Position numbers and translations under genes: made by a program | Source: Gammaproteobacteria bacterium | GTDB taxonomy: Bacteria > Pseudomonadota > Gammaproteobacteria > Steroidobacterales > Rariloculaceae | Assembly: GCA_035644475.1 (NCBI GenBank) | Contig: DASQOL010000018.1 | Location: 15,495 to 79,494, forward strand | DNA: 64,000 nucleotides | Direction: 5' to 3' | Notes under the pieces: generated by a model | What the model saw: only the letters and a program-made list of their open reading frames with translations | Told to the model about the DNA's origin: nothing | Databases searched by the model: none | In this document: positions 1 to 64,000 of the stretch, in pieces | How positions within the stretch are numbered: position 1 is the stretch's first letter | Layout of the letters: every line of letters begins with the position of its first letter

Positions 1-689
1 CGCACGCGATCGTCGCGCAGACCGAGAACCAGCGGCGCCTGCTCATCGACGGCTTCGGCCGCGACGACGCGATCGTCGTGGCGAACTTCCATCCCGCACC
101 GCCCGAGCTCGTGCAAGCCCCCCGCGGCGAGCAACGCGTCGTATGGATCGCCAACCTCAATCGCACGAAGAATCCTGCCGCGTTCGTGCGGCTCGCGGCC
201 AAATTCGCCGCGTTGTCCGACGTCAAGTTCACGATTGCGGGCGCGTCCTACGACGACCCCTGGACGCAGGCGCAGCTCGCGCTGATTCGCTCGGCGCCGA
301 ACGTGGAATATCTCGGCAGGCTCACGCAGGACGAGGTCAACGCTCTGCTCGAGCGTGCCACGGTGCTCGTGAACACGAGCGAGTACGAGGGCTTCGCGAA
401 CACGTTCATCCAAGCGTGGCTCCGCCAAGTGCCGGTCGCGAGCCTGCACGTGGACCCGGACGGGCTGCTCTCCCGCGCGGGCTTGGGCACGGTCGCGGGG
501 TCCGAGGAGCAACTCGCCCGCGACGTCGCGCGTTGGCTCGAAACTCCGCCCGCGGAACGCGCGACGCTCGGCGCTCGCTGCCGCGCGTACGCCGTGGCGA
601 ATCACAGCGAGTCGAATATCGCCACGATCGCGCGCCTGCTCGACGTGCCCGCGGCGCGATCGGCGCCCGGCGGCCGGGTCGCCGCCTAG
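1..689 (+). CDS. Glycosyltransferase family 4 (GT-B fold), C-terminal part; the 5' end lies outside the window
   Basis: Frame 3 is open from base 3 (HAIVAQTENQRRLLIDGFGRDDAIVVANF...) and runs into listed ORF 78..689. The C-domain motif NTSEYEGFANTFIQAW is typical of GT1/GT4 enzymes. It heads a polysaccharide gene cluster. Confidence 0.75.
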   Translation, partial: HAIVAQTENQRRLLIDGFGRDDAIVVANFHPAPPELVQAPRGEQRVVWIANLNRTKNPAAFVRLAAKFAALSDVKFTIAGASYDDPWTQAQLALIRSAPNVEYLGRLTQDEVNALLERATVLVNTSEYEGFANTFIQAWLRQVPVASLHVDPDGLLSRAGLGTVAGSEEQLARDVARWLETPPAERATLGARCRAYAVANHSESNIATIARLLDVPAARSAPGGRVAA

Positions 690-694
690 CCGCA

Positions 695-2056
695 ATGGTC
701 CACCTCCTCGTCATGGCCCTGCTCGCCGCGATCCTGGTACTCGAGTATCTCGTGCGCGACCGCGGCCTGCTGAGCTCGTATTTCCTGCTCGTGCCGGAGC
801 TCCTGTCCGGAATCGCGATGCTGATCGTGTTCGCGCGCATCGTCGCGGGCGCTCGCATCTTGCTCGACTGGCGCTACGGTGCGTTCTTCGCGCTGCTGCT
901 CGCGACGATCGTGTTCGGCTACGCCGTGCAGGACGTACCGACCGGGGCGATGGTCGCCGGCGCCCGTAGCTATCTGAAATTCATTCCCTTCTTTCTGCTT
1001 CCGGCCGTCTGGAATTTCACGCCGCGGCAGCTTCGCGCCCAGCTCGGGCTCGTGCTCGCCCTCCTCGTCGTCCAAACGCCGCTCGCGTTCTACCAGCGCT
1101 TCGTCGAGTTCGCGAACAAAATGAACGACGGCGATCCGATCAAGGGCACGACCACCTCGTCGAGCTCCTTGAGCATGTTCATGGTCGTGGCGATCGCCGG
1201 GATCGTGGTGGCGTACCTGCGCGGCAAGCTCCGCCTGCTCGCGGTGCTGTTGCTGATCGGCTGGCTGTTCGTGCCCACGACTATCAACGAAACCAAGGCC
1301 ACGATCATATTGTTGCCCTTCGCGCTGCTCGTGCCCGCGTTCATGATGCCGGCAGGGTCGAAGGCCGCGCGCAAGCTCGTGCCGATCGCCGCGATCGGTG
1401 CGGTCGCGGGCATTGGTTTCGTGGGCGCCTACGACTACCTGATCCAGTACCGGCAATACAGCCATCCGCTCGGCGACGCCTTCAGCACGAAGGGCCTCAC
1501 CTACTACTTCTACACGGGCGCTGCCGAGCACGACGCCGAGTACATCGGCCGTTTCGACAGTCTCGAATTCGCCGTCGAGCACACGGTGCGCGACCCGATC
1601 ACGTTCGCGTTCGGCCTCGGCGCCGCAAACGTGGCGGAGTCGTTCGTGCCGCAGTTCGCGGGCAAGTATTGGTCGTACTACATGCGCTTCGGCGTGGGCC
1701 AGACGCAGGTCACGACCTTCCTCTGGGAAATCGGCGTCGTCGGCCTGCTCGCCTATCTCGCGTTGTTCGCCTTTCTCGCGAGCGACTCGATGGTGCTCGC
1801 CAAGTCCGACGACTACGCCGCCGAGCTCGGACAAATATGGACCGTGGCGATGATCGTCATGGCGTTCGGCCTGCTCTACAAGAGTGTTTTCTCGATGAAC
1901 GACGTCGGCTATCTGTTCTGGTATTTCTCGGGACTCGTGGCCTCGCGCGCTTATGCCGTACGGCACGCACACGTGAGCCGCGCCACACGGCGCGTGCCCG
2001 CAGCGTGGCGCACGGCGGCGGAGCCGTCCGCGCGCGACGCGGCGCTCGGTGCGTGA
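695..2056 (+). CDS. O-antigen ligase/polymerase-like (Wzy/WaaL family) polytopic membrane protein
   Basis: ATG at 695 lies 6 nt after the upstream stop (MVHLLVMALLAAILVLEY...). About 453 aa with many hydrophobic helices and one large hydrophilic loop. The Arg-rich N-terminal part of listed ORF 143..2056 overlaps the previous gene and is not credible. Confidence 0.65.
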   Translation: MVHLLVMALLAAILVLEYLVRDRGLLSSYFLLVPELLSGIAMLIVFARIVAGARILLDWRYGAFFALLLATIVFGYAVQDVPTGAMVAGARSYLKFIPFFLLPAVWNFTPRQLRAQLGLVLALLVVQTPLAFYQRFVEFANKMNDGDPIKGTTTSSSSLSMFMVVAIAGIVVAYLRGKLRLLAVLLLIGWLFVPTTINETKATIILLPFALLVPAFMMPAGSKAARKLVPIAAIGAVAGIGFVGAYDYLIQYRQYSHPLGDAFSTKGLTYYFYTGAAEHDAEYIGRFDSLEFAVEHTVRDPITFAFGLGAANVAESFVPQFAGKYWSYYMRFGVGQTQVTTFLWEIGVVGLLAYLALFAFLASDSMVLAKSDDYAAELGQIWTVAMIVMAFGLLYKSVFSMNDVGYLFWYFSGLVASRAYAVRHAHVSRATRRVPAAWRTAAEPSARDAALGA

Positions 2057-2061
2057 CGCGC

Positions 2062-3291
2062 ATGGCCGCCACCCTCTTGAGCGTCAACAACTACTACTAC
2101 GCGCGCGGCGGCGCGGAGGTCGCGTTCTTCCGCCACAACGCGATGCTGCGCGGCGAAGGCTGGTCGATCGTGCCGTTCGCGATGAATCACGAGCGCAACG
2201 TCGGCGGCGTCAACGCCACGTTCGTCGACGAGATCGAGCTCGGCCGAGACGACGGTACGCTCACGAAGGCGCGCAAGGCGCTCAAGGCGGTGTATTCCTT
2301 CGAGTCGCGGCGCAAGGTCGCGCGGCTCATCGACAGCGCGTTACCCGACGTCTGCCACGCGCACAACGTCTATCACCACATCTCACCCTCGGTCTTGAGC
2401 CTGATCCGGCGGCGCGGGATCCCGCTGGTGATGACCCTGCACGACCTCAAGATCGCGTGCCCCGCTTACTCGATGCTCACGCACGACGGCATCTGCGAGC
2501 GGTGCCGGGATGGCCGCTTGTTCCAGGTCGTCACGAACCGCTGCATGAAAGGCAGCCTAGTCTTGAGCACCCTGATCATGGTCGAGAGCTATCTGCACCG
2601 CTACCTCGGCAGCTACGTGGCGAACGTCGACCGATTCCTCGTTCCGAGCAGGTTCTACTTGAGCAAGCTCCTCGAGTGGGGCTTCGATCCGGCACGCTTT
2701 ACGTACGTGCCGAACTTCGTCGACGCGTCGGCGGTGAAGCCGCGATTCGCACCCGGCACGCGGTTCCTCTACTTCGGACGGCTCTCGGCGGAAAAAGGCC
2801 TCGCGACGCTGCTGTATGCGGCCGCGCGGGCGCGCGTCGGCGTCGACCTGGTCGGTGCCGGCCCGCAAGCCACAGAGCTAGAGAAGCTCGCCGCCAGCGC
2901 GGGAACCGACGTGCGATTCCTGGGCTTTCTCTCCGGCGTCCCGCTCGACGCCGCGATCGGCGCCGCACGCGCCGTGGTCGTGCCGTCGGAGTGGTACGAG
3001 AACGCGCCGCTGTCGGTGCTCGAGGCGGCGGCGCTCGGCAAGCCGCTGATCGTCGCCCGCATCGGCGGGCTGCCGGAGCTCGTCGTCGACGGCGAGACCG
3101 GTTGGATCTTCGAGTCGCGATCCGTGGACGCGCTCGCCGAGCGATTGCGCCGCGTCGCGGATCTGCCGGACTCCGCGGTCGAGGCCACGGGCCGCGCGGC
3201 GCGCGACCGCGTGGCCGCGGAGTTCTCGCCGAGCCGCTATCGCGACGACATTCGCGGGGTCTATTCCCGTTTGGGGGTGGTATGGCCGTAA
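2062..3291 (+). CDS. Glycosyltransferase family 4
   Basis: ATG at 2062 (MAATLLSVNNYYYARGGAEV...). C-terminal EWYENAPLSVLEAAALGKPLIVARIGGLPELVVDGETGWIFE is the E-x7-E GT1/GT4 signature. Confidence 0.85.
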   Translation: MAATLLSVNNYYYARGGAEVAFFRHNAMLRGEGWSIVPFAMNHERNVGGVNATFVDEIELGRDDGTLTKARKALKAVYSFESRRKVARLIDSALPDVCHAHNVYHHISPSVLSLIRRRGIPLVMTLHDLKIACPAYSMLTHDGICERCRDGRLFQVVTNRCMKGSLVLSTLIMVESYLHRYLGSYVANVDRFLVPSRFYLSKLLEWGFDPARFTYVPNFVDASAVKPRFAPGTRFLYFGRLSAEKGLATLLYAAARARVGVDLVGAGPQATELEKLAASAGTDVRFLGFLSGVPLDAAIGAARAVVVPSEWYENAPLSVLEAAALGKPLIVARIGGLPELVVDGETGWIFESRSVDALAERLRRVADLPDSAVEATGRAARDRVAAEFSPSRYRDDIRGVYSRLGVVWP

Positions 3292-4460
3292 GCATCGACG
3301 AGATCGCCGTGGCGGCGGATCGCCCGCGGCCGCTCCGGATCATGGTCTTGGGCCTCCGCGGGATCGCGGTCCAAGGCGGCATCGAGTCGCACGCCCGTAT
3401 GCTCTACCCGTTGCTCGCCCGGCTCGGCTGCGAGATCGAGGTCGTGCAGCGCGGCCCGTACTTCCCGCGCGGCGGGCGTCGCCGGTATTGGCGCGGGATC
3501 AAGCTCACGTATCTCTGGAGCCCCACCAAGCCGGTGCTCGAGACCGCAGTGCATACCTTGCTCGGCGTGCTGTACGCCGCCGTGCGCCGCCCCGACGTGC
3601 TGCATCTGCACGCCGTCGGCCCCGGCCTGCTCGCGCCGCTCGCGCGCCTCTTCGGGCTGCGCGTCGTGCTCACGCATCACGGCCCGGACTACGAGCGCGA
3701 GAAATGGGGCGCCTCCGCCAAGGTATTGCTGCGCGCCGGCGAGCGGCTCGGCGTGCGCTTCGCGCATCGCCCGATCGTCGTGTCGCCGACGCTGAGGGAC
3801 GAGGTCGCGCGCCGCTACGGCGTGGGCGCGGAGCTCATTCCGAACGGCGCGCCGAAGGTGCTGCCCGCGGTCACGCGCCGCAGTCTCGAGCGTTTTGGCC
3901 TCGCGTCCGGCCGCTACGTGCTGTGCGTCGGGCGCCTCGATCCGGGCAAGCGCCAAGGGGACTTGATCGAAGCGTTTCGCGCGGCGCAGCTCTTAGGTTG
4001 GAAGCTCGTGATCGTGGGCGGCTTGAGCATCGGCGACCGCTACTGCGAGCGGATTCGCGCCTGTGCGGCGCTCGACCCGAACGTCGTGCTCACCGACTTC
4101 CAGGCCGGCGCGACCTTGCGCGAGCTCTACTCGCACGCCGGCCTGTTCGTGCTGCCGTCGGCGGTCGAGGGTCATCCGATCGTGCTGCTCGAGGCGGCGA
4201 CCTACGGCGTGCCGATCCTCGCGAGCGCAATCGAAGCCAATCTGGCGCTGCCGCTGCCGCGCGACCGCTACTTCCGCGTCGGCGACACGCGCGGGCTCGC
4301 GACGCTGCTCAGGGCCGCGGTGTCCGAGCCGGGGGCCGAGCGCGAGCGCTGCGACAAGCTGCGCTCGCTGGTGCGCACGCGCTATTCGTGGCGACGCGCC
4401 GCGCAGCTCACTCGCGCCGTGTACGGAGACGCCGTCGGCGAGGCGCTCCCGCGTGGCTAG
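3282..4460 (+). CDS. Glycosyltransferase family 4
   Basis: ATG at 3282 overlaps the upstream stop by 10 nt (MAVSIDEIAV...LRIMVLGLRGIAVQGGIESH...). C-domain motif PSAVEGHPIVLLEAATYGVPILAS. Confidence 0.85.
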   Translation: MAVSIDEIAVAADRPRPLRIMVLGLRGIAVQGGIESHARMLYPLLARLGCEIEVVQRGPYFPRGGRRRYWRGIKLTYLWSPTKPVLETAVHTLLGVLYAAVRRPDVLHLHAVGPGLLAPLARLFGLRVVLTHHGPDYEREKWGASAKVLLRAGERLGVRFAHRPIVVSPTLRDEVARRYGVGAELIPNGAPKVLPAVTRRSLERFGLASGRYVLCVGRLDPGKRQGDLIEAFRAAQLLGWKLVIVGGLSIGDRYCERIRACAALDPNVVLTDFQAGATLRELYSHAGLFVLPSAVEGHPIVLLEAATYGVPILASAIEANLALPLPRDRYFRVGDTRGLATLLRAAVSEPGAERERCDKLRSLVRTRYSWRRAAQLTRAVYGDAVGEALPRG

Positions 4461-6198
4461 GGCGATCCTGGTCGTGCGGCGCCGAGCCGATGCAAGCGGC
4501 CGGCTCGAGGCGTACCTCGATGCGTTGAACCGCAACCTCGCGCCGGACAACATCGTGCCGCACGCACCCGCGTTCGTGCGAGCATCCGGCGTCGAGGCGG
4601 CGATCTTCAACCCGAACGGCGCCACGCGGCTCGAAGGCACGAGCGTCTGCATCGGCGCGCTGCTCGAGGAGGCCCCGCTCTGGCACGCCCCGGGCGCCCG
4701 CCTTCCCGACGGGACTTATGCGCTGTTGCGCGCGGACGCAAACCGGGTCGAGCTCGCGGCCGACGCGGCGGCGTCGCGGACCATCTGGTACGTGCTCACC
4801 GACGAAGAGCTCATCGCCTCCACGTCGCAACGCGCGATCGTCACGCTGCTCGGCTCCTTCGAGATGAATCGCGAGGCGCTTCCTTGGCTGCTTTCGTCCG
4901 GCACCCTCGGCCCGGCGGCGGGCTGGGACGCGAGGCTCGAGCAGGTCCGGCCCGGCGAGCGCGTGACGCTCGATCGCGGCCGCTGGCGGCTGTCGCGCAG
5001 CGGGCAACCACCCGAGTTCCGCGCGGCAGCCGACCGCGACGAGGCCGCGCACCGCGCGCGGCTCGCGGAGATCGTCGAGGCCGTCTGCAAGCGCTTGACC
5101 TTCGACTCCACGAAATGGACGCTGCCGCTCTCGGGCGGCGTCGACAGCCGCGCGCTCCTGTTCCACCTGCACAAGCGGCGCGGTCTCGAGACCATCACCT
5201 GGGGCATGACGGGCACGCGCGAACAGGACGGCAACGACGCGCAGATCGCACGTACGCTCGCCGACGTGTTCGGCATCGGCAATCGGTTCTTCCCCACGGA
5301 CCTCTCGAGCGAGCCGCGCGAGCGGCTGATCCAGCGTTTCCTCACGGCGGGCGAAGGCCGGGTCGCACGAATCTCGGGGTATCTCGACGGATTCCTGGTC
5401 TGGAAGACGTTGTTCGACGAGGGCGCCGACGGCATCATCCGCGGCGACGAGGCGTTCGGCTCTGTCCTCGTGCGCAACGCCCGCGGCGTGCGCCACACGG
5501 CAAGCCTCACGCTGCTGTCCGATTTCTTCTCGCCGCACGAGCTGGCGGCGTTCGACCTGCCGGAGCAGCACGTGCCGCTGGAGCTCGAGCGCAAGCGCGA
5601 GGAGAGCCTCTCGACCTGGCGCGACCGGCTCTATCAGCAGTTCCGGGTCCCAGCCGTGCTCGCAGGGCTTACCGACCTGAAGGCCGCCTACGTCGAAGTC
5701 GCGAACCCGCTGCTCGCCCGCGCAGTGCTCGACTGCGTGCGCGAGCTGCCGGACGGCCTGCGCACCGAGAAACGCCTGTGGCGCGACCTCGTGCGCTCAT
5801 GGCTGCCGGACGTGCCCTTCGCGAGCCGGATCGCCGTGCCGTCGCTCGAGGAGGTGCTGACTGACCGCGCATTGCTGTCGCTGATGCTCGACGAGATGCG
5901 CGGTAGCGGCGCGAGCGACTTGTTCTCGCCGGCGCTACGCAACAAAGTCTGTGCGACGATCAATGCGGCGCTGCTCGCCAGCCGGGCGCCGCGGCGCCCG
6001 TCCACGCTCAAGCTCAGGCTGGCGCGGGCGATACCTCCGCGCCTCCGCGCGGCGGCGCGGACCTGGCTCAGCGTGAAGCCGTCACTCGACCCGCTCGCGT
6101 TCGCGTTTCGCTCGTTCCTTGCATCACGGATGAACGCCTTGCTCAAGCTCGACGCGGCCACGCCGCCGGCGGATATGCAGCGCGCGGTGAATCTTTAG
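4453..6198 (+). CDS. Asparagine synthase (AsnB)-like amidotransferase with a PP-loop; the N-terminal Cys nucleophile is absent
   Basis: PP-loop motif LPLSGGVDSRALLFHL. The N-terminal region resembles a class-II glutamine amidotransferase fold (YALLRADANRVELAADAAASRTIWYV...ASTSQRAI). The only in-frame start after the upstream gene is GTG 4453, giving (M)ARAILVV instead of MCG. Confidence 0.75.
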   Translation: MARAILVVRRRADASGRLEAYLDALNRNLAPDNIVPHAPAFVRASGVEAAIFNPNGATRLEGTSVCIGALLEEAPLWHAPGARLPDGTYALLRADANRVELAADAAASRTIWYVLTDEELIASTSQRAIVTLLGSFEMNREALPWLLSSGTLGPAAGWDARLEQVRPGERVTLDRGRWRLSRSGQPPEFRAAADRDEAAHRARLAEIVEAVCKRLTFDSTKWTLPLSGGVDSRALLFHLHKRRGLETITWGMTGTREQDGNDAQIARTLADVFGIGNRFFPTDLSSEPRERLIQRFLTAGEGRVARISGYLDGFLVWKTLFDEGADGIIRGDEAFGSVLVRNARGVRHTASLTLLSDFFSPHELAAFDLPEQHVPLELERKREESLSTWRDRLYQQFRVPAVLAGLTDLKAAYVEVANPLLARAVLDCVRELPDGLRTEKRLWRDLVRSWLPDVPFASRIAVPSLEEVLTDRALLSLMLDEMRGSGASDLFSPALRNKVCATINAALLASRAPRRPSTLKLRLARAIPPRLRAAARTWLSVKPSLDPLAFAFRSFLASRMNALLKLDAATPPADMQRAVNL

Positions 6199-6237
6199 GA
6201 CGCCGCTCTAGGAGACACCCTGAAAGAGCAAACGGAC

Positions 6238-7785
6238 ATGCTCCGCCATGGGCGCGGTCTTCTCACCGTGAACGCGCTCGTGCTCGGCGCGCTCGCGATC
6301 GGGTTCTTGAACAACGTCATCATCGCGGCGATCTTCGGCCTCACGCGCCGCGTCGACGCCTTCTTCGCGGCCTCGATGCTGCCGAGCCTGTTCATGGCGC
6401 TGTGTGTCGACTACTTGGGCAAGAATTTCCTGCCGGTGCTCGCTGCGGCGAAGCACGAGAGCGACGAGAGCGCCTCGACGCTCACGTCTAGCGTCGTGAC
6501 GATCGTCGGCCTCCTGGCCGCAGGAACGGCAGTGCTGCTCCCGCTCTTCGGCAGCCGGTTGTTCGACCTGCTGCTGCCGGGCTTCGACACGAGCGAGACG
6601 AAGCTCGTGAGCCGCTATTTCGCGATCATGGCGCCGGCGATCGTGTTCATGGCCGTCAACACGTTCCACGAGTACGTCTGGCAGTACGAGGGGCGCTTCG
6701 TCTACGTCTCGGCGAGCCGGCTCGCGCTGCCCGCGGCGAACCTTGCGGGCATGCTGGTGCTCGCGCCGTTCGTCGGGGAGTACTGCTTGCCGCTCGGCTT
6801 CCTCGTGGGGCATGTCGTGGTCTTCTTCATGTTGATCAGGCGGGCGCCGTACCGCTACCGGCTGAGCATCGCGATGCGGCCGGGCCTCGAGCGGCGGGTC
6901 TTCGCGAACTCCGCGATCGTGATGAGCACCGGCCTCGTCGCGCGAACGAAGTCGATCATCATGAATTATCTCGGCTCGACGCTCGGCGGCGGCGCGATCG
7001 CGGCGCTGGCGCTCGCCACCAAGCTCACGGAGCCGCTCGAGCGCAGCGCGTTCTCCGGGCTGCGCATGGTGATGTTCAACCACACCGCGCGCCTGTTCGT
7101 GGAGCGCAACGAGCGCGCGCTCGGCCAGGTCTACGCGCTGGGGTTGAGCGTGAGCTTCCTGCTGCTCGCGCCGCTGCTCTGGTGGGTCGCGCTGAACGGC
7201 GACGAGATCGTGCGGGCGTTTTTCCTGCGTGGCGAGTTCACGCCGCAGATGGCGGGTCTGGTGGCGGGCGCACTCGTGGCCCTGATCCCCTCGGTGCTGT
7301 TGCTCGGCTTGAATCAGCTCCTGTCGAACGCGTTCTATGCGATGAACCAGGTGAAGGTTCCGGCGATCGTGATGCCGTTCGGCACTGTGGTGTACGTCGG
7401 CGCAGCGGTGCCGCTCGGCGCGCTGCTCGGCACGCAGGGGCTGGCGCTCGCCACGACCGTGACCGCGGCCCTCACCTTCGTCGCGATGTTCGTGTGCCTC
7501 GCGCGCGTGCTGCACGAGCTGCACCCCGTGCAGACGGCGCTGCGCCTGCTTTGGTACACGCTGCTCGGCGGCGCCGTGATGATCGTCGCCACCGAGTTCG
7601 TGAGGGCGCTCGGCGGGCCGCGGTTCGTCGTCGCCGCGGCGAGCCTGCCGCTCGGTGCGGCGCTCTACTCGGCCGTGCTCGCGCTACTCGGCGACAAGAC
7701 CTTCCGGCTGTTGTTCCGGTTCGCGCGCGGCGTCCTGCGCGAGACGGCCTCGAACGGGGCGGCTCGCGCGGCGCCGCGTCAGTAG
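6238..7785 (+). CDS. MOP-superfamily polysaccharide/lipid flippase (MurJ/MviN-like)
   Basis: 515 aa with about 12-14 TM segments. The N-terminus (NALVLGALAIGFLNNVIIAAIFGLTRRVDAFFAA) is typical of the MurJ/MviN family. It is the last gene of the plus-strand EPS genes. Confidence 0.8.
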   Translation: MLRHGRGLLTVNALVLGALAIGFLNNVIIAAIFGLTRRVDAFFAASMLPSLFMALCVDYLGKNFLPVLAAAKHESDESASTLTSSVVTIVGLLAAGTAVLLPLFGSRLFDLLLPGFDTSETKLVSRYFAIMAPAIVFMAVNTFHEYVWQYEGRFVYVSASRLALPAANLAGMLVLAPFVGEYCLPLGFLVGHVVVFFMLIRRAPYRYRLSIAMRPGLERRVFANSAIVMSTGLVARTKSIIMNYLGSTLGGGAIAALALATKLTEPLERSAFSGLRMVMFNHTARLFVERNERALGQVYALGLSVSFLLLAPLLWWVALNGDEIVRAFFLRGEFTPQMAGLVAGALVALIPSVLLLGLNQLLSNAFYAMNQVKVPAIVMPFGTVVYVGAAVPLGALLGTQGLALATTVTAALTFVAMFVCLARVLHELHPVQTALRLLWYTLLGGAVMIVATEFVRALGGPRFVVAAASLPLGAALYSAVLALLGDKTFRLLFRFARGVLRETASNGAARAAPRQ

Positions 7786-7834
7786 CCGAGGCGGCGCCGC
7801 GGCGAGCAGGGATGGCGGAAGTGCCGATGAGAGG

Positions 7835-8722
7835 TCAGCGAGTGCCGTAGTAATACGGCGCCACTTCTACAGACGACCGGTTGAGCACGGCGCCGACGAC
7901 GTTGACGTTCTGCAGGAGCTCGCGGATCGCCACCAGGTCCGTGCGCTTCGTGGTGCCCTGCGCGAGCACGATGAGCAAGGCGTCGAGCATCGGGGAGAAC
8001 GCGAGCACGTCGTCGCCCGCGAACACCGGCGGCAAGTCGAACACCGCGATCCGCCCTTCGCCCTGTTTCACCTCGTCGACGAGCTCGGCGACTTGCGGCG
8101 ACGACAGGATCTCCGACGAGTTCGAGAAGGACCGCTCGTTCACGATCACGCCGAGGCGGTCGAGCCCCGGACGCACGGCGACCTTCTCGAGCGGTACTCC
8201 TCCCCGGAGGTGGTCGCCGATGCCGTGCTTCGGCGCGATACCGAGGTGGCGGTGGATCGAGGGCTTGCGCAGGTCCATGTCGACGAGCACGACGGAGGTG
8301 CCCGACTGCCGCGCCAGATTGATGCTCAGGTTGATCGCGGTCAGCGACTTGCCCTCGTCGGGACAAGTGCCCGTGACGCCGAGCGTCTTCCAGCCGTTGC
8401 GCCGCATCCGCTGTAGAACTCGCGTGCGCAGCACCTTGTAAGCCGCGCTGGCGCCGGAGTTATCGTCGACCACGATGCGGTTCCATTCGAGCACCGTCGG
8501 ATCGAGCTTGACGCTCGGCAAGCGCTGCACGTCGAGCCACGGAGGCGCCGCCTGCGGACGGTCGATGACCACCGCCTCGCCGCCCGCGACCACGCCTGCG
8601 ACGCCGTCCGCGCCACCCGCGACCACGCCGGCCAGCACGTCGGCCGCCGCGGCGGAATCCACGGAGCGCAAGGACGCCGCTCCGGCGCGCGCTCGCGCGA
8701 GTCCCTTCTCGATATTCGACAT
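7835..8722 (-). CDS. Bacterial tyrosine autokinase (CpsD/CapB-type, PEP-CTERM-locus EpsG-like)
   Basis: Walker A GTCPDEGKSLTA, Walker A' VVLVDMDLRKP, Walker B IAVFDLPP, and a C-terminal Tyr cluster APYYYGTR. Confidence 0.85.
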   Translation of the reverse strand: MSNIEKGLARARAGAASLRSVDSAAAADVLAGVVAGGADGVAGVVAGGEAVVIDRPQAAPPWLDVQRLPSVKLDPTVLEWNRIVVDDNSGASAAYKVLRTRVLQRMRRNGWKTLGVTGTCPDEGKSLTAINLSINLARQSGTSVVLVDMDLRKPSIHRHLGIAPKHGIGDHLRGGVPLEKVAVRPGLDRLGVIVNERSFSNSSEILSSPQVAELVDEVKQGEGRIAVFDLPPVFAGDDVLAFSPMLDALLIVLAQGTTKRTDLVAIRELLQNVNVVGAVLNRSSVEVAPYYYGTR

Positions 8723-8732
8723 CTCGCAACTC

Positions 8733-10454
8733 CTATGCGGGTGTGATGATCAGCGCCAGGACGGAGCACGCCCATAGGCACACGGCGAGCGCCGCGAACG
8801 CGCGGCGGCGCGCGCGGCGCCGCATGTCGAGCGGGTTCGCTACGTAGGGGATTGCCACGAGCGGCGGGATCTCGAGGAACGCGGTAACGTCGCTCGGGCT
8901 GCGCACGGTCACGTCGGACCGCTCGGCGAGCGCCACACCGCCGGCGCCGAGCCCCATCGCGATCGCGAGCGTGAGCAGGAGCACCGCGATGCGGTTCGGC
9001 TTCGCCGGCGTCGACGCCACCGCGGGCTGCTCGAGCACCGTGAAGCGCTCGCCCTTGCTGTCCTCCTCGAGGTTGAGTGCCATCTCGGCCTCGTGCAGCT
9101 TGGTCTGCGTCTCGTTGTACTGGGTGACGAGCTGGTCGTAGCCGCGCTGCAGGGCCGTGTACTCGCGCTCTACCTCGGGCGACGTCGTCAGGCGGTTCTG
9201 GAGGTCGGCGACGCGCGCGCGCACCTGCTCGCGCCGCTGGAGCGCCGCGGCGAGGTCCGATTGCACGCCCTTGAGCTGCGAGTCGCGCTGGATGTAAGCC
9301 GGGTTGTCGGGCTCGAACGTGGCACGCCGGGTGATGCGCGGCGTCGAGGCCAGCGCATCCTTCAATCCCGCGACGGTTTTTTCGAGCCGGCGCACGTCGG
9401 GATGGTCCTCGGAATAGCGGTCGCGCGCCGCCGTGAGCTCGTCCTCGCGCGCCGCGAGCTCCGACTGCAGCGTCGCGCGATCGAAGGCCGGCAAGCCCGT
9501 GCTCTGGGCGAGCTGCTCGAGCTCGCGCCGCACTTTGAGCACGTCGGGGTGGTCGGGACTGTAGCTCGCCGACAGCTGCATGTACTGGCGCTGCAGTGCC
9601 TTCATGCGATCGGTCGGGCTCAGGATCGGGGAGCCCTGGTCGCTCAAGACGGTGGCTTGCGGGCTCAGCAACGCGAGCTCCGAGGTATAGAGCTGCTGAC
9701 GCTCGCGCAAGCCGCGAATCTCCTGCTCCACGGCGTCGAGGTCGCGCTCCGCGCGGTCCACCATCTGCAGGTTGCTGTTCGCGAGCTCCGGCAAGTTGCC
9801 GGCGTTGTCGCTCTTGAACTGCGCGAGTCGCATCTCGCGCTCCGCGATCTCACCCTCGAGCCGCTGCACCTCGGCGGCGAGGAACTGCGCGGTCTCGGCC
9901 GCTTGCTCGCGCCGCGCCTCCTGATTCTCGTGCAGGTACAGCTCCACTAGATCGTCCGCGACGTCGCGCGCCACTACGGGGGACGGATCGCGGAACGACA
10001 CCGAGAACGCCAGAGCGCCGGCGGGCTTCGAGGTGCCCATGATGCTCTCGAGTATCTCCGGATCCTCCGCGCTGAGATGGAGATGATCGGGGCTGCGGAA
10101 GGCCTGGCGCGCCTCCACCGGCGTCGCCGCGAGCTCGGGATAGAGGTGATTGTCGTCGATGATCTTCTGGACGTTTTCCTTGGTGAGCACGCGCTGCGTG
10201 ATGATCCGCACGCGCTCCTCGGGGAAGTTCGGCACCGTCGAGCGCACGACCTTGTCCGAGACGTCGGGCACCTCCGCGAGCATCACGCCCCTCGATTCGT
10301 ATTGCGGCGGCAGCCGATAGGCGATCGCGACGCCGACCAGCACGACGACCGCGACGACGCCGAAGAACAAGTTGCCGCGCCGCTTCAAGACTCCCAGATA
10401 GTCGGTGACCGCGGGATCGGCGGCCCCCCGGGCCGGGGCGGATTGATCTGTCAT
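8733..10454 (-). CDS. Polysaccharide chain-length determinant (Wzz/GumC family, EpsF-like)
   Basis: N-terminal TM plus Wzz motif (LFFGVVAVVVLVGVAIAYRLPPQYES), a long coiled-coil periplasmic region, and C-terminal TM segments. It lies directly upstream of the BY-kinase, the split-kinase arrangement. Confidence 0.85.
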   Translation of the reverse strand: MTDQSAPARGAADPAVTDYLGVLKRRGNLFFGVVAVVVLVGVAIAYRLPPQYESRGVMLAEVPDVSDKVVRSTVPNFPEERVRIITQRVLTKENVQKIIDDNHLYPELAATPVEARQAFRSPDHLHLSAEDPEILESIMGTSKPAGALAFSVSFRDPSPVVARDVADDLVELYLHENQEARREQAAETAQFLAAEVQRLEGEIAEREMRLAQFKSDNAGNLPELANSNLQMVDRAERDLDAVEQEIRGLRERQQLYTSELALLSPQATVLSDQGSPILSPTDRMKALQRQYMQLSASYSPDHPDVLKVRRELEQLAQSTGLPAFDRATLQSELAAREDELTAARDRYSEDHPDVRRLEKTVAGLKDALASTPRITRRATFEPDNPAYIQRDSQLKGVQSDLAAALQRREQVRARVADLQNRLTTSPEVEREYTALQRGYDQLVTQYNETQTKLHEAEMALNLEEDSKGERFTVLEQPAVASTPAKPNRIAVLLLTLAIAMGLGAGGVALAERSDVTVRSPSDVTAFLEIPPLVAIPYVANPLDMRRRARRRAFAALAVCLWACSVLALIITPA

Positions 10455-10496
10455 AACTCTGTCGTTCTCCTCGATTCTCGAAACTGCTGCGGCACC

Positions 10497-11090
10497 TTAC
10501 GGAACGACGACCACGTCGCCGCTACGCAAGAGGATGTTCTGATCGAGCTGCTTGCCGCGCGTCACGTCGGAGAAGTTGAACGGCAGGCGGCGCTGCGCGC
10601 CAGCCTCGCGCCGCAGCACGAAGATGTCGTTCGGCGACGCGAACGCCGTGGTGCCGCCCGCGAGCGACAGCGCCTGCATCACGTCGATGCGCGGATTCAC
10701 GACGAACTCACCCGGGCGATTCACCTGGCCGATCACGTAGACCTTGTTGCCGCGGATCTCCTGCACCGCCACCGTCACGAACGCATCCGGGATGAGCTTG
10801 CCGAGGCGCTGAGTGAGCTCGAGCCGCAGCTCCTCGACCGTCTTGCCGATCGCGCTCACGTCGCCCGCCAGCGGAAACGAGAAGCCGCCGTCCGGGCGCA
10901 CCAGCACCTGCTGGCTCAGGTCGGCCTCCTTCCAGACGGACACTTGCAGCACGTCGCCGGGTTGCACCTCGTAGCGCGCCGTCGTGTTGTCCGCGGCCGG
11001 CGCCCGCGGCGGATCCGCCGCTTGGGCTCGAAACGTCGCCGCGCAGAGCAGCGCGAAGCCGAATAAGGCCGCGCGAACTTGTGATCTCAT
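10497..11090 (-). CDS. Polysaccharide export periplasmic/outer-membrane protein (Wza/EpsE-like)
   Basis: Signal peptide MRSQVRAALFGFALLCAATFRAQA. Poly_export/SLBB-like motifs (YEVQPGDVLQVSVW..., VYVIGQVNRPGEF). ATG 11090 is preceded by GGGAGGACAC. The listed ATG 11102 sits inside that SD sequence. Confidence 0.85.
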   Translation of the reverse strand: MRSQVRAALFGFALLCAATFRAQAADPPRAPAADNTTARYEVQPGDVLQVSVWKEADLSQQVLVRPDGGFSFPLAGDVSAIGKTVEELRLELTQRLGKLIPDAFVTVAVQEIRGNKVYVIGQVNRPGEFVVNPRIDVMQALSLAGGTTAFASPNDIFVLRREAGAQRRLPFNFSDVTRGKQLDQNILLRSGDVVVVP

Positions 11091-11255
11091 GTGTCCTCCC
11101 ATTCCTTTGCCGGGCCGGAATTGCCGGCTTTTTCATCTGCGACCCCCTGGCGATGGAAAGCAATATCCATGCCACGGGTCGCGCGTGTGTCGCGATAAGC
11201 CCACACCCCTCGAGGCCCGCACGCTTGCCGAGAATCAAGGCGTTGCTGTCAACGG

Positions 11256-12812
11256 ATGAACTTTGCGTTGCAGCGTTTCTCACGGGGAATGCGTGGTATG
11301 GATATTGCACTTCCCACGACGCATGGCAGGGAGACGCGGTACGTCGCGGGAGGTTGCTTGGACATTCACCACGAACGGCTCGGCACGCTGATCGGCAACC
11401 GCTTCGTTCTCGAGGAGGCGCTCGATCAGGTGCCTTTCGGCTCCGCCTATCGCGCGATGGACACCCATCGGCCCGCGGGCGCGCTCGAACGACGCGTAAT
11501 GCTCTGGCTGCTGCCGGCGCACACGGGCAACGGCGTGGGACCGGACGTGCTCCGCAACGCGTTCGCGCGCGTTCGCGCGTTGCACCATCCCGGCATCGCT
11601 CGACTCCATGAGCTCGGGCGCATCGACGACGCGTACTTCATCACGGGCGAGCTCCTCGACGGTGAAACGCTGCGCAACGTGCTCGATCACTTGCGGCCGG
11701 AGCGGCTCGGCCCCGACGAGGCCGCGGACATCGTGTGCGCGATCGGCGCTGCGCTCGCGCACGCGCATGACTGCGACATCGTGCACGGCGAGGTTCGCGC
11801 GGAAAATGTAGTCGTGACGATGAGTCACGAGGCGAAGCTCGCGAACTTCATGGCGAGCCGGCTGTTGCGGCTCGAGCCGACGGTCGCGCGCACCGGCGAC
11901 GACCTGCGTGACCTCGCGGCGCTCACGCACGAGCTCTATACCGGCGAGCGGCTGGGCGCCCGGGACAAGGCGAGCAGCAAAGCGCCGAAGCGGCTCGCGC
12001 GGGCGATCGACGCCACGCTGCACGCCGGCCGCCACGGACTGACGGTGCGCGAATTCCTGGCCGCCGCCGGCCTCGAGCCGGACGCGCCGCCCGAGACCGC
12101 ACCGGCGCAGCAGCCCGCTCCCGCGGCTCCGGCCTTCGACTTCGCGGTCGGCGAGATCGCGCCTCTCGAGCTCAGGCCGCGCCCCGGGCCGCCGCGGCGC
12201 TCGGTTTGGCGGTTTGCCGTGCCGTTCATGGCGCTCGCCGGGCTCGCGGTGGCGGTGCACGAGACGGGCGGCGTCGACGCGCTGGTCGCGGCCGGCCGGC
12301 AGCTGCAGAACGCCAGCGGCGCGCTGGGGCTGCGCAGCCCGGACGCCGCCGGCGCCGGCGACGAGTCTCCGCCCGAGAGGGCGCCTGTTCCGACCGAGCC
12401 GGCGAAAACCGCGGCGACCGCGCCCGAACGCGCGGCGACCGCGCCGAGCCTGCCTCCGCGACCGGAGCCGCCGGTCTTGTCGTTCGCGACCGCGAAGATC
12501 ACGGCCCGCGAGAGCCAGTCGATGGTGGTCCTCGACATCGTGCGGACAAGCGGCGACGGGCCCGCGAGCGTGGTCTGGTGGACGACCGACGACACGGCTC
12601 ACGCGCGCGACGACTATGCGAGCTTCGGCAAGCGCGTCGAGCAATTCAGGCCCGAAGATTACGGGCGCAGGATCATCATCCCGATCGTCTCGGACTCGTT
12701 GCGCGAGGCGACGGAGCACTTCCAAGTCCACATCGCGGCGCGCTCCGACGGCACCCGCATCGGCGCAATCGACACGGTCGACGTCACCCTCCTCGACGAC
12801 GACGACTCCTGA
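11256..12812 (+). CDS. Membrane-anchored Ser/Thr-kinase-like pseudokinase with a C-terminal Calx-beta domain
   Basis: Hanks-kinase fold is recognisable (HPGIARLHELGRIDDAYFITGELLDGETLRNVL; IVHGEVRAENVVV; KLANFMAS). One TM segment (WRFAVPFMALAGLAVAV). The C-terminus (ITARESQSMVVLDIVRTSGDGPASVVWWTTDDTAHARDDYASF...VDVTLLDDD) is Calx-beta-like. The start codon is uncertain, with several Met within the first 15 codons. Confidence 0.7.
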   Translation: MNFALQRFSRGMRGMDIALPTTHGRETRYVAGGCLDIHHERLGTLIGNRFVLEEALDQVPFGSAYRAMDTHRPAGALERRVMLWLLPAHTGNGVGPDVLRNAFARVRALHHPGIARLHELGRIDDAYFITGELLDGETLRNVLDHLRPERLGPDEAADIVCAIGAALAHAHDCDIVHGEVRAENVVVTMSHEAKLANFMASRLLRLEPTVARTGDDLRDLAALTHELYTGERLGARDKASSKAPKRLARAIDATLHAGRHGLTVREFLAAAGLEPDAPPETAPAQQPAPAAPAFDFAVGEIAPLELRPRPGPPRRSVWRFAVPFMALAGLAVAVHETGGVDALVAAGRQLQNASGALGLRSPDAAGAGDESPPERAPVPTEPAKTAATAPERAATAPSLPPRPEPPVLSFATAKITARESQSMVVLDIVRTSGDGPASVVWWTTDDTAHARDDYASFGKRVEQFRPEDYGRRIIIPIVSDSLREATEHFQVHIAARSDGTRIGAIDTVDVTLLDDDDS

Positions 12813-12910
12813 CCGGGCACCACTAAACCTCACCGGATCAACAGGTTAGCGGCCACTCGCGTCGTTCCCAAGAATTGCGCTGCTCACAAAAACTGCGACG
12901 CGCGTAGCGC

Positions 12911-13049
12911 AGCAAGCGTTCGGCGGCTGTGCCTCGGAGGGCGCTCCCGAGACACGCCGGAAGACCATCCCTGGGGCTCCGCGCGGCACATCCCTGTGCC
13001 GCGAGGGTCTCGGGAGCGCCCTCCGAGGCACAGCCGCCGAACGCTTGCT
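12911..13049. repeat. Nested palindromic (REP/MITE-like) element, copy 1
   Basis: Perfect 43-bp inverted arms at 12911-12953 and 13007-13049 (AGCAAGCGTTCGGCGGCTGTGCCTCGGAGGGCGCTCCCGAGAC). The 53-nt loop contains its own 9-bp hairpin, CGCGGCACA-tccc-TGTGCCGCG. Confidence 0.85.
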
Positions 13050-13162
13050 CCAGCCATGGTGGCAACCGCCGGCCTCGGAGGCCGCGCAGTGCCCACGGCC
13101 GGCTGCGAAACGTCGTCGTAACGCGCTCGCTAACGCCGCGACGCGCCCAAGCAGGTCGGTGG

Positions 13163-13279
13163 CTCGCTGACGCCTCGGAGGCCGCTCCCGAGACCGTCGG
13201 CGCACAGGGATGTGCGCCGCCGAGCCCCAGGGACGGTTTTTCGGCGTGTCTCGGGAGCGGCCTCCGAGGCGTCGGCGAG
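13163..13279. repeat. Nested palindromic (REP/MITE-like) element, copy 2, with the loop inverted relative to copy 1
   Basis: 32-bp arms at 13163-13194 and 13248-13279 with 1 mismatch, sharing the core GCCTCGGAGGsCGCTCCCGAGAC. The 53-nt loop is approximately the reverse complement of the copy-1 loop. A solo half-site GCCTCGGAGGCCGC lies between the copies, around 13071-13084. Confidence 0.85.
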
Positions 13280-13327
13280 CCGTCGACCGCCTGCGCGAAG
13301 GTCAACGCGCCCGACGCGCCGCAAACG

Positions 13328-14002
13328 TCAGCCCGGCGCGGGGAGCGACCCGCCGCTCGGGGCGGGTTCGATGACGCCGCAGGCGACCGGCGCGCCCGAA
13401 TTGCCGGACGGCGGGGACTCGAGGTCGTCCTCGCCCGCATGGACCACCAGCGCATGACCGATCATCTGGAAGTCCGGCTCGCTCCCGAGCACCGCGTCCT
13501 GCAAGCTCGTGCGCACGTTACCCGCCTGATCCGCCACCACGTTGCCCAGGTCGCCCGGATGGCGTGCGTCGCGCGCGTCGGTGGGCGCCCCGTGCGGCGC
13601 GTCGTGCGGGTTCAAGTGTTTACCGGCCGACGACGCGTCGGCTGCGCTGCAGTCGCCGAACTCGTGAACATGGATGCCGTGCGGGCCCGGCGTGAGGCCG
13701 CTCAGCATCACGTCGAGCGTGACCGTGGTGCCGCTCTCGGCGAAATACACCGTGCCGCGAGCGTCGTTGCCGGCCGTCGGCTCGAGAGTGGCGCGAGCCA
13801 CGGTGCGCGGCGGCGCGTCCGTCTCGGTACGCGGCGCAAGCGCGAGCGGCGGCGGCGCGGCACGATCCGCGGACGCAGCTTCCGGCGGCGCGAGGCGCGC
13901 TCCGTCACCCGCTGGTTGCTGCTCACACCCGAGCGTGACCACGGCGATCGCACCTGCCACGAGCATCGAGCCGACGCTCGATCGGAGACTTGAGTTACGC
14001 AT
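13328..14002 (-). CDS. sodC: Cu/Zn superoxide dismutase, probable lipoprotein
   Basis: HGIHVHEFGDCS, HPGDLGN and ALVVHAGEDD...GNSGAPVACGVI are SodC copper/zinc ligand and C-terminal motifs. The signal peptide ends in ...VVTLGC (lipobox-like). SD GGAGGAAGG lies upstream. Confidence 0.92.
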   Translation of the reverse strand: MRNSSLRSSVGSMLVAGAIAVVTLGCEQQPAGDGARLAPPEAASADRAAPPPLALAPRTETDAPPRTVARATLEPTAGNDARGTVYFAESGTTVTLDVMLSGLTPGPHGIHVHEFGDCSAADASSAGKHLNPHDAPHGAPTDARDARHPGDLGNVVADQAGNVRTSLQDAVLGSEPDFQMIGHALVVHAGEDDLESPPSGNSGAPVACGVIEPAPSGGSLPAPG

Positions 14003-14024
14003 ACGACCTTCCTCCTTCGGTGCC

Positions 14025-14055
14025 TAAAAAGACAAGCCCAGACTCCGCTGGGCTT
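14025..14055 (-). terminator. Terminator-like hairpin in the sodC leader or upstream region
   Basis: Minus strand reads AAGCCCAG-cggagt-CTGGGCTT followed by GTCTTTTTA. This is an 8-bp GC-rich stem, a 6-nt loop and a T-run, about 20 nt upstream of the sodC SD. Confidence 0.3.
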
Positions 14056-14181
14056 GCCGTGCCTCTAGAGCCGATATTCACCGACCCGTCGCCGAAGCAC
14101 CTCCAATAGCAGCAAGGGCCGTGCCAACCTGCCGGCGCCGTGGCATGGAATCTGCACCGAACTCAACGGAGGACGCGCCTT

Positions 14182-15549
14182 ATGAGCACATGGATGTCTT
14201 GCATGGAGCGCGGCGCAGGAGCGCGCCGCGCGCGCCTCGGGATGTGGCTGCTCCTGATCGCGCTCACGGGCGCGGCCCGAGCCGACACTGCGAAGCTCGC
14301 GGTCGCGGACGGCACGGGGCCGAGCCCGCAGCTACCCGAGCCCAACCGGCAGCTGTTCCCCACGATCGACGTCGCGCCGTCGGTCGGTTGGACGCACGGC
14401 GACACTCCGGCCGCGGCGCCGGGCCTCGAGGTCCGCGCGTTCGCGACGGGGCTCGTTCACCCCCGCTGGATGTACCTGCTACCGAACGGCGACGTGCTCG
14501 TCGCGGAGACCAACGCGCCGCCCCGCGAAGACGACTCGCGCGGCATCGTTGGCTGGGTCACGGGGCTCTTCATGAAGCGCGCGGGCGCCACGGTGCCGAG
14601 CCCGAATCGAATCACGCTGCTGCGCGATGCGGATCACGACGGCGAGGCCGAGCTCAAGACCACGTTCTTGAGCGGGCTCGAGTCGCCGTTCGGCATGGCA
14701 CTGATCGGCGACCGTCTCTACGTCGCGAACACGGATGCCCTCGTCCGCTTCCCCTACGTGCCAGGCTCTACGGAGATCACGGCGCCCCCCGAAACCGTCG
14801 CGACGCTACCCGCGGGCACGATCAATCACCATTGGACGAAGAACGTGATCGCGAGCGCCGACGGTAAGCACCTCTACGTCACCGTGGGCTCGAACAGCAA
14901 CGTCGCCGAGAACGGCATCGAGAACGAGGAGCGGCGCGCGGCGATCCTCGAGATCGATCCCGAGAGCGGCGCGACGACGGTGTTCGCGTCCGGCCTCCGC
15001 AATCCGAACGGTCTCGCGTGGGAGCCGCTGACGGGCGAGCTCTGGACGGTCGTAAACGAGCGCGACGCGATCGGCAGCGACCTCGTGCCGGACTACCTGA
15101 CGTCGGTGCAGCGTGGCGGATTCTACGGTTGGCCGTACAGCTACTACGGCAATCACGTCGACGACCGCGTCGAGCCGGCGCGGCCGGACCTCGTCGCGAG
15201 CGCGATCGTTCCCGACTACGCGCTCGGGCCGCACACGGCTTCGCTCGGTCTCGCGTTCTACGCCGGCGACGCGATGCCGGCCGCGTACCGCGGCGGCATG
15301 TTCGTAGGCCAGCACGGCTCGTGGAACCGCAGACCGCCGTCCGGCTACAAGGTCATCTTCGTGCCGTTCTCCGGCGGCAAACCGAGTGGGATGCCGCGCG
15401 ACGTGCTGACGGGCTTTGTGAACGGCGACGGCGAAGCACGCGGCCGGCCCGTTGGCGTGGCGATCGATTCCGCAGGCGCGCTGCTCGTCGCCGACGACGT
15501 CGGCAACGTCGTGTGGCGCGTGACGGGAGCCGCGCGCGACAGTTCCTGA
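14182..15549 (+). CDS. PQQ-dependent sugar (glucose/sorbosone) dehydrogenase family protein, secreted
   Basis: ATG 14182 is preceded by GGAGGA. Signal peptide ...[12 protein letters not shown]. Beta-propeller motifs typical of the sorbosone dehydrogenase family ([51 protein letters not shown]). Confidence 0.8.
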
Positions 15550-15571
15550 CCGCCGCGCGCGGCCGCGTCGC

Positions 15572-16120
15572 TCAGCGGCGGAGGCGCTTGGCCTTCTTCT
15601 TGGCCCCGGCCTTCCTGGGCGCGGTCTTCTTGGTCCGGGCCTTCGCGCTGGTGGCGCCACGGCCCTTGCGTTTCGACGCCTTGCTCTTCGACACCTTGCT
15701 CTGGCCCGCTTTGCGCTTCGGCTTTGCCGCGGCCTGCGCCGCGGGCCTCTTCACGAGCACGGCCTCAAGCTTGTTGCCGTCGAGGTCCCGCACGAACGCG
15801 CCGTAGTAGTCAGGGCCGTAGTCTGGACGCGGCCCGGGCGCGCCCTCGTCCACGCCACCGGCTTCGAGCGCCGCGCGGTGGAACGCGCCGACCACGTCCT
15901 TCGTGAACGCCACGAAGCCGACGTGCACGCCGTTGCCGACGGTCGCGGGGCTCTGATTGTGCGGCAGCTGAACCCAGAACACGGGCGTGTCGTCGCCGTA
16001 ACCGATGCCGTACGGCATGAACTCCATCACCCGCCGATAGCCGAGCGCGCCGAGCACGTTGTCGTAGAAACGGGCGGCGCGTTCCACGTTCATGACGCCG
16101 ACTGAGACGTGATGCAACAT
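15572..16120 (-). CDS. VOC/glyoxalase-family protein with a C-terminal Lys/Ala-rich (histone H1-like) tail
   Basis: N-terminal 130 aa (MLHHVSVGVMNVERAARFYDNVLGALGY...AFVRDLDGNKLEAV) is a glyoxalase/bleomycin-resistance fold. The last ~50 aa are AAKPKRKAGQSKVSKSKASKRKGRGATSAKARTKKTAPRKAGAKKKAKRLRR. A strong SD (AGGAGGG) precedes the ATG. Confidence 0.8.
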   Translation of the reverse strand: MLHHVSVGVMNVERAARFYDNVLGALGYRRVMEFMPYGIGYGDDTPVFWVQLPHNQSPATVGNGVHVGFVAFTKDVVGAFHRAALEAGGVDEGAPGPRPDYGPDYYGAFVRDLDGNKLEAVLVKRPAAQAAAKPKRKAGQSKVSKSKASKRKGRGATSAKARTKKTAPRKAGAKKKAKRLRR

Positions 16121-16229
16121 GGGGGTCCCTCCTAGGTTGGTGAGGAACAGCTTACCGCAGAAGGGCGGCGGCGATGCTCGCTTTTCGGTCCCTCTCCGGG
16201 CGTGCTTCCCGCCGCGTCACTCCCCGCCG

Positions 16230-18689
16230 TCACTCATACCGCAGCGCGTGCACGGGGTGCGCGCGACCGGCCTTGAGCGACTGCACGGCGACCGTCGCAT
16301 AGGCTATCGCGAGCCCCGCGACGGCGGCGCCGAGGAACGGCAGCGGGCTCATCGCCGTGCGGTACGCGAACCCGTCGAGCCACTTGTCCATCGCGAAGTA
16401 CGCCCCCACGCACGCGAGCGGCGCCGCGATCAGCACGAGCACGACCGTCCGCTGCGCGAGCAGCATCACGATCTGGCTCGTGCGCGCGCCGAGCACCTTG
16501 CGCACGCCGATCTCGCGCGTGCGCTGCGCGGCGGTGAACGACGCGAGGCCGAACAGCCCGAGGCACGCGATGAAGATGCAGAGCCCCGCGAAGATCGCGA
16601 TCAGCCTCGTGAGCCGCGTGTCCGACAAGTACAGCTGGTCGAGCGAGTCGTCGAGGAACTTGAACTCGAAGGGATGCTCCGTATCGAACTTCCGCATCGT
16701 GTTGCGGATGTGGTCGATCGTGCCCTGCACGTCCTTACCCGAGATGTTCACCGCGAGGATCCGATTCTGGAACGGACGCTGCGGGGGCGGCACCTGGGCG
16801 AAGTTCTCGTTGATCCGGTAGACCGCGAACGGCGCGATCTCGTCGTGCACGGACCGGAAGTTGAAGTTCTTGACGACGCCGACCACGGCGCCCTTCTGCG
16901 CGCTCGGACCCAGCCCGATCTCGAAGCGCTTGCCGATAGGCTCCTTCCACCGCAGCATCTTCACGGCCGCCTCGTTCACCACGATCGCCGAGATACCGGC
17001 GCCGAGATCCTGTTCGTTCGGCGCGCGCCCCGCCAGCACCTGCATGCCCATCACGTCGAAGAACTCGGGTCCCACGCCCATGTGGATCAACGACGTCGAC
17101 TCGAAGACGCCGTCGTTGTTCTCCAGGTTCAGCACGTTGATGTTGAAGCCGCCGCCCATCATCGACGCGCTCCAAGACACGCCGAGCACGTTCGGATTCG
17201 TGAGCAGCTCGGTTCTGATCGCCTCGCTGCGCTCGACCACGTCGGCGCCGCGCATCGTGACGACCACCCGGTTCTCCTTCTCGAAGCCGAGCGACATCGA
17301 TGCCACGTAGCTCATCTGCCGCGCCATCAGCAGAGTGCTCGCGATCACGGCAATCGAGATCGTGAACTGCAGAAGCACGAGCGCTTCGCGCAGCCCGCTG
17401 TTGCCTGACCCGCCCTTCTTGCCACTCACGAGCGCGGATACCGGCACGATCGAGGACAAATAGAACGCCGGGTAGAGGCCCGCGCCGAGCCCGATCGCGA
17501 GCGCCAGACCCACGATCGAGGCCGCCACCCTGGCGGGCGAGCCCAGACCGCCCAAGGCGATCTGCTTGCCGAACAGGGTGTCCAGTGGCGTGAACGCGGA
17601 GGCGGCCTCGACGAGCAGCACGCCGAGCACCACGGCGATTCCGGCCAACAACACGGACTCCGCGAGGAACTGCGCCACGAGTGCCGTGCGCTTCGACCCC
17701 ATGATCTTGCGCATTCCGACCTCTTTAGCGCGCTTGCTGGCACGCGCCGTCGCCAGGTTCATGTAGTTGATGCCGGCCACGAGCAGTGTGAACACCGCGA
17801 CCGCGATGAAGCCGTAGATGTAATAGCGGTTGCCGGTCGAGATGTCGTTCGGCAGGTCGGAATAGAGATGGATTCGGTCGAGCGGCTGGATCCACGCGCG
17901 CCAACTTGCGTTGAGGCGCGCGCTGATGTCGCTCATGTTCCGGTCGAAGAACGCTTTGGACACGTCGGCGAACTTGGCCGCGTCGTAACCTTCGGGCATC
18001 AGCAGATATGTGAAGAGAGCCACGTTGTAGAGCCGGTTGCGCCGCTGGTTGATGTCGTCCGGCACGGTGAACTGCTGCTGCGTGGTGGAGAACAACACGT
18101 CGTATTTCAACGTCGTGTTCTCGGGTAGGTCGTCGAACACCAGCGTGATCTTGAACTCGGAGCCGTTCTCGATGTTGATCGTCTCGCCGAGCGGATTGCG
18201 GTCGCCGAAGTATTTCTGCGCGAACTTGCGGCTCACGGCCACCGACGTCGGCTCGACGAGCGCCGTTTTCGGATCGCCGTAGAGGATCTTGTGCGTGAAC
18301 ACCTCGAACACGTTGGGGTCGGTAGTGGACACGTTCTCCCAGTAGTAACCGACGTCACCGTGTTTGATGAACCGCTGGTTGCCGCCTCCACCGCCCTGGA
18401 AACGCACGAATGCCTGGACGTCGGCATTCTCGTCCTTGAGCATCGGTCCGAGCATCCCCGACGTGGCCGCGAACGTGTCGACCTTGCCGTTGATCGTAAA
18501 CTCGTTCACGACGCGGTAGATGCGCTTGTAGTTGACGTGGCTCTGGTCGTAGGTGAGCTCGCTGCGCAGATAGACGCCGAGGATCAGGCAGCACGCCACG
18601 GCGAGCGCGAGTCCGGCCACGTTGATCAACGCGTAAGCCTTGTCGCGGGCGAGGGTCCGCAACGCGACCTTGAGCACGCTCGTGTTCAT
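16230..18689 (-). CDS. Duplicated FtsX/MacB-type ABC transporter permease (orphan fifth paralog)
   Basis: 819 aa. N-terminus MNTSVLKVALRTLARDKAYALINVAGLALAV, two FtsX-type 4-TM modules each preceded by a large periplasmic domain, and a C-terminus ...HALRYE like the four tandem paralogs at 33450-43373. No ATPase gene is adjacent. Confidence 0.85.
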   Translation of the reverse strand: MNTSVLKVALRTLARDKAYALINVAGLALAVACCLILGVYLRSELTYDQSHVNYKRIYRVVNEFTINGKVDTFAATSGMLGPMLKDENADVQAFVRFQGGGGGNQRFIKHGDVGYYWENVSTTDPNVFEVFTHKILYGDPKTALVEPTSVAVSRKFAQKYFGDRNPLGETINIENGSEFKITLVFDDLPENTTLKYDVLFSTTQQQFTVPDDINQRRNRLYNVALFTYLLMPEGYDAAKFADVSKAFFDRNMSDISARLNASWRAWIQPLDRIHLYSDLPNDISTGNRYYIYGFIAVAVFTLLVAGINYMNLATARASKRAKEVGMRKIMGSKRTALVAQFLAESVLLAGIAVVLGVLLVEAASAFTPLDTLFGKQIALGGLGSPARVAASIVGLALAIGLGAGLYPAFYLSSIVPVSALVSGKKGGSGNSGLREALVLLQFTISIAVIASTLLMARQMSYVASMSLGFEKENRVVVTMRGADVVERSEAIRTELLTNPNVLGVSWSASMMGGGFNINVLNLENNDGVFESTSLIHMGVGPEFFDVMGMQVLAGRAPNEQDLGAGISAIVVNEAAVKMLRWKEPIGKRFEIGLGPSAQKGAVVGVVKNFNFRSVHDEIAPFAVYRINENFAQVPPPQRPFQNRILAVNISGKDVQGTIDHIRNTMRKFDTEHPFEFKFLDDSLDQLYLSDTRLTRLIAIFAGLCIFIACLGLFGLASFTAAQRTREIGVRKVLGARTSQIVMLLAQRTVVLVLIAAPLACVGAYFAMDKWLDGFAYRTAMSPLPFLGAAVAGLAIAYATVAVQSLKAGRAHPVHALRYE

Positions 18690-18814
18690 CGTCTTAGGTC
18701 CCCCCGGATTGACGCGTAGAGTTTAGCCCAGCACGCGGCGCGGCGCGGCGCGTCCCGCCGGTCGCGGGTGGAAGGCGAGCTGGAGATAATGAGAGTCGCC
18801 GGCAGCGGGCTGGC

Positions 18815-20062
18815 ATGTGCCGCGGCGCGGCGACGAGGTACGGCGAGATGTTGCAAGCGAAAGCATGGCGGCGGCCGGTCGTCGCGCGCAGCCATGGCGA
18901 AGGCCATCGGCAGGCGTCGTGGCTCGAGCTGCTGTTCGACCTGTCGTTCGTGATCGCGGTAGCGCAGGCCGCGCTCCAGCTCGAGCACCGGCTCGCCGAA
19001 GGCCATCCGGACGCCGCGGTCGTCTCATATCTATTGGTGTTTGCGGCGATCTGGTGGGCCTGGATGTCGTTCACCTGGTTCGGCAACGTCTTCGACACGG
19101 ACGACGTGCCCTATCGACTATGGATGCTCTTGATGATCGCAGGGTCGCTCGGCCTCGCGGCCGGTGTGCCCCGGATCGCGGAGCTCGACTTCAGGATCGG
19201 GGTGTCGTCCTACGTCGTGATGCGGCTCGCCTACGTCGCCCAGTGGCTGAGGGTGCTCCAAAGCCGCGACCCCACCTGGCGGCCGATCGCTTGGAAGGTC
19301 ATCGTTCTGACGACGCTGAACCAGGCGGGCTGGGTGGCTTTCCTTTACTGCCCGCTCGAGTGGCGGCTGCCCGTGTTCGTCTTTTGGTTCGCGGCCGACG
19401 TCGCGACGCCGGTGATCGCCGGCTGGGACGCGCGGCTCGGCGGCCATCGCGGACATATCGTGGAGCGCTACGGGCTGTTCACGCTGATCGTGCTCGGCGA
19501 GTCGATCGCCGCCGCCACGGTCGCGGTGGGCCGCGCCGTCGAGACGCAGGCCGCGGCGCTACCGCTGCTCGTGCTCGCGGTCGGCGGGCTCGTGATCGTG
19601 TTCTCGATCTGGTGGATCTACTTCGACTTGAGCGCGGGCGGCCACGGCCGCCAGGCCGCGGCGCCCGGCCGCGCCGCGCAAATCGTCTGGGGCTACGGGC
19701 ACTACTTCGTGTTCGCGTCGCTGGCGGCGATCGGCGCGGGGCTTGCGCTCGCCGTCGAACGGCTCACCGAGCGCGAGAACGTAGCGCTGCCGGACACGGG
19801 CGTCGCGCTCGCGATCGGCGCCGCCGTGGCCGTGTTCCTGCTCGCGGTGGCCGCGATCGAAGCCGCCGACGAGGGCGCCTACGCGCTACGCGACGCGCTT
19901 GTGAAGCTCGGCGGTGCGCTCGCGGCGCTCGGCGCCGCGCTCGCCGCGCCCGCGCCCGCGCTCGGCGTCGCGGGCAGCGTGCTCGCGATCGGGCTCGTGC
20001 TGGCCGCGATGGTTTGTTACGGCGTCGTGCTCCAGCAGCGGATGTACGCCGCCGCACGCTGA
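18815..20062 (+). CDS. Low-temperature-requirement protein A (LtrA) family membrane protein
   Basis: ASWLELLFDLSFVIAVAQAA is the LtrA N-terminal signature, followed by ~10 TM segments. The start may instead be ATG 18848 (MLQAKAW...). Confidence 0.7.
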   Translation: MCRGAATRYGEMLQAKAWRRPVVARSHGEGHRQASWLELLFDLSFVIAVAQAALQLEHRLAEGHPDAAVVSYLLVFAAIWWAWMSFTWFGNVFDTDDVPYRLWMLLMIAGSLGLAAGVPRIAELDFRIGVSSYVVMRLAYVAQWLRVLQSRDPTWRPIAWKVIVLTTLNQAGWVAFLYCPLEWRLPVFVFWFAADVATPVIAGWDARLGGHRGHIVERYGLFTLIVLGESIAAATVAVGRAVETQAAALPLLVLAVGGLVIVFSIWWIYFDLSAGGHGRQAAAPGRAAQIVWGYGHYFVFASLAAIGAGLALAVERLTERENVALPDTGVALAIGAAVAVFLLAVAAIEAADEGAYALRDALVKLGGALAALGAALAAPAPALGVAGSVLAIGLVLAAMVCYGVVLQQRMYAAAR

Positions 20063-20066
20063 CGCT

Positions 20067-21023
20067 TCACGGAATTTCGCGGTGACCTTCGGCGAGCGCG
20101 TTCGGCACCACGACGGGCCCGGCTCGCGCCTGCGACGCGCGATACTCTCGCCATAGAATAATGAGACCGGCCGCGATCACGAGCGGCGCGCCGATCCACA
20201 CGGAGACGTACGGCGTCTCGCCGAAGAAGAAGTAGCCGTAGAGCACGGCGAACAGCAGATTCGCGTAGTCGAGCGGCGCGATCATCGACGCCTCGGCGTA
20301 GCGATACGACCACGTCATCAGCAGCTGGCCGAACACGCCAAGCACGCCGATCAGCACGATGAACGTCCATTGCTCGGCCGTCGGCATCGGCCAGCCGGCG
20401 ACGGCCGTGAACGCCGCGACGATCATCGAGGTCATAGAGAAATAGAACGTGATCGTGATCGCGTGCTCGCCGCCGCTGCCGCTCATGCTGCGCAGGAACA
20501 TCATCGCCACCGCCGAGAACACGGCCGCGCCGAGCGATAGCCCTACGCCGAGCGAGCCGCCGCCGAACGACAGATGCGGTCCCACCATGATCAGCACGCC
20601 GGCGAAGCCGACGCCAAGCGCCGTCCAGCGATAGGCGTGGATCCGCTCGCCGAGAAACAGCATCGCGAGCACGGTGAGGAACATCGGCGCAGTGAACGTG
20701 ATCGCGGTGAAGTCGGCGAGCGGGATCAGCGTAAGCGCAGTGAACCAGCAGAACATGCTGGCCGTGCCCGACAGCGAGCGCAGCGCGTGCGACCTCAAGT
20801 TTGCCGTCTTGAGCAGATGCAGGCCCTCGACGCGCCACGCGATGAACGCGAGCACGACGAGCGAGATCAGGCCGCGCACGAACACGGTCTCGCCGCTGGG
20901 GATCGCCGCGCCGAGGTACTTGACGCACGCGGCCATGCTCGCGAGGAACAGCACGGACACGAGCTTGAGCAACGCGCCCCGAATCGGGTGCGCTTGGTGG
21001 GCATGCGACAAGGGAGGCACCAC
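20067..21023 (-). CDS. EamA/DMT-family transporter
   Basis: 318 aa with 10 predicted TM segments in a two-fold EamA repeat pattern (LLKLVSVLFLASMAACVKYLG...; ...PLVIAAGLIILWREY). The start (GTG 21023) is uncertain. Confidence 0.8.
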   Translation of the reverse strand: MVPPLSHAHQAHPIRGALLKLVSVLFLASMAACVKYLGAAIPSGETVFVRGLISLVVLAFIAWRVEGLHLLKTANLRSHALRSLSGTASMFCWFTALTLIPLADFTAITFTAPMFLTVLAMLFLGERIHAYRWTALGVGFAGVLIMVGPHLSFGGGSLGVGLSLGAAVFSAVAMMFLRSMSGSGGEHAITITFYFSMTSMIVAAFTAVAGWPMPTAEQWTFIVLIGVLGVFGQLLMTWSYRYAEASMIAPLDYANLLFAVLYGYFFFGETPYVSVWIGAPLVIAAGLIILWREYRASQARAGPVVVPNALAEGHREIP

Positions 21024-21026
21024 GCG

Positions 21027-21094
21027 GAAAATGGGGACATGTTACGTTTTCGGGGCGCGACTTTCCTCGAAAAACGTAACATGTCCCTGTTTTC
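21027..21094. repeat. GGGACATGTTrC-core inverted repeat element, copy A
   Basis: GAAAATGGGGACATGTTACGTTTTCGGGG ... CCTCGAAAAACGTAACATGTCCCTGTTTTC. The perfect 17-bp core is GGGACATGTTACGTTTT. It belongs to the same family as the copies at 47066-47150 and 59709-59807. Confidence 0.8.
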
Positions 21095-21174
21095 TTGGCG
21101 GACTCCTCCGGCTCGACCGTATTAAGCAAGTGGTAACGACAAACAAGGCGGTTCGGCGCGGCCGGATACGGTTG

Positions 21175-21720
21175 ATGCCTTCGCTACGCGATTCCTCCCC
21201 TCGCGGCACCGATCCGCACGCCGAGTTCGTTACCGGCTTGTTCGAGCGTTGCCGCCGCGCGCTGCTCAAGTATCTCGTCGATCTCTTGTCGCGGCGCGAG
21301 GACGCCGAGGACGTGGTGCAAGAGACCTACCTCCGACTCATGAACGCGAGAACGCTCGAGCGCTCCGACGCGCGCGCCCGCGCGTTCCTATTCAAGGTCG
21401 CGACCAACCTCGCCTACGACCGCTTCCGCGAGCGCCGCGTACGCGGCGCGCAATCCGACGCCGAGCTCGGCGACCTCGCGAGCGACGCGCCGTCACCAGA
21501 GCGCATCGTCGCGCTCGAGCAAGGCGTCGAGATCGTGAAGCGCACGCTGCTCGAGCTCACGCCGCGCTGCCGCCAGGTGTTCCTGTTGCGCACGTCCGCC
21601 GAGCTCGGCTACGACGAGATCGCGAAGCGCCTGGGCTTGAGCAAACGCACGGTGGAGCGCGAGATGCAGATCGCGCTCGAGATCTGCCAGGAACGCCTGC
21701 AACCGGAGCGCAACCGATGA
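21175..21720 (+). CDS. ECF (group IV) sigma-70 factor, FecI-like
   Basis: Region 2 motif EDAEDVVQETYLRL...FLFKVATNLAYDRFR. Region 4 motif RCRQVFLLRTSAELGYDEIAKRLGLSKRTVEREM. Confidence 0.88.
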   Translation: MPSLRDSSPRGTDPHAEFVTGLFERCRRALLKYLVDLLSRREDAEDVVQETYLRLMNARTLERSDARARAFLFKVATNLAYDRFRERRVRGAQSDAELGDLASDAPSPERIVALEQGVEIVKRTLLELTPRCRQVFLLRTSAELGYDEIAKRLGLSKRTVEREMQIALEICQERLQPERNR

Positions 21721-22682
21721 GCCGCGAGCCGCAAACGTCGCCGACCGATCCGCGCTCCGCCGCCGAGTGGTTCGTGGCGCTCGACACTGCGAGCGCCGGC
21801 GACGATTCGCGTGACCCGACCGGGGGCGACGACGCGCGGGCCGCGGCCTGGATGGACGAATCCGCCGACAACGACGCCGCGCTCGCGCGCTGCGCGGCCG
21901 CCGTCGCGATCGCGCGTGGGCTCGCCGACGATCCGCAGCTGCGCTGGGCGTACGACGAGGCCGCGGCCATCGCGAGCGGCGACGCACGAGCCCGCGGCGA
22001 CGGCGCGCACCGCAGCGCGCGCCGCTGGCTCGCGTGGACCGGCGCCGGGGTCGCCGCGGCCGCGGTGGCCGCCGCGCTCGTCCTGTCGTTGCGCTCGCCA
22101 CCGCCCACGACGGCCGAGCGCCCCCCGGTCGTGTCGCACGCGGCCGAGATCGTCGCCCGCGCGGCCCCGGTCGCGCCCGTGGTCCTGCTGCCGGGCGGCG
22201 TGGCGGTGGACGCGAACTCGGTGGCCGTATTGCCGTTCGCATTCGCCGCCGACGACGACAGCGCGGACGCCGACGGCGGCGCCCTGCTCCAGAACGCGAT
22301 CGTCGCGGACCTCGCCGCAGTGCCGGGAGTCTACGTGCGCGGTGGCGCGGTCGTCGCGCCCTACGCGCACACGGACTTGTCCGCAGCCGAGATCGGCGTG
22401 CTGCTCGGCACCCGCGGCATCGTGAGCGGCCAAGTCGAGTTGCACGCGGCCGGCGTGAGCGTCCACGCGCAGCTGACGGACGCCGCGACCAACGACGTCG
22501 TCTGGCGCGCCGACTACGACACGACGCTCGGCGAGCTGCGCTCCGTCAGCGCGGCGCTCGTCGACGGCATCGCCGCCACGCTCGTCGACCCGACACTGCG
22601 CCGCAGCGCGCTGCGCGCCGCGAGCTCGGCGCGCGGCGACAACACGCTCGCGTCCGTCGCGGAGCCCGCGTTCGACCGCTGA
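21717..22682 (+). CDS. Anti-sigma factor (FecR/DUF4880-like N-terminus) with one TM and a TolB-N-like periplasmic domain
   Basis: ATGA start/stop overlap with the sigma gene. N-terminus AAEWFVALD...AAAWMDES..., TM WLAWTGAGVAAAAVAAALVL. Periplasmic part VAVLPFAFAADDD...IVADLAAVPGVYV...IGVLLGTRGIVSGQVE...VSVHAQLTDAATNDVVW matches the TolB-N-like module seen in many signalling proteins. Confidence 0.7.
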   Translation: MSREPQTSPTDPRSAAEWFVALDTASAGDDSRDPTGGDDARAAAWMDESADNDAALARCAAAVAIARGLADDPQLRWAYDEAAAIASGDARARGDGAHRSARRWLAWTGAGVAAAAVAAALVLSLRSPPPTTAERPPVVSHAAEIVARAAPVAPVVLLPGGVAVDANSVAVLPFAFAADDDSADADGGALLQNAIVADLAAVPGVYVRGGAVVAPYAHTDLSAAEIGVLLGTRGIVSGQVELHAAGVSVHAQLTDAATNDVVWRADYDTTLGELRSVSAALVDGIAATLVDPTLRRSALRAASSARGDNTLASVAEPAFDR

Positions 22683-22706
22683 GCATCCGTCTCGTCTCGA
22701 TCGACC

Positions 22707-23402
22707 ATGCACAGGAGTCGTCTCATGAAATCGCGAAGCTTCATTCACCTCGGCCTCGCTGCCTCGATCGCGCTGCTCGCAGCAACGCCGGCCGTTGCTC
22801 AAGTACGGGCCGGTGGCGCGCCGCAGCAAATCCAGCAACAGGGGCAACCTCAGCAGCAGGCGCCGCAACAGGGGCAAGGCCAACAACCAGCGCCGCAAGT
22901 GGGGTTCGCGGTGCCCCCACCGAACTTGCCGCCGGCGGAGCCGCTACCGACGGTCGCGCTGTCTGACGTGCTCGCGCGTGTCGCGCGCAACTCCAACAAG
23001 GAATTCCTGATGGAGATCCGCACCCCGCAGCAGATCTTCCTCGGCGGAGCGCGGATCGAAGACGTGACCTATCCGCTGCTGCTATCGATCCTACGCGCCA
23101 ACGGTCTCGCCGCCGCCACGATCGAAGGCCGCGTCAACATCGTGCGCGACAGCGACATCCGCGCCTACCCGCTGCCGATGGTGAACGCCGACGACCCGAA
23201 GATCCCAGCCGACGAATGGGTGCAGCGCATCATCACCACGAGCTCGATCGACACGGCGCAGCTCGTGCCGGTCCTGCGGCCGATGTTGCCCCAATCGGCG
23301 CACATGGCCGCGTCTCCGCCGCGATCGCTGATCGTGGTCGATCGCTACGCGAACGTGAAGCGCATCACCGAGACGGTCAAGGCCCTCGACCGAGCGCAGT
23401 AG
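22707..23402 (+). CDS. Stand-alone periplasmic secretin N-terminal (N0/N1, GspD-like) domain protein with a Gln/Pro-rich linker; no pore domain
   Basis: Signal peptide ...LLAATPAVAQ, then QQIQQQGQPQQQAPQQGQGQQPAPQ. An N0-like segment follows (LSDVLARVARNSNKEFLMEIR...LLLSILRANGLAAATIEGRVNIV), then an N1-like segment (VQRIITTSSIDTAQLVPVLRPMLPQSAHMAASPPRSLIVVDRYANVKRITETVKALD). Only 231 aa. Confidence 0.65.
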   Translation: MHRSRLMKSRSFIHLGLAASIALLAATPAVAQVRAGGAPQQIQQQGQPQQQAPQQGQGQQPAPQVGFAVPPPNLPPAEPLPTVALSDVLARVARNSNKEFLMEIRTPQQIFLGGARIEDVTYPLLLSILRANGLAAATIEGRVNIVRDSDIRAYPLPMVNADDPKIPADEWVQRIITTSSIDTAQLVPVLRPMLPQSAHMAASPPRSLIVVDRYANVKRITETVKALDRAQ

Positions 23403-23533
23403 CCGCAGGAGCTCGAAGCGGGTCCCGCGCCGCGCCCCAACTCTCGGACGTCTCCTCCCCAAGGACCGCTGACAGTGGCCGGCGCGGGATCCGCGCTCGG
23501 GGACGCCGCAGTGAACGGCCGCGTCGCCCCGGG

Positions 23534-23561
23534 TTGTACCCGCGTCCGAGCGTGCGATACT
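23534..23561 (+). promoter_or_regulatory. Putative sigma-70 promoter (TTGTAC-16-TGcGATACT)
   Basis: -35 TTGTAC at 23534-23539 and extended -10 TGCGATACT ending at 23561. The GTG start at 23569 lies 7 nt downstream, which implies a leaderless or near-leaderless mRNA. Confidence 0.35.
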
Positions 23562-23568
23562 GCGCGCC

Positions 23569-24204
23569 GTGAGTAGCGTGACCGTCCCCGCCGCTCGAGG
23601 CCACCGGCCCCTCGCCGCGCTGCTGATCGCCGCGATGCTCGCGGCGCTCACCTTCTGGGTGGCCGCCGCCCTGCCCTATCTCCGGTTCGACCCGGCGCAA
23701 TTCGGCGACCTCTGGTCGCGGCGCTATCCGCTCCTCGTCCACATCGCGGGCGGCAGCGTGGCCCTGCTCATTGGACCGCTGCAGCTCTGGCTCGGCGCGA
23801 CGCGCCGCCGCCTCGATTGGCATCGCACGCTCGGCACTCTCTACGTGGTCGGCGTGACCGTCGGCGTGCTCGGCGCGTTCTATCTCGCGCTGACGACGCC
23901 GGGCGGCTGGATCTACTCGTGGGGGCTCATCGGGCTCGGCGTCGCGTGGACCATCACGACCGCGATGGCCTACGTCGCGATCCGCCGCCGCGCGCTCGAC
24001 CAGCACCGCGAGTGGATGATTCGGAGCTACGTCGTGACGCTCGCGTTCGTGCTGTTTCGCGCGCTCGTCGTCGAGTTCGGCGCGCTCGGCGTCGGCACGC
24101 CGGGGGAGCAAGCGGCGCTCGCGGCGTGGTTCTGTTGGGCCGTACCGCTGCTGCTCACGGAGCCGGTGCTTCAGCTTCGCAAGCTCGGTGCGGTGACGGC
24201 CTGA
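23569..24204 (+). CDS. DUF2306-family membrane protein
   Basis: 211 aa with 5-6 TM segments. HIAGGSVALLIGPLQLW...HRTLGTLYVVGV... is characteristic of DUF2306. Confidence 0.7.
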   Translation: MSSVTVPAARGHRPLAALLIAAMLAALTFWVAAALPYLRFDPAQFGDLWSRRYPLLVHIAGGSVALLIGPLQLWLGATRRRLDWHRTLGTLYVVGVTVGVLGAFYLALTTPGGWIYSWGLIGLGVAWTITTAMAYVAIRRRALDQHREWMIRSYVVTLAFVLFRALVVEFGALGVGTPGEQAALAAWFCWAVPLLLTEPVLQLRKLGAVTA

Positions 24205-24217
24205 GGAGCCGCCCACA

Positions 24218-24246
24218 TTAACAACGGCCCGTGGCGGTGCGATACT
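24218..24246 (+). promoter_or_regulatory. Putative sigma-70 promoter (TTAACA-17-TGcGATACT)
   Basis: -35 TTAACA at 24218-24223 and -10 GATACT at 24241-24246. The 16-mer GTGCGATACTGCGCGC is identical to that at 23552-23567. Confidence 0.4.
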
Positions 24247-24277
24247 GCGCGCGCCACTCATCGCGCGGGGGAACACG

Positions 24278-25798
24278 ATGTCGAGCAGAACACTTGCGCT
24301 CGTGTGCTGCGCTGTCGTCGCAGCGTCGACGGCACGCGGCGAGGACATCTGCGCGGGCCTCGCAAGCCCGGGCGTCACGAGCGCCGGCGGCGCCGCCCCG
24401 TTCCGCGAAACCACCATCCTTTCGATCACCGCCGTGGCGGCCGATGCCGCACGAGGGGTGCCGGCCTTCTGTGAGGTGCGGGCCGCGATCACGCCGGCGG
24501 CGGGCTCGCACATCGGCGCGGTGTACCGGCTGCCCGAAAGCTGGAACGGCAAGCTGCTCGGCGTCGGCGGCGGCGGCTTCGCGGGCGACGTGACGCTGCA
24601 GGCCGCCACGGCGGGACTCGCGCGCGGTTACGCCGTCGTCCAAAACGACCTGGGGCACCCGAGCGCCGACGCGCTCGATCCGTCGTTCGCGCTCGACGCC
24701 TCCGGTGCGCGCAACGTCGAGGGCATCGTCGACTTCGGCCATCGCGCCACGCATCTCGCCACGGTGGTGGGCAAGGACGTGGCGGCCAAGCTCTACGGCC
24801 GGGCTCCGCGTTACGCCTATTTCCAGGGCTGCTCGACCGGCGGCCGCCAAGGCCTCGCGGAGGTTCAGCGCTATCCCGACGACTATGACGGTGTGATCGC
24901 GGGCGCGCCGGTCTACACCCCGCTCGTCTACTCGAACGCGATTCTGCGCGTTCAGGCCTTCCACTCGAAACCCGAAAGCAACCTGCTGCCCGCGCAAGTG
25001 CCGCTGATCCAGAAGGCCGTGCTCGCCGCCTGTGACACGCTCGACGGCGTCGCCGACGGAATTCTCACCGATCCGCGCGCCTGCTCGTGGGATCCGGGCG
25101 AGCTCGAATGCAAGGCCGCGGCGTCGGCCGAGTGCCTCACCCACGCGCAGGTGGAAACCGTGCGGCGCGTGTATGCCGGCGTAAAAACCAAGGACGGCAA
25201 GTACGCCGCGATGCCGATCATGCGCGGCGGCGAGAGCGATTGGGTGGCGCGCATGGTCGGCACACCCGAGGCGCCGAACGGCGTGAACGCGCGACTCGGC
25301 GCGCCGTTCATGTCCTACATCGTCAAGGCCGATGCTCGGTATGACCTCTTCACGTTCGATCCGGAGCGCGATATGGCGGCGCTCGCCGGCGGCATCGCAG
25401 GAGCCGAGGTGCACCAGCAAAATCCCGCGATCGGGCGGTTCGTCGCGCGCGGCGGCAAGCTCCTGCTGTGGCACGGCTTCAACGACCCGGGACCGAGCCC
25501 TGTGTCGACGATCGAGTACTTCGAAGCCGTGCAGCGTGCGGTGCCCGCGGCGCGCGAATCCGTGCGGCTATTCCTCGCGCCGGGCGTGCTGCACTGCCGC
25601 GGCGGCGCCGGCCCCGATCGGTTCGACGCGTTGACGGCGCTCGAGAGCTGGGTGGAGCGCGGGACTGCGCCGGCTACTCTGCTCGCGACGAAGGCCGGGT
25701 CGACGCTGTCGCGGCCGCTGTGCCCGTATCCGCAGCTGCCGCGGTACAAAGGCACCGGCGATCCGGGCGACGCCGCCAATTTCGAGTGTGGATCGTGA
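24278..25798 (+). CDS. Tannase/feruloyl-esterase family alpha/beta hydrolase, secreted
   Basis: Signal peptide, LPESWNGKLLGVGGGGFAG, and the nucleophile motif YFQGCSTGGRQGL, followed by YPDDYDGVIAGAP. Confidence 0.88.
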   Translation: MSSRTLALVCCAVVAASTARGEDICAGLASPGVTSAGGAAPFRETTILSITAVAADAARGVPAFCEVRAAITPAAGSHIGAVYRLPESWNGKLLGVGGGGFAGDVTLQAATAGLARGYAVVQNDLGHPSADALDPSFALDASGARNVEGIVDFGHRATHLATVVGKDVAAKLYGRAPRYAYFQGCSTGGRQGLAEVQRYPDDYDGVIAGAPVYTPLVYSNAILRVQAFHSKPESNLLPAQVPLIQKAVLAACDTLDGVADGILTDPRACSWDPGELECKAAASAECLTHAQVETVRRVYAGVKTKDGKYAAMPIMRGGESDWVARMVGTPEAPNGVNARLGAPFMSYIVKADARYDLFTFDPERDMAALAGGIAGAEVHQQNPAIGRFVARGGKLLLWHGFNDPGPSPVSTIEYFEAVQRAVPAARESVRLFLAPGVLHCRGGAGPDRFDALTALESWVERGTAPATLLATKAGSTLSRPLCPYPQLPRYKGTGDPGDAANFECGS

Positions 25799-25915
25799 GG
25801 CCGCTCGGGCTCGAGCACGCGGCGCGCGCAGCAACGCGCTGAGTCGAATCCACTGTAATCTAATGTGCGCGCGGGGCCGGCCGCCGCCGCGCGTTGTTTG
25901 TGCTACGGAGGTTGC

Positions 25916-27784
25916 ATGCGTTCCTTGGTTCCAGCTTCGGTTTCGTTGTCGCTCGCCGTCGCGCTGTTCGCGGCTGATGCCTCCGCGCAGTCGCCCAACG
26001 GCGAGGCGTTGTTCGCACAGCACTGCATGGCGTGCCATCAGAGCCCCGCGCCCGACCCCGAGATCCCGGGACGCGAGCACCTCGAGCAGCTGCAGCCGGA
26101 CGTGATCGTCGCGTCCCTCACCGACGGCCCGATGCGGATCCAGGGCATGCCGCTCACAGCGGCGGAGCGCGTCGCGATCGCGGAAGCCGTCACGGGCAAG
26201 CGAGTCGCGGCCGCCGTGGTGGCGACCGACGCCGGGCAGTGCACGAGCCGCGCGAGCGCCGCGTCGAGCCCCGAATGGAACGGTTGGAGCCCGGACGTCC
26301 GCAACACACGCTTCCAGCGTGACGCCGGCGGTCTCACCGCGGCCAATGTTTCGCAGCTGAAGCTCAAGTGGGCGTTCGGCGTGCCGAACGTCACGCAGTC
26401 GCGCTCACAGCCGGCGATCGTCGGCGGCAGGCTCTACATGGCGAGCGCGTCGGGCATGGTCTACGCGCTCGACCCGAAGACCGGCTGCACGTACTGGACG
26501 TACAAGGCTCAGTCGGGCGTGCGCACCGCGATCTCGGTGGGCCCCGTGGGACCGAAAGGCGCGCCGACCGGCAACGCGGTCTACTTCGCCGATGCGCAAG
26601 CGCGCGCCTACGCCGTCGACGCCGCCACCGGCAAGGAGATCTGGAACCGCAAGGTCGATGACCACCCGGCCGCGCGCGCAACCGGCGCGCCGACGCTCTA
26701 CGACGGCCGGCTGTACGTGGTCCTGTCGGGCGTGTCGGAGGAATCGGCGGCCGCGATGCCGGACTACGAGTGCTGCAAGTTCCGCGGCAGCTTGACCGCG
26801 CTCGACGCGACGACCGGCGCCGTGCTCTGGAAAACCTACACGGTCGACGAGCCGAAGCCGCGCGGCCTGAGCACGACCGGCAAGATGCTGTGGGGACCGG
26901 CCGGCGCGCCGATCTGGAGCGCGCCCACGATCGACGCGAAGCGCGGGCTGATCTACGCGGCCACGGGCAACGCATACGCCGATCCCCCGCCGCGCACGAG
27001 CGACGGGGTGGTCGCGTTCGATCTCGCCACCGGCAAGATCCGCTGGGTCAATCAGATCCTGCCCGACGTCTGGATCTTGGGGTGCGGCGGGCCGCCGCCC
27101 GGCATCGCCGCGCCGAACGCGCCCGCGTCCGGGGCGCCCGCCGCGCCGCCCGCGCACAATCCGAATTGTCCGCGCGACGTGGGCCCCGACTTCGACTTCT
27201 CCGCTTCGCCGGCGCTCGTCACGCTGTCGAGCGGCCGCGACTTGCTGGTCGTCACGCAAAAATCCGGAGTCGGGTTCGCGCTGAATCCGGACAAGCGCGG
27301 CAAGCTGGTGTGGGAATACCGCTGGGGCCGCGGCAGCCCCGTCGGCGGCGTATGGGGGCTGAGCACGGACGGCGATCGCGCATACTTCGGCGTGGCCGAT
27401 CAACTCTCGCCGGCGCCCGGCGGCTTGCATGCCGTCAATCTCGCGACCGGCAAGCGCGCGTGGTACACGGCGCCGCCCGCTCCGGTCTGCGTCAAGGGCC
27501 CGGGATGCAGCGCCGCGCAGTCGGCAGCGGTGACCTCGATCCCCGGCGCGGTGTTCGCGGGCTCGGCGGACGGCGCGGTGCGCGCGTACGACAGCAACAC
27601 CGGTGCGATCGTCTGGACCTTCGACACGAATCGCGACTTCGACAGCGGGAACGGCGTCAAGGCGCATGGCGGCTCGATCGACGGCCCGGGGCCGGTCGTC
27701 GCGAACGGCATGCTCTACGTCACGGCCGGCAACGCAGGCTTCGTCGGCACCGCCGGCAACGTGCTGCTCGCGTTCGGGCTCTGA
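25916..27784 (+). CDS. Cytochrome c domain fused to a PQQ-repeat beta-propeller dehydrogenase-like protein
   Basis: ATG 25916 follows GGAGG. Signal peptide, haem motif CMACHQ, then multiple PQQ/BamB-like repeats (GGRLYMASASGMVYALDPKTG, GRLYVVLSG, GLIYAATGN, GAVFAGSADGAVRAYDSNTG, GMLYVTAGN). Confidence 0.8.
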   Translation: MRSLVPASVSLSLAVALFAADASAQSPNGEALFAQHCMACHQSPAPDPEIPGREHLEQLQPDVIVASLTDGPMRIQGMPLTAAERVAIAEAVTGKRVAAAVVATDAGQCTSRASAASSPEWNGWSPDVRNTRFQRDAGGLTAANVSQLKLKWAFGVPNVTQSRSQPAIVGGRLYMASASGMVYALDPKTGCTYWTYKAQSGVRTAISVGPVGPKGAPTGNAVYFADAQARAYAVDAATGKEIWNRKVDDHPAARATGAPTLYDGRLYVVLSGVSEESAAAMPDYECCKFRGSLTALDATTGAVLWKTYTVDEPKPRGLSTTGKMLWGPAGAPIWSAPTIDAKRGLIYAATGNAYADPPPRTSDGVVAFDLATGKIRWVNQILPDVWILGCGGPPPGIAAPNAPASGAPAAPPAHNPNCPRDVGPDFDFSASPALVTLSSGRDLLVVTQKSGVGFALNPDKRGKLVWEYRWGRGSPVGGVWGLSTDGDRAYFGVADQLSPAPGGLHAVNLATGKRAWYTAPPAPVCVKGPGCSAAQSAAVTSIPGAVFAGSADGAVRAYDSNTGAIVWTFDTNRDFDSGNGVKAHGGSIDGPGPVVANGMLYVTAGNAGFVGTAGNVLLAFGL

Positions 27785-27923
27785 ACCCGACGCGGGCACG
27801 GATTCCAAATCTTTCGTCGCACGCTCCAAATCTTGGATCGTTCCGCGCCGCCCAAGGCCCTGGGCGCGACCGGTACGGAGCTTGCATGCTCCCCGGTTTC
27901 GAGAAACAACGAGGAGAAGGGAC

Positions 27924-28304
27924 ATGGAACGTCCAATCGTCACCGTCGTAGCCACCGCAGCGCTCGCTTTCGCCGTGGGCGCCCTTGCACAGCAGCCCAC
28001 CGATCGCGGAGCGCCTCCGGGCCAAACGCAGCAGGGACCGCAGGTCTCCGACTCGGATCTGGAAAGATTCGCCGACATCTACGTGGACCTGGAGCGCACG
28101 GTCGACAAGTTCCAGCCCCAGCTTGCAGCGGCGAAGACCGATCAAGAGGCTGATGAAGTGCACTCGCGCATGCAGAAGGAGAGCACAGCCACCGTCGCTC
28201 AACACGGCTGGACGCCCGAACGCTACCTGACGGTGGCCGACACCATCAACGCGGACCGCACTCTCGCGGAGAAAACGCTCAAGCTGATCGCTGACCGACG
28301 CTGA
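27924..28304 (+). CDS. DUF4168-family periplasmic protein
   Basis: ATG 27924 follows GAGGAGAAGG. Signal peptide plus VSDSDLERFADIYVDLERT...LAAAKTDQEADEVHSRMQKE...GWTPERYLTVADTIN. Confidence 0.7.
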   Translation: MERPIVTVVATAALAFAVGALAQQPTDRGAPPGQTQQGPQVSDSDLERFADIYVDLERTVDKFQPQLAAAKTDQEADEVHSRMQKESTATVAQHGWTPERYLTVADTINADRTLAEKTLKLIADRR

Positions 28305-28381
28305 GCGGGACTGTCCCTATACGGTGCCGTCTCAGACACCTTGGTGCCCTGCACCCGTTTCGCGTCGCACCTGCCGAAACG

Positions 28382-29869
28382 TCAATTCAGCGCGAGATTC
28401 TCCGGCGCCGCGGGTTGCTTCGCAGCGAGGTTCGGGCCGAAGCGCAGCGCGCCCATGTCCATCGGTTCGTTGTGAGCGGTGGTGTTGTAGTCGAGCTGAA
28501 ACGTATCGCCGCCCGACGACATGTTGAGCGGCTCGTCGTCGCCTGCTCCGATCACCGACGATCCATTCGCCACTTCGAAGTCGCTCCAAGTGACCTGGTC
28601 GGCGCTGCTGATGGATCGCCAACCGGACATCTTCGCGAGCGAGAGGCCCGTGAATCGATTGCCGGAGCTCGTGTAGCCGCCGCCGGGGTTGCCATTGCTG
28701 AAGTAGTTGTTCGTCGCGGTCATGCCGGCCAAGTCCGTGCCGCTCACGTCGCGCGTGCCGGAGGAAAGCGACAGCAGGATGTTGTTGATGAACCTGGAGT
28801 TCGGCTTGGGTACGCTCGCCTGCAGCGTGACCTGCGTTTCGTTGTCCACGAAGGTGTTGTTGAAGACCAGGAGCCCGTCCAACGAGGTGAGCGAATATTC
28901 GCCCCAAATGGCGAAGCCGGAGCTCGTGAATGCCACGAGATTGTCGTACACCCTCGCGCGCTGCGACTGGACCGAGGACAGCAGGGCGGCTACCGACTCG
29001 TAGTGGTAACTCTCGTTGTTGAGCGCGATGCCGGCGCCCACGGTGCGGCTCGTGCGCCAGTACTCGGAATTGGTGGTGCCGACCACGACGTTGCGGCGAA
29101 TCGTGGTGTTCGGCGACGCGTCGGCGTAGATGCCCACGGCGCGGGCGCCGTAGACGTAGTTGCCTTCGATCACCGTCCCGTCGGCGCCGCCGTTGGCGTT
29201 GATCCCTTCGCCGTAGACTTCGGTGACGGTGTTGCCTTGGAGGATGGCGCCGGTCGTTGCTTGAACCTCGATGCCCCCACCCCACGGCGCACCTTCCTTG
29301 ATGCCCTTTCCGGTGTGCGTGACGCGGTTCTGCTCCGCGCGCGGGCTCGTGGAGCGCAGGAACTGGATTCCGCTGTTATAGGCCCCGTCGACCGAGCAGC
29401 CGACGACGGCGGAGGACTGAGAGTCGGCGACGTCGATGCCGCGGCCTCGCGAGTTGATGACCTTGATGTTCTCGACGCGGACCCAATTGGCGCGCACACG
29501 CAGCAACGCGTCGTAGTGGTCGCTCGGCAGCGTGTTACCGCCGTCGATGACCGGCCGGCTCGTGGCGTAACCCCGCGTGGCGACGCCGTTCTTCAGGTAG
29601 TACGCGCCGACCATGGCCAGTTGCGACGACGTGCCGGCCCATTTGACGGTCAGCGTCCCGCTGAAGGTGTCACCCTCGTGAAACAGCACGATGTCGCTCG
29701 TGGCTAAGCTCTGCTTGCTGACCTTGCCGAGCGTCGCCCAGGCCGTGGCATGCGAACGGCCGTCGCCGTTGTCGTTGCCGTCTGCGCGTACGTAGTACGT
29801 GGCGGCCTCCGCCGCGGACGCGACGAGCAGCAACGAAGCGAGAAGGCATGAGAAGAGAACGGACCGCAT
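28382..29869 (-). CDS. Secreted right-handed parallel beta-helix repeat protein (pectate-lyase-fold; putative glycan lyase, hydrolase or epimerase)
   Basis: Signal peptide ...LLLVASAAEA followed by ATYYVRADGNDNGDGRSHATAWATL. Repeated N/G/I/V-rich coils (NSRGRGIDV, GGGIEVQ, GEGINANG, AVGIYAD, GAGIALNN). SD AAGGAG. Local GC is about 60% versus ~70% in the flanks. Confidence 0.75.
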   Translation of the reverse strand: MRSVLFSCLLASLLLVASAAEAATYYVRADGNDNGDGRSHATAWATLGKVSKQSLATSDIVLFHEGDTFSGTLTVKWAGTSSQLAMVGAYYLKNGVATRGYATSRPVIDGGNTLPSDHYDALLRVRANWVRVENIKVINSRGRGIDVADSQSSAVVGCSVDGAYNSGIQFLRSTSPRAEQNRVTHTGKGIKEGAPWGGGIEVQATTGAILQGNTVTEVYGEGINANGGADGTVIEGNYVYGARAVGIYADASPNTTIRRNVVVGTTNSEYWRTSRTVGAGIALNNESYHYESVAALLSSVQSQRARVYDNLVAFTSSGFAIWGEYSLTSLDGLLVFNNTFVDNETQVTLQASVPKPNSRFINNILLSLSSGTRDVSGTDLAGMTATNNYFSNGNPGGGYTSSGNRFTGLSLAKMSGWRSISSADQVTWSDFEVANGSSVIGAGDDEPLNMSSGGDTFQLDYNTTAHNEPMDMGALRFGPNLAAKQPAAPENLALN

Positions 29870-30191
29870 GGCGCTACACTCCTTGTGTGGATTGCCGAGG
29901 AGCCTCCGCGCTCCGCGCAGACTCCAGCTTCAACACGAGCTTCGAGCGCTGTGTCCCAAAAAGGGAATGCAAATTTCAAGAACGCACGTTGAGCGCGAAT
30001 CGCGTCGCCACAAAACAAAGAAGGCGGCAATCCGGCCGTCCGAGCGCCCCCAGCGCCGCGACCCGTGGATGTTTTTTTGTGATCCCCCGATCACCCGAGT
30101 GCGCTGATCCTCCCACCGGCTTGGTGATGCGTCAAAGCGTCTCCCGGGGCAGACAAAATGAGCGTCCGCGCCGCGGACGGCAACTGGCGGC

Positions 30192-30470
30192 ATGGGACTT
30201 GCACTGGGCGGCTGGAGCCTGACGTTTCAGACGGGCTACCCGAATACCGTTTCGCGAGAACACGTCGAGCACGCGGGCTTCCCCTCGATCTGGATCGGCG
30301 GGAGCCGCGGTGCCGACGTTCTACGCCGCGGGACAACGCGGCGATCGGGAAGCGTCTCATCGTTGGTCTAGTTCTTGCGGCCACTCGGCCCGTTACCACG
30401 GAAGCTATCGGGATCGCGACGCGGGCGGCGATCGCATCTGCGCATGACGCTGGGACGCGCCGCGACGGGC
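30192..30470 (+). pseudogene. Possible frameshifted remnant of a luciferase-like (LLM) flavin oxidoreductase
   Basis: Frame 0 reads MGLALGGWSLTFQTGYPNTVSREHVEHAGFPSIWIGGS and then hits a stop. Frame 2 continues ...GKRLIVGLVLAATRPVTTEAIGIATRAAIAS. This resembles an LLM N-terminus from memory only, and no intact ORF exists. Confidence 0.2.
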
Positions 30471-30557
30471 ACCGGCAACTACCGTTTCGACGAGGCGAAG
30501 ATCAGATGAGCGAGGTGTCTGCCGGGGCGCCGATCGCGCCCCGGCAGGCACGCTAGT

Positions 30558-30573
30558 TGGAACGATTCGTGCA
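30558..30573 (+). promoter_or_regulatory. Candidate sigma-54 (-24/-12) promoter for the methyltransferase gene
   Basis: TGGAAC-GATTC-GTGCA has correct GG-N10-GC spacing and 2 mismatches to TGGCAC-N5-TTGCA. It lies 47 nt upstream of ATG 30620 and is preceded by a 16-bp-stem hairpin at 30515-30551. Confidence 0.4.
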
Positions 30574-30619
30574 CACAGCCGTGGTCGACAGATCCCTGTA
30601 AGGCAGGTGGGAGAAGACC

Positions 30620-31573
30620 ATGCGGATTCGTGCCTTATTGAAAGGCGCCTTGACGTTCGTGCCCGGCGCGCCGGCCCTGTTGCCGAAACCCCCTCCGGGC
30701 TCGACCACGGCCACGTCCTATTACTACGGAGTCTGGCTCAAGCACCTCGGTTTGCTCGCCGCGAACGGGCTCGACACCTCACCCACCGTGGTCGCCGAGC
30801 TCGGGCCCGGCGACACTCTCGGCGTCGGCCTCGCGGCGCTGCTCTGCGGCGCGGACAAGTACTACGCGCTCGATCTCCTCGCCTACACCCAGCCGAGGAA
30901 GAACCTGGCGGTGCTCGACGAGCTGATCGCGCTGCTGTCGAAGCGCACGCCGCGGCCGGACAAGGGCTTTCCCGAGTTCGCCTACTCGCGCGGCGGCGAG
31001 CTCTTTCCGACCGAAGTGCTCACCGACGAAAGGCTCGCGCGCGCATCGTCGCCGGCACGGCTCGCGCATCTACGCGAGGCGCTCGGGAGCGACACCCCCC
31101 GGGCAGGACCGATAGTGGTCCAGTACCGCGCGCCGTGGGACGACGCCGCCGTGATCGAGCGCGACTCCGTCGATCTGGTCGTCTCGCAATCGGTGCTCGA
31201 GCACGTCGACGATCTCGACACCGCGTATCGCGCGCTGTACCAGTGGCTGCGGCCCGGCGGCGTGATGAGCCACTTGATCGACCTGCGGTCGCACGGCCTC
31301 ACCAAGGAATGGAACGGCCACTGGTCGATCTCGGATCCGATGTGGGCGGTGATGCGCGGCAAGCGATCGTTTCTCATCAATCGCGAGCCCTGCTCGGCGC
31401 ACCTGGAGCACATTCGGCGGTGCGGTTTCGAGATCCTCTACGTTGCGCAGCGCCGTGGCGCGGCCGGCATCGGCCGCGCGCGCTTGAGCAAACGCTGGCA
31501 ACCCCTGTCGGACGACGACTTCTCGTGCAATTCGGTTTTCATCCAGGCACGGAAACCGACGGGACAGGCCTAA
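30620..31573 (+). CDS. Class I SAM-dependent methyltransferase
   Basis: Motif I VVAELGPGDTLGVGLAALLCGADKYYALD, and motif post-II/III VDLVVSQSVLEHVDDL...LRPGGVMSH. SD GGTGGGAG. Confidence 0.8.
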   Translation: MRIRALLKGALTFVPGAPALLPKPPPGSTTATSYYYGVWLKHLGLLAANGLDTSPTVVAELGPGDTLGVGLAALLCGADKYYALDLLAYTQPRKNLAVLDELIALLSKRTPRPDKGFPEFAYSRGGELFPTEVLTDERLARASSPARLAHLREALGSDTPRAGPIVVQYRAPWDDAAVIERDSVDLVVSQSVLEHVDDLDTAYRALYQWLRPGGVMSHLIDLRSHGLTKEWNGHWSISDPMWAVMRGKRSFLINREPCSAHLEHIRRCGFEILYVAQRRGAAGIGRARLSKRWQPLSDDDFSCNSVFIQARKPTGQA

Positions 31574-31666
31574 CCGGCATTACCTTACCGGAGTGCAAGC
31601 CGCGCGGTCCGTCGTCGCAATGGGAATCGGATCACAAAGATTGGAGTCCCTAGTCCCGCATCCCGG

Positions 31667-33370
31667 CTATTCGAGGGCGCCAGCGCTCGGCCGACCGTTG
31701 CGGGTCTTGCATTCGTAGTCGTATGTCAGCGCCTTCGCCCATTCGGTAGGCGACGGCTGACAAGTCGACCAAGAGAATTCACGCATCGACGGTGGGAACG
31801 CCTTGAGGTCGATCACCGTGCGGTCCTCGGAGTCGCCCGCGTGCTCTGCAACGGACGCCTTCGATGGGGACGACTTGGACGGGCGAAAGTTTGCAGGCGG
31901 TGGAATCGCGCCGGAATGAACCGCGGAATAGTCGAGCGGAATCCCGGCGGCGCCGATCTTGGCATTCGTGCCCACGCAAGCGTCGTCGGACGGCCGCGTG
32001 CCGAACACGTTCGAATCGACGGTGAGCAACGACGCCGGCGCTTCGGGAAGCGCGCAATTGCGGCCGGCTTTAGCCGAGAACACGTTGTCGACGATCTCGA
32101 TCTTGTCGATGTTGTTCTTCACGGTGAGATTCGCGCTTGTGACGTAGAGGCCCTTCTCTTGCAGACAGGTATTGCCGTAGACCAGCGCACCCACTTGATA
32201 GCCTTTCGCCGCGGGGTCGTCGCAGTCCCCACTCCCGCAGTTGTACTTCGATTCTCGAAACACCTCGAGATTGATGCACCCGCGGGTATTGGCCATGAGG
32301 TTGTTTCTGAAGACGTTATGAACCGAGCTGCGCATGTCGTGCTTGTAGGGCTCCACGGCAATGGATAGGCCGATGCCGTAAGACTCGTCGACGCCGTTCA
32401 GATAGCCGTTGCCGAGCAACACGTTGTGCTCGACGACGTTGTCGGAAGCGTTGTCGAGGTAGATCAAGGGACGGCGAACATTCGCCAGCGTGTTGCCGCG
32501 AATGATCGTGTGCGAGGAGCGCAGAACGCCGATCCCCTCGCCCCCGGAATTGCCGAGAGTATTGCCTTCGATCAAGGTGTAGGACGGAGCGGAATCGATC
32601 ACGACGATCGCCGGCGACCACGTTTTGGTGCGGCCGTCGACCTTCTTGACCGACACGGTATCGATGCTGTTGTTGCGCAGGATGTCGCTTTTCACGCGCT
32701 GCAAGCGAATGCCCGCCTCCACGGTCTGAGCTATCGACAGGTTTTGGACGACGAGGTCCGACGTGGTGTTATCGCCGACGTGAACCAATCCTGCCCCGGA
32801 AGAGTCGGCGAGGGCGAGGTCTTGCACGGTTACGTGACTCGTCCTTACTGTGATGAGGCCGTTCCACTGATTGGCGGGCACGGCGTCTTTGTTGTCGGCG
32901 TCGACGCCGACGGGGCACGTCGACGGCGTCGTCGAGCGGCAGGCAGAGCCGTAGGTTCCACGGATCGTCGGCCGCGAGCTGCCCTCGAAGCCCTGTAGGG
33001 CCTTGGACCCGACGACGTAGTACGAACCGATGATCACGCGGTTAGACGAAGATCCTTCCCACCCCACGGTCAACGCCTGATTGACGCACGTGGTGCCCGC
33101 TTTGATGAAGACGTCCGAACCGACGGCGTGCACCCCCGACTTCACCTTGCCGAGAGTCTTCCAGGGTTCCTGCGGGGAAGTGCCGCTCCCCGAGTCGTTA
33201 CCGCGGTCGCAGTCGACGAAGTAACCCTGCGCGTCGGAGTCCGCGTGGGCCGCGCCCGCGGCGGCCGCCAGCAACAACAACGCCGCGAGCCGCGTTGCGG
33301 CGGCTCGCAGCGGCCGAAAGCCTTGGCCTGCTTCGCCCGCGGGGGCCGCCTCGCTTCCCGTGTGGTCCAC
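31667..33370 (-). CDS. Secreted right-handed parallel beta-helix repeat protein (paralog-like of 28382..29869)
   Basis: The N-terminal mature region (GYFVDCDRGNDSGSGTSPQEPWKTLGKV...) parallels ATYYVRADGNDNGDGRSHATAWATLGKV in the other gene, and beta-helix coils run throughout. The start is reassigned to GTG 33370 (SD GAGGAG 6 nt upstream) because the listed ATG 33415 lies inside a sigma-54 promoter. Confidence 0.72.
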   Translation of the reverse strand: MDHTGSEAAPAGEAGQGFRPLRAAATRLAALLLLAAAAGAAHADSDAQGYFVDCDRGNDSGSGTSPQEPWKTLGKVKSGVHAVGSDVFIKAGTTCVNQALTVGWEGSSSNRVIIGSYYVVGSKALQGFEGSSRPTIRGTYGSACRSTTPSTCPVGVDADNKDAVPANQWNGLITVRTSHVTVQDLALADSSGAGLVHVGDNTTSDLVVQNLSIAQTVEAGIRLQRVKSDILRNNSIDTVSVKKVDGRTKTWSPAIVVIDSAPSYTLIEGNTLGNSGGEGIGVLRSSHTIIRGNTLANVRRPLIYLDNASDNVVEHNVLLGNGYLNGVDESYGIGLSIAVEPYKHDMRSSVHNVFRNNLMANTRGCINLEVFRESKYNCGSGDCDDPAAKGYQVGALVYGNTCLQEKGLYVTSANLTVKNNIDKIEIVDNVFSAKAGRNCALPEAPASLLTVDSNVFGTRPSDDACVGTNAKIGAAGIPLDYSAVHSGAIPPPANFRPSKSSPSKASVAEHAGDSEDRTVIDLKAFPPSMREFSWSTCQPSPTEWAKALTYDYECKTRNGRPSAGALE

Positions 33371-33405
33371 GGCCGTCTCCTCTGCACTGGTGACACAGAG
33401 ACGGC

Positions 33406-33421
33406 TGCAAGACATGTGCCA
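33406..33421 (-). promoter_or_regulatory. Sigma-54 (-24/-12) promoter with perfect core consensus
   Basis: Minus strand reads TGGCAC-ATGTC-TTGCA. It sits 29 nt downstream of the stop of permease 33450..35903 and about 36 nt upstream of GTG 33370. Confidence 0.7.
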
Positions 33422-33449
33422 CTTGCGGGCCCGGACGCGCGCGCTATCC

Positions 33450-35903
33450 CTATTCGTAGCGCAACGAGTGCAGGGGCTTCGCGCTCGCCGCGCGCAGTGC
33501 GATGCCCGCCACGGTGAGCCACGCGATCGCGAACGTCACGAGCGCGCCGCCGGCGAAGACCAGCGGGCTCAAGTCGATCCGGTAGGCGAAATCCGCGAGC
33601 CAGCGCCGCATCGCCAGGTACGCGATCGGCCACGCCACCACGTTCGACAGCAGCACGAGCCTGCTGAACTCTGACGTGAGCAACGTCACCACGTCGACCG
33701 CCGAGCCGCCGAGCGTCTTGCGAATGCCGATCTCCTTGGTGCGGCGTTCCGTGGTGAACGACGCGAGGCCGAAGAGTCCGAGGCAGGCGACGAAGATCGC
33801 AAGCGCCGCGAACACGCCGAAGATCTGCATCTGCCGCTCGTCGTTGGCGTACAGCGCGGCGAACTCGTCGTCGAGGAATGTGCGCGCCACCGGCAGGTCG
33901 GGCTGTATTTGCGACCACGTGGCGTCGATGAACGCGAGCGTCTCGCGCAAGCGTTTGCCCGTCACGCGAATCGACGCGTCGCGGAAATACACGATCGGCA
34001 GCCTCCAGGAGTCCGCCGCGGCGAAATACACGAGCGGCTTCTGCGGCTCGCGCAGCGTCTCGAAATACGTGTTCTTGACGACCCCGACGATCGGCCCGCG
34101 CACCGATGCCGAAAAGTTTCCGGAGAAGTCCGTCTCGAACCACTTGCCGATCGCCTCGTCCGGCGTGAAACCGAGCTCGCGGGCCGCGAGCTCGTTGAGC
34201 ACGTAGGCGCCCGGGGTGTTCGCCACGCCGTTTTGGTTCGGCAGCGTGAAGCCGTCGGTTCCGTAGTCACGCGAGAACGTGCGCCCGGCGAGCAACTCGA
34301 TGCCGTACGTTTCGAAGAAGCCGTAGTCGACCCCGGTGGCCAACATCTGTCGGCCCGCGGGGTCCGAGCCCTCGGCGCGAATCAGGCGAGTGCCCGCGCC
34401 GCCCGGACGCATGCCGCCCTGGATCACGGCAGTGATCTCGGGGTTCTCGAGCATGCGGTTGCGCGCAGCCTCGAAGCCCGGGCCTAACCCCACGGTCGGC
34501 GAGCCCGAGAGATGCACTACCTGCGCCGTGTCGAAGCCACGGTCCACGTCGCGCGCGAACCGCGTTTGCAGGTAGATCGTGACGGTCGCAATCAGCAGAA
34601 CGATGGACACCGCGAACTGGACGACCACGAGCGTGCCGCGCAGGCGCTGGCCGCCACGTCCGCGCGTCGCATCGCCTTTCAGCACCTTCACGGGCTCGAA
34701 GGCCGACAGATAGAACGCCGGGTAGCTGCCGGCGAGCAAACCAACGGCGAGCGCCAGCACGGCCAGCGTCGCGAGCGTACCCACATTGCCGTAGTCGAGC
34801 TCGATCGCCGTCCCGGCGAACGTGTTGAAGGGCGGCAGCAGCACCTCCACGAGCGCCACTGCGACGAGCGTCGCGAGCAACGCGTACAACACTGCTTCGC
34901 CCAAGAACTGCGCGACGAGCTGGCCGCGCACCGCGCCGATGACCTTGCGCACACCGATCTCGCGTGCGCGCTGCGCCGCGCGAGCAGTCGAGAGGTTCAT
35001 GAAGTTCACGCAGGCGATCAGCAAGATGCTGAGCGCGATCGCCGCGAACGCCGTGACGGTGGTCAAGCTACCCGGCGGCGTGAGCTCCTGCACGCGGCCG
35101 TGCAGGTGGATGTCGGCGAGCTTGGTCGCGATCATCGTCGCGGCAGAGTCACCCGGCCGGCGGTGGCTCGCCACGAATTGCGGGAACCTGCGCTCGAGCG
35201 ACTCGATGCGCGCGCCGGGCTTCAGCCTCACATAGGTGTGGTAGAACCAGAAGCTCCAATTGCCGTCGTAGTTCCAGCCGAGGACCTTGTCGCCGACGTC
35301 GAACGACGCGATCACCGTTGCGCTCAGATGGGTGTCGCGCGGTAGGTCGCGGATCACGCCGGTCACGGTGAGCGGCCATTGTCCTTCGAGGACCAACGTT
35401 TGGCCTACCGGGTTCTCCGCGCCGAAGTATTTCGCCGCCGCGCCTTGCGTCAATACGACCGTGGACGGCTCGGTGAGCGCCCGTTTCGGGTCGCCCGCCA
35501 CCCAGTCCAGCGCGAATATGTCGAAGAAGCTCGCGTCCGCCCAGCGAAAACCATCCTCGTAGAAGGTATCGGCGCCGTGTCGCAGCCGCACGCTCTGCCG
35601 CGCGATCCGCGCCACCTGATCCACGTCGGCGGCGAAGTCGAGCTCGAGCTGCGGACCGGCCGGATAGAAGTTCGGAGCGGCGTGCATGGCCGCGCCGCCG
35701 TTGCCGGTGGGAACCTCGGCGGAGATCCGATAGATCCTGTCCGCGCCGGGGAAATGCTCGTCGAACGACAGCTCGTAGTGCACGTACAACAGGATCAGGA
35801 TCGCGCACGCGAGGCCGACCGCGAGGCCCGCGATGTTGAGCGTGGAGTAGAGCTTCTGGGTGACGAGCCGGCGAAAGCCGACCGCGAGATAGCTGCCGAT
35901 CAT
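33450..35903 (-). CDS. Duplicated FtsX/MacB-type ABC permease, tandem paralog 4
   Basis: Start ATG 35903 (MIGSYLAVGFRRLVTQKLYSTLNIAGLAVGLA), by alignment with the sibling N-termini and with an SD (AGGGAG). 817 aa, ending ...HSLRYE. The listed ORF 33450..37487 is an artefactual upstream extension. Confidence 0.85.
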   Translation of the reverse strand: MIGSYLAVGFRRLVTQKLYSTLNIAGLAVGLACAILILLYVHYELSFDEHFPGADRIYRISAEVPTGNGGAAMHAAPNFYPAGPQLELDFAADVDQVARIARQSVRLRHGADTFYEDGFRWADASFFDIFALDWVAGDPKRALTEPSTVVLTQGAAAKYFGAENPVGQTLVLEGQWPLTVTGVIRDLPRDTHLSATVIASFDVGDKVLGWNYDGNWSFWFYHTYVRLKPGARIESLERRFPQFVASHRRPGDSAATMIATKLADIHLHGRVQELTPPGSLTTVTAFAAIALSILLIACVNFMNLSTARAAQRAREIGVRKVIGAVRGQLVAQFLGEAVLYALLATLVAVALVEVLLPPFNTFAGTAIELDYGNVGTLATLAVLALAVGLLAGSYPAFYLSAFEPVKVLKGDATRGRGGQRLRGTLVVVQFAVSIVLLIATVTIYLQTRFARDVDRGFDTAQVVHLSGSPTVGLGPGFEAARNRMLENPEITAVIQGGMRPGGAGTRLIRAEGSDPAGRQMLATGVDYGFFETYGIELLAGRTFSRDYGTDGFTLPNQNGVANTPGAYVLNELAARELGFTPDEAIGKWFETDFSGNFSASVRGPIVGVVKNTYFETLREPQKPLVYFAAADSWRLPIVYFRDASIRVTGKRLRETLAFIDATWSQIQPDLPVARTFLDDEFAALYANDERQMQIFGVFAALAIFVACLGLFGLASFTTERRTKEIGIRKTLGGSAVDVVTLLTSEFSRLVLLSNVVAWPIAYLAMRRWLADFAYRIDLSPLVFAGGALVTFAIAWLTVAGIALRAASAKPLHSLRYE

Positions 35904-35923
35904 TGGTTCGAGCTCCCTGTAAG

Positions 35924-38362
35924 TCATTCGTAGCGCAAGGCGCGAGCGGGTTTCGTGCTCGCGGCCCGCGCCGCGACGCCGCCCACCGTGATGCAGGCGA
36001 TCGCGAGCGCGGCGAGCGCGCTGCCGACGAAGATCCACGGGCTCATATCCGCGCGGTAGGCGAACGACGACAGCCAGCGCTGCATTGCGATGTACGCGAC
36101 CGGCCACGCGACGAGATTCGCCACGAGCACGAGCCGCCCGAACTCGCCGCAGAACATCAGCACGATGTCGCCCACACCGCCGCCGATCGTCTTGCGGATG
36201 CCGATCTCCTTGGTGCGCCGCTCGGTGGTGAAGGACGCGAGGCCGAAGAGGCCCAAGCACGCGATGCCGATCGCGAGCAAGGCGAAGAACGTGAACATCT
36301 CGCCCTGGCGCTGCTCCGTGGCGTACAGCGCCTCGAAGTCGGCGTCGAGAAAGTGCCGCGCGATCGGCCGGTCGGGCATGAATTTGGACCAGACGGCGTC
36401 GATGTCCGCGAGCGTCGCGGCAAGGTTGCGGCCCGTGACTTTGAGCGACGCCTGGTCCAAAGGCTGGAAGCCCAAGCCGTCGGGCACGAGCATGTAGACC
36501 GTCGGCTCGATCGCGCTCCGGATGGACTCGAAGTGGACGTCTTTCACGACCCCGACGATCGGTGCGCGAACGGCGGGGCTGTCCGGCCCAAGATACGAGA
36601 CGCTGAGCCACTTGCTCGTCGCCTCCTCCGGCGTCCAGCCGTAGCGACGGGCGAGGCTCTCGCCGATCACGTAGCTGCCGGGGCGCGCGCCCCCCGGCGC
36701 CGTCGCGAGCGCCGGCCTGTCGGCGGCGCGTTGCTCGTCGAAAACGCGGCCGGCGACGGCTTCGATGCCGTAGAGCTCGAAGAAACCGAAGTCCACAGCG
36801 AGATCCGTGATGCCGCTGCCCGCACCCTCGTGGCCTTCGGCGACGACGTAGGCCGCATTCGTGTTCTCCATGCCGGGCACGAGATTCGAGGCCGTTACGG
36901 CCGCGACCTCGGAATTCGCGAGCCACTCCTGCTTCATCGCTTCCCATTGCGTGCCGAGGCCGCCGGTCCAGGACCCCGTGACCACGACGATTCGCTCCTT
37001 GTCGTAGCCGAGATCGATGTCGCGCGCGAACCGGGTTTGCTCGAAAACAACCCCGGTCGCGATCAAGAGCGCGATCGAGATCGCGAATTGCAGCACCACG
37101 AGCCCGCGGCGGAACGCCGCCGCGCCGCCGCCGCGGGTCGCATCGCCCTTGAGCACGCGGCCGGGCTCGAACGCGGCGAGGTAGAACGCCGGATAGCTGC
37201 CCGCGAGAAGCCCGGTAACGAAGGTGAGAGCGACCAGCCCCACGATCGCGCCCGGGCTGTCGAGATAGTGAAACGCGATGTTCGTTCCCAGGAACGCGTT
37301 GAACGCCGGCAGCGCGACCTCGACGATCGCCATCGCGAGCAGCAGCGCGACGCCGGCGATGAGCACCGACTCCGCGAGGAACTGCACCACGATCTGCCTG
37401 CGGTCGGCGCCGACGACCTTGCGTACGCCGATTTCCTTCGCGCGCTGCGTCGCGCGCGCGGTAGCGAGGTTCATGAAGTTGATGCAAGCGAGCAGCAGGA
37501 TGAACACGGCCACCGCGGCGAACGTGCGGACCGTGCTCGCGCTGCCCGGCACGCTCATCTCGTTCTCCTTGTGCGATTTCAGGTGGATGTCGGCGACCTT
37601 GAAAATGTCGAGCCGCGTGTAGCGGCTCGAGTCCTTCTCGAAACGGCGCTCGAAGAAGTCGTCCGAGCCCTTCCGGATCTCGTCAGGGTTCGCACCGGGG
37701 CGCAGCAAAGCGTACGTGTAAAACGCGTTCGCGCCCCAATTCGGCGCGGGCGGCGGCATCTGCATGAGCAGCGAGAACTTGAGATGCGTGTCGTCCTTGA
37801 GGTCCTCGATGACGCCTGTGACGTCCAACGGCGTCGTGCCGTCGAGCAGCATCGTCTGCCCGACGGGGTCGGCGTCGCCGAAGTACTTCCGGGCGATGCT
37901 CCGAGTCAGCACGACCGTATTCGGCTTCGCGAGCGCGGACTTCGGGTCGCCACGCAGCCAACGGAAGTCGAAGACCTCGAGAATCTCCTTGTCGGCCGAC
38001 GCGGCGTCGCCCTCGAGGTACAGCGAGCCGTCCGGCGCACGGAACGTCGCGCCGTCGCAGCATCGAATCCGTGCGATCGTTTCGATGATCGGGAAATCCT
38101 CCTTGAGCACGTCGGCAGCCGGCGCCGCGAGCGACGCGAGATAGGCCGCTTTGCTAATCTCGGTCGGCAAGAAGTCGCGCGAGATTCGGACGATCCGATC
38201 GGCGTTCGTCCAGCCCCGGTCGTAGACGAGCTCGTGGCGCACGAACAGCGAGATCAGGACGAAGCACGCGAGGCCGACCGAGAGCCCCACGACGTTGATC
38301 AGCGTGTAGAGCTTCTGCTTGACCAGATGCTGGAATGCGACGAGCACATAGTTCTTCAGCAC
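35924..38362 (-). CDS. Duplicated FtsX/MacB-type ABC permease, tandem paralog 3
   Basis: 812 aa. (GTG)MLKNYVLVAFQHLVKQKLYTLINVVGLSVGLA ... ARALRYE. SD GAGGAG lies 9 nt upstream. Confidence 0.85.
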   Translation of the reverse strand: MLKNYVLVAFQHLVKQKLYTLINVVGLSVGLACFVLISLFVRHELVYDRGWTNADRIVRISRDFLPTEISKAAYLASLAAPAADVLKEDFPIIETIARIRCCDGATFRAPDGSLYLEGDAASADKEILEVFDFRWLRGDPKSALAKPNTVVLTRSIARKYFGDADPVGQTMLLDGTTPLDVTGVIEDLKDDTHLKFSLLMQMPPPAPNWGANAFYTYALLRPGANPDEIRKGSDDFFERRFEKDSSRYTRLDIFKVADIHLKSHKENEMSVPGSASTVRTFAAVAVFILLLACINFMNLATARATQRAKEIGVRKVVGADRRQIVVQFLAESVLIAGVALLLAMAIVEVALPAFNAFLGTNIAFHYLDSPGAIVGLVALTFVTGLLAGSYPAFYLAAFEPGRVLKGDATRGGGAAAFRRGLVVLQFAISIALLIATGVVFEQTRFARDIDLGYDKERIVVVTGSWTGGLGTQWEAMKQEWLANSEVAAVTASNLVPGMENTNAAYVVAEGHEGAGSGITDLAVDFGFFELYGIEAVAGRVFDEQRAADRPALATAPGGARPGSYVIGESLARRYGWTPEEATSKWLSVSYLGPDSPAVRAPIVGVVKDVHFESIRSAIEPTVYMLVPDGLGFQPLDQASLKVTGRNLAATLADIDAVWSKFMPDRPIARHFLDADFEALYATEQRQGEMFTFFALLAIGIACLGLFGLASFTTERRTKEIGIRKTIGGGVGDIVLMFCGEFGRLVLVANLVAWPVAYIAMQRWLSSFAYRADMSPWIFVGSALAALAIACITVGGVAARAASTKPARALRYE

Positions 38363-38492
38363 GACTCGAGACTCCTCGACGCGCGACGACGACGCGTCCC
38401 ATCACAATCCCTCCGCGGAGGGATTTCGCACCGAGTCGGTGCAGAAGCTTCCGCGGAAACACGGACCCCGTCTTCTTCGTTCGCCGGCATGG

Positions 38493-40928
38493 TCACTCGT
38501 ACCGCAACGATTGAATCGGCTTCGCCGCGGCCGCGCGGGCCGCGACGACGCCCACCGTGAGCCACGCAACCGCGAGCACGAGCAGCCCGCCGCCGACGAA
38601 CAGCGGCGCGCCGAGATCGATGCGATACGCGAACTGGTCGAGCCAGCGGCGCATCACGAGATACGCGACCGGCCAGGCGACGGCGTTCGCAAGCACCGCC
38701 AGACGGCTAAGCTCGCCGGTGAACAAGCGCACGATGTCCACGACCGACCCGCCCATGACCTTGCGGATCCCAATTTCCTTGGTGCGCTGCTCGGTGGTCA
38801 GAGCCGCGAGCCCGAACAGGCCGAGGCTCGCCACGAGAATCGCTAGAGACGAGCAAACGCCCAGCATCTGCGCCTGCTTGCGCTCGCCGCGATAGAACCT
38901 ATCGAAGTCGTCGTCCAGGAATCGACGGGCGATCGGCCGCTCCGGCACGGCGCGCGCCCACACGGCGTCGATGCGCGCGAGCGTGCCCGCGACATCGCCG
39001 CCGGTGAGCTTGATCGATGCCGTGTTGAAATACGTCTGCGGCAATATCAACATCATCGGCCCCACCGGATCGCGTAGCGGCGCGAAGTGAACGTCGTCGA
39101 TCACCCCGACGATGCGACGCGCGGCTTGGTCGGCGGACGGACCCATCGCCGGCGCCGTGAGATCCGCTCCCCAAAATGCTTTGCCGACGGCCTCGTCCGG
39201 CGTCCACCCGAGGGCTCGCGCCGTGGCCACGTTCACGATCGCCCCCCGCGTAGCGCGGAGGTCCCTCGGGCCGGCGGCATCGAGCGAATCGGCGCCGAAG
39301 TCGCTCGAGAAGCCTCGCCCCGCCAACACCTCGATGCCGTAGGTCGACAGGAAGTCGGAGTCGACCGCGACGATGCTAGTGTTCACGGGCAGGGCCTCTG
39401 GGTCGCCGCCCTCGCCGTGGATCAAGTCCCTCATGGGATCGCCGCCGGGCGCGGCGCTCGATCCGCTGACGGCCGCGACGCCGGACTCCGCGAGCCACTC
39501 CCGCTTCAGGACCTCCCACCGCTGCGCGAGCAGGCCGGCGCGGCCGTCGCTCACGACGACGATCTGCGTCTTGTCGAATCCGACGTCGAACGTCCGCATG
39601 AACATGACCTGGCGATAAACCACCGCGGTCGCGATCGTGAGCGCTATCGAGATTGCAAACTGCGCGCCGACCAGCACGCGGCGCACCGTCGCAGCACCGC
39701 GACCGCGAGTGAGATCGCCCTTCAGCACCTTTGCGGGCTCGAACGCCGCCACGTAGAACGCGGGGAACATGCCGGCCGCGAGGCCGACGAGCACGGTAAC
39801 CGCGGCCAGAGCGCCGAGCACCACGGGGTCGCGACGGTAGTCGAGCTCGAGGTCCATTTCGAGAAACGCCCCTACGAGAGGCAGCAGCAGCTCGACGGCC
39901 GCGAGCGCGAGCAGAGCGGCCGCGGCGGTGAGCAGCAGCGACTCGCCCAAGAACTGCACGACGAGCCGCGGGCGCCCGACGCCGAGCGTCTTGCGCACGC
40001 CGACCTCCTTCGCACGCCGGCGCGCCGAGGCGGTCGCGAGATTCACGAAATTGATGCAGGCAATCGCTAGGATCAGCGCTGCGATGACGCCGCTCGCGTA
40101 CACCGTTACGGCGCTGCCCTTCGGCCGCATGTCGTCGTAGCGAGACTCGGCGAGGTGGACCGCCATCAGCGGCTCCGGCACGAAGTCTTGGACCGCGCCG
40201 AGCCCGTCCGGCATGTGATGCACGAGGAAGTCGTGCGCCCCGGCTTGCAAGCGCCGGACGCTCGCGCCGGGGCGCATCAGCACGTACGTGTGAACGACCC
40301 CGTTGTTCCCGTCGAGCACCCGCAGCGGCACGAGCATGTCGAAGCGCAGATGCGTGTTGTCCGGGAGGTCACGGATCACGCCGGTGACGGTGAATGACTG
40401 CGCGAGCTCGTTCGACTCGAGAGTACGCCCGAGCGCCGCGGTCTCGCCGAAGTAGCGGCGCGCCGTGCTCGCAGCCAGCACGATCGAGTGCGGATCCCGC
40501 AGCGCCGTGGCGGGACTGCCTTCGAGCCAATCGAACTCGAAAACATCGAGGAACGCGTCGTCTATCGCGGCGAGCCACCCCCCGACTTGCATTTGCCCGT
40601 CGATCGTCACGAGCGCGTTGCTCGAGAGGGACTGCAGACGCGCCGCCGTTTCGACCTCCGCGAACTCGGCCGGCAGCAGCGGGACGACGTCCACCGGCAT
40701 CGTGGCGACGGGCAGCGCCTCGCCGTTCGGCAACTTGAAGGACCTCGCCAACCGGTATGTGCGGTCCGCCTTCACGAAAAAACGGTCGTAGCTGAGCTCG
40801 TGCCGCACGTACAACCCGAGCAGCATCGCGGCCGCGAGGCCGACGGCGAGGCCGAGCACGTTGATCGTGGAATATAGCCTTTGCGCTACCAGGTGGCGCA
40901 GTGCAATTGCTAGATGGCTTCGGAACAT
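38493..40928 (-). CDS. Duplicated FtsX/MacB-type ABC permease, tandem paralog 2
   Basis: 811 aa. MFRSHLAIALRHLVAQRLYSTINVLGLAVGLA ... IQSLRYE. Confidence 0.85.
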   Translation of the reverse strand: MFRSHLAIALRHLVAQRLYSTINVLGLAVGLAAAMLLGLYVRHELSYDRFFVKADRTYRLARSFKLPNGEALPVATMPVDVVPLLPAEFAEVETAARLQSLSSNALVTIDGQMQVGGWLAAIDDAFLDVFEFDWLEGSPATALRDPHSIVLAASTARRYFGETAALGRTLESNELAQSFTVTGVIRDLPDNTHLRFDMLVPLRVLDGNNGVVHTYVLMRPGASVRRLQAGAHDFLVHHMPDGLGAVQDFVPEPLMAVHLAESRYDDMRPKGSAVTVYASGVIAALILAIACINFVNLATASARRRAKEVGVRKTLGVGRPRLVVQFLGESLLLTAAAALLALAAVELLLPLVGAFLEMDLELDYRRDPVVLGALAAVTVLVGLAAGMFPAFYVAAFEPAKVLKGDLTRGRGAATVRRVLVGAQFAISIALTIATAVVYRQVMFMRTFDVGFDKTQIVVVSDGRAGLLAQRWEVLKREWLAESGVAAVSGSSAAPGGDPMRDLIHGEGGDPEALPVNTSIVAVDSDFLSTYGIEVLAGRGFSSDFGADSLDAAGPRDLRATRGAIVNVATARALGWTPDEAVGKAFWGADLTAPAMGPSADQAARRIVGVIDDVHFAPLRDPVGPMMLILPQTYFNTASIKLTGGDVAGTLARIDAVWARAVPERPIARRFLDDDFDRFYRGERKQAQMLGVCSSLAILVASLGLFGLAALTTEQRTKEIGIRKVMGGSVVDIVRLFTGELSRLAVLANAVAWPVAYLVMRRWLDQFAYRIDLGAPLFVGGGLLVLAVAWLTVGVVAARAAAAKPIQSLRYE

Positions 40929-40937
40929 CGCCGCCGT

Positions 40938-43373
40938 CTACTCGAAACGCAACGATTGGATGGGCTTCGCAGCCGCCGCGCGCGCCGCGACTGCACCGAC
41001 CGTCGCGAACGCAACCGCGAGCGCTACCGCCGCGCCGCCGACAAACGCGAGCGGGCTCATCTCGACGCGATACACGAAGCCCGCCAGCCAGCGCTGCATC
41101 AAGAAGTAGGCCACAGGCCACGCTACGACGTTCGCGAGCAGCACGAGCTTGCCGAAGTCCGCCGTGAACAAGCTCACGACGTCCCAGACGGTACCGCCGA
41201 GCGTTTTGCGGATGCCGATCTCCTTGACGCGGCGCTCGGTCGAGAACCACGCAAGGCCGAGCAAGCCCAAGCACGCGATCGCGATCGCGAGCCCAGAGAA
41301 GAACGTCAGCAGCTGCGCCTGCCGCTCCTCGGACCGATACAGCGCGTCGAAGTCGTCGTCGAGGAAGCGCCGCACGACCGGCCGGTCGGGAACGTGCTCG
41401 CGCCAGATCGCGTCGATGCGCGCGAGCGTCGCGGTTAAATCCTCACCCGTGACGCGCACGGATATCGTGTCGACGAAGCCGTAGAGCTGGCTCGCGGGGT
41501 CGCCGCCGAAAATGTAGATCATCGGCCGCACCGGCAGCGCGACCGACTCGAAGTAGGTGTCGCGCACCACGCCGAGCACGCGGGCCGGCGCCCAGCCGGC
41601 GAACAGGCCCACGTCCACCGGCTGCTCGGCCGCCTCGGCCGGCGACCAGCCGAGCATCCGCGCGGCCGACTCGTTGAGCACGACGGCCGGCGCAGCCGTC
41701 GGCGGCGTCGCGAGAAACGCGCCGGGGGCGACCTCCTGCGAGAACACTCGGCCGCCGAGCGTCTCGATTCGATACGTCTCGAAGAAGCCGTAGTCGACAG
41801 CCATGAACTGGATGCGGCTGAACGCCTCGGCACCCTGGTGGCGAACTTGGACCCGGTTGTCGTCCCAAGTAAACGGCGTGTAGTGCGACGCGGTGACACC
41901 GACGATGCCCGGCGTGCGCGCGAGCTCGTTCCGCAGCGCTTCCCAGTCGACGCCGCGAAGACCGGTTTGCGGCGGCGACTCGAGCACCACGATCTCGTTT
42001 CTGTCGAAGCCCAGATCGAGGCTTCGTGCGAAGCGGTCCTGCTGATAGATCACCGCCGTGCCGATCAGGAGCGCGATCGCGATGGCGAACTGCACCACCA
42101 CCAGCACGTTGCGGAACGCCGCGCCGGCGCGGCCGCGCGACACTTCGCCCTTGAGCACGCGCGCCGGCTCGAACGACGACAAGAAAAAAGCCGGATAGCT
42201 GCCCGCGAGCACGCCGACGGCAAGCGCGAGCAGGGCCAACTGCAATGCAAAGCCGCGCGGCCCGAAATACTCGAGCGTGAGATCGACGCCCAAGAACGTG
42301 TCGAACACCGGCAGCGCAATCTCCACGAGCACCGTGGCCGCGAGCGTCGCGAGCGCCGCCATGCCGATCGACTCGCCGAGGAACTGCCCGATCAGCTGGA
42401 GCCGCACCGCGCCGAGCGACTTGCGCACCCCCACTTCTCGCGCACGCTTCGCCGAGCGCGCGGTGGACAGGTTCATGAAGTTGATGCACGCGATCAGCAG
42501 AATCAGCGCGGCTACGGCTGCGAAGCTTGAGACGGACGCGTAGCTCGACGTCGCCTTCCATTCCTCGTCGCGAGTCGAGCGCATGTGGATGTCGCGCACG
42601 TTCATGATCGTCATGCCAGACGCAGCGCTCGCGTCCGGCGCGATCCGCCGGCTCATGAACTCCGGAATCCGCGCCTCGATCGCGCCGACGTCGGCGCCCG
42701 CGGGCATCAGGAAGTAGGTGTGGAAATCCGTATTGTTGTTCCACTGACTGAGCGCCGCGTCGGGCAGCGCCTTCATCGACCCGAGCGCGTCGAAGCTCAG
42801 ATGCGTGTTCGGCGGCAGGTCGCGGATCACGCCGGTGACCGTAACGACCGTGCGGCTGTCGATCTGCATCGTCTGGCCTAGCGCGGGCGTGGCGCCGAAG
42901 TACTTCTTCGCAAGCGACTCGGTGAGCACGATCGACGCGGGATCGGTAAGCGCGCGCTTCGGGTCGCCGGCGAGCCAGCCGAAGTCGAAGATGTCGAACA
43001 GCGAGTTGTCCGCCCAACGAAACCCGCTCTCGTAGAACGCGCGGTCGTCGTGGGTGAGCAGGGAGAAGCCGCCGAACACCCTCGCCGCGGTCTCGATCTC
43101 GGGAAAATCCTCGACCAGCGCGGGGGCGACAGGCGCATTATTCGAGGCGGGCACGCGGTTCGGTGCGCCCTCGCGCGCATAGTAGTCGCGCGAGATCCGA
43201 TAGATCCGGTCCGCCTTCGCCCAGAACGAGTCGTAACCGAGCTCGTGGCGCACGAACAGGGCGATCAGCACGACACTCGCGAGGCCGATCGCGAGACCGG
43301 CCACGTTGATCAGCGAATAGACCTTGTTCGTCGCCAGCTGGCGCAGCGCGACCGACAGATAGCTCTTAAGCAT
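40938..43373 (-). CDS. Duplicated FtsX/MacB-type ABC permease, tandem paralog 1
   Basis: 811 aa. MLKSYLSVALRQLATNKVYSLINVAGLAIGLA ... IQSLRFE. The start overlaps the ATPase stop by 8 nt (ATGCTTAA). Confidence 0.85.
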   Translation of the reverse strand: MLKSYLSVALRQLATNKVYSLINVAGLAIGLASVVLIALFVRHELGYDSFWAKADRIYRISRDYYAREGAPNRVPASNNAPVAPALVEDFPEIETAARVFGGFSLLTHDDRAFYESGFRWADNSLFDIFDFGWLAGDPKRALTDPASIVLTESLAKKYFGATPALGQTMQIDSRTVVTVTGVIRDLPPNTHLSFDALGSMKALPDAALSQWNNNTDFHTYFLMPAGADVGAIEARIPEFMSRRIAPDASAASGMTIMNVRDIHMRSTRDEEWKATSSYASVSSFAAVAALILLIACINFMNLSTARSAKRAREVGVRKSLGAVRLQLIGQFLGESIGMAALATLAATVLVEIALPVFDTFLGVDLTLEYFGPRGFALQLALLALAVGVLAGSYPAFFLSSFEPARVLKGEVSRGRAGAAFRNVLVVVQFAIAIALLIGTAVIYQQDRFARSLDLGFDRNEIVVLESPPQTGLRGVDWEALRNELARTPGIVGVTASHYTPFTWDDNRVQVRHQGAEAFSRIQFMAVDYGFFETYRIETLGGRVFSQEVAPGAFLATPPTAAPAVVLNESAARMLGWSPAEAAEQPVDVGLFAGWAPARVLGVVRDTYFESVALPVRPMIYIFGGDPASQLYGFVDTISVRVTGEDLTATLARIDAIWREHVPDRPVVRRFLDDDFDALYRSEERQAQLLTFFSGLAIAIACLGLLGLAWFSTERRVKEIGIRKTLGGTVWDVVSLFTADFGKLVLLANVVAWPVAYFLMQRWLAGFVYRVEMSPLAFVGGAAVALAVAFATVGAVAARAAAAKPIQSLRFE

Positions 43374-44070
43374 TGCCCGCTCTCCGCATCTGGCCGATGT
43401 TCTCGGTAACGACGCGCCCGTCGAGCATGTTCACGATTCGGCGCGCGTACTCGGCGTGGCTCCGCGAGTGCGTGACCATGATGACGGTCGTGCCCTCCTC
43501 GTTGAGCTTGACGAGCATGTTCATGACCTCCTCGCCGTTCGTCGTGTCGAGATTGCCCGTGGGCTCGTCGGCGAGTATCAGCTTCGGGGCCACGACCAGC
43601 GCACGCGCCACGGCGACGCGCTGCTGCTGACCGCCGGACAATTGCGTCGGCACATGGTTGCGGCGCGCGCTGATGCCGACCCTTTCCAGCACCGCGTCCA
43701 CGCGCCGTTTGCGTTCGGCCGCGGGCAACCGTTGATAGACGAGCGGCAGCTCCACGTTCGCGAACACCGTTAGCTCGTCGATGAGATTGAAGCTCTGGAA
43801 GATGAAGCCGATGTTGCGCTTGCGCAGCTGCGCGAGCTTGCGCTCCGGATACTTGGCGACGTCCTCGTCCATGAAGAAGTAGCGGCCGCTCGACGGGTTG
43901 TCGAGCATCCCGATGATGTTGAGCAGCGTCGACTTGCCGCAGCCCGACGGGCCCATGATCGCGGTGAACTCGCCCGCCGCGATCCCGAGGTCGACGTCGT
44001 TGAGCGCCGCGGTCTCGACCTCGGTGGTGCGAAACACCTTCGACAAGCTCTGCATGACCAGCATCGGCAT
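43366..44070 (-). CDS. ABC transporter ATP-binding protein, MacB/LolD family
   Basis: Walker A GPSGCGKST, Q-loop FIFQSFNL, signature LSGGQQQRVAVARAL, Walker B LILADEPTGNLD, H-loop VTHS. ATG 44064 has better SD spacing (GAGAGG) than ATG 44070. Confidence 0.92.
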   Translation of the reverse strand: MPMLVMQSLSKVFRTTEVETAALNDVDLGIAAGEFTAIMGPSGCGKSTLLNIIGMLDNPSSGRYFFMDEDVAKYPERKLAQLRKRNIGFIFQSFNLIDELTVFANVELPLVYQRLPAAERKRRVDAVLERVGISARRNHVPTQLSGGQQQRVAVARALVVAPKLILADEPTGNLDTTNGEEVMNMLVKLNEEGTTVIMVTHSRSHAEYARRIVNMLDGRVVTENIGQMRRAGNA

Positions 44071-44207
44071 CCTCTCGCGCCACGCGCGCCGCTAACGTTA
44101 ACCGCTCGGCTCGTCCGAACGCGCGGCCCGCCCGCCGAGCCGGGACTCTGGGGAGACTCGAGGCTCGCGACTATCGACGAGACGAGCGGCCCGCGCGCCC
44201 GTTACAT

Positions 44208-44223
44208 AGCAACTCGCGGGCCA
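44208..44223 (-). promoter_or_regulatory. Sigma-54 (-24/-12) promoter for the ABC operon
   Basis: Minus strand reads TTGGCCCGCGAGTTGCT (TGGCCC-N5-TTGCT). It has one core mismatch and correct GG-N10-GC spacing, about 140 nt upstream of the ATPase start. Confidence 0.6.
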
Positions 44224-44312
44224 ACCCGCGAATGCCTGCGAACTCAATGAGTTGGGATTCCCGCTGGGCCCGGTAGGTGTCCGCAGATAGCACACTCAGT
44301 GTCCGCCGGCGT

Positions 44313-44342
44313 ACACTCGAACACACTCGAACGCACTCGAAT
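44313..44342. promoter_or_regulatory. Three tandem 10-bp direct repeats (ACACTCGAAC, ACACTCGAAC, GCACTCGAAT); candidate activator-binding or operator site
   Basis: The repeats are exactly helical-phased and lie in the divergent intergenic region. A degenerate fourth copy, CACACTCAGT, is at 44291-44300. They sit 90-120 bp upstream of the 44208-44223 sigma-54 promoter and 14 nt upstream of the regulator ATG. Confidence 0.5.
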
Positions 44343-44355
44343 CCAAGTGCCTGAC

Positions 44356-45729
44356 ATGACGCGCTCCGGCCGAATTCTCGTCATCGACGACGACGTGGGC
44401 GTGCTCACCGCCGCCCGCCTGCTGCTCAAGCGGCACTTCGCCGTGGTGCAGACCGAGTCGGACCCGACCAAGCTGCCGGACCTCCTCGACGCCGGCTTCG
44501 ACGTCGTTCTGCTCGACATGAACTTCGCGCGCGGCGCCGACAGCGGCGCGGAAGGTCTCGCGTGGCTCGCCAAGATCCTCGAGATCGATCCCGGCATCGT
44601 CGTGGTATTGATGACCGCGTACGGCGACGTGTCGACGGCCGTCAACGCCATCAAGGCGGGCGCCACCGACTTCGTGCTGAAGCCCTGGCAGAACGAGAAG
44701 CTCGTGGCCACCGTTACCGCCGCGCTGAGCCTGCGCGACTCGCGCGACGAGGTCGGGCGGCTGCGCTCCCGCGAGCGCGAGCTCGTCGACGCGGCGAGCG
44801 GCGCGGTGCAGCCCGTGATCGGCAACGCGGCCCCGATGCGCCACGTGTTCGAGATGGTGCGCCGCGCGGCGCCCACCGACGCCAACGTTCTCATCCTGGG
44901 CGAGAGCGGTGTCGGCAAGGAGCTCGTCGCGCGCCTGCTCCACCAACAGTCGCGGCGCGCGGCCGAGGTCTTCATGTCGGTCGACCTGGGCTCCGTGAGC
45001 CAAACGTTGTTCGAGAGCGAGCTGTTCGGCCACCGTCGCGGCGCGTTCACCGACGCGCGCGAGGAGCGCGCCGGCCGCTTCCAGGCCGCGTCCCGCGGCA
45101 CGCTGTTCCTCGACGAGATCGGTAATCTGCCCCTGCATCTGCAGGGCAAGCTCCTCTCCGCGCTCGAGCAGCGCACCGTGACGCCGCTCGGCAGCGACCG
45201 CGCGTTGCCGATCGACGTGCGGCTCGTGAGCGCCACCAACAAGCCGCTTGCCGCGCTCGCGGGCACAGGCGAGTTCCGCGAGGACCTGCTCTACCGAATC
45301 AACACGGTGGAGATTCGGGTCCCGCCGCTCCGCGAGCGCGTCGAGGACATCGCGCCGCTGTTCGACCACTTCGTCGAGATCTACGCGCGCAAGTACAACC
45401 TGCCGCCGAAGCGCCTGTCACGCGTCGGGCTCAAGCGGCTCGAGGCGTACGCGTGGCCCGGCAACGTGCGCGAGCTGCGGCACGCGGTCGAGCGCGCGCT
45501 CATCATGAGCGACGCACCGATGCTCGACGCACACGACTTCCTGCTCGCGCCCGAGCGCCGCAGCGGCGGCGACGGGCTCAAGCTCGACGACTACAACCTC
45601 GAGACGGTCGAGAACCGCGTGATCCAGGCGGCGCTCGAAAAGCACGGCGGCAACGTGAGCCGCGCCGCGCGCGAGCTCGGCATCACGCGTGCGTCGTTGT
45701 ATCGGCGCATGGAAAAGTATGGGCTATAA
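44356..45729 (+). CDS. Sigma-54-dependent response regulator (NtrC family: REC, AAA+, Fis-HTH)
   Basis: REC ILVIDDDVGVL...VVLLDMNF. AAA+ Walker A GESGVGKE, sigma-54 contact loop GAFTDA, RVPPLRER. HTH GGNVSRAARELGITRASLYRRMEKYGL. ATG 44356 is preferred over the listed GTG 44299. Confidence 0.92.
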   Translation: MTRSGRILVIDDDVGVLTAARLLLKRHFAVVQTESDPTKLPDLLDAGFDVVLLDMNFARGADSGAEGLAWLAKILEIDPGIVVVLMTAYGDVSTAVNAIKAGATDFVLKPWQNEKLVATVTAALSLRDSRDEVGRLRSRERELVDAASGAVQPVIGNAAPMRHVFEMVRRAAPTDANVLILGESGVGKELVARLLHQQSRRAAEVFMSVDLGSVSQTLFESELFGHRRGAFTDAREERAGRFQAASRGTLFLDEIGNLPLHLQGKLLSALEQRTVTPLGSDRALPIDVRLVSATNKPLAALAGTGEFREDLLYRINTVEIRVPPLRERVEDIAPLFDHFVEIYARKYNLPPKRLSRVGLKRLEAYAWPGNVRELRHAVERALIMSDAPMLDAHDFLLAPERRSGGDGLKLDDYNLETVENRVIQAALEKHGGNVSRAARELGITRASLYRRMEKYGL

Positions 45730-47068
45730 CCGCTTTGCGCTCACCGTGACGGCTCAGGTCGCGCTGATACTCGGCGTGTGCGTCGCGTTTGCCTATCTCG
45801 CGGTTACGACGACCTACTATGCTACTTTGCTGCTGCTGGCCGTGGCGCTCACGGTGCAAGTGGCGTCGCTCGTGCGCTACGTGCAACGAACCAACCGCGA
45901 GCTCGCGCGCTTCATGCTCGCGATTCGCCATTCGGACTTCTCGCAGAGCTTCGCCTTCGCCCCAACGGGGACGTCGTTCGCCGAGCTCGCGGCCGCGTTC
46001 GAGGAGATCCTGCAGCGATTTCGCGCGGCGCGCACGGCGAAGGAGGAGCAGGCGAGCTACCTCGACACCTTCGTCCAGCACGTGCCGGTCGCCGTGATCG
46101 CGATCGACGAGTCCGGGCGCATCGACCAGTTCAACCACGCGGCGCGGCGTCTGTTCGGCGCCGGCGCGCCGCGGCTGCTCCAAGACTTCGCGGGCTTCGG
46201 CCCCGAATTCCCGCGGCGGCTCCTCGAGCTCGAGCCGGGCCGCACGGAGCTCATCAAAGTGACGCGCGACGGCACGCCGCTGCAGCTCAACGTCCTCGCC
46301 ACCGAGCTCAAGATCGCCGGCCGCACGCACAAGATCGTGTCGCTGCTCGACATCCACGGCGAGCTCGAGGCGCGCGAGGTGGAGGCGTGGCAGAACCTGA
46401 TCCGCGTGCTCACCCACGAGATCATGAATTCCGCCACGCCGATCTCCTCACTCGCCGCGACGGCGGCGGAGCTGCTTGCCGAGGCCCGCACCCATCCGGG
46501 CCAAACGAGCGCGATCGACGACGCGCAGGACGCGGTGGAGACGATCGCGAAGCGCAGCAGCGGCCTCGTGCACTTCGTGGACAGCTACCGCCGGCTCACG
46601 CGGCTGCCGAAGCCGTCGCTGCGGCCGTGCGCGGCGGCCGAGCTGCTCGACCGTGTGGCGCAGCTGATGCAACCCGAGCTCGCGCGCCGGGGCATCGCGC
46701 TCGCGCAGTCCGTGACGCCGCGCAATCTCGAGATCAACGTGGACGCCGAGCTGCTGGAGCAGGTATTGATCAACCTGCTGCGCAACTCGATCGACGCGCT
46801 AGGCGAGACCGCGCGGCCGCAGATCCGGCTTGCGGCGGAGATCGACACCGCGGGTCACGCGGTCATCGCGGTGCACGACAACGGTCAGGGCATGGACGAG
46901 CAGGTCCGCCAGAACATCTTCGTACCGTTCTTCACCACCAAGCGCCACGGCACCGGCGTGGGCTTGAGTCTCGTGCGGCAGATCATGCGCTCGCACCGCG
47001 GCAGCGTCGGCGTGCAATCCGCGCCCGGCGAGGGCACGGCCGTGCGCCTCAGCTTCGGCACCCGCTAA
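45719..47068 (+). CDS. Sensor histidine kinase (2 TM, PAS-like, HisKA, HATPase_c)
   Basis: ATG 45719 overlaps the regulator stop by 11 nt. H-box LTHEIMNSATPISSL, N-box LINLLRNSIDAL, G1 VHDNGQGM, G2 GTGVGLSLVRQI. Confidence 0.9.
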   Translation: MGYNRFALTVTAQVALILGVCVAFAYLAVTTTYYATLLLLAVALTVQVASLVRYVQRTNRELARFMLAIRHSDFSQSFAFAPTGTSFAELAAAFEEILQRFRAARTAKEEQASYLDTFVQHVPVAVIAIDESGRIDQFNHAARRLFGAGAPRLLQDFAGFGPEFPRRLLELEPGRTELIKVTRDGTPLQLNVLATELKIAGRTHKIVSLLDIHGELEAREVEAWQNLIRVLTHEIMNSATPISSLAATAAELLAEARTHPGQTSAIDDAQDAVETIAKRSSGLVHFVDSYRRLTRLPKPSLRPCAAAELLDRVAQLMQPELARRGIALAQSVTPRNLEINVDAELLEQVLINLLRNSIDALGETARPQIRLAAEIDTAGHAVIAVHDNGQGMDEQVRQNIFVPFFTTKRHGTGVGLSLVRQIMRSHRGSVGVQSAPGEGTAVRLSFGTR

Positions 47069-47150
47069 ATTAGGGACATGCTGCTTTTTCGCTGATGGGC
47101 GGTGGGCATCCACGACCGTAGCTACGAAAAAGCAGCATGTCCCTAATTTA
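47066..47150. repeat. GGGACATGyTGC-core inverted repeat element, copy B
   Basis: Perfect 26-bp arms TAAATTAGGGACATGCTGCTTTTTCG at 47066-47091 and 47125-47150, with a 33-nt loop. The arms contain the stop codons of both convergent genes. Confidence 0.85.
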
Positions 47151-47676
47151 GCCAGAAGCGCATGACGACGGCGGTGCCCACCATCGCGAAGCCGAGCGCG
47201 AGCTTTGCCGCCGTGCCGAGCGCGAGGCCGATCGTGGCGCCCACGCCGGCGCGGCCGGCGGCGGCGAGGTCGCGGCGCACCGTGAGCTCGCCGATCACCG
47301 CGCCCACGAACGGGCCGAGCAGCACGCCCGGAATCCCGAAGAACAGCCCCACGATCGCACCGATCGTGGCGCCGAGCACCGCACGGCTCGACGCGCCGTA
47401 GCGGCGCGCGCCGAACGCGCTCGCCACGAAGTCGACCGCCACGGCGAGCACCATCAGCAGCAGGATCACCGACAGAGTGCCCATGCCGATGTAAGCGAAG
47501 CGATCGATCCATGCGGCGACGAGGATGCCGATGAACAAAAGCGGCGCGCCGGGCAGCACGGGCAACACGAGACCCGCGAGGCCGACGGCCACCAGCACAC
47601 CGGAGAGAGTCCAGAGACCGATCGTCGCAAGGTCCAACGCGTCGCTCCGTCGCGCGGGTTTTGACCGCGCTCCCAA
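47143..47676 (-). CDS. DUF456-family membrane protein
   Basis: GLAGLVLPVLPGAPLLFIGILVAAW...FGARRYGAS...LGPFVGAVIGEL is the DUF456 pattern. Confidence 0.75.
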   Translation of the reverse strand: MGARSKPARRSDALDLATIGLWTLSGVLVAVGLAGLVLPVLPGAPLLFIGILVAAWIDRFAYIGMGTLSVILLLMVLAVAVDFVASAFGARRYGASSRAVLGATIGAIVGLFFGIPGVLLGPFVGAVIGELTVRRDLAAAGRAGVGATIGLALGTAAKLALGFAMVGTAVVMRFWLN

Positions 47677-47727
47677 GTCGCGCCTAATCTAGTCGCGGCG
47701 CGCCGATCGCGCCAGGAGCAGCCCGCA

Positions 47728-48090
47728 ATGAAAGACTTCATCGTCCACGTCGTGGTGTCCGCGCTCCTGCTCGTGCTGGTCGACTACTTGCTCGACGGCT
47801 TCGCGATCGCGGGATTCGGCCACGCGCTCATCGCCGCGCTCGTGCTCGGTATCGTCAACACCATCGTGCGGCCGGTGCTCCTGCTCGTGACGCTGCCGAT
47901 CACGATCGTCACGCTCGGCCTGTTCCTGTTCGTGATCAACGCGCTGATGCTGCTGCTTGCGGCCGCGGTTGTGCCGGGCTTCGCGATCGACGGCTTCGGC
48001 ACGGCTCTGCTGGCCGCGCTGCTCCTCGCGTTGTTCAACCTCGTCGCTAGCTCGGTGCTGCATCCGCGGCGGGGCGGAGGCCCGCGATGA
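47728..48090 (+). CDS. DUF360 / phage-holin-4-like small membrane protein
   Basis: 120 aa with 4 TM segments. LVLGIVNTIVRPVLLLVTLPITIVTLGLFLFVINALML is the PF04020-type signature. Confidence 0.7.
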   Translation: MKDFIVHVVVSALLLVLVDYLLDGFAIAGFGHALIAALVLGIVNTIVRPVLLLVTLPITIVTLGLFLFVINALMLLLAAAVVPGFAIDGFGTALLAALLLALFNLVASSVLHPRRGGGPR

Positions 48091-49097
48091 AGATCGCGGT
48101 CTTCGGCGTGGGCGGCGTCGGCGGCTATTTCGGCGCGCGGCTCGCGGAGTCCGGCGAGGACGTGGCGTTCATCGCCCGCGGGCCGCACCTCGACGCGATC
48201 CGCGAGCGCGGCCTGCGCGTCGACAGCGTGCTCGGCGACATGCGAATCGAGCCCGCACGCGCGAGCGACTCGCCGGTGGACATCGGGCCCGTCGACGCCG
48301 TGCTGCTCGGTGTGAAGACCTGGCAAGTCGCGTCCGTGGCGCCGAGCCTGAAGCCGCTGCTCGGCCCGGAAACGTTCGTCGTGCCGCTGCAGAACGGCGT
48401 CGAGGCGGCGGCGGTGCTCGCGGCCGAGCTTGGCGTCGAGCAGGTCGTCGGGGGCCTGTGCGGCGGATTCTGCTTCGTGGTCGGGCCGGGCCACATCAAG
48501 CACATCGGCGGCGCCACGTTCGTGAAATTCGGCGAGCTGCTTGCCGGGATTGCAGGAGCAAATCCCCGGCCGACCGCCATGGATGGCGGGAGTGCCGGGA
48601 TTGCAGGAGCAAATCCCCGGCCGAGCGCGCGCGTCGAGCGGTTGCGGGCGGCGTTCGCCCGTGCGCGCGTCGACGTCGAGGTGCCGCCCGACATCCGCGT
48701 GGCGCTGTGGATGAAGCTCATGCTCGTCGTGCCGTTCGGCAGCGTGGGCGCCGTGGCTCGTGCCCCGATCGGCGTGCTGCTCACTACTCCGGAGACGCGC
48801 GACCTCGTCGAGCGCGGGATGGAAGAGATCGCCGCCGTCGCGCGCGCCGAAGGCGCGTCGTTGCCGGCGGACGCCGTCGCCAAGACCCTCGCTCTGCTGG
48901 ACGGGGTGACGCCGAGCGGCACGGCGTCGATGCAGCGCGACATCGCCGCCGGCAAACGCTCCGAGCTCGACGAGTGGACCGGCGCCGTCGCCCGGCTCGG
49001 CGCGAAGCACGGCGTGCCGACGCCCGTCCACTCCTTCATATACGCGAGCCTGCTGCCGCTAGAGCAGCGCGCCCGCGGCGAGATCGCGTTCGACTAG
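48087..49097 (+). CDS. panE: 2-dehydropantoate 2-reductase (ApbA/PanE family) carrying an in-frame repeat insertion
   Basis: MKIAVFGVGGVGGYFGARLAESGEDVAFIARG (Rossmann GxGxxG), plus later family motifs (VPLQNGV, MQRDIAAGKRSELD). ATGA overlap with the upstream gene. Contains LAGIAGANPRPTAMDGGSAGIAGANPRPS, encoded by the repeat at 48542-48624. Confidence 0.85.
   Translation: MKIAVFGVGGVGGYFGARLAESGEDVAFIARGPHLDAIRERGLRVDSVLGDMRIEPARASDSPVDIGPVDAVLLGVKTWQVASVAPSLKPLLGPETFVVPLQNGVEAAAVLAAELGVEQVVGGLCGGFCFVVGPGHIKHIGGATFVKFGELLAGIAGANPRPTAMDGGSAGIAGANPRPSARVERLRAAFARARVDVEVPPDIRVALWMKLMLVVPFGSVGAVARAPIGVLLTTPETRDLVERGMEEIAAVARAEGASLPADAVAKTLALLDGVTPSGTASMQRDIAAGKRSELDEWTGAVARLGAKHGVPTPVHSFIYASLLPLEQRARGEIAFD
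48542..48624. repeat. Direct duplication of a 32-bp hairpin-forming unit (51-bp period) inside panE
   Basis: TGCCGGGATTGCAGGAGCAAATCCCCGGCCGA occurs at 48542-48573 and again, perfectly, at 48593-48624. The copies are separated by the near-palindrome CCGCCATGGATGGCGGGAG. Each unit can fold (CCGGGATT...AATCCCCGG). Confidence 0.85.
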
Positions 49098-49117
49098 CCG
49101 GAAAAATAGGGGACAGG

Positions 49118-49702
49118 TTAGTTGAGGTCGGGGGTCTGCAAGGCCGGGGCGTGCCACGCCTTGTCGCGCACGTGCGTGCGCGATTTGATCCGCCAGCCCT
49201 GCGGCGTCCGCACGTAGACGTCCTCGTAGCCGCCGTGCCGGTCGACGGTGCCGGGGCCGCGCATGCCGAGCTGCACGAGGTAGACGCGGCCGGTCGCGCC
49301 GTCCGGCGTCGCCGTGATCTCGTGGTTCAGCATCAAGTGGCTCCAGTCGGTCCAAACGAGCTTCGTCTTGCAGCCCTTCGAACCGCCGCCGACGAGCTCG
49401 GCGAGCGCGTCGCGACCCTTCGCGAGCACACGGCCACCGGCCGCGAAACCGGCGTCGGAGTTCTTGTCGATGAACACGCCGTCCTCGGTGAACACGTTCG
49501 CGTAGTCGTAACCGTTGTTCGCGCAGGTGTCGATGCCGTACGCGTAGCGGTTGATGAGCTGCGTGATCTGCGCGTAGTCGAGCGCGGTGAGCTCGGCGCC
49601 GGCGGCCTTCGCCGTGCCTACGCCGAGACCGCCGCGGCCCGCGACGAACGCGAGCCCGACCAGCGCGGCGACACCGATGACCGACGAGATTCTTAGGATC
49701 AT
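49118..49702 (-). CDS. SnoaL-like / NTF2-fold protein, secreted
   Basis: ATG 49702 follows GGGAGA. Signal peptide MILRISSVIGVAALVGLAFVAG. DYAQITQLINRYAYGIDTC...DGVF...HLMLNHEI...GGYEDVYVRTPQGWRI is the SnoaL_4 pattern. Confidence 0.7.
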   Translation of the reverse strand: MILRISSVIGVAALVGLAFVAGRGGLGVGTAKAAGAELTALDYAQITQLINRYAYGIDTCANNGYDYANVFTEDGVFIDKNSDAGFAAGGRVLAKGRDALAELVGGGSKGCKTKLVWTDWSHLMLNHEITATPDGATGRVYLVQLGMRGPGTVDRHGGYEDVYVRTPQGWRIKSRTHVRDKAWHAPALQTPDLN

Positions 49703-49781
49703 GATGCGATCTCCCATGGACGCGGGCGGTGCGCCGGCATGCGCCCGCAGGCGCGCGCCGGCCTCTTGCAGCCGCGGACGA

Positions 49782-50486
49782 TCAATTGACGGCGAAGCAG
49801 TAGAAGAGGCCGTTGCCGCCCGTAGCCACCAGGTTCTGTTGGCCGCAGCCGCGCGACGCATGCGCTGCATTCCACGAGGTCGGATCGTCGCCGCCGCCCT
49901 GCCGGTCGTGATGGCCCAGTTGCGCGCTGCCCTCGGCCGCGCTGCTCGTCCAGTTCGAGCAGGTATGGTCCATGCCGTCGGTGAATGCCCTGCCGTTGCC
50001 CTGCGAGCCGGTGAGCATGTCGTGCGTGTTCGGATTGTCGCCGCGGCCGTTGACGACGGCGCCCTTCTCGGTCAACGAGCTCTCCTTGCCGAGCTTGTTG
50101 TTGGCGCTGTGCAAATCGTCGACGTTGGCGGCGACTTGCACGCCCTTCGCGTTGAACCACGGACCCTTGCCGATCCGATCGCGCGCGTTGACGGCCGGCT
50201 GGCCGTTCGCGGCGCTGGCGCTCAGGTACGCGTGCCAGGTCTTCGAGCCCTCGCCGGCCGTGGCGGCGAGCTTCTGGCATAGTGCGTCGGCGCCCGTGAG
50301 CCCGCCGAGCTTGGCGCCCTCGCCCGGGCCCGCGCTCGTGATGAAAAAGCTCATGCTCGTGTTTTGCGCGCTCGCGAAGACCGCGCAGAGCGCGGCAATC
50401 GCCACGCAACCGACCGCCACGGATGGCGGGTGTGCCGCAAACGCGGGACGCAGTTTGCAGCCGATCCACGACAGCGAAAATCTCAT
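49782..50486 (-). CDS. Secreted Cys-containing protein, DUF1554-like
   Basis: Signal peptide, then SFFITSAGPGEGAKLGGLTGADALCQKLAATAG...WHAYLSA, which resembles DUF1554 proteins from memory. The family assignment is uncertain. Confidence 0.5.
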   Translation of the reverse strand: MRFSLSWIGCKLRPAFAAHPPSVAVGCVAIAALCAVFASAQNTSMSFFITSAGPGEGAKLGGLTGADALCQKLAATAGEGSKTWHAYLSASAANGQPAVNARDRIGKGPWFNAKGVQVAANVDDLHSANNKLGKESSLTEKGAVVNGRGDNPNTHDMLTGSQGNGRAFTDGMDHTCSNWTSSAAEGSAQLGHHDRQGGGDDPTSWNAAHASRGCGQQNLVATGGNGLFYCFAVN

Positions 50487-50567
50487 GGGCCCCCCTCGTT
50501 TTGGTTGTGCTCGCGCCCACCCCGGCGGAGCTCCAGGGCAGTCTAACCGAACGGGCGCGCGGCCGGT

Positions 50568-51227
50568 CTACCCCTTGATGCGGTGCAGCGCGTCGACGAC
50601 GCGGTCATCGGTCCAGGTCGTGATCCGCCGCCAAACCGGCGGCTCGCCGCCGCACGCGCGCGTGACCATGATCGACGTGGAGGAGCGAGGAGCCGGCCGC
50701 GGCGTCTCGCGCGTGATGATGCCGGTCTGCGTGCGATACACGGAGTACAGATTCGCGGTGTCGATGTCGTGGTACACGGAGCTGCCGTAGGTCGCGTCGA
50801 CGAGGAAATTCCACGACCCGAGATCCCCCGCGAGATCGACGACGTCGACGGCCGTCTTGCCGCCGAGGTCGTGCGCTATGTTCGGCTCGCTGTTCTGCTC
50901 CGCGGCAGTGCGATAGCGCCCCTCGAGCCGGTCGAGCCGGTACTGGGCGTCGAGGCCGAGCAGCGTCGCCCAGCTCTTCCATTTCAAGAACTCCGCGTCG
51001 ATACGCCATTGGTCGCCGAACAGCGGCAACTCACGCTCGTCGCACCGGTCGCCGGTGCGCAGATGCGCAACGAACTGGCGACCGTTCGCCGGGTCGAACG
51101 TGAGCTCGGCGATCAGGGTTTCGTCAGTCAAGGCGTTGAACGTGTAGATCGACGCCGACAGAAGCATGATCGACAACACGGCCGCGACCACGAGTAGCAG
51201 CAGCGAGAGCTTGAGCAATCGGCGCAT
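50568..51227 (-). CDS. Hypothetical membrane-anchored protein
   Basis: 219 aa with an N-terminal anchor MRRLLKLSLLLLVVAAVLSIMLL. Codon usage is consistent with coding sequence. I do not recognise a family. Confidence 0.55.
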   Translation of the reverse strand: MRRLLKLSLLLLVVAAVLSIMLLSASIYTFNALTDETLIAELTFDPANGRQFVAHLRTGDRCDERELPLFGDQWRIDAEFLKWKSWATLLGLDAQYRLDRLEGRYRTAAEQNSEPNIAHDLGGKTAVDVVDLAGDLGSWNFLVDATYGSSVYHDIDTANLYSVYRTQTGIITRETPRPAPRSSTSIMVTRACGGEPPVWRRITTWTDDRVVDALHRIKG

Positions 51228-51332
51228 GCACTTAGGCTCCGTTGAACCCGCGAGAATCGTCCCCCAAGAGTCGTTAGATTCTCATGCCTCGTGCGAGAAT
51301 AGCATGCAGAAGCGCACATCCCGGACAAACCG

Positions 51333-51839
51333 ATGCAGGACGCCGTCAAGCGAATCGTCGAACGCTTCAAGCTGATCCCCCATCCGGAGGGCGGCTACTA
51401 CCGTGAGGTCTATCGTTCGCCGCTCGAGATCCAGCATCCGGGAGTCGACGCGAGCCACGACACGAGTCGGCGCGGCAGCACGTTCATCTACTTCCTGCTC
51501 GGCACGAACGATTTCTCGGCGTTTCACCGGGTGCGCTGGAGCGACGAGATCTGGCATCTGTACGCGGGCGGACCGCTCGAGCTGCACACGATCGACGCGC
51601 AGCACCGCTATGCGCGCCACGTTCTCACCGGCGACCTCGTGCACGGCGAGCCTACGCACGTCGTGCCCGCGGGCTGCTGGCAGGCCACGCGGCTCGCGCT
51701 CGGCGCCGAGTGGGCGTTCTGCGGCTGCACCGTGGCGCCGGGCTTCGACTTCGCCGACTTCGAGATGCCGCCCGCGCGCGACCTCGTGGGCATCTACCGC
51801 GAGCACGAGAAGATCATCCGCGAGCTCACGAGGCGCTGA
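51333..51839 (+). CDS. Cupin-fold protein, DUF985 family
   Basis: LIPHPEGGYYREVYRS...IYFLL...FSAFHRV.SDEIWHLYAGGPLELH is the DUF985 signature. Confidence 0.8.
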   Translation: MQDAVKRIVERFKLIPHPEGGYYREVYRSPLEIQHPGVDASHDTSRRGSTFIYFLLGTNDFSAFHRVRWSDEIWHLYAGGPLELHTIDAQHRYARHVLTGDLVHGEPTHVVPAGCWQATRLALGAEWAFCGCTVAPGFDFADFEMPPARDLVGIYREHEKIIRELTRR

Positions 51840-51843
51840 GAAC

Positions 51844-52464
51844 ATGCTCACGATCTACGGACGCACGAACTCGGTGAACGTCCAAAAGGTGCTCTGGTGC
51901 TTGGCCGAGCTCGACGTTCCGTACGTGCGCGTGGACGCGGGCCTCGAGCACGGCAAGAACGACGAGCCGTGGTACCTCGCGCTCAACCCCAACGGCCGCG
52001 TGCCACTGCTGCAGGACGGCGATTTCAGCCTCTGGGAATCGAACTCGATCGTGCGCTATCTCAGCGCGAAGAACGGGCTTGGGCTCCTCTGCCCCGCGTC
52101 CCTCGAGACGCGCGCGCACGCCGAGCGTTGGATGGACTGGCAGCTCTCGACGCTCGTGACGCCGGTGTCCATCGTGTTCTGGAACCTGATCCGCACGCCC
52201 GCCGACCGCCGCGACCCTGCCGCGGTCGCCAAGAACACGGCCGAGGCCAATCGCGTGCTCGAGCGCCTCGACGGTCACCTGCGCGCGCAGCCCTACGTCG
52301 CGGGCACGTTTACCATGGGCGACATTCCGGTCGGCGCCACAGTCCACCGCTGGCTCGCGCTGCCTGGCGTGGAGCGGCCGCCGTTCCCCGCGCTGCGCGC
52401 CTGGTACGAGCGGCTCGTCGAGCGGCCGGGCTACCGCGCCCACGTGATGCTGCCGCTGAGCTAA
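51844..52464 (+). CDS. Glutathione S-transferase
   Basis: MLTIYGRTNSVNVQKVLWCLAELDVPY...LNPNGRVPLLQDGDFSLWESNSIVRYL is the GST N-domain with the catalytic Ser/ES motif. Confidence 0.88.
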   Translation: MLTIYGRTNSVNVQKVLWCLAELDVPYVRVDAGLEHGKNDEPWYLALNPNGRVPLLQDGDFSLWESNSIVRYLSAKNGLGLLCPASLETRAHAERWMDWQLSTLVTPVSIVFWNLIRTPADRRDPAAVAKNTAEANRVLERLDGHLRAQPYVAGTFTMGDIPVGATVHRWLALPGVERPPFPALRAWYERLVERPGYRAHVMLPLS

Positions 52465-52469
52465 AACCT

Positions 52470-52498
52470 TTGACCTCGTTCAAGAGGTGCGGTACTTT
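52470..52498 (+). promoter_or_regulatory. Putative sigma-70 promoter (TTGACC-17-TACTTT) with a ~180-nt leader for the mltD-like gene
   Basis: Hexamers at 52470-52475 and 52493-52498 lie in a locally AT-richer stretch. Confidence 0.35.
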
Positions 52499-52684
52499 CG
52501 CGCCGTAAGCCGATAGAAATAAACAAGAAAGACTGAGCCGGAGAGCCTCGACGAAAGCCTGGCGCCGCGGCGTGGGACGTGAACTGCGTCCGGGACGCGG
52601 CCCGCTTCGTCTGGACATAATCCCGGCCAGCGTGGGACCGCCCGAGCGCGCAGTGAACGCGCCGGCGACAGGGGAAGTTAAAGG

Positions 52685-55024
52685 ATGTCTATGGATAGTG
52701 CGCACCGCGCCTTCGCCGCTTTCGTTTCGCTCGCCGCGCTGAGCTTTACGGCGGCGCGCGCCCAAGACGCCCCGACACCGCAAGACGATCAGTTCCCGCG
52801 CCCGGCCGAGCTCGAGCCCGCGGTGCAGTTTTGGACACGCGTCTACACCGAGATCAACACGCGCGAAGGTTTCATCCATGACGACACGCAGCTCGACATC
52901 GTCTACCAAACGGTCAAGGTCGGCGACGACCTGAGCTCGCGCGAGCGCCGCCGGCGCGTCGAGCGCGCGGCCGATCAGTACACCGTCATCCTCACGAAGC
53001 TCGGCGGCGGCGCGCGCACCAATCTCGGCAGCGAAGAGCAACGCGTGCTCGGCCTGTTCCCGGCCGACACGAGCAACGCCGAGCTCAAGGCAGCCGCCGC
53101 GCGCGTGCGCTTCCAGCTCGGCCAGGCCGACCGCTTCCGCGCGGGCCTAATACGGTCCGGCACGTGGAAGCCGTACATCTACGAAGTGCTCGACAATCAC
53201 GGCCTGCCGCGCGAGCTCGCGGCGCTGCCGCACGTCGAGTCGTCGTTCGACCCCACGGCATATTCGAAGGTAGGCGCCGCGGGTATGTGGCAGTTCATGC
53301 GCTCAACCGGCGTTCGCTACATGCGCATCGACCGCGTGGTCGACGAGCGGCGCGATCCGTTCTTGGCGTCGGACGCCGCAGCGCGCGTGCTCGCCGACAA
53401 CTACGACGTGCTCCAGAGCTGGCCGCTCGCGGTCACTGCCTACAACCACGGTGTCGGAGGCATGCGCAACGCCACGGTGCAGCAGAAGACCAAGGACATC
53501 GCCACGATCGTGCGCAAGTACCAGAGCCGGTCGTTCGGGTTCGCGTCGAGGAACTTCTACGCGGCGTTCCTCGCGGCGGTGCAAATCGACCAGAATCCGA
53601 CGAGATACTTCGGCTCGATCAGCATCAACCCGCCGTCCGACACCGGCGTTGTCGTGGTGCCCGACTTCCTGAGCGCCGACGCGCTCGCCGACGCGTTGAA
53701 CCTGCGCGAGGGCAAGCTGCGCGACCTCAACCCCGCGCTCACGGACGCCGTGTGGTCCGGCGACAAGCTCGTGCCGAAGGGCTTCGCGTTGCGCGTGCCG
53801 AAAGCGACCGCGGCGGTGGCCGAAGACCTCATGGCCTCGATCGCCACCAACGAGCGCTTCGCGTCGCAGCACCAAGACCTGCAACACAAGGTGCGCCGCG
53901 GCGACACGCTGTCGACGATCGCGGCCGAATATCACGTGAGCCTGGCCGCGCTGATGCGCGCGAACGGCCTCGGCGCCCGCGACATGATCCGCGTGGGGCA
54001 GCTCGTCAATCTGCCGGTGGACGCGCACGGCGGCGCCACCCCAACCGCCGTGCTCGCCCGCGCCGACACCGCGCCCGTCAAGCCGGTGCCCGCGGTGGCC
54101 GCCGCGCCGCCCGTGGCGGCCGAAGGCGCCTATGTCGTCCGCAACGGCGACAGCCTCGACCGCATCGCGAAGCGCCTCGGCACGACCGTCGAAGCGCTGA
54201 CCGCGGCAAACACGCTCGGCAACAAGAATCTGATCTTCCCCGGCCAGACGCTGAACGTGCCGGGCGCCGGCGAGGCGCCGGAAGCGGTGCTCGCGGCGAG
54301 CTCGCAGCCCGCGTCGGCCGCGGCCGTCGCGCTCGCGTCAGCCCCGGGCCGGCCGACGGTGTCGCCGGCCGTGGCCGTAGCGGCCGAGGCCGACGAAGCG
54401 GACGAGGTCGCCACCGACGAGCTCGAGGCCGCGCTCCAACCCGCCGTGCTCGCGAACGGGGAGCCCGCTCCGGCCGACGACGACACGGCCGGCGGAGACG
54501 TGAATGCGCTCGCGACGGCGCAGGCCGACCTCGCGGCCGACCCGAGCGACTACTCGGTCAACGCCAATGACCAGATCGAAGTGCAGGCGCTCGAGACGCT
54601 CGGCCACTACGCCGACTGGCTCGAGATCCCCACGCAGCGCATCCGCGCCCTGAACAAGATGAGCTTCAAGGACGCCGTCGTGATCGGCCAGATGCTGACG
54701 CTCGACTTCAGCAAGGTCGACGCGATGACCTTCGAGCAGCGCCGTACCGCCTACCAGCAGCAGGAGCAAGGCGAGTTCTTCATGACCTACCAGATCGCGG
54801 AAGTGGAGAATCGCAAGATCAAGCCCGGCGAGTCGCTGTGGGTGCTCGCGGCGCGCACCTACAAGGTGCCCGTGTGGCTGCTGCGTCAGTACAATCCGGA
54901 CCTGAACCTCGACCGCGTGTCGGCCGGCATCGTCGTGAAGTTCCCGCGGCTCAAGAAAGTCGACACGGGCCAAGACGCGGCCACGCCGGACATCGCGGCG
55001 GCCGCAGCCGAGGCCCAAAACTGA
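52685..55024 (+). CDS. mltD: Membrane-bound lytic murein transglycosylase D-like protein with multiple LysM domains
   Basis: SLT catalytic region LPHVESSFDPTAYSKVGAAGMWQFMRSTG. LysM repeats HKVRRGDTLSTIAAEYHVSLAALMRANGL and YVVRNGDSLDRIAKRLGTTVEALTAANTL, plus two degenerate C-terminal LysM-like segments. Ala/Pro-rich linkers. 779 aa. Confidence 0.85.
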   Translation: MSMDSAHRAFAAFVSLAALSFTAARAQDAPTPQDDQFPRPAELEPAVQFWTRVYTEINTREGFIHDDTQLDIVYQTVKVGDDLSSRERRRRVERAADQYTVILTKLGGGARTNLGSEEQRVLGLFPADTSNAELKAAAARVRFQLGQADRFRAGLIRSGTWKPYIYEVLDNHGLPRELAALPHVESSFDPTAYSKVGAAGMWQFMRSTGVRYMRIDRVVDERRDPFLASDAAARVLADNYDVLQSWPLAVTAYNHGVGGMRNATVQQKTKDIATIVRKYQSRSFGFASRNFYAAFLAAVQIDQNPTRYFGSISINPPSDTGVVVVPDFLSADALADALNLREGKLRDLNPALTDAVWSGDKLVPKGFALRVPKATAAVAEDLMASIATNERFASQHQDLQHKVRRGDTLSTIAAEYHVSLAALMRANGLGARDMIRVGQLVNLPVDAHGGATPTAVLARADTAPVKPVPAVAAAPPVAAEGAYVVRNGDSLDRIAKRLGTTVEALTAANTLGNKNLIFPGQTLNVPGAGEAPEAVLAASSQPASAAAVALASAPGRPTVSPAVAVAAEADEADEVATDELEAALQPAVLANGEPAPADDDTAGGDVNALATAQADLAADPSDYSVNANDQIEVQALETLGHYADWLEIPTQRIRALNKMSFKDAVVIGQMLTLDFSKVDAMTFEQRRTAYQQQEQGEFFMTYQIAEVENRKIKPGESLWVLAARTYKVPVWLLRQYNPDLNLDRVSAGIVVKFPRLKKVDTGQDAATPDIAAAAAEAQN

Positions 55025-55052
55025 CGGCCGCGCGGGCGGCTCGGGAGCAGCA

Positions 55053-55898
55053 ATGACCGAACCGCCCTCCTCCGACATCGAACGAAGCCTCGAGGGCCGC
55101 GTGATCGCGGTTCCCGAAGCGCGCCAACTCGACGTGCTCGCGGGGCTGCTCGAGAAGCGCGGCGCGCGAGTGCTGCGCTGCCCACTGGTCGGGATCGTCG
55201 ACGCGCCGGACTCGCGGCCGGTGGTGGCCTGGATCGAGCGACTCGTCGCGAAGCCCGCCGACCTCCTCGTGATCTACACCGGCGAGGGCGTTGAGCGCCT
55301 GCTCGGCTTCGCGCAGCGCGCGGGGCTCGAGGGCGAGTTCATCGCGGCGCTCGGCAAAACGCCCAAGATCACCCGTGGACCGAAACCGAAGCGCGCGTTG
55401 CGCCGCGTCGGGCTCGAGCCGCAATTCGAGGCGGCAGAGCCCACCACGCACGGGCTCATCGAGACGATCGTCGGGATCGATCTCGCGGGCAAGCGCGTGG
55501 CCGTGCAGCTCTACAACTCCGAGCAAGACCCCGAGCTAGTCGACTATCTGAGCGGCCGCGGCGTCGATCCCGACTGCGTGGCGCCGTACGTCTATGCGTC
55601 GGCGGCTGAGGACGAGCAGGTCGCCGCGTTGATCGGCGAGCTCGCGGCCGGCCGCGTCGACGCGATCGCATTCACGAGCAAGGCGCAGGTGCAGCGGCTC
55701 GTGAAGCTCGCGCGCGAGCGCGGGACCGAAAGCGCGCTGCGCGCGGGGCTCGAGCGCGCACGCGTCGCCGCCGTCGGGCCGGTGGTCGCCGCGGAGCTCG
55801 AGAACTTGGGCTTCCGCGTCGACGCGATGCCCGAGGACAGCTACTCGATGAAGCCGCTCGTGATTGCGCTCGGCGACTTGCTCGGCGCTCACGCGTAG
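55053..55898 (+). CDS. Uroporphyrinogen-III synthase (HemD/HEM4) family protein
   Basis: Two-lobed HEM4 pattern (VIAVPEARQLDVLAGLLEKRGARVLRCPL...; VDAIAFTSKAQVQRLVKLA...). It lies near the sirohaem-dependent sulfite reductase. Confidence 0.7.
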   Translation: MTEPPSSDIERSLEGRVIAVPEARQLDVLAGLLEKRGARVLRCPLVGIVDAPDSRPVVAWIERLVAKPADLLVIYTGEGVERLLGFAQRAGLEGEFIAALGKTPKITRGPKPKRALRRVGLEPQFEAAEPTTHGLIETIVGIDLAGKRVAVQLYNSEQDPELVDYLSGRGVDPDCVAPYVYASAAEDEQVAALIGELAAGRVDAIAFTSKAQVQRLVKLARERGTESALRAGLERARVAAVGPVVAAELENLGFRVDAMPEDSYSMKPLVIALGDLLGAHA

Positions 55899-55964
55899 GC
55901 TCGAAACGCCTCAGCGCAGGGCGAGGCCGAGCAACGCCGATGTCCACACGAGCCCTGCGGCCAG

Positions 55965-56873
55965 TCAGAGCCTCCAGACGGCGATCGCCGCCGCGACCAG
56001 CTGCACGGCCGTGATGAAGAGTGTGTTCGAAACGTAGAGCAGCGCGGCGAACAGGCCGGCCGCGGGTAGCGCCAGCAGCCTGCGCGTATCCGCCAGGTAG
56101 AACTTTCGGATCGCCACGGCAAGGTACGCGAACTGCCAAAGGCTCACGACCAGGAGAAATACGAGGAAGGCCGAGGGCATCTCCAGGATCTTCCCGAGCC
56201 GGAGCACGACAAGGTCGAGCAACGTCGTGAGCAGCACGAAGCTGAAGTAGTGCATGCTAAACACGGCGTGCTCGACCAACAGCGGCCGGCGGCGATGGAA
56301 GCACCCGTAGAGGACCAACGCGAGGAACGCGACTGTCGTAAACGACAACGGCGTCGCGAGACCGTTGAGCATGTCGTTGAATCGGTTGGTAACGTCGCTC
56401 GTGGCCTCCGCGACGGGCCCGATCTTGTTCGTTAACATCCGTTCGAGTAACCCGAAACGGTCGATCTGATCGGTCGTGCCTCCGACGGAACGTGCTCTCG
56501 GCGGCGGCACCGGCGCGATGCTCACTCTGAAACTTCCGACATTGATCGTGAAGCTCGTGCCACTCGGCATGACCAGCACGTACACGACGATCGCGGTGAG
56601 AAGCACGCGCAGCGGCTTGACGTAAAGCCGTCGCCGGCCCGCCGAGTATTCGAGCGCCAGGAATGCCGGGCGGAACAGCAGCAACCGAACGGTGCGCCAG
56701 ATCTTGCCGTCGAGATCGAAGATCTCGCCGGGCAGCGCGCGAGTCACGAAATGCCAGACGGTGAGCTTGTGCGGATCGAGGCGCTCCTCGCCGCATCGCG
56801 AGCAGTACGACCCGTCCAAGGGTTGCCCGCAGCTCGCGCACGTCGCCGACGGATGCGGCGCCTCAGTGCTCAT
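55965..56873 (-). CDS. DUF3667-family membrane protein with an N-terminal zinc ribbon
   Basis: CASCGQPLDGSYCSRCGE followed by ...LLLFRPAFLALEYSAGRRRLYVKPLR... and 4-5 TM segments. Confidence 0.75.
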   Translation of the reverse strand: MSTEAPHPSATCASCGQPLDGSYCSRCGEERLDPHKLTVWHFVTRALPGEIFDLDGKIWRTVRLLLFRPAFLALEYSAGRRRLYVKPLRVLLTAIVVYVLVMPSGTSFTINVGSFRVSIAPVPPPRARSVGGTTDQIDRFGLLERMLTNKIGPVAEATSDVTNRFNDMLNGLATPLSFTTVAFLALVLYGCFHRRRPLLVEHAVFSMHYFSFVLLTTLLDLVVLRLGKILEMPSAFLVFLLVVSLWQFAYLAVAIRKFYLADTRRLLALPAAGLFAALLYVSNTLFITAVQLVAAAIAVWRL

Positions 56874-57029
56874 GACTGTAATCCCCCGGCGACGAGCTTC
56901 GAGCTTCTTCTACTCGTTGCTGCGACTACGCCGAATCTTAGGTTCGGTCGAAGGTCGGACGGATCGAATAGTAGCAGACCCGCCGACCGTCGCCGCGGCG
57001 GCGATTTAGGGTCCGGCGCGTTCCGCGCG

Positions 57030-57524
57030 TCAGCGGTGGTGGCGGAGCTGCATGGCCGTCGGCCGGCCGTCGGCGGTGGGCTGGTACCAGACCGAGAAGT
57101 CCGAGATCGCCGTTTGGAAAGCGGCGACCGGATCGGGGCTCTGTTGCACGTCGAGCGCGTCGAACCCGACTCGCAGCATGAAGAACAGCTGCTCGAGCAG
57201 CACGTCGCCGACGGCGCGCAGCTCGCCCTTGAACCCGTAGCGCTCGCGCAACAGGCGCGCATACGAGTACGCGCGGCCGTCGCGGAACTTCGGGAACTCG
57301 AGCGCGATGAGCGCGAGCTTCGGCACGTCGTCGGCAATGAGCTCCGGCGACTGATCGCTGTGGAGCCTCAAACCGATTGGCGTGCCGCGCGCGAGCAGCG
57401 CGTCGCGGTGCTTCTGCCATTGCTCCAAGCTTACGATCACGGCGCCGGCCTCGGGGATCGCCTCCGCCGCGCTCGCGTCGACGAACGTGTCCGCGACGAC
57501 CTTGCCGCCCTTGAGCAACGACAT
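57030..57524 (-). CDS. DUF934-family protein (sulfite-reductase-associated)
   Basis: LIALEFPKFRDGRAYSYARLLRERYGFKGELRAVGDVLLEQLFFMLRVGFDA is the DUF934 signature. Its start overlaps the cysI stop by 1 nt. Confidence 0.85.
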   Translation of the reverse strand: MSLLKGGKVVADTFVDASAAEAIPEAGAVIVSLEQWQKHRDALLARGTPIGLRLHSDQSPELIADDVPKLALIALEFPKFRDGRAYSYARLLRERYGFKGELRAVGDVLLEQLFFMLRVGFDALDVQQSPDPVAAFQTAISDFSVWYQPTADGRPTAMQLRHHR

Positions 57525-59188
57525 CAGTGGGCCGTCTCCGCCCCGTAGACGGAGGCCTTGAACGGCTCGATGCCGACGCGCCGATACGTATCGATGAAAC
57601 GCTCGCCGGGCTCGCTGTGCTCGAGGTAGGTGTCGACGATCTTGCGGATCGCGCCCGGCACCTCGGCCTGCGGCAGACCGGGGCCCAGGCGGTCTCCGAG
57701 CGACGCGTTCTGGTCGGACGAGCCCCCGAGCGTGAGCTGGAAGAATTCCTCGCCGCGTTTGTCGACGCCGAGAATCCCGATGTGGCCCACGTGGTGGTGA
57801 CCGCAGGCGTTCATGCAGCCCGAGATGTTGATCGTGAAGTTGCCGATCCTCTGGAGCTCGTCGATGTCGGAGAACGCGCGGCTGATGTCCTGAGCGATCG
57901 GGATCGCGCGCGCGTTCGCGAGCGCGCAGTAGTCGAGACCCGGGCAGCAGATGATGTCGGACAGGAGCCCGAGATTCGGCGTGGCGAGCTCGAGCGCGAA
58001 GAGCTCGCGCCAGAGCTGCTCGAGGTCGCCCTGCTTCACGTCCGTGAGCACGAGATTCTGGCGGTGGCTCACGCGAATCTCGCCGAAGCTGTAGCGGTCG
58101 GCGAGATCGGCGACTGCGTCCATCTTGTCGGCCGTGATGTCGCCCGGCACGCGGCCCGGGGCTTTCAGCGACACGGTCACGATCGCGTAGCCCGGCACCT
58201 TGTGCTCGACCACGTTGCCGCGCATCCAGCGGTCGAACGCGCGATCGGTCTTGCGGCGCGCGTCGAGCTCCGGACCGATGTCCTTCAGCGTCTCGTACTT
58301 CGGCGGCGCGAAGTACGCCTTGATGCGCGCGATTTCTTCGTCCGGCACCTTGAGCTGGCCGTTCTTCGTGAGCTCGAATTCCTTGTCGACGAGCTCTCGA
58401 TATTTGTCGATGCCCATCTGGTTGACGATGATCTTGATCCGCGCCTTATGGATGTTGTCGCGGCGGCCGAGCATGTTGTAGACGCGCAGAATCGCCTCGA
58501 CGTACGTGAGCAGATGCGAAGGATGGAGCCACTTGCGAATCGTCTGGCCGATGTACGGCGTGCGGCCGAGACCGCCGCCCACCAGCACCTCGAAGCCGAT
58601 CTCGCCCTGCTCGTTCTTGTGCATCCGCAAACCGATGTCGTGCACGGCGACCGCCGCGCGGTCGTTCGGCGAGCCCGTTACCGCGATCTTGAACTTGCGC
58701 GGCAGGTAGGAGAACTCGGGGTGCAGGAACGAATACTGGCGCAACAGCTCGCAGTAGATCCGCGGATCGGCGAGCTCGTCCTTCGCGCAGCCCGCGTACT
58801 GGTCCGACGTGATGTTGCGGACGCAGTTGCCCGACGACTGGATCGACGTGATCTCGGAGCTCGCGAGATCTTTCACGGCGTCGGGGGCTTCTTCGAGCTT
58901 GATCCAGTTGTATTGGATGTTTTGCCGAGTGGTGAAGTGGCCGAAGCCCTTGTCGTAGGTGCGCGCGACGTGCGCGAACGTGCGCATCTGCTTCGACGAC
59001 AGCGTGCCGTACGGCACGTTGACCCGCAGCATGTAGGCGTGCAGCTGGAGATAGAGGCCGTTCATGAGGCGCAGCGGCCGGAACTGATCCTCGGTGAGCT
59101 CGCCGGCGAGGCGGCGCTTCACCTGCCGGCGAAACTGCGCGGCGCGCTCGGCGACGAACTTGGCGTCGAATTCATCGTATCGGTACAT
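57524..59188 (-). CDS. cysI: Sulfite reductase hemoprotein (nitrite/sulfite reductase, sirohaem-[4Fe-4S])
   Basis: NIR_SIR ferredoxin-like and 4Fe-4S/sirohaem motifs (TTRQNIQYNWI, SSGNCVRNITS, CPGLDYCALA, ISGCMNACGHHHVGHIGI). Confidence 0.9.
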   Translation of the reverse strand: MYRYDEFDAKFVAERAAQFRRQVKRRLAGELTEDQFRPLRLMNGLYLQLHAYMLRVNVPYGTLSSKQMRTFAHVARTYDKGFGHFTTRQNIQYNWIKLEEAPDAVKDLASSEITSIQSSGNCVRNITSDQYAGCAKDELADPRIYCELLRQYSFLHPEFSYLPRKFKIAVTGSPNDRAAVAVHDIGLRMHKNEQGEIGFEVLVGGGLGRTPYIGQTIRKWLHPSHLLTYVEAILRVYNMLGRRDNIHKARIKIIVNQMGIDKYRELVDKEFELTKNGQLKVPDEEIARIKAYFAPPKYETLKDIGPELDARRKTDRAFDRWMRGNVVEHKVPGYAIVTVSLKAPGRVPGDITADKMDAVADLADRYSFGEIRVSHRQNLVLTDVKQGDLEQLWRELFALELATPNLGLLSDIICCPGLDYCALANARAIPIAQDISRAFSDIDELQRIGNFTINISGCMNACGHHHVGHIGILGVDKRGEEFFQLTLGGSSDQNASLGDRLGPGLPQAEVPGAIRKIVDTYLEHSEPGERFIDTYRRVGIEPFKASVYGAETAH

Positions 59189-59197
59189 GTCTACTAC

Positions 59198-59563
59198 CTA
59201 TTCCTTCGCGTTCCGATTGACGCGCGCGGCGCCTTCGGCGCGCCGGTCCCCCTCGGGGGCGATGCCGACGATGGGCACCGCGACGTCCTCCATGTCGGTG
59301 CGCACCGTCGGCCCGAACGCGCGGATGACTTCACGGATCTCGGTCGGCCTCACCTTGCCGTTCTCGACCTTGACCTGGATCAAGATGGGGTCGATGACGA
59401 GGCAGCGCGCTACGGCCTGCTTCGCGACCTCGAGCAACTGCTGCGCCTCGGCGTCGTCGTCGACGACGGACCCGTGGTCGATAGCCGTGTCCCAGCGCTC
59501 TTCAGGCGCGAGGAAGACCACTCGGCCGTCAACGAGGCGATTGGCGATGATCATCTGCGGCAT
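59198..59563 (-). CDS. DUF2849-family protein
   Basis: MPQMIIANRLVDGRVVFLAPEERW... is the typical DUF2849 N-terminus, in the conserved position upstream of cysI. ATG 59563 is preferred over the listed TTG 59593. Confidence 0.75.
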   Translation of the reverse strand: MPQMIIANRLVDGRVVFLAPEERWDTAIDHGSVVDDDAEAQQLLEVAKQAVARCLVIDPILIQVKVENGKVRPTEIREVIRAFGPTVRTDMEDVAVPIVGIAPEGDRRAEGAARVNRNAKE

Positions 59564-59708
59564 CGGCAAAGTCGGGGGAAACAGCCCTGGCAACCGGTCA
59601 GGCCATCATTCTACACGCCGGTCCAGCACGACTAGTTATAAGAAGTCCGACGTTGGATATGCCTGAGGGCGAAGACGGGGAGGGTTACTTTTTCGGCTGC
59701 GCCACGGA

Positions 59709-59807
59709 CCGAAAATAGGGACATGTTGCCTTTTTCGGCCGTGCGACGGGGCGCGATGCCGAGCGCGGGAGCGTCGGCCGAAAAAGGCAACATGTCCCTA
59801 TTTTCGG
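59709..59807. repeat. GGGACATGTTGC-core inverted repeat element, copy C
   Basis: Perfect 33-bp arms CCGAAAATAGGGACATGTTGCCTTTTTCGGCCG at 59709-59741 and 59775-59807, with a 33-nt loop. The right arm contains the stop codon of the EAL gene. Confidence 0.9.
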
Positions 59808-62167
59808 GCGGCGAAGGGGACGACGCCGGGGGTTTTGCCGGCCTGCCAGCGCGCGAGGAACGAGAGGAGCTCGGCGGGCGGCATCGGCTTGCCGATCTGG
59901 TAGCCCTGGGCGTACTCGCAGCCGAAGGCTGCGAGGCGTTCGAGCACCTCGGCCGTCTCGACGCCTTCGGCGACGACGCTGAGACCGAGCTGATGGGCGA
60001 GATCGATCGTGGCGCGCACGATGGCCTCGTCCTTCGGGTTGTGCATGCTCATGACGAACGACTTGTCGATCTTGAGCTCGTCGACGGGCAGACGCTTGAG
60101 CTGCGCGAGCGCCGACTGCCCCGTGCCGAAGTCGTCGACCGCGATCCTGAATCCGAGCTCGTGGATGCACGACACGACGGCGAGCGACTTCTGGACGTTG
60201 TGCATGATCGCGCTCTCGGTGACCTCGAGCGTGACCTGCTCAGGCGGGAGCGTGTGTTGCTTTACGAGGTCGAGCAGGAAGTACGGCAGGTACTCGTCGA
60301 TGAGGTCGTCGACCGAGATGTTGACCGCGACGGACAGCTTGAGCCCCTGGTCCCGCCACGCCGCGCAGCGGACCACCGCTTCGCGCAACACCCAGCGCGT
60401 GAGGTGCGCGATGCCGCCCGCCTGCTCGATCGCGCCCACGAACGCGTCCGGCGTCAGCAGACCCAAATCGGGATGCTGCCAGCGCACGAGCGCCTCGCCG
60501 CCGTAGATCGCTCGCGTGCGGCAGTCCATCTTCGGCTGGAAATACAGCCGCAGCTCCTCGTTGCCGAGCGCTTGCGGAAAGTCGCCGACGATCCGAATCT
60601 GACGCAGCGACCGCTCGTCCTGCCCAAGCCGGTAGATGCTCGCGGTCTCGTGCCGCGCGAGCGCCTCGCTGCGCGCGCTCGACGCACGGCGACAAAGCTC
60701 GGCCGCGTCGCGGCTGTGCTCGGGGAAGCAAGCGATACCCGCGGCCGCCTGCAGCGAGACGTTGGCGCCGCCGACGCGAACTCCGGAGCGCAGCAGGTCG
60801 GCCTGGTACTCCACCCACTGCAGCGCCTGCATCGCGTCGAAGCCCGGCAGCGCGAATGCGAACTCCTGGGCGCTCAAGTGGCCGATGAGCTGACCCTCGC
60901 CGACCCGGGCACGGAGCAGCGCCGCCGCGAGCTTGATCACCTCGTCGCCGGCCCGGTGGCCGAGCGACGACACGATGCCCGCGAACCGGTCGAGCCCGAG
61001 GATCACGACGCCGACCGAGCTTCCGGTCTCGATCGCGGCCCGCAGCTGGCTGATGAAGAGCTCGCGATTCGGCAGGCCCGACAAGCTGTCGTGGTGCGCC
61101 GTGTGGAAGATCTGCCGCTCGCGGTCGGCGATCGCCCGCTGCATCGCGTTGAAGCTGCCGGCGAGCTCGCCGAGCTCGTCGGACGAGCGCACGGGAATCT
61201 CCTCCGTGTAGACGCCCTCCCGCATGCGGCGCGCGGCCGCGACGAGATTCTGCACCGGCCGCGTGACCGTCTTCGCGAGCCAGAACGAGCCAACGATCGC
61301 CGCAAGCAGCGACAGGCTCGTGATGCCTAGCAGCAGGCTGCGGATGCGCTGATATGACGCCGTCGCCTCGTCGAGCGGGAGCTGGAGCGCGACGTGCACG
61401 TCGCTGCCGCTCAAGAACGGGCGTAGCAGCGACAGGAACCCTTTCTGCGACCCGCCGCTCCGCTGCGCCCCGAAGTGGCCCAAGTCGAGTCCGGTGAACG
61501 CTGCCGCGTGAATTTCTCGCGGCAGCGTCGAGGCGAGAACCTGAGGCGGACCCGCGCCGGCGTAGCGGACGAAAGACACCGCGAGGTTGGTGAGGCTCCG
61601 CAAGCGCGTGGCGAGCGCCTCGTCGATCGGGAAGCCGAGCATCACCCAAGCGCGCGGCACGGGCGCGCGCATCTGCACGGTCACCGTGTGATACGGCACC
61701 CCGCCGAGATAGACGACCCGGTTGCTCCCGCTCTCGAGTGAGCTGCCGTGCGGCGCAAAGTCCGCGTCGTACCCGCAGTCGGCGTCGGCGTCGGTCGAGC
61801 ACACGATGACGTTGCCGTCGAGGTCGAGCAGCAGGGCGACCGTCGCGCCCACGCGGCGCGCGCTGTTGGCGAGCGCGGTTTGAATGGTGGGGTGGTCGCC
61901 GCCCGCGACCGCGGACTTGAAGCCGTAGTCGGCGACGAGAACGCTGGCCGTGGTGCGCATCACCTCGGTGCGGTTGCGCATGTTCTCGTCGAACAGCACG
62001 CCCGCGAGCTCGACCGTCTGCCGCGCGCGTTGGTCGACGTCGGCCTTGATCGCGTTCAGCACCGGGAACAGCGCCACGAGCTGGATCGCCATCACGAGCG
62101 CGACGGCGAGCAGCAGCACCTTGTGCCGAAAGCTGAACTGCCTCACGACGCTTGGGCTCCCCCGCAA
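59798..62167 (-). CDS. Membrane sensor protein: periplasmic domain, HAMP, degenerate GGDEF, and intact EAL (c-di-GMP phosphodiesterase)
   Basis: HAMP ...TRPVQNLVAAARRMREG...LGELAGSFNAM. The GGDEF position reads HLSAQEFAF (degenerate). EAL motifs EALVRW, ...NISV, DDFGTGQSAL and KIDKSF are intact. Confidence 0.88.
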   Translation of the reverse strand: MRGSPSVVRQFSFRHKVLLLAVALVMAIQLVALFPVLNAIKADVDQRARQTVELAGVLFDENMRNRTEVMRTTASVLVADYGFKSAVAGGDHPTIQTALANSARRVGATVALLLDLDGNVIVCSTDADADCGYDADFAPHGSSLESGSNRVVYLGGVPYHTVTVQMRAPVPRAWVMLGFPIDEALATRLRSLTNLAVSFVRYAGAGPPQVLASTLPREIHAAAFTGLDLGHFGAQRSGGSQKGFLSLLRPFLSGSDVHVALQLPLDEATASYQRIRSLLLGITSLSLLAAIVGSFWLAKTVTRPVQNLVAAARRMREGVYTEEIPVRSSDELGELAGSFNAMQRAIADRERQIFHTAHHDSLSGLPNRELFISQLRAAIETGSSVGVVILGLDRFAGIVSSLGHRAGDEVIKLAAALLRARVGEGQLIGHLSAQEFAFALPGFDAMQALQWVEYQADLLRSGVRVGGANVSLQAAAGIACFPEHSRDAAELCRRASSARSEALARHETASIYRLGQDERSLRQIRIVGDFPQALGNEELRLYFQPKMDCRTRAIYGGEALVRWQHPDLGLLTPDAFVGAIEQAGGIAHLTRWVLREAVVRCAAWRDQGLKLSVAVNISVDDLIDEYLPYFLLDLVKQHTLPPEQVTLEVTESAIMHNVQKSLAVVSCIHELGFRIAVDDFGTGQSALAQLKRLPVDELKIDKSFVMSMHNPKDEAIVRATIDLAHQLGLSVVAEGVETAEVLERLAAFGCEYAQGYQIGKPMPPAELLSFLARWQAGKTPGVVPFAARK

Positions 62168-62308
62168 TTCCCGAGCGAATTTCGAGAACTGCTAACCAGG
62201 TATCGATACTACGGATGCCCGCGCCGCGGGAGTGTGCGTTCGGTCACGGATGCGAGTGCTCGGCACCTTCTAACATCTTGCTCCGCCTACGCTTATTCGC
62301 GAGAGTCG

Positions 62309-62980
62309 ATGCCGACGAGCCGCGCAATTCGGCCGAGCGTTCAGTCCGCCCTCTGCTTGCTCACCTTGGGCATGGCCGGGGGCTGCGCGGCGGCCGCGCT
62401 CGACGTGACGGTCGTCGACGAGCATGGCGCTCCCATCGAGCTCGTCGCTGTCTACGCGGTCCCCGACAAACCGGTCGCGTCGGCACCGGCCAAGCCGACC
62501 GCCGTCATGGACCAGAAGCACAAGGCGTTCGTGCCGCACGTGCTCGTCGTTCAAACGGGGACGTCCGTGGACTTCCCGAACAACGACACGGTGAGCCACC
62601 ACGTCTACTCGTTCTCGGACCCCAAGTCGTTCGAGCTGCCGCTCTACAAGGGTGACGCCCATCCGCCGCTCGTGTTCGACAAGCCCGGAATCGTCGTGCT
62701 CGGCTGCAACATCCACGACGACATGCTGGGCTACATCTACGTCGTCGACACTCCCTACTTCGCGACGACCGACGACTCGGGCAAGGCGCGGATCGCCGCG
62801 CTGCCGGCCGGCGGCTACGGCGTCCGGGTTTGGACGCCGCGCGCGCGGCCGGGGGATCTCCCGCCGGACGTGACGGTCACCCTCGACGGGGCCGACCGCG
62901 GCGTCGCGCTTCAGATCAAAGGCAAGCTCGCCGCCGAGCACGATCAGGGAGGCTCGGGGCTCTCGTGGCAACGCTACTGA
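62309..62980 (+). CDS. Cupredoxin-like periplasmic protein (methylamine-utilisation-protein-like family)
   Basis: Lipoprotein-like signal ...LLTLGMAGGC. FVPHVLVVQTGTSVDFPNNDTVSHHVYSFS...LGCNIHDDMLGYIYV is a plastocyanin-like motif, followed by a CarboxypepD_reg-like C-terminus (DDSGKARIAALPAGGYGVRVW). Confidence 0.65.
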   Translation: MPTSRAIRPSVQSALCLLTLGMAGGCAAAALDVTVVDEHGAPIELVAVYAVPDKPVASAPAKPTAVMDQKHKAFVPHVLVVQTGTSVDFPNNDTVSHHVYSFSDPKSFELPLYKGDAHPPLVFDKPGIVVLGCNIHDDMLGYIYVVDTPYFATTDDSGKARIAALPAGGYGVRVWTPRARPGDLPPDVTVTLDGADRGVALQIKGKLAAEHDQGGSGLSWQRY

Positions 62981-64000
62981 AGCTCGCAGCGCCGTCGCTC
63001 GCGCTCGCGGCGCTCGCGGGCGGAGCCCTGGCCGCCGACGGCGACCGCCACCAAGTGCGCATCGAGGTCGACGCCGGACACGTGGCTGCCCACAGCGACA
63101 TGGGCTCGTGGCTCGACGACGGGCTCGGCAAGCTGCGCTACTCGGAAGACGACGGCGGCTTGAACGCGGGGCGCGTGTTCCTCGAGTACCGCGGCCGCAT
63201 CGCGCCGACTCTGTCTACGACGATCGTCGCCGACTACGTGGACGACGCGTCCGCCGGGCTTGGTCTCACCGAGGCGTACCTCGAGTGGCGGCCGATCCCG
63301 GCTTCGAACAACCAGCACAAGGTACGGGCCGGCGCTTTCTACCCGCCGCTGTCGCTCGAGAATACCGAGACCGGCTGGCACAGCCCATTCAGCTATTCGT
63401 ACTCCGCCATCGACACCTGGCTCGGCGAGGAGATCCGGCCGATCGGCGTCGAGTGGTCGATGCGCCGCCGGCTCGGCTTCGCCGGGTCACCGCACGAGCT
63501 TCGCGTGTTCGCGGCCGGTTTCTACGGCAACGATCCCGCGGGCACGCTGCTCTGGTGGCGCGGCTGGTCGATGCACGACCGCCAGTCGCGGTTGAACGAC
63601 GAGCTGCCGCTCACGCCGCTACCGATCTGGAACTTCCAGGGCGTGATCGTCGGCTACCGTGAGCAATACGTCGAGCCGTTCCAGGAAATCGACCATGAGC
63701 CCGGCGCGTACGCCGGCATCGAGTGGCGCTACGCGCGCCGCGTGCTGCTCCAGCTCGCGCGCTACGACAACCGCGCCGACCCGAACGCGTTCGCCGCAGG
63801 CTATTGGGGTTGGCACACGGCGTTCACGCAAGTCGGCGTGCAGCTCAGCCTGCCGTGGGAGCTCGGGCTCCTCGCGCAATGGCTCGACGGCGAGACCTAC
63901 TGGATCGCCGGCTCGCGACCCGACGGCACTCTGTCGCCCGTCGCCGCGCTCGTGGAGGACGGCTTCGAGTCGAAGTACTTGATGCTCAGCCGCGCCGTGC
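62965..64000 (+). CDS. Putative outer-membrane beta-barrel protein; the 3' end lies outside the window and it is not in the ORF track
   Basis: The frame is open from GTG 62965 to the window end. (M)ATLLKLAAPSLALAALAGGALAADG is a signal peptide, followed by alternating aromatic/hydrophilic beta-strand patterns (EAYLEWRP, RAGAFYPPLSLEN, GVEWSMRR, RVFAAGFYGND, GIEWRYARR). It overlaps the upstream gene by 16 nt. Confidence 0.6.
   Translation, partial: MATLLKLAAPSLALAALAGGALAADGDRHQVRIEVDAGHVAAHSDMGSWLDDGLGKLRYSEDDGGLNAGRVFLEYRGRIAPTLSTTIVADYVDDASAGLGLTEAYLEWRPIPASNNQHKVRAGAFYPPLSLENTETGWHSPFSYSYSAIDTWLGEEIRPIGVEWSMRRRLGFAGSPHELRVFAAGFYGNDPAGTLLWWRGWSMHDRQSRLNDELPLTPLPIWNFQGVIVGYREQYVEPFQEIDHEPGAYAGIEWRYARRVLLQLARYDNRADPNAFAAGYWGWHTAFTQVGVQLSLPWELGLLAQWLDGETYWIAGSRPDGTLSPVAALVEDGFESKYLMLSRAV

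Follow-up and report, generated by a model that had tools for sequence, protein, structure and literature searches.

Whether a gene lying directly behind a transporter operon belongs to that operon or carries a promoter of its own is the question raised by the beta-helix gene considered here, which is the last in a block of same-strand genes in a stretch of 64 kb (hereafter the window) and whose longest open reading frame begins inside what looks like a sigma-54 promoter. We examined the element itself, its fate in orthologous loci, the start codon, the predicted product and the possible regulators. The features immediately involved are as follows.

31667-33370, minus strand: gene for a predicted secreted right-handed beta-helix protein of 567 aa, with a GTG start at 33370
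33406-33421, minus strand: putative sigma-54 core promoter TGGCAC-ATGTC-TTGCA (TGGCACATGTCTTGCA), from direct reading
33420-33419 and 33408-33407, minus strand: GG of the -24 element and GC of the -12 element
33450-35903, minus strand: fourth and last duplicated FtsX/MacB_PCD permease, 817 aa (Pfam)

The sigma-54 core behind the last permease

Read directly on the minus strand, the element consists of TGGCAC (33421-33416), the spacer ATGTC (33415-33411) and TTGCA (33410-33406), with exactly 10 nt between GG and GC and all 11 core positions matched. It stands on the sense strand, 35 nt before the GTG at 33370 and 28 nt behind the permease stop codon (TAG, 33452-33450). The sequence-only reading had reported a perfect sigma-54 promoter between the last permease and the beta-helix gene, and direct reading confirms a sigma-54 core at this place and on this strand. 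Its coordinates fit the 16-nt core, but the 18-mer that it quoted (GTGGCACATGTCTTGCAG) spans 33422-33405; likewise, it rightly put the element close behind the permease stop, but the distance from the TAG to the first T of TGGCAC is 28 nt and not 29. The exact TGGCAC-N5-TTGCA core occurs once on the two strands of the window, against 0.01 occurrences expected from 100 dinucleotide shuffles, and sites with at most one mismatch to the core number five against 1.04 expected, a count reached by only 2 of the 100 shuffles.

The element shares with canonical RpoN -24/-12 promoters the full TGGCAC and TTGCA blocks, the GG-N10-GC spacing and the sense orientation, and like them it is kept in orthologues and has a gene for an NtrC-type activator in its neighbourhood. 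It departs from the long consensus mrNrYTGGCACG-N4-TTGCWNNw, which was derived from 186 promoters of 47 species (quoted in PMC2725144), in that the weak flanking positions are mostly unmatched, for example by an A in place of the G after TGGCAC. The epithet “perfect” thus holds for the 11 specified core positions but not for these flanks. Unlike canonical RpoN promoters, it has only 28 nt of non-coding DNA upstream, and no enhancer site was found.

Conservation in orthologous loci

The beta-helix protein family is rare, with 12 matches among 5.8 billion clustered proteins, and its nearest named relative comes from a soil MAG labelled Gammaproteobacteria. Seven independent loci with upstream DNA (L001, L002, L003, L004/L005, L006, L007 and L010) make up the ortholog count; P0009, which comes with no DNA, and L012, whose contig starts inside the gene, were left out of it. 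Scanning for further orthologous loci yielded, among genome contigs, only a MAG contig already represented and, among metagenome contigs, only a frameshifted beta-helix remnant on L009. This remnant (3001-3284 of a 55.8-kb metagenome contig) covers residues 413-507 at ~59% identity and looks like a decayed copy.

All seven loci carry a GG-N10-GC element on the sense strand upstream of the orthologue, matching 9-11 of the 11 core positions and lying 23-39 nt before the likely start, or 69 nt before it in L010. The individual elements and their upstream contexts are these.

L001: TGGCACATGTCTTGCA, a 16-mer identical to that of the window, 27 nt after a permease stop
L002: TGGCACACCCCGTGCA (TGGCAC-N5-GTGCA), 3 nt after the stop of a Calx-beta gene
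L004/L005: TGGCACATCTCGTGCA (TGGCAC-N5-GTGCA), behind a Calx-beta gene (L002 and L004 together: 3-50 nt after the Calx-beta gene)
L010: AGGCACGAACCGTGCA (AGGCAC-N5-GTGCA), with a small gene upstream that has a faint GST-N match
L003: TGGCGCCGTTCTTGCA (TGGCGC-N5-TTGCA), back-to-back with a cytochrome oxidase (COX1) gene
L006: TGGCGCTGTTCTTGCA (TGGCGC-N5-TTGCA), on a contig that begins 35 nt before the element and has no upstream neighbour
L007: TGGTCCGCGTATTGCA (TGGTCC-N5-TTGCA), in a gene context of its own

When the window and the seven loci are aligned, the GG, the C that follows it and the TGCA are the only invariant positions; columns are on average 41% identical, and the flanks have diverged. 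Among the other genes of these loci, 3 of 34 have such a site upstream, compared with all seven orthologues (Fisher p = 5e-6), and those three control sites themselves look like genuine sigma-54 promoters. Collapsing the loci to four context groups gives a joint chance of ~3e-10. Some of this conservation reflects common ancestry among the related orthologues, most of all between the window and L001. The occurrence of the element at a fixed place in seven of seven loci, in differing contexts and between diverged flanks, suggests that selection maintains it as a -24/-12 element linked to this gene. Operon read-through cannot have left the element behind in L003, where the neighbouring gene upstream is transcribed in the opposite direction. 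The earlier proposal that the beta-helix gene has a sigma-54-type promoter of its own therefore stands, with a -24/-12 element at the same place in every orthologue fetched, whatever the upstream gene. The locus also offers a clean case in which a promoter prediction was validated by orthologues in differing gene contexts, without recourse to expression data. From the sequence, 33406-33421 appears to be a sigma-54 promoter of the ordinary kind, serving the gene of a predicted exported protein that resembles enzymes, and it changes nothing in what is known of sigma-54.

The L003 contig, from a Gammaproteobacteria MAG, also carries an exact-core sigma-54 site, TGGCACGTGCCTTGCA (10899-10914, minus strand), with a 50-aa ORF and a DUF3175 gene immediately downstream of it.

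The start codon of the beta-helix gene

Two start codons in the same frame compete at this locus.

33413-33415, minus strand: ATG within the N5 spacer, at which the longest ORF opens
33377-33382, minus strand: Shine-Dalgarno (SD) sequence GAGGAG, followed by 6 nt (ACGGCC) and the GTG at 33370-33368

Direct reading bears out both of the observations on which the earlier reassignment of the start was built, namely that the ATG at 33415 lies within the N5 spacer and that the GTG at 33370 has a GAGGAG six nucleotides upstream. The two codons are 15 codons apart, and the intervening stretch translates to MSCSRLCVTSAEETA. Pairing with the anti-SD sequence is predicted at -7.2 kcal/mol before the GTG against -2.5 kcal/mol before the ATG; positions across the window average -3.2 kcal/mol, with the 5th percentile at -7.0 kcal/mol, which places the SD of the GTG among about the best 5% of random positions. 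The called ATG start of L001 aligns codon for codon with the GTG at 33370, with nine residues preceding a shared AGEA in both. The ATG in the L001 spacer is out of frame, as it lies 49 nt from the start of the L001 gene, and the other six loci (L002, L003, L004, L006, L007 and L010) have no ATG in the spacer. The additional 15 residues (MSCSRLCVTSAEETA) are without counterpart in any orthologue, and the gene call in a public protein collection (P0002, 567 aa) begins VDHTG, which corresponds to the GTG start.

Were the ATG at 33415 the true start, the motif would fall inside coding sequence. This reading has in its favour that the codon is the first start of the open frame and an ATG, but it is extremely unlikely given the missing SD, the out-of-frame equivalent in L001, the lack of an ATG in the spacers of the other orthologues, the unmatched 15 residues and the public call. 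The reassignment to GTG 33370 accordingly holds up, on the homologous codon of L001, the SD and the lack of any counterpart of the 15 residues, but it is not new: since P0002 already uses the GTG, it corrects only the longest-ORF listing and not an existing annotation. The comparative evidence supports the sigma-54 promoter call and the GTG start call well, and we consider it highly probable that both are correct. With them, a rare and so far uncharacterised family of predicted exported beta-helix proteins of soil bacteria would gain both a regulatory assignment and a correct gene model, of 567 aa from a GTG start.

Proposed transcription of the gene

We propose that 33406-33421 is a working sigma-54 (RpoN) promoter belonging to the beta-helix gene. 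As established for sigma-54 in general, its RNA polymerase would bind the GG (-24) and GC (-12) as a closed complex, which an ATP-hydrolysing enhancer-binding protein would then open. The -24/-12 geometry is known to place the start of transcription ~12 nt downstream of the GC (PMC2725144), which gives one further feature.

33395, minus strand: predicted start of transcription, 12 nt beyond the C of the -12 GC

A leader of ~25 nt from 33395 would carry the GAGGAG, and translation from the GTG at 33370 would yield a 567-aa precursor with a Sec-type signal peptide as its first 43 residues. Once exported, the mature product would be a right-handed beta-helix rich in cysteine and of the carbohydrate-active kind. 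Sigma-54 binding, a start near 33395, dependence on an activator and export are the parts of this scheme that we infer.

Neither a terminator-like structure nor a sigma-70-like site was found in the 28-nt gap behind the permease. With no terminator between the permease operon and the beta-helix gene, read-through may add to expression, both here and in L001. A more radical version would have the element non-functional or weakly used and the beta-helix gene expressed by read-through as the sixth gene of the ABC operon, for which the short gap, its lack of a terminator-like structure and the failure to find an enhancer upstream can be cited. Set against this are the conservation of the element in seven of seven loci within flanking DNA that is not conserved (chance ~3e-10), the divergent upstream gene of L003, which makes read-through impossible there, and the presence of a different upstream gene in L002 and L004; we regard it as improbable. 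Still less probable, in our estimation, is that the element mainly holds a stable closed complex which, as a roadblock or insulator, stops transcription coming from the permease operon, and does not serve as a productive promoter. Sigma-54 holoenzyme does form stable closed complexes without an activator (PMC2725144), and the site lies directly behind an operon that has no terminator. A roadblock, however, would not account for an element kept 23-39 nt before the start even where no transcription arrives, as in L003 with its divergent neighbour, nor for its invariable position on the sense strand before an SD and a start codon. A productive promoter of the beta-helix gene itself thus remains our preferred reading.

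Two soil metatranscriptomes each contain one short contig that maps inside the beta-helix gene, X7 at 32874-33125 with one mismatch and X8, from a relative, at 33221-33368 with eight mismatches. The gene or its close relatives are therefore transcribed in soil. As neither contig reaches or crosses the promoter, they cannot separate transcription from it from read-through.

A 13-bp GC-rich hairpin followed by TTGTTGTTG (33281-33312, minus strand) falls within the part of the gene that codes for the predicted signal peptide, ~85-115 nt past the predicted start of transcription. The terminator scan that found it is at chance level (two found, 1.7 expected), and the hairpin is not obviously kept in L001.

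The predicted product

The protein matches Pfam Beta_helix (PF13229) at 38.8 bits against a cut-off of 25.9 and NosD (PF05048) at 32.0 bits against a cut-off of 23.6. An AlphaFold model built on a 12-sequence alignment (pLDDT 70.6, pTM 0.76) shows a long beta-helix made of a long run of short strands. Comparison of this model with the PDB by Foldseek ranks GH136 lacto-N-biosidases first (E = 4e-9), followed by PL9 and PL6 lyases, chondroitinase B, AlgG and phage depolymerases. All of the best matches are beta-helix enzymes, with E values ranging from 4e-9 to 1e-3, TM scores of ~0.3-0.4 and identities of 10-15%. By phmmer only the N-terminal cap motif is matched (E = 4e-4 to 7v6m over residues 48-117). 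The likeness to GH136 (7v6i/5gqc), PL9 Pel9A (1ru4), PL6 alginate/chondroitin lyases and the AlgG epimerase (4nk6) therefore extends to the fold and the N-terminal cap motif. Unlike these enzymes, the beta-helix protein has ~20 cysteines and a C-terminal region of ~90 residues modelled with low confidence, neither of which has a counterpart in them. The model points to a product that is a beta-helix of the carbohydrate-active type, and with TM scores of only 0.3-0.4 and identities of 10-15% we have not assigned it to a CAZy family (GH136, PL6 or PL9).

Inspection of the N-terminus suggests an export signal.

33242-33370, minus strand: predicted Sec signal peptide, residues 1-43, ending AHA/DS, by inspection

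The N-terminus reads RPLRAAATR-LAALLLLAAAAGAAHA, followed by DS, and in all orthologues a hydrophobic stretch and an A-x-A-like site likewise precede the conserved mature start GYFVDC. As would suit an exported protein, the ~20 cysteines are conserved, and in nine family members 11 of them never vary.

A paralogous secreted beta-helix gene is present at 28382-29869 (minus strand), 28% identical over 303 residues and with a good SD (AAGGAG). No GG-N10-GC site was found upstream of it, suggesting that the two paralogues are probably regulated differently.

The ABC operon, its regulator and a possible shared regulon

The remainder of the ABC operon and the genes that diverge from it comprise the following features.

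40938-43373, 38493-40928 and 35924-38362, minus strand: the other three permeases (Pfam MacB_PCD, FtsX)
43366-44070, minus strand: ABC ATPase (Pfam ABC_tran)
44208-44223, minus strand: sigma-54-like site TGGCCCGCGAGTTGCT, matching the core at 10 of 11 positions and lying upstream of the ABC ATPase gene
44312-44342, minus strand: three copies of a 10-bp direct repeat, GTTCGAGTGYG-like, 90-120 bp upstream of the ABC sigma-54-like site and just before the regulator ATG at 44356
44356-45729, plus strand: NtrC-type response regulator and enhancer-binding protein with receiver, Sigma54_activat and HTH_8 domains (Pfam Sigma54_activat E = 1e-61)
45689-47068, plus strand: PAS histidine kinase, partner of the regulator (Pfam HATPase_c, PAS)

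The four duplicated permeases are each ~811-817 aa long. The NtrC-type regulator gene is divergent from the ABC operon, has its real start at the ATG at 44356 and lies 11 kb from the beta-helix promoter. Its sigma-54 contact loop reads GAFTDA, not GAFTGA; this variant is among those compatible with activation (Kazakov et al., PMC4641369), and doubt about it has been raised for VfmH (PMC10714721). An intact Sigma54_activat activator together with other good sites upstream of window genes suggests that the organism uses sigma-54 control.

The direct repeat at 44312-44342 is unique in the window and is a candidate enhancer or operator, the only candidate for the ABC promoter. No copy of it, even with two mismatches, exists between 32515 and 34549 around the beta-helix promoter at 33421, and the only inverted repeat found in 33380-33800 is a weak GC palindrome. 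A k-mer search of the seven orthologous upstream regions returned as its best 9-mer CGGCGATCG, present in 7/7 regions against 4-6/7 in shuffles; being GC-rich and barely above the shuffles, it was not counted as an enhancer. As only 28 nt separate the promoter from the upstream gene, an enhancer, if there is one, would have to be located within the coding sequence of the permease.

The sequence-only reading had considered the beta-helix gene to be probably in the same regulon as the ABC operon. For this we found no support, since five of the seven other lineages keep the promoter without an adjacent ABC operon and the ABC repeat is not copied here, though neither is the proposal refuted. In its specific form, the local NtrC-type regulator and kinase would activate both 44208-44223 and 33406-33421, making the beta-helix gene and the four-permease transporter one regulon. 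This refines rather than contradicts the reading in which the gene has its own promoter. The two sites share sigma-54 geometry, a strand and a gene block, 44356-45729 is the sole activator gene found in the 64-kb window, and the order of permease then beta-helix gene recurs in L001. Conversely, L002, L003, L004/L005, L007 and L010 keep the promoter without an adjacent ABC or permease gene, no activator gene is found in the 14 kb of L003, and the candidate ABC enhancer repeat has no copy within a kilobase of 33421. We thus hold a shared regulon to be rather unlikely, yet a good deal likelier than read-through or a roadblock. Where the neighbours differ the promoter accompanies the gene, suggesting that it is a property of the beta-helix gene and not of the ABC locus, and this sets the regulation of the beta-helix gene apart from that of the neighbouring four-permease operon.

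The convergent methyltransferase gene

A second candidate partner lies on the other side of the beta-helix gene.

30620-31573, plus strand: methyltransferase gene converging on the beta-helix gene
30558-30573, plus strand: sigma-54-like site TGGAACGATTCGTGCA, 46 nt before the methyltransferase gene

The neighbours of the orthologues (Calx-beta, HAD and others) have only weak, domain-level matches in the window, and shared synteny is limited to the permease in L001 and the methyltransferase in L004. The L004 methyltransferase is an orthologue with 85% identity, and TGGAACGCTTCGTGCA is found at the same place (4470-4485, minus strand) within diverged DNA. On this sequence comparison the methyltransferase appears better supported than the ABC operon as a partner of the beta-helix gene. 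It is conceivable, and we offer it tentatively, that the beta-helix and methyltransferase genes, each with a conserved sigma-54 promoter of its own, together constitute a small and portable module under sigma-54, belonging to an uncultured lineage of soil proteobacteria, and that this module makes or remodels surface or extracellular polysaccharide in response to a signal. The beta-helix promoter often lies only 3-50 nt behind the stop of another gene. If the module is real, its promoter moves with the gene into unrelated neighbourhoods, so that the activator would need an enhancer in foreign coding sequence, would have to act from downstream, or would have to work without binding DNA.

L004 has a second methyltransferase gene, with TGGCCCAAACCTTGCA at 4700-4715, 63 nt upstream of its start.

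Other sigma-54-like sites and the cell exterior

A comparative study has linked sigma-54 promoters to the transport and biosynthesis of exopolysaccharide, lipopolysaccharide and other components of the envelope (Francke et al. 2011, PMC3162934). A putative sigma-54 promoter ahead of the gene for a predicted exported, enzyme-like protein fits this known link between sigma-54 and the cell exterior. In keeping with the “bacterial exterior” theme of that study, the promoter here precedes a predicted exported protein with the fold of polysaccharide enzymes, and elsewhere in the window sigma-54-like sites stand before a gene for polysaccharide export and before one for a periplasmic Cu/Zn superoxide dismutase. 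The latter is a second exact-core sigma-54 site, TGGCACGGCCCTTGCT (14111-14126, minus strand), 108 nt upstream of the superoxide dismutase gene (13328-14002, minus strand). The former belongs to a pair of near-identical sigma-54-like sites that point away from each other, TGGCATGGATATTGCT (11159-11174, minus strand) and TGGTATGGATATTGCA (11294-11309, plus strand); one of them faces the polysaccharide export gene (10497-11102, minus strand) and the other a kinase/Calx-beta gene. If the site at 11294-11309 is real, the listed start of the kinase/Calx-beta gene, 11256, would be too far upstream.

Follow-up and report, generated by a model that had tools for sequence, protein, structure and literature searches.

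The operon analyzed here is real. It provides a single ABC ATPase for four double-FtsX (MacB-like) permeases (P1–P4), which are old paralogs and all intact, and it has a sigma-54 two-component switch of its own. The locus lies within a 64-kb stretch of DNA, referred to below as the window, and its features are listed in Table 1. The reading frames were found at the coordinates reported in the first-pass annotation, as were the intergenic gaps of −8, 9, 130, and 20 nt in the order ATPase–P1–P2–P3–P4, the first of these being an 8-nt overlap of the ATPase stop with the P1 start. For P4, the ATG at 35903 agrees with the paralogs, and the mechanical ORF extends further upstream. The five genes overlap or are closely spaced and are probably carried on one transcript. 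Co-transcription is assumed across the 130-nt gap between P2 and P3, whose predicted folding is no more stable than that of shuffled sequences (z −0.74) and in which a search for a T-tract terminator found none.

Table 1. Positions of the operon, its regulatory elements, and the additional paralog in the window
Feature	Position	Strand	Description
ATPase gene	43366–44070	−	MacB/LolD/DarD-type ABC ATPase, 234 aa; first gene of the operon
P1 permease	40938–43373	−	811 aa; single-chain double MacB_PCD-FtsX module, 8 TM helices
P2 permease	38493–40928	−	811 aa
P3 permease	35924–38362	−	812 aa; GTG start
P4 permease	33450–35903	−	817 aa; last gene of the operon
Response regulator	44356–45729	+	NtrC-family sigma-54 enhancer-binding response regulator; divergent from the operon
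Sensor histidine kinase	45719–47068	+	ORF 45689–47068, likely start 45719; PAS and HATPase_c (Pfam)
−24/−12 element	44223..44208	−	TGGCCCgcgagTTGCT; 10/11 consensus positions; 137 nt upstream of the ATPase ATG
Tandem palindromes	44277..44316		Candidate activator sites: GTGTACGCCGGCGGACAC (44316..44299) and GTGTGCTATCTGCGGACAC (44295..44277)
Fifth fused permease paralog	16230–18689	−	819 aa; 34% identity to P1; outside the operon

The ATPase and the four fused permeases

The ATPase matches the Pfam ABC_tran family (2.9e-35), and its motifs are intact (Walker A at residue 40, signature at 144, Walker B at 165, and H-loop at 199). Its nearest solved chain is that of the S. pneumoniae MacAB-like transporter (5xu1_A, E 8e-66), and the MacB structures 5lj9, 5nik, and 5gko are matched with E values of about 1e-55. 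The best NCBIfam matches all fall below their cut-offs, with DarD on top at 277.6 bits (cut-off 375); the MacB, LolD, and YbbA models give 236, 212.7 (cut-off 307.75), and 190.5 bits (cut-off 336), respectively.

In every one of P1–P4, Pfam finds MacB_PCD and FtsX twice each, in the order MacB_PCD-FtsX-MacB_PCD-FtsX, and eight TM helices with two periplasmic domains are predicted from hydropathy and from an AlphaFold2 model of P1 (pLDDT 86.6, pTM 0.82), in which both periplasmic domains are Porter/Sabre-like. The HMM searches and the model thus bear out the fused double-FtsX architecture proposed earlier. In the model, short helices at residues 307–319 and 716–724 occupy the places of the coupling helices of LolC/E and YbbP. 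A Foldseek search with it ranked YbbP first (9ge6_A, E 2.5e-19), followed by MacB, Spr0694/5, LolC/E, and BceB. Identity to the solved permeases among these structural matches is only 13–18%, and a PDB sequence search with the permease did not match YbbP at E 0.01 or better. The best full-length NCBIfam match of all four is ADOP (TIGR03434), with 254–306 bits against a cut-off of 622.3; because of these scores, P1–P4 are classified by sequence as a sister subfamily of ADOP, not ADOP proper. Clustering at 50% identity divides the permease family into about 19,700 clusters.

The four proteins are 44.2–49.1% identical in pairwise comparisons, P2 being the most divergent (44–45% to the other three), and their DNA is 64–75% identical, only in patches. 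Recent duplication or an assembly artefact, a possibility raised in the first-pass annotation, is ruled out by these values in the paralog alignment, and P1–P4 are old paralogs. The periplasmic domains are 37–41% identical among the four, compared with 56–63% for the membrane modules. The termini are indeed conserved, but describing them as near-identical was an overstatement, since identity averages 57% over the N-terminal 45 residues and 63% over the last FtsX module.

It had also been allowed that only one paralog might be intact in relatives; instead, orthologs under purifying selection exist for each of the four, with dN/dS values of 0.25–0.43 for the pairs computed and no stop codons. 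P1 has position-1 orthologs in four related loci, L001–L004 (dN/dS 0.25 against L003), and P4 has position-4 orthologs in L001, L002, and L003 (dN/dS 0.28); the value for P3 is 0.40. P2 (dN/dS 0.36) has orthologs solely in the closer, adaptor-less clade (L003_2 and L004_2), with none in L001 or L002. Periplasmic domains evolve faster than the rest; in P2, they are the fastest-evolving part (0.43–0.56). The L003 array is broken by inserted toxin-antitoxin-like genes. Such an interruption, together with the restricted distribution of P2, its place as the fastest-evolving permease, and a tandem permease number that ranges from 1 to 8 or more between lineages, would fit a redundant or decaying array in which a single permease matters and the rest are drifting duplicates. 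However, P1–P4 are all full length and stop-free and keep the invariant family residues, dN/dS values against orthologs are 0.25–0.40, and the positional orthologs of P1, P3, and P4 persist in relatives to about 60% identity, so decay is regarded as highly improbable.

The fifth paralog has no adjacent ATPase, its neighbors being a glyoxalase-family gene and an LtrA gene. In a neighbor-joining tree, it clusters with Bacteroidota/Ignavibacteria-type sequences.

The divergent regulators and the sigma-54 promoter region

The response regulator contains receiver, Sigma54_activat (1e-61), AAA_lid_14, and HTH_8 domains (Pfam), and its NCBIfam equivalog matches are all below the cut-off, the best being PrsR at 366 bits against 502.6. 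The loop that contacts sigma-54 has the variant sequence GAFTDA, which also occurs in orthologs of other phyla. This deviates from the canonical GAFTGA loop, which counts against a sigma-54 reading. The kinase start overlaps the regulator stop, and the kinase N-terminus consists of two TM helices linked by a loop of few residues. The phospho-accepting dimerization domain, presumed to lie between PAS and HATPase_c, was undetected in the domain scan. Orthologous kinases have an equivalent Met start, the same layout of two TM helices and a tiny loop, and a TNREL.RF motif right after TM2.

The −24/−12 element is among just 17 sites that score at least 9/11 on both strands of the window. In the orthologous loci, it is identical in L004 and scores 10/11 in L001 and 9/11 in L002; further good sites occur in L024 (11/11), L071 and L073 (both 10/11), and L009 (9/11). 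The tandem palindromes are centered about 80–100 nt upstream of the −24 element. In a four-locus alignment, GTGTACGCCGGCGGACAC is almost wholly invariant, and GTGTGCTATCTGCGGACAC retains the GTGT and CGGAC half-sites. Both conform to TGTNC-N6/7-GNACA and are its sole matches in the window. Of 16 orthologous regulatory regions, 12 contain this pattern, with 18 matches against 0.18 expected from shuffles, an enrichment that is partly post hoc as the pattern was refined after the sequences had been seen. Related palindromes reach Bacteroidota and Ignavibacteria. The two palindromes are, judging from this conservation, probably activator-binding upstream sites. The divergent NtrC-type regulator and kinase, the 10/11 promoter element, and the two conserved palindromes support direct sigma-54 control at the sequence level, and the conservation of the promoter element and palindromes in orthologous loci strengthens the sigma-54/two-component reading of the first-pass annotation. 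The window contains no rpoN gene.

Distribution of the layout and loss of the adaptor

Among 80 representative-genome loci, at least two tandem fused permeases are present in 45 and at least four in 25. The sigma-54 regulator occurs in 12 of the 80, from four lineages, and the divergent pair of histidine kinase and enhancer-binding protein (HK-EBP) is conserved with the operon. All 12 have HK-EBP divergent from an adaptor (MFP)-ATPase-permease series, a layout that recurs in Gamma- and Alphaproteobacteria, Bacteroidota, and Ignavibacteria. These regulator-bearing loci have 1 to 5 permeases, and arrays elsewhere reach 8 or more. The 12 regulators are 47–61% identical to that of the window and have the GAFTDA loop in common. 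The claim that this is not a characterized architecture was therefore abandoned: the neighborhood search found the layout to be common across bacterial phyla, and both the arrays and a predicted sigma-54 link have been published. Psychroflexus torquis has arrays of such paralogs beside ATPase genes, with ten paralogs accompanied by ATP-binding transporter genes (PMC3914696), and a 2025 survey reported that COG0577 FtsX-like permease genes are enriched for predicted sigma-54 promoters in Gammaproteobacteria (PMC12316311). In the literature searched, no member of the subfamily has an experimentally known substrate and no experiment on any member was found.

A tblastn search of the window with the MFP of a related locus found no adaptor homolog, and a Pfam scan of approximately 37 ORFs from the window revealed no HlyD/MFP, TolC/OEP, or substrate-binding protein families, as had been proposed. 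In L001, L002, and all 12 regulator-bearing representative loci, the operon begins with a gene for a MacA-like adaptor; this gene is missing from the locus in four independent clade members, i.e., the window, L004, L085, and L086. By this comparison of gene content, the lack of an adaptor is a clade-specific loss, not a property of the system, and it is the sole local peculiarity relative to the more distant relatives. Since the adaptor comes first in every more distant regulator-bearing relative, the ancestral machine would have been tripartite, and the periplasmic domains here are still MacB_PCD-like. These features favor a tripartite MacAB–TolC-like pump with its MacA-like adaptor and TolC-like channel encoded outside the window. 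Yet the adaptor-less locus recurs in four clade members and is hence a stable state, and neither the tblastn search nor the ORF scan yielded an adaptor, HlyD, or OEP; such a pump is considered unlikely.

Related transporters and a proposed mechanism

Several known systems resemble parts of the locus. MacAB-TolC (E. coli, A. baumannii, and A. actinomycetemcomitans) shares the 4-TM FtsX unit, whose TM1 and TM2 flank the MacB periplasmic core domain, the MacB-type ATPase, presumed mechanotransmission, and the MacA-like adaptor that comes first in distant relatives of the locus. MacB, however, carries its ATPase in the same chain as one homodimerizing 4-TM unit, whereas here the ATPase is separate and each permease chain has two units; the four paralogous permeases, the adaptor-less clade, and the sigma-54/two-component control also set the locus apart. 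LolCDE is likewise adaptor-free and combines a separate LolD-like ATPase with two FtsX/MacB_PCD units that differ from each other, but these units, LolC and LolE, are individual 4-TM proteins, the ATPase here stays below the LolD cut-off, and the locus is not essential-gene-like in context and is predicted to be inducible through sigma-54. In DarBCD (Photorhabdus; NF038008/NF038007), whose DarD is the top NCBIfam match of the ATPase, the permease model aligns over its full length (8–763 of 777), which points to a fused double-FtsX layout like that seen here. The permeases score only about 100 bits against 700, and DarBCD has the adaptor DarC and a RiPP gene cluster, whereas the locus has no such cluster and four permeases. 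Deletion of darBCD lowered the darobactin titer 2–4 fold, which is partial evidence for export (PMC8442675). ADOP (Acidobacteria; Psychroflexus torquis island 43) is alike in its duplicated MacB_PCD-FtsX modules, large paralogous families, and tandem arrays. ADOP genes are defined as "orphans" without an adjacent ATPase; P1–P4 differ in following one, and only the fifth paralog is an orphan.

Type VII systems also have non-efflux roles (LolCDE, FtsEX, and YbbAP-TesA), usually set by a partner, and a partner is not identifiable here. With neither an adaptor nor an outer-membrane channel, the efflux reading does not account for passage through the outer membrane. Rather than efflux pumps, the permeases might be extractors that take hydrophobic molecules or lipoproteins from the inner membrane and pass them to a periplasmic partner, as in LolCDE or YbbAP-TesA, or co-sensors that signal their own activity to the kinase, as in BceAB-BceS. 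YbbP is the best full-length structural match, and YbbAP, solved as two ATPases to one fused permease (PDB 9GE6–9GE8), is adaptor-free and works with a periplasmic enzyme (PMC12646458); E. coli YbbAP-TesA shares the separate ATPase and the single-chain pseudo-symmetric permease with two periplasmic domains. A TesA-like thioesterase adjoins the Psychroflexus array (PMC3914696). However, the locus has no TesA-like partner, no conserved periplasmic partner gene lies beside the operon in the relatives examined, and YbbP comes from a single gene rather than an array, is 13% identical, and has 10 TM helices (two of them linkers) against the eight predicted here. BceAB-BceRS (Firmicutes) is likewise a type VII system with a single-chain permease, a 2:1 ATPase, and a genetically tied two-component system, the kinase of which contains two TM helices with hardly any external loop between them. 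The kinase of the locus and all its orthologs, with their juxtamembrane motif, have this intramembrane-sensing layout. On the other hand, BceB combines 10 TM helices with a single extracellular domain, Bce modules are single-permease, their regulator is OmpR-type and sigma-70 dependent rather than NtrC-type, and kinase–permease contact is without direct evidence here. A role in extraction or sensing in place of efflux is accordingly judged improbable.

It is moderately probable that the locus encodes an inducible type VII (MacB/FtsX-superfamily) ABC system with four machines on a shared ATPase that clear noxious compounds. Given its two TM helices and the near absence of an external loop, the kinase would sense something in or at the membrane, or a cytoplasmic signal via its PAS domain. 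It would then phosphorylate the NtrC-type activator, whose binding to the two palindromes would lead to RpoN-dependent transcription from the −24/−12 element. Each permease would be a single-chain pseudo-dimer, 2 × (TM1, periplasmic domain, TM2–4), with one coupling helix per half; therefore, one permease and a dimer of the shared ATPase would make a complete 2:1 machine, an assembly suggested for each paralog by analogy. The ATPase dimer could pair with any one of P1–P4, giving four alternative inducible machines with one motor. ATP binding and hydrolysis on the cytoplasmic side would drive the periplasmic domains via the stalk helices, by mechanotransmission as in MacB, LolCDE, and YbbAP, and the substrates on which these domains work would be located in the periplasm or in the outer leaflet of the inner membrane. 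Most of the divergence among the paralogs lies in the periplasmic domains, so their substrates or partners are probably different as well. Because the dedicated MacA-like adaptor has been lost in the clade, the machines would run adaptor-free or with an adaptor encoded elsewhere. Outward transport and the substrate class are both tentative assignments, the latter drawn solely by analogy with distant relatives. The role of the system would be the signal-induced removal of membrane-active or periplasm-acting compounds, which may be peptides, lipopeptides, or hydrophobic xenobiotics.

Operon organization and permease architecture

An ABC ATPase and four fused double-FtsX permeases (P1–P4, in operon order) make up the operon, and a histidine kinase and an NtrC-type response regulator are encoded divergently from it. 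Pfam classifies the ATPase as ABC_tran (E 2.9e-35), all of its catalytic motifs (Walker A, signature, Walker B, and H-loop) are present, and its top matches are the DarD, MacB, LolD, and FtsE models of NCBIfam and 5xu1_A of the PDB. The assembly collection holds no exact copy of this ATPase, and the comparisons described here are built on homologs. From the ATPase to P4, the intergenic spacings are −8, 9, 130, and 20 nt. The mechanical reading frame of P4 extends far upstream, but it is the ATG at 35903 that lines up with the P1–P3 starts. Each permease contains two MacB_PCD and two FtsX stretches, with whole-protein E-values of 2.9e-19 to 2.9e-23 for FtsX (PF02687), above the gathering score. 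Hydropathy predicts TM1, a domain of ~230 residues, TM2–4, TM5, a domain of ~235 residues, and TM6–8; the MacB_PCD domains lie between TM1/TM2 and TM5/TM6 according to both hydropathy and an AlphaFold2 model. The gene order, gaps, and fused double-FtsX make-up given by the first-pass annotation were the same when reading frames and Pfam domains were checked.

Features of the ABC locus and its regulatory region
Feature	Position	Strand	Remark
ABC ATPase, 234 aa	43366-44070	-	first of five tightly packed reading frames
Permease P1, 811 aa	40938-43373	-	ORF
Permease P2, 811 aa	38493-40928	-	ORF
Permease P3, 812 aa	35924-38362	-	ORF
Permease P4, 817 aa	33450-35903	-	ORF
NtrC-type response regulator	44356-45729	+	receiver, Sigma54_activat, AAA_lid_14, HTH_8 (Pfam)
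Predicted -24/-12 element TGGCCCgcgagTTGCT	44223..44208	-	10/11 consensus positions of TGGCAC-N5-TTGCW
First palindrome, putative activator site, GTGTACGCCGGCGGACAC	44316..44299		conserved block
Second palindrome, putative activator site, GTGTGCTATCTGCGGACAC	44295..44277		conserved block

The 130-nt gap between P2 and P3 was considered as an internal regulatory element and rejected: its predicted fold is no better than that of shuffled sequence (z −0.74), a hairpin within it has no T-tract, and a simple sigma-70 consensus scan gave no match there. Across the locus, sigma-70 promoter and terminator scans returned counts at chance level. No Rfam family reached the gathering score anywhere in the window, so that the 137-nt 5′ region contains no known riboswitch or leader RNA.

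The AlphaFold2 model of P1 (61-sequence alignment; mean pLDDT 86.6, pTM 0.82) predicts eight long helices and two mixed α/β periplasmic domains. In this model, short helices at 307–319 (TM2/3) and 716–724 (TM6/7) correspond to the coupling-helix sites of LolC/E and YbbP, and TM4 and TM5 are joined by short cytoplasmic helices only. A Foldseek search of the PDB with the model ranked E. coli YbbP first (9ge6_A, E 2.5e-19, TM-score 0.46), followed by MacB, the P. gingivalis periplasmic domain 3is6 (TM-score 0.77–0.81), Spr0694/5, LolC/E, BceB, and HrtB. YbbP was found by fold alone; a sequence-only search of the PDB returned 3is6 and weak MacB matches only. Sequence and fold searches of the PDB gave no solved representative of the 8-TM fused form, although it outnumbers every other form in the databases searched. 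The fused forms listed in a 2018 review of the MacB family all have two linker helices (PMC5985334).

The locus has the features of the type VII ABC superfamily, namely, an FtsX domain, a MacB_PCD between TM1 and TM2, and a MacB/LolD/FtsE-type ATPase with intact motifs; ATP-driven mechanotransmission on periplasmic-side substrates, a further trait of this class, is putative for the locus. The best NCBIfam model for P1–P4 is ADOP (TIGR03434), aligned end to end with 288.5, 253.7, 291.8, and 305.7 bits, respectively, against a cut-off of 622.3. The ADOP family is described as “orphan” genes with no adjacent ABC ATPase, whereas P1–P4 directly follow one, and only a fifth paralog, outside the operon, is an orphan. 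The permeases score 96–102 bits on the DarB model (cut-off 700), and the best model of the ATPase, DarD, gives 277.6 bits (cut-off 375). As these scores are below the cut-offs, the genes belong to no named equivalog; their sequences place them in the duplicated-permease branch of the type VII ABC superfamily.

Known systems differ from this arrangement. In MacAB-TolC, the MacB ATPase is fused N-terminally to a homodimerizing 4-TM permease, whereas here a separate 234-aa ATPase accompanies fused 8-TM permeases. LolCDE has two separate 4-TM permeases instead of fused ones, and the ATPase scores 212.7 bits on the LolD model, compared with 307.75 for the equivalog. The solved structure of YbbAP has two ATPases bound to a single pseudo-symmetric permease, YbbP, with ten TM helices (PMC12646458). 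These ten include two linker helices, whereas eight TM helices are predicted for the window permeases, and the score of the ATPase on the YbbA model is 190.5 bits, below the 336-bit equivalog score. DarBCD is the sole partly characterized system with the same permease type found in the literature searched; deletion of darB, darC, or darD lowers the darobactin titre 2–4-fold (PMC8442675). P. aeruginosa PA4064/PA4065 was rejected as a characterized analog, since its permease is described not as a fused chain but as two subunits, and it is Zur-regulated.

Distribution of the layout, paralog history, and the adaptor

In the permease family, at least 7,988 of 8,000 scored 90%-identity clusters have E ≤1e-30, and an exhaustive search gave 19,670 clusters at 50% identity with the same threshold; the best matches listed are nearly all single full-length proteins of ~780–890 aa. 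A survey with one genome per species yielded at least 600 loci, the best 80 of which were mapped for permease, ATPase, regulator, kinase, and adaptor (MacA-like membrane-fusion protein) genes. Among these 80, two or more tandem fused permeases occur in 45 and four or more in 25, with runs reaching at least eight. A sigma-54 regulator is present in 12 of the 80, from Ignavibacteria, several Bacteroidota families, Sphingomonas, and Agaribacter, and in all 12 the kinase and regulator are divergent from an adaptor-ATPase-permease series with one to five permeases. The alphaproteobacterial Niveispirillum irakense and strain AAP38 have an adaptor and an ATPase followed by two and five permeases, respectively; within the stretch covered, no regulator genes accompany the N. 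irakense operon.

The first-pass annotation considered this architecture uncharacterized. It is not an unusual one, as the same layout is found in every regulator-bearing locus mapped, and both the arrays and the sigma-54 link are in print. Psychroflexus torquis has been reported to contain highly translated tandem arrays, of unknown function, in which “ADOP” paralogs stand with ATP-binding transporter genes (PMC3914696). According to a comparative survey from 2025, COG0577 genes of Gammaproteobacteria, Opitutia, and Bacteroidia are enriched for predicted sigma-54 promoters; the survey claimed the first link between sigma-54 and the FtsX-like permease family (PMC12316311). The literature searched contained no experimental work on sigma-54-controlled arrays of such permeases and no substrate assigned to the fused double-FtsX subfamily. 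The locus is another member of a very widespread kind of operon, not a new architecture.

P1–P4 share 44.2–49.1% pairwise protein identity, and their DNA identity (64–75%) is only patchy. These all-against-all values exclude a recent duplication or an assembly artefact, an alternative already raised in the first-pass annotation, and by their divergence P1–P4 are old paralogs. In a neighbor-joining tree with numbered homologous loci from other genomes, P1 clusters with the position-1 genes of the close relatives L001–L004 and P4 with the position-4 genes of L001–L003; P3 clusters with L003_3, L002_2, and L001_3, and P2 with L003_2 and L004_2 only. The arrays of Alphaproteobacteria, Bacteroidota, and Ignavibacteria each form a separate group, which points to repeated lineage-specific expansion. 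Compared with their L003 orthologs, P1–P4 contain no stop codons and have dN/dS values of 0.25–0.40 (0.20–0.26 in the membrane modules versus 0.23–0.56 in the periplasmic domains, the contrast being clearest in P2 and P3); these NG86 estimates are rough in a genome of 68% G+C. Among P1–P4, the periplasmic domains are 37–41% identical, whereas the membrane modules are 56–63% identical.

The fifth paralog (819 aa, 16230–18689, −) shares 34% identity with P1. It is flanked by a glyoxalase-family gene and an LtrA gene, and no ATPase, adaptor, or regulator gene adjoins it, so it would have to borrow an ATPase. In the neighbor-joining tree, it groups with Bacteroidota/Ignavibacteria-type sequences and not with the operon paralogs.

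The nearest relatives of the locus are from uncultured Gammaproteobacteria. L001/L005 and L002 (61–63% identity to P1) contain the kinase, regulator, a MacA-like adaptor of 432–436 aa, the ATPase, and four permeases. They share three flanking genes (DUF456, holin_4_2, and ApbA) with the window (47143–49097), and these loci are therefore orthologous. In L004 (72%), L085 (81%), and L086 (78%), the kinase and regulator are divergent from the ATPase and permeases and the adaptor is missing, as in the window. L003 (79%) has four intact permeases, the array being broken by small inserted opposite-strand genes; the inserts, at 2816–3382 and 6221–7226, encode a Uma2-family protein and a toxin-antitoxin-like nucleotidyltransferase with a small partner. 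Two same-strand HSP20-family genes follow the fourth permease in L001 (20493–21341) and L002 (20008–20846) and are absent from this position in the window.

The adaptor is thus a further point of difference from MacAB-TolC, whose operon includes the MacA gene, as do L001, L002, and the 12 more distant regulator-bearing loci among the best 80. No adaptor homolog was detectable in the 64-kb window, and Pfam scanning of ~37 window ORFs gave no HlyD family, no OEP family that would correspond to the TolC exit duct, and no substrate-binding family, so that the absence of these components reported earlier stands within the window. All more distant lineages carry the adaptor, and its absence here therefore most likely reflects a loss in the clade of the window. 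Such a loss within one gammaproteobacterial clade would be a natural experiment on the need for tripartite assembly.

A conserved regulatory module

The regulator has Pfam E-values of 3.4e-17 for Response_reg, 1e-61 for Sigma54_activat, and 8.6e-18 for HTH_8, and the regulators of related loci are 47–61% identical to it. Its sigma-54 contact loop reads GAFTDA instead of the canonical GAFTGA, the F and T being kept and the fifth residue being D. GAFTDA (or GAYTDA/GSFTDA) occurs in 12 of 15 orthologous regulators from four lineages; this conservation across phyla indicates a subfamily trait and not decay, and the loop may be usable to mark this group of regulators. The kinase contains PAS and HATPase_c domains, and its start is most likely the ATG at 45719, because the orthologs begin at the equivalent Met. 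All orthologous kinases have two TM helices with a loop of a few residues between them, followed by a conserved TNREL.RF motif.

The predicted −24/−12 element upstream of the ATPase reads TGGCCC-N5-TTGCT and is one of 17 sites in the window, on both strands, that score at least 9/11 against the sigma-54 consensus. In the closest relatives, it is identical in L004 and scores 10/11 in L001 and 9/11 in L002. Such elements also precede the operon in L024 (11/11), L071 and L073 (10/11 each), and L009 (9/11). An alignment of the window with L004, L001, and L002 across the regulatory region shows that the sequence upstream of the promoter contains a conserved block, in which the two palindromes lie. 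Their pattern, TGTNC-N6/7-GNACA, was found in 12 of 16 orthologous regulatory regions, including those of Ignavibacteria, Bacteroidota, Sphingomonas, and Agaribacter, frequently as pairs ~21 bp apart. It gave 18 hits against 0.18 expected from shuffles, a statistic that is partly post hoc because the pattern was refined with the sequences already in view; it does not occur in the 64-kb window outside the ABC regulatory region. A looser form, TGT-N10/11-ACA, occurs in 14 of the 15 related loci. Taken together, the conserved promoter and palindromes, the shared GAFTDA loop, and the shared kinase layout give good support to a direct, conserved link between the two-component system and the ABC operon. 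The sigma-54/two-component reading of the first-pass annotation is strengthened by this conservation, and we infer from these sequence elements that the operon is RpoN-dependent.

Three tandem 10-bp repeats, TTCGAGTG(C/T)G, at 44341..44314 (−), just upstream of the regulator start codon, were rejected as the activator site. The triplet is found in the window only; in L004, L001, and L002 there is just one copy, continuous with the first palindrome. The octamer count in the window does not exceed chance, a count of 5 being reached in 8 of 100 shuffles.

Other sigma-54-like sites lie elsewhere in the window. A perfect consensus, TGGCACatgtcTTGCA (11/11), is located at 33406–33421 (−), 29 nt after the P4 stop, and precedes a right-handed β-helix/NosD-like ORF (31667–33415, −). 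As the site overlaps the listed ATG of this ORF, the real start is probably a GTG near 33369, from which the product would have a signal-peptide-like RLAALLLLAAAAGA stretch. A search upstream of this site found none of the palindromes that accompany the ABC promoter; thus, another activator is probable there. The β-helix gene is missing at the post-P4 position in L003, and a paralogous ORF is located at 28382–29869 (−). An exopolysaccharide-type cluster (78–12812) encodes a group 1 glycosyltransferase, an asparagine-synthase-like protein, a MurJ-like flippase, a ParA-like P-loop protein, and a Poly_export/SLBB (Wza-like) protein (10497–11102, −). Upstream of the Poly_export gene lies a sigma-54-like site, TGGCATGGATATTGCT (10/11, at 11174, −), near a GTGT-N12-ACAC palindrome (11187–11206) that is followed by a protein kinase/Calx-beta ORF (11256–12812, +). 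A Cu/Zn superoxide dismutase gene (13328–14002, −) has a further 11/11 site, TGGCACGGCCCTTGCT, at 14126 (−), ~124 nt upstream of its listed start; the site points away from a GSDH/NHL β-propeller gene (14140–15549, +).

Proposed function and significance

In its best-supported reading, the locus encodes a type VII ABC system that is inducible and in which one ATPase dimer would serve any of the four single-chain permeases with a 2:1 stoichiometry. The four resulting machines would differ in their periplasmic domains, and they would meet their substrates at the periplasmic face of the inner membrane. Their role, judged by analogy, is probably the removal of noxious peptides, lipopeptides, or hydrophobic compounds. 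With the adaptor gone, the machines of this clade would be either adaptor-free, like LolCDE and YbbAP, or dependent on an adaptor encoded elsewhere. The loop-less kinase suggests, speculatively, that the signal is sensed inside the membrane, perhaps by way of the permeases, as happens in Bce modules.

These elements may be joined into a combinatorial envelope-defence device, a reading that is improbable as a whole. The interchangeable permeases, sharing one ATPase dimer, would rapidly diversify their periplasmic domains in each lineage and so capture toxic peptides, lipids, or xenobiotics. The loop-less kinase would gauge permease load, by flux sensing as in Bce, and drive a dedicated sigma-54 activator of the GAFTDA subfamily acting at TGTNC-N6/7-GNACA sites, and in the clade of the window adaptor-dependent tripartite efflux would have given way to extraction from the inner membrane without an adaptor.

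Fused double-FtsX permeases form a large family and frequently occur in arrays of four to at least eight. Although the locus adds no new kind of system, it is a clean example in compact form, with one motor and four old paralogs, all under purifying selection. Its predicted regulatory module is now precisely described as a loop-poor two-TM kinase, a GAFTDA activator, two sites ~21 bp apart, and a −24/−12 promoter. The same module is present in cultured Mucilaginibacter phyllosphaerae, Belliella marina, Sphingomonas colocasiae, and Agaribacter flavus, which brings the inducer and substrates within reach of ordinary genetics. The main value of the analysis is this precise description of the regulatory module, together with the list of cultured carriers.
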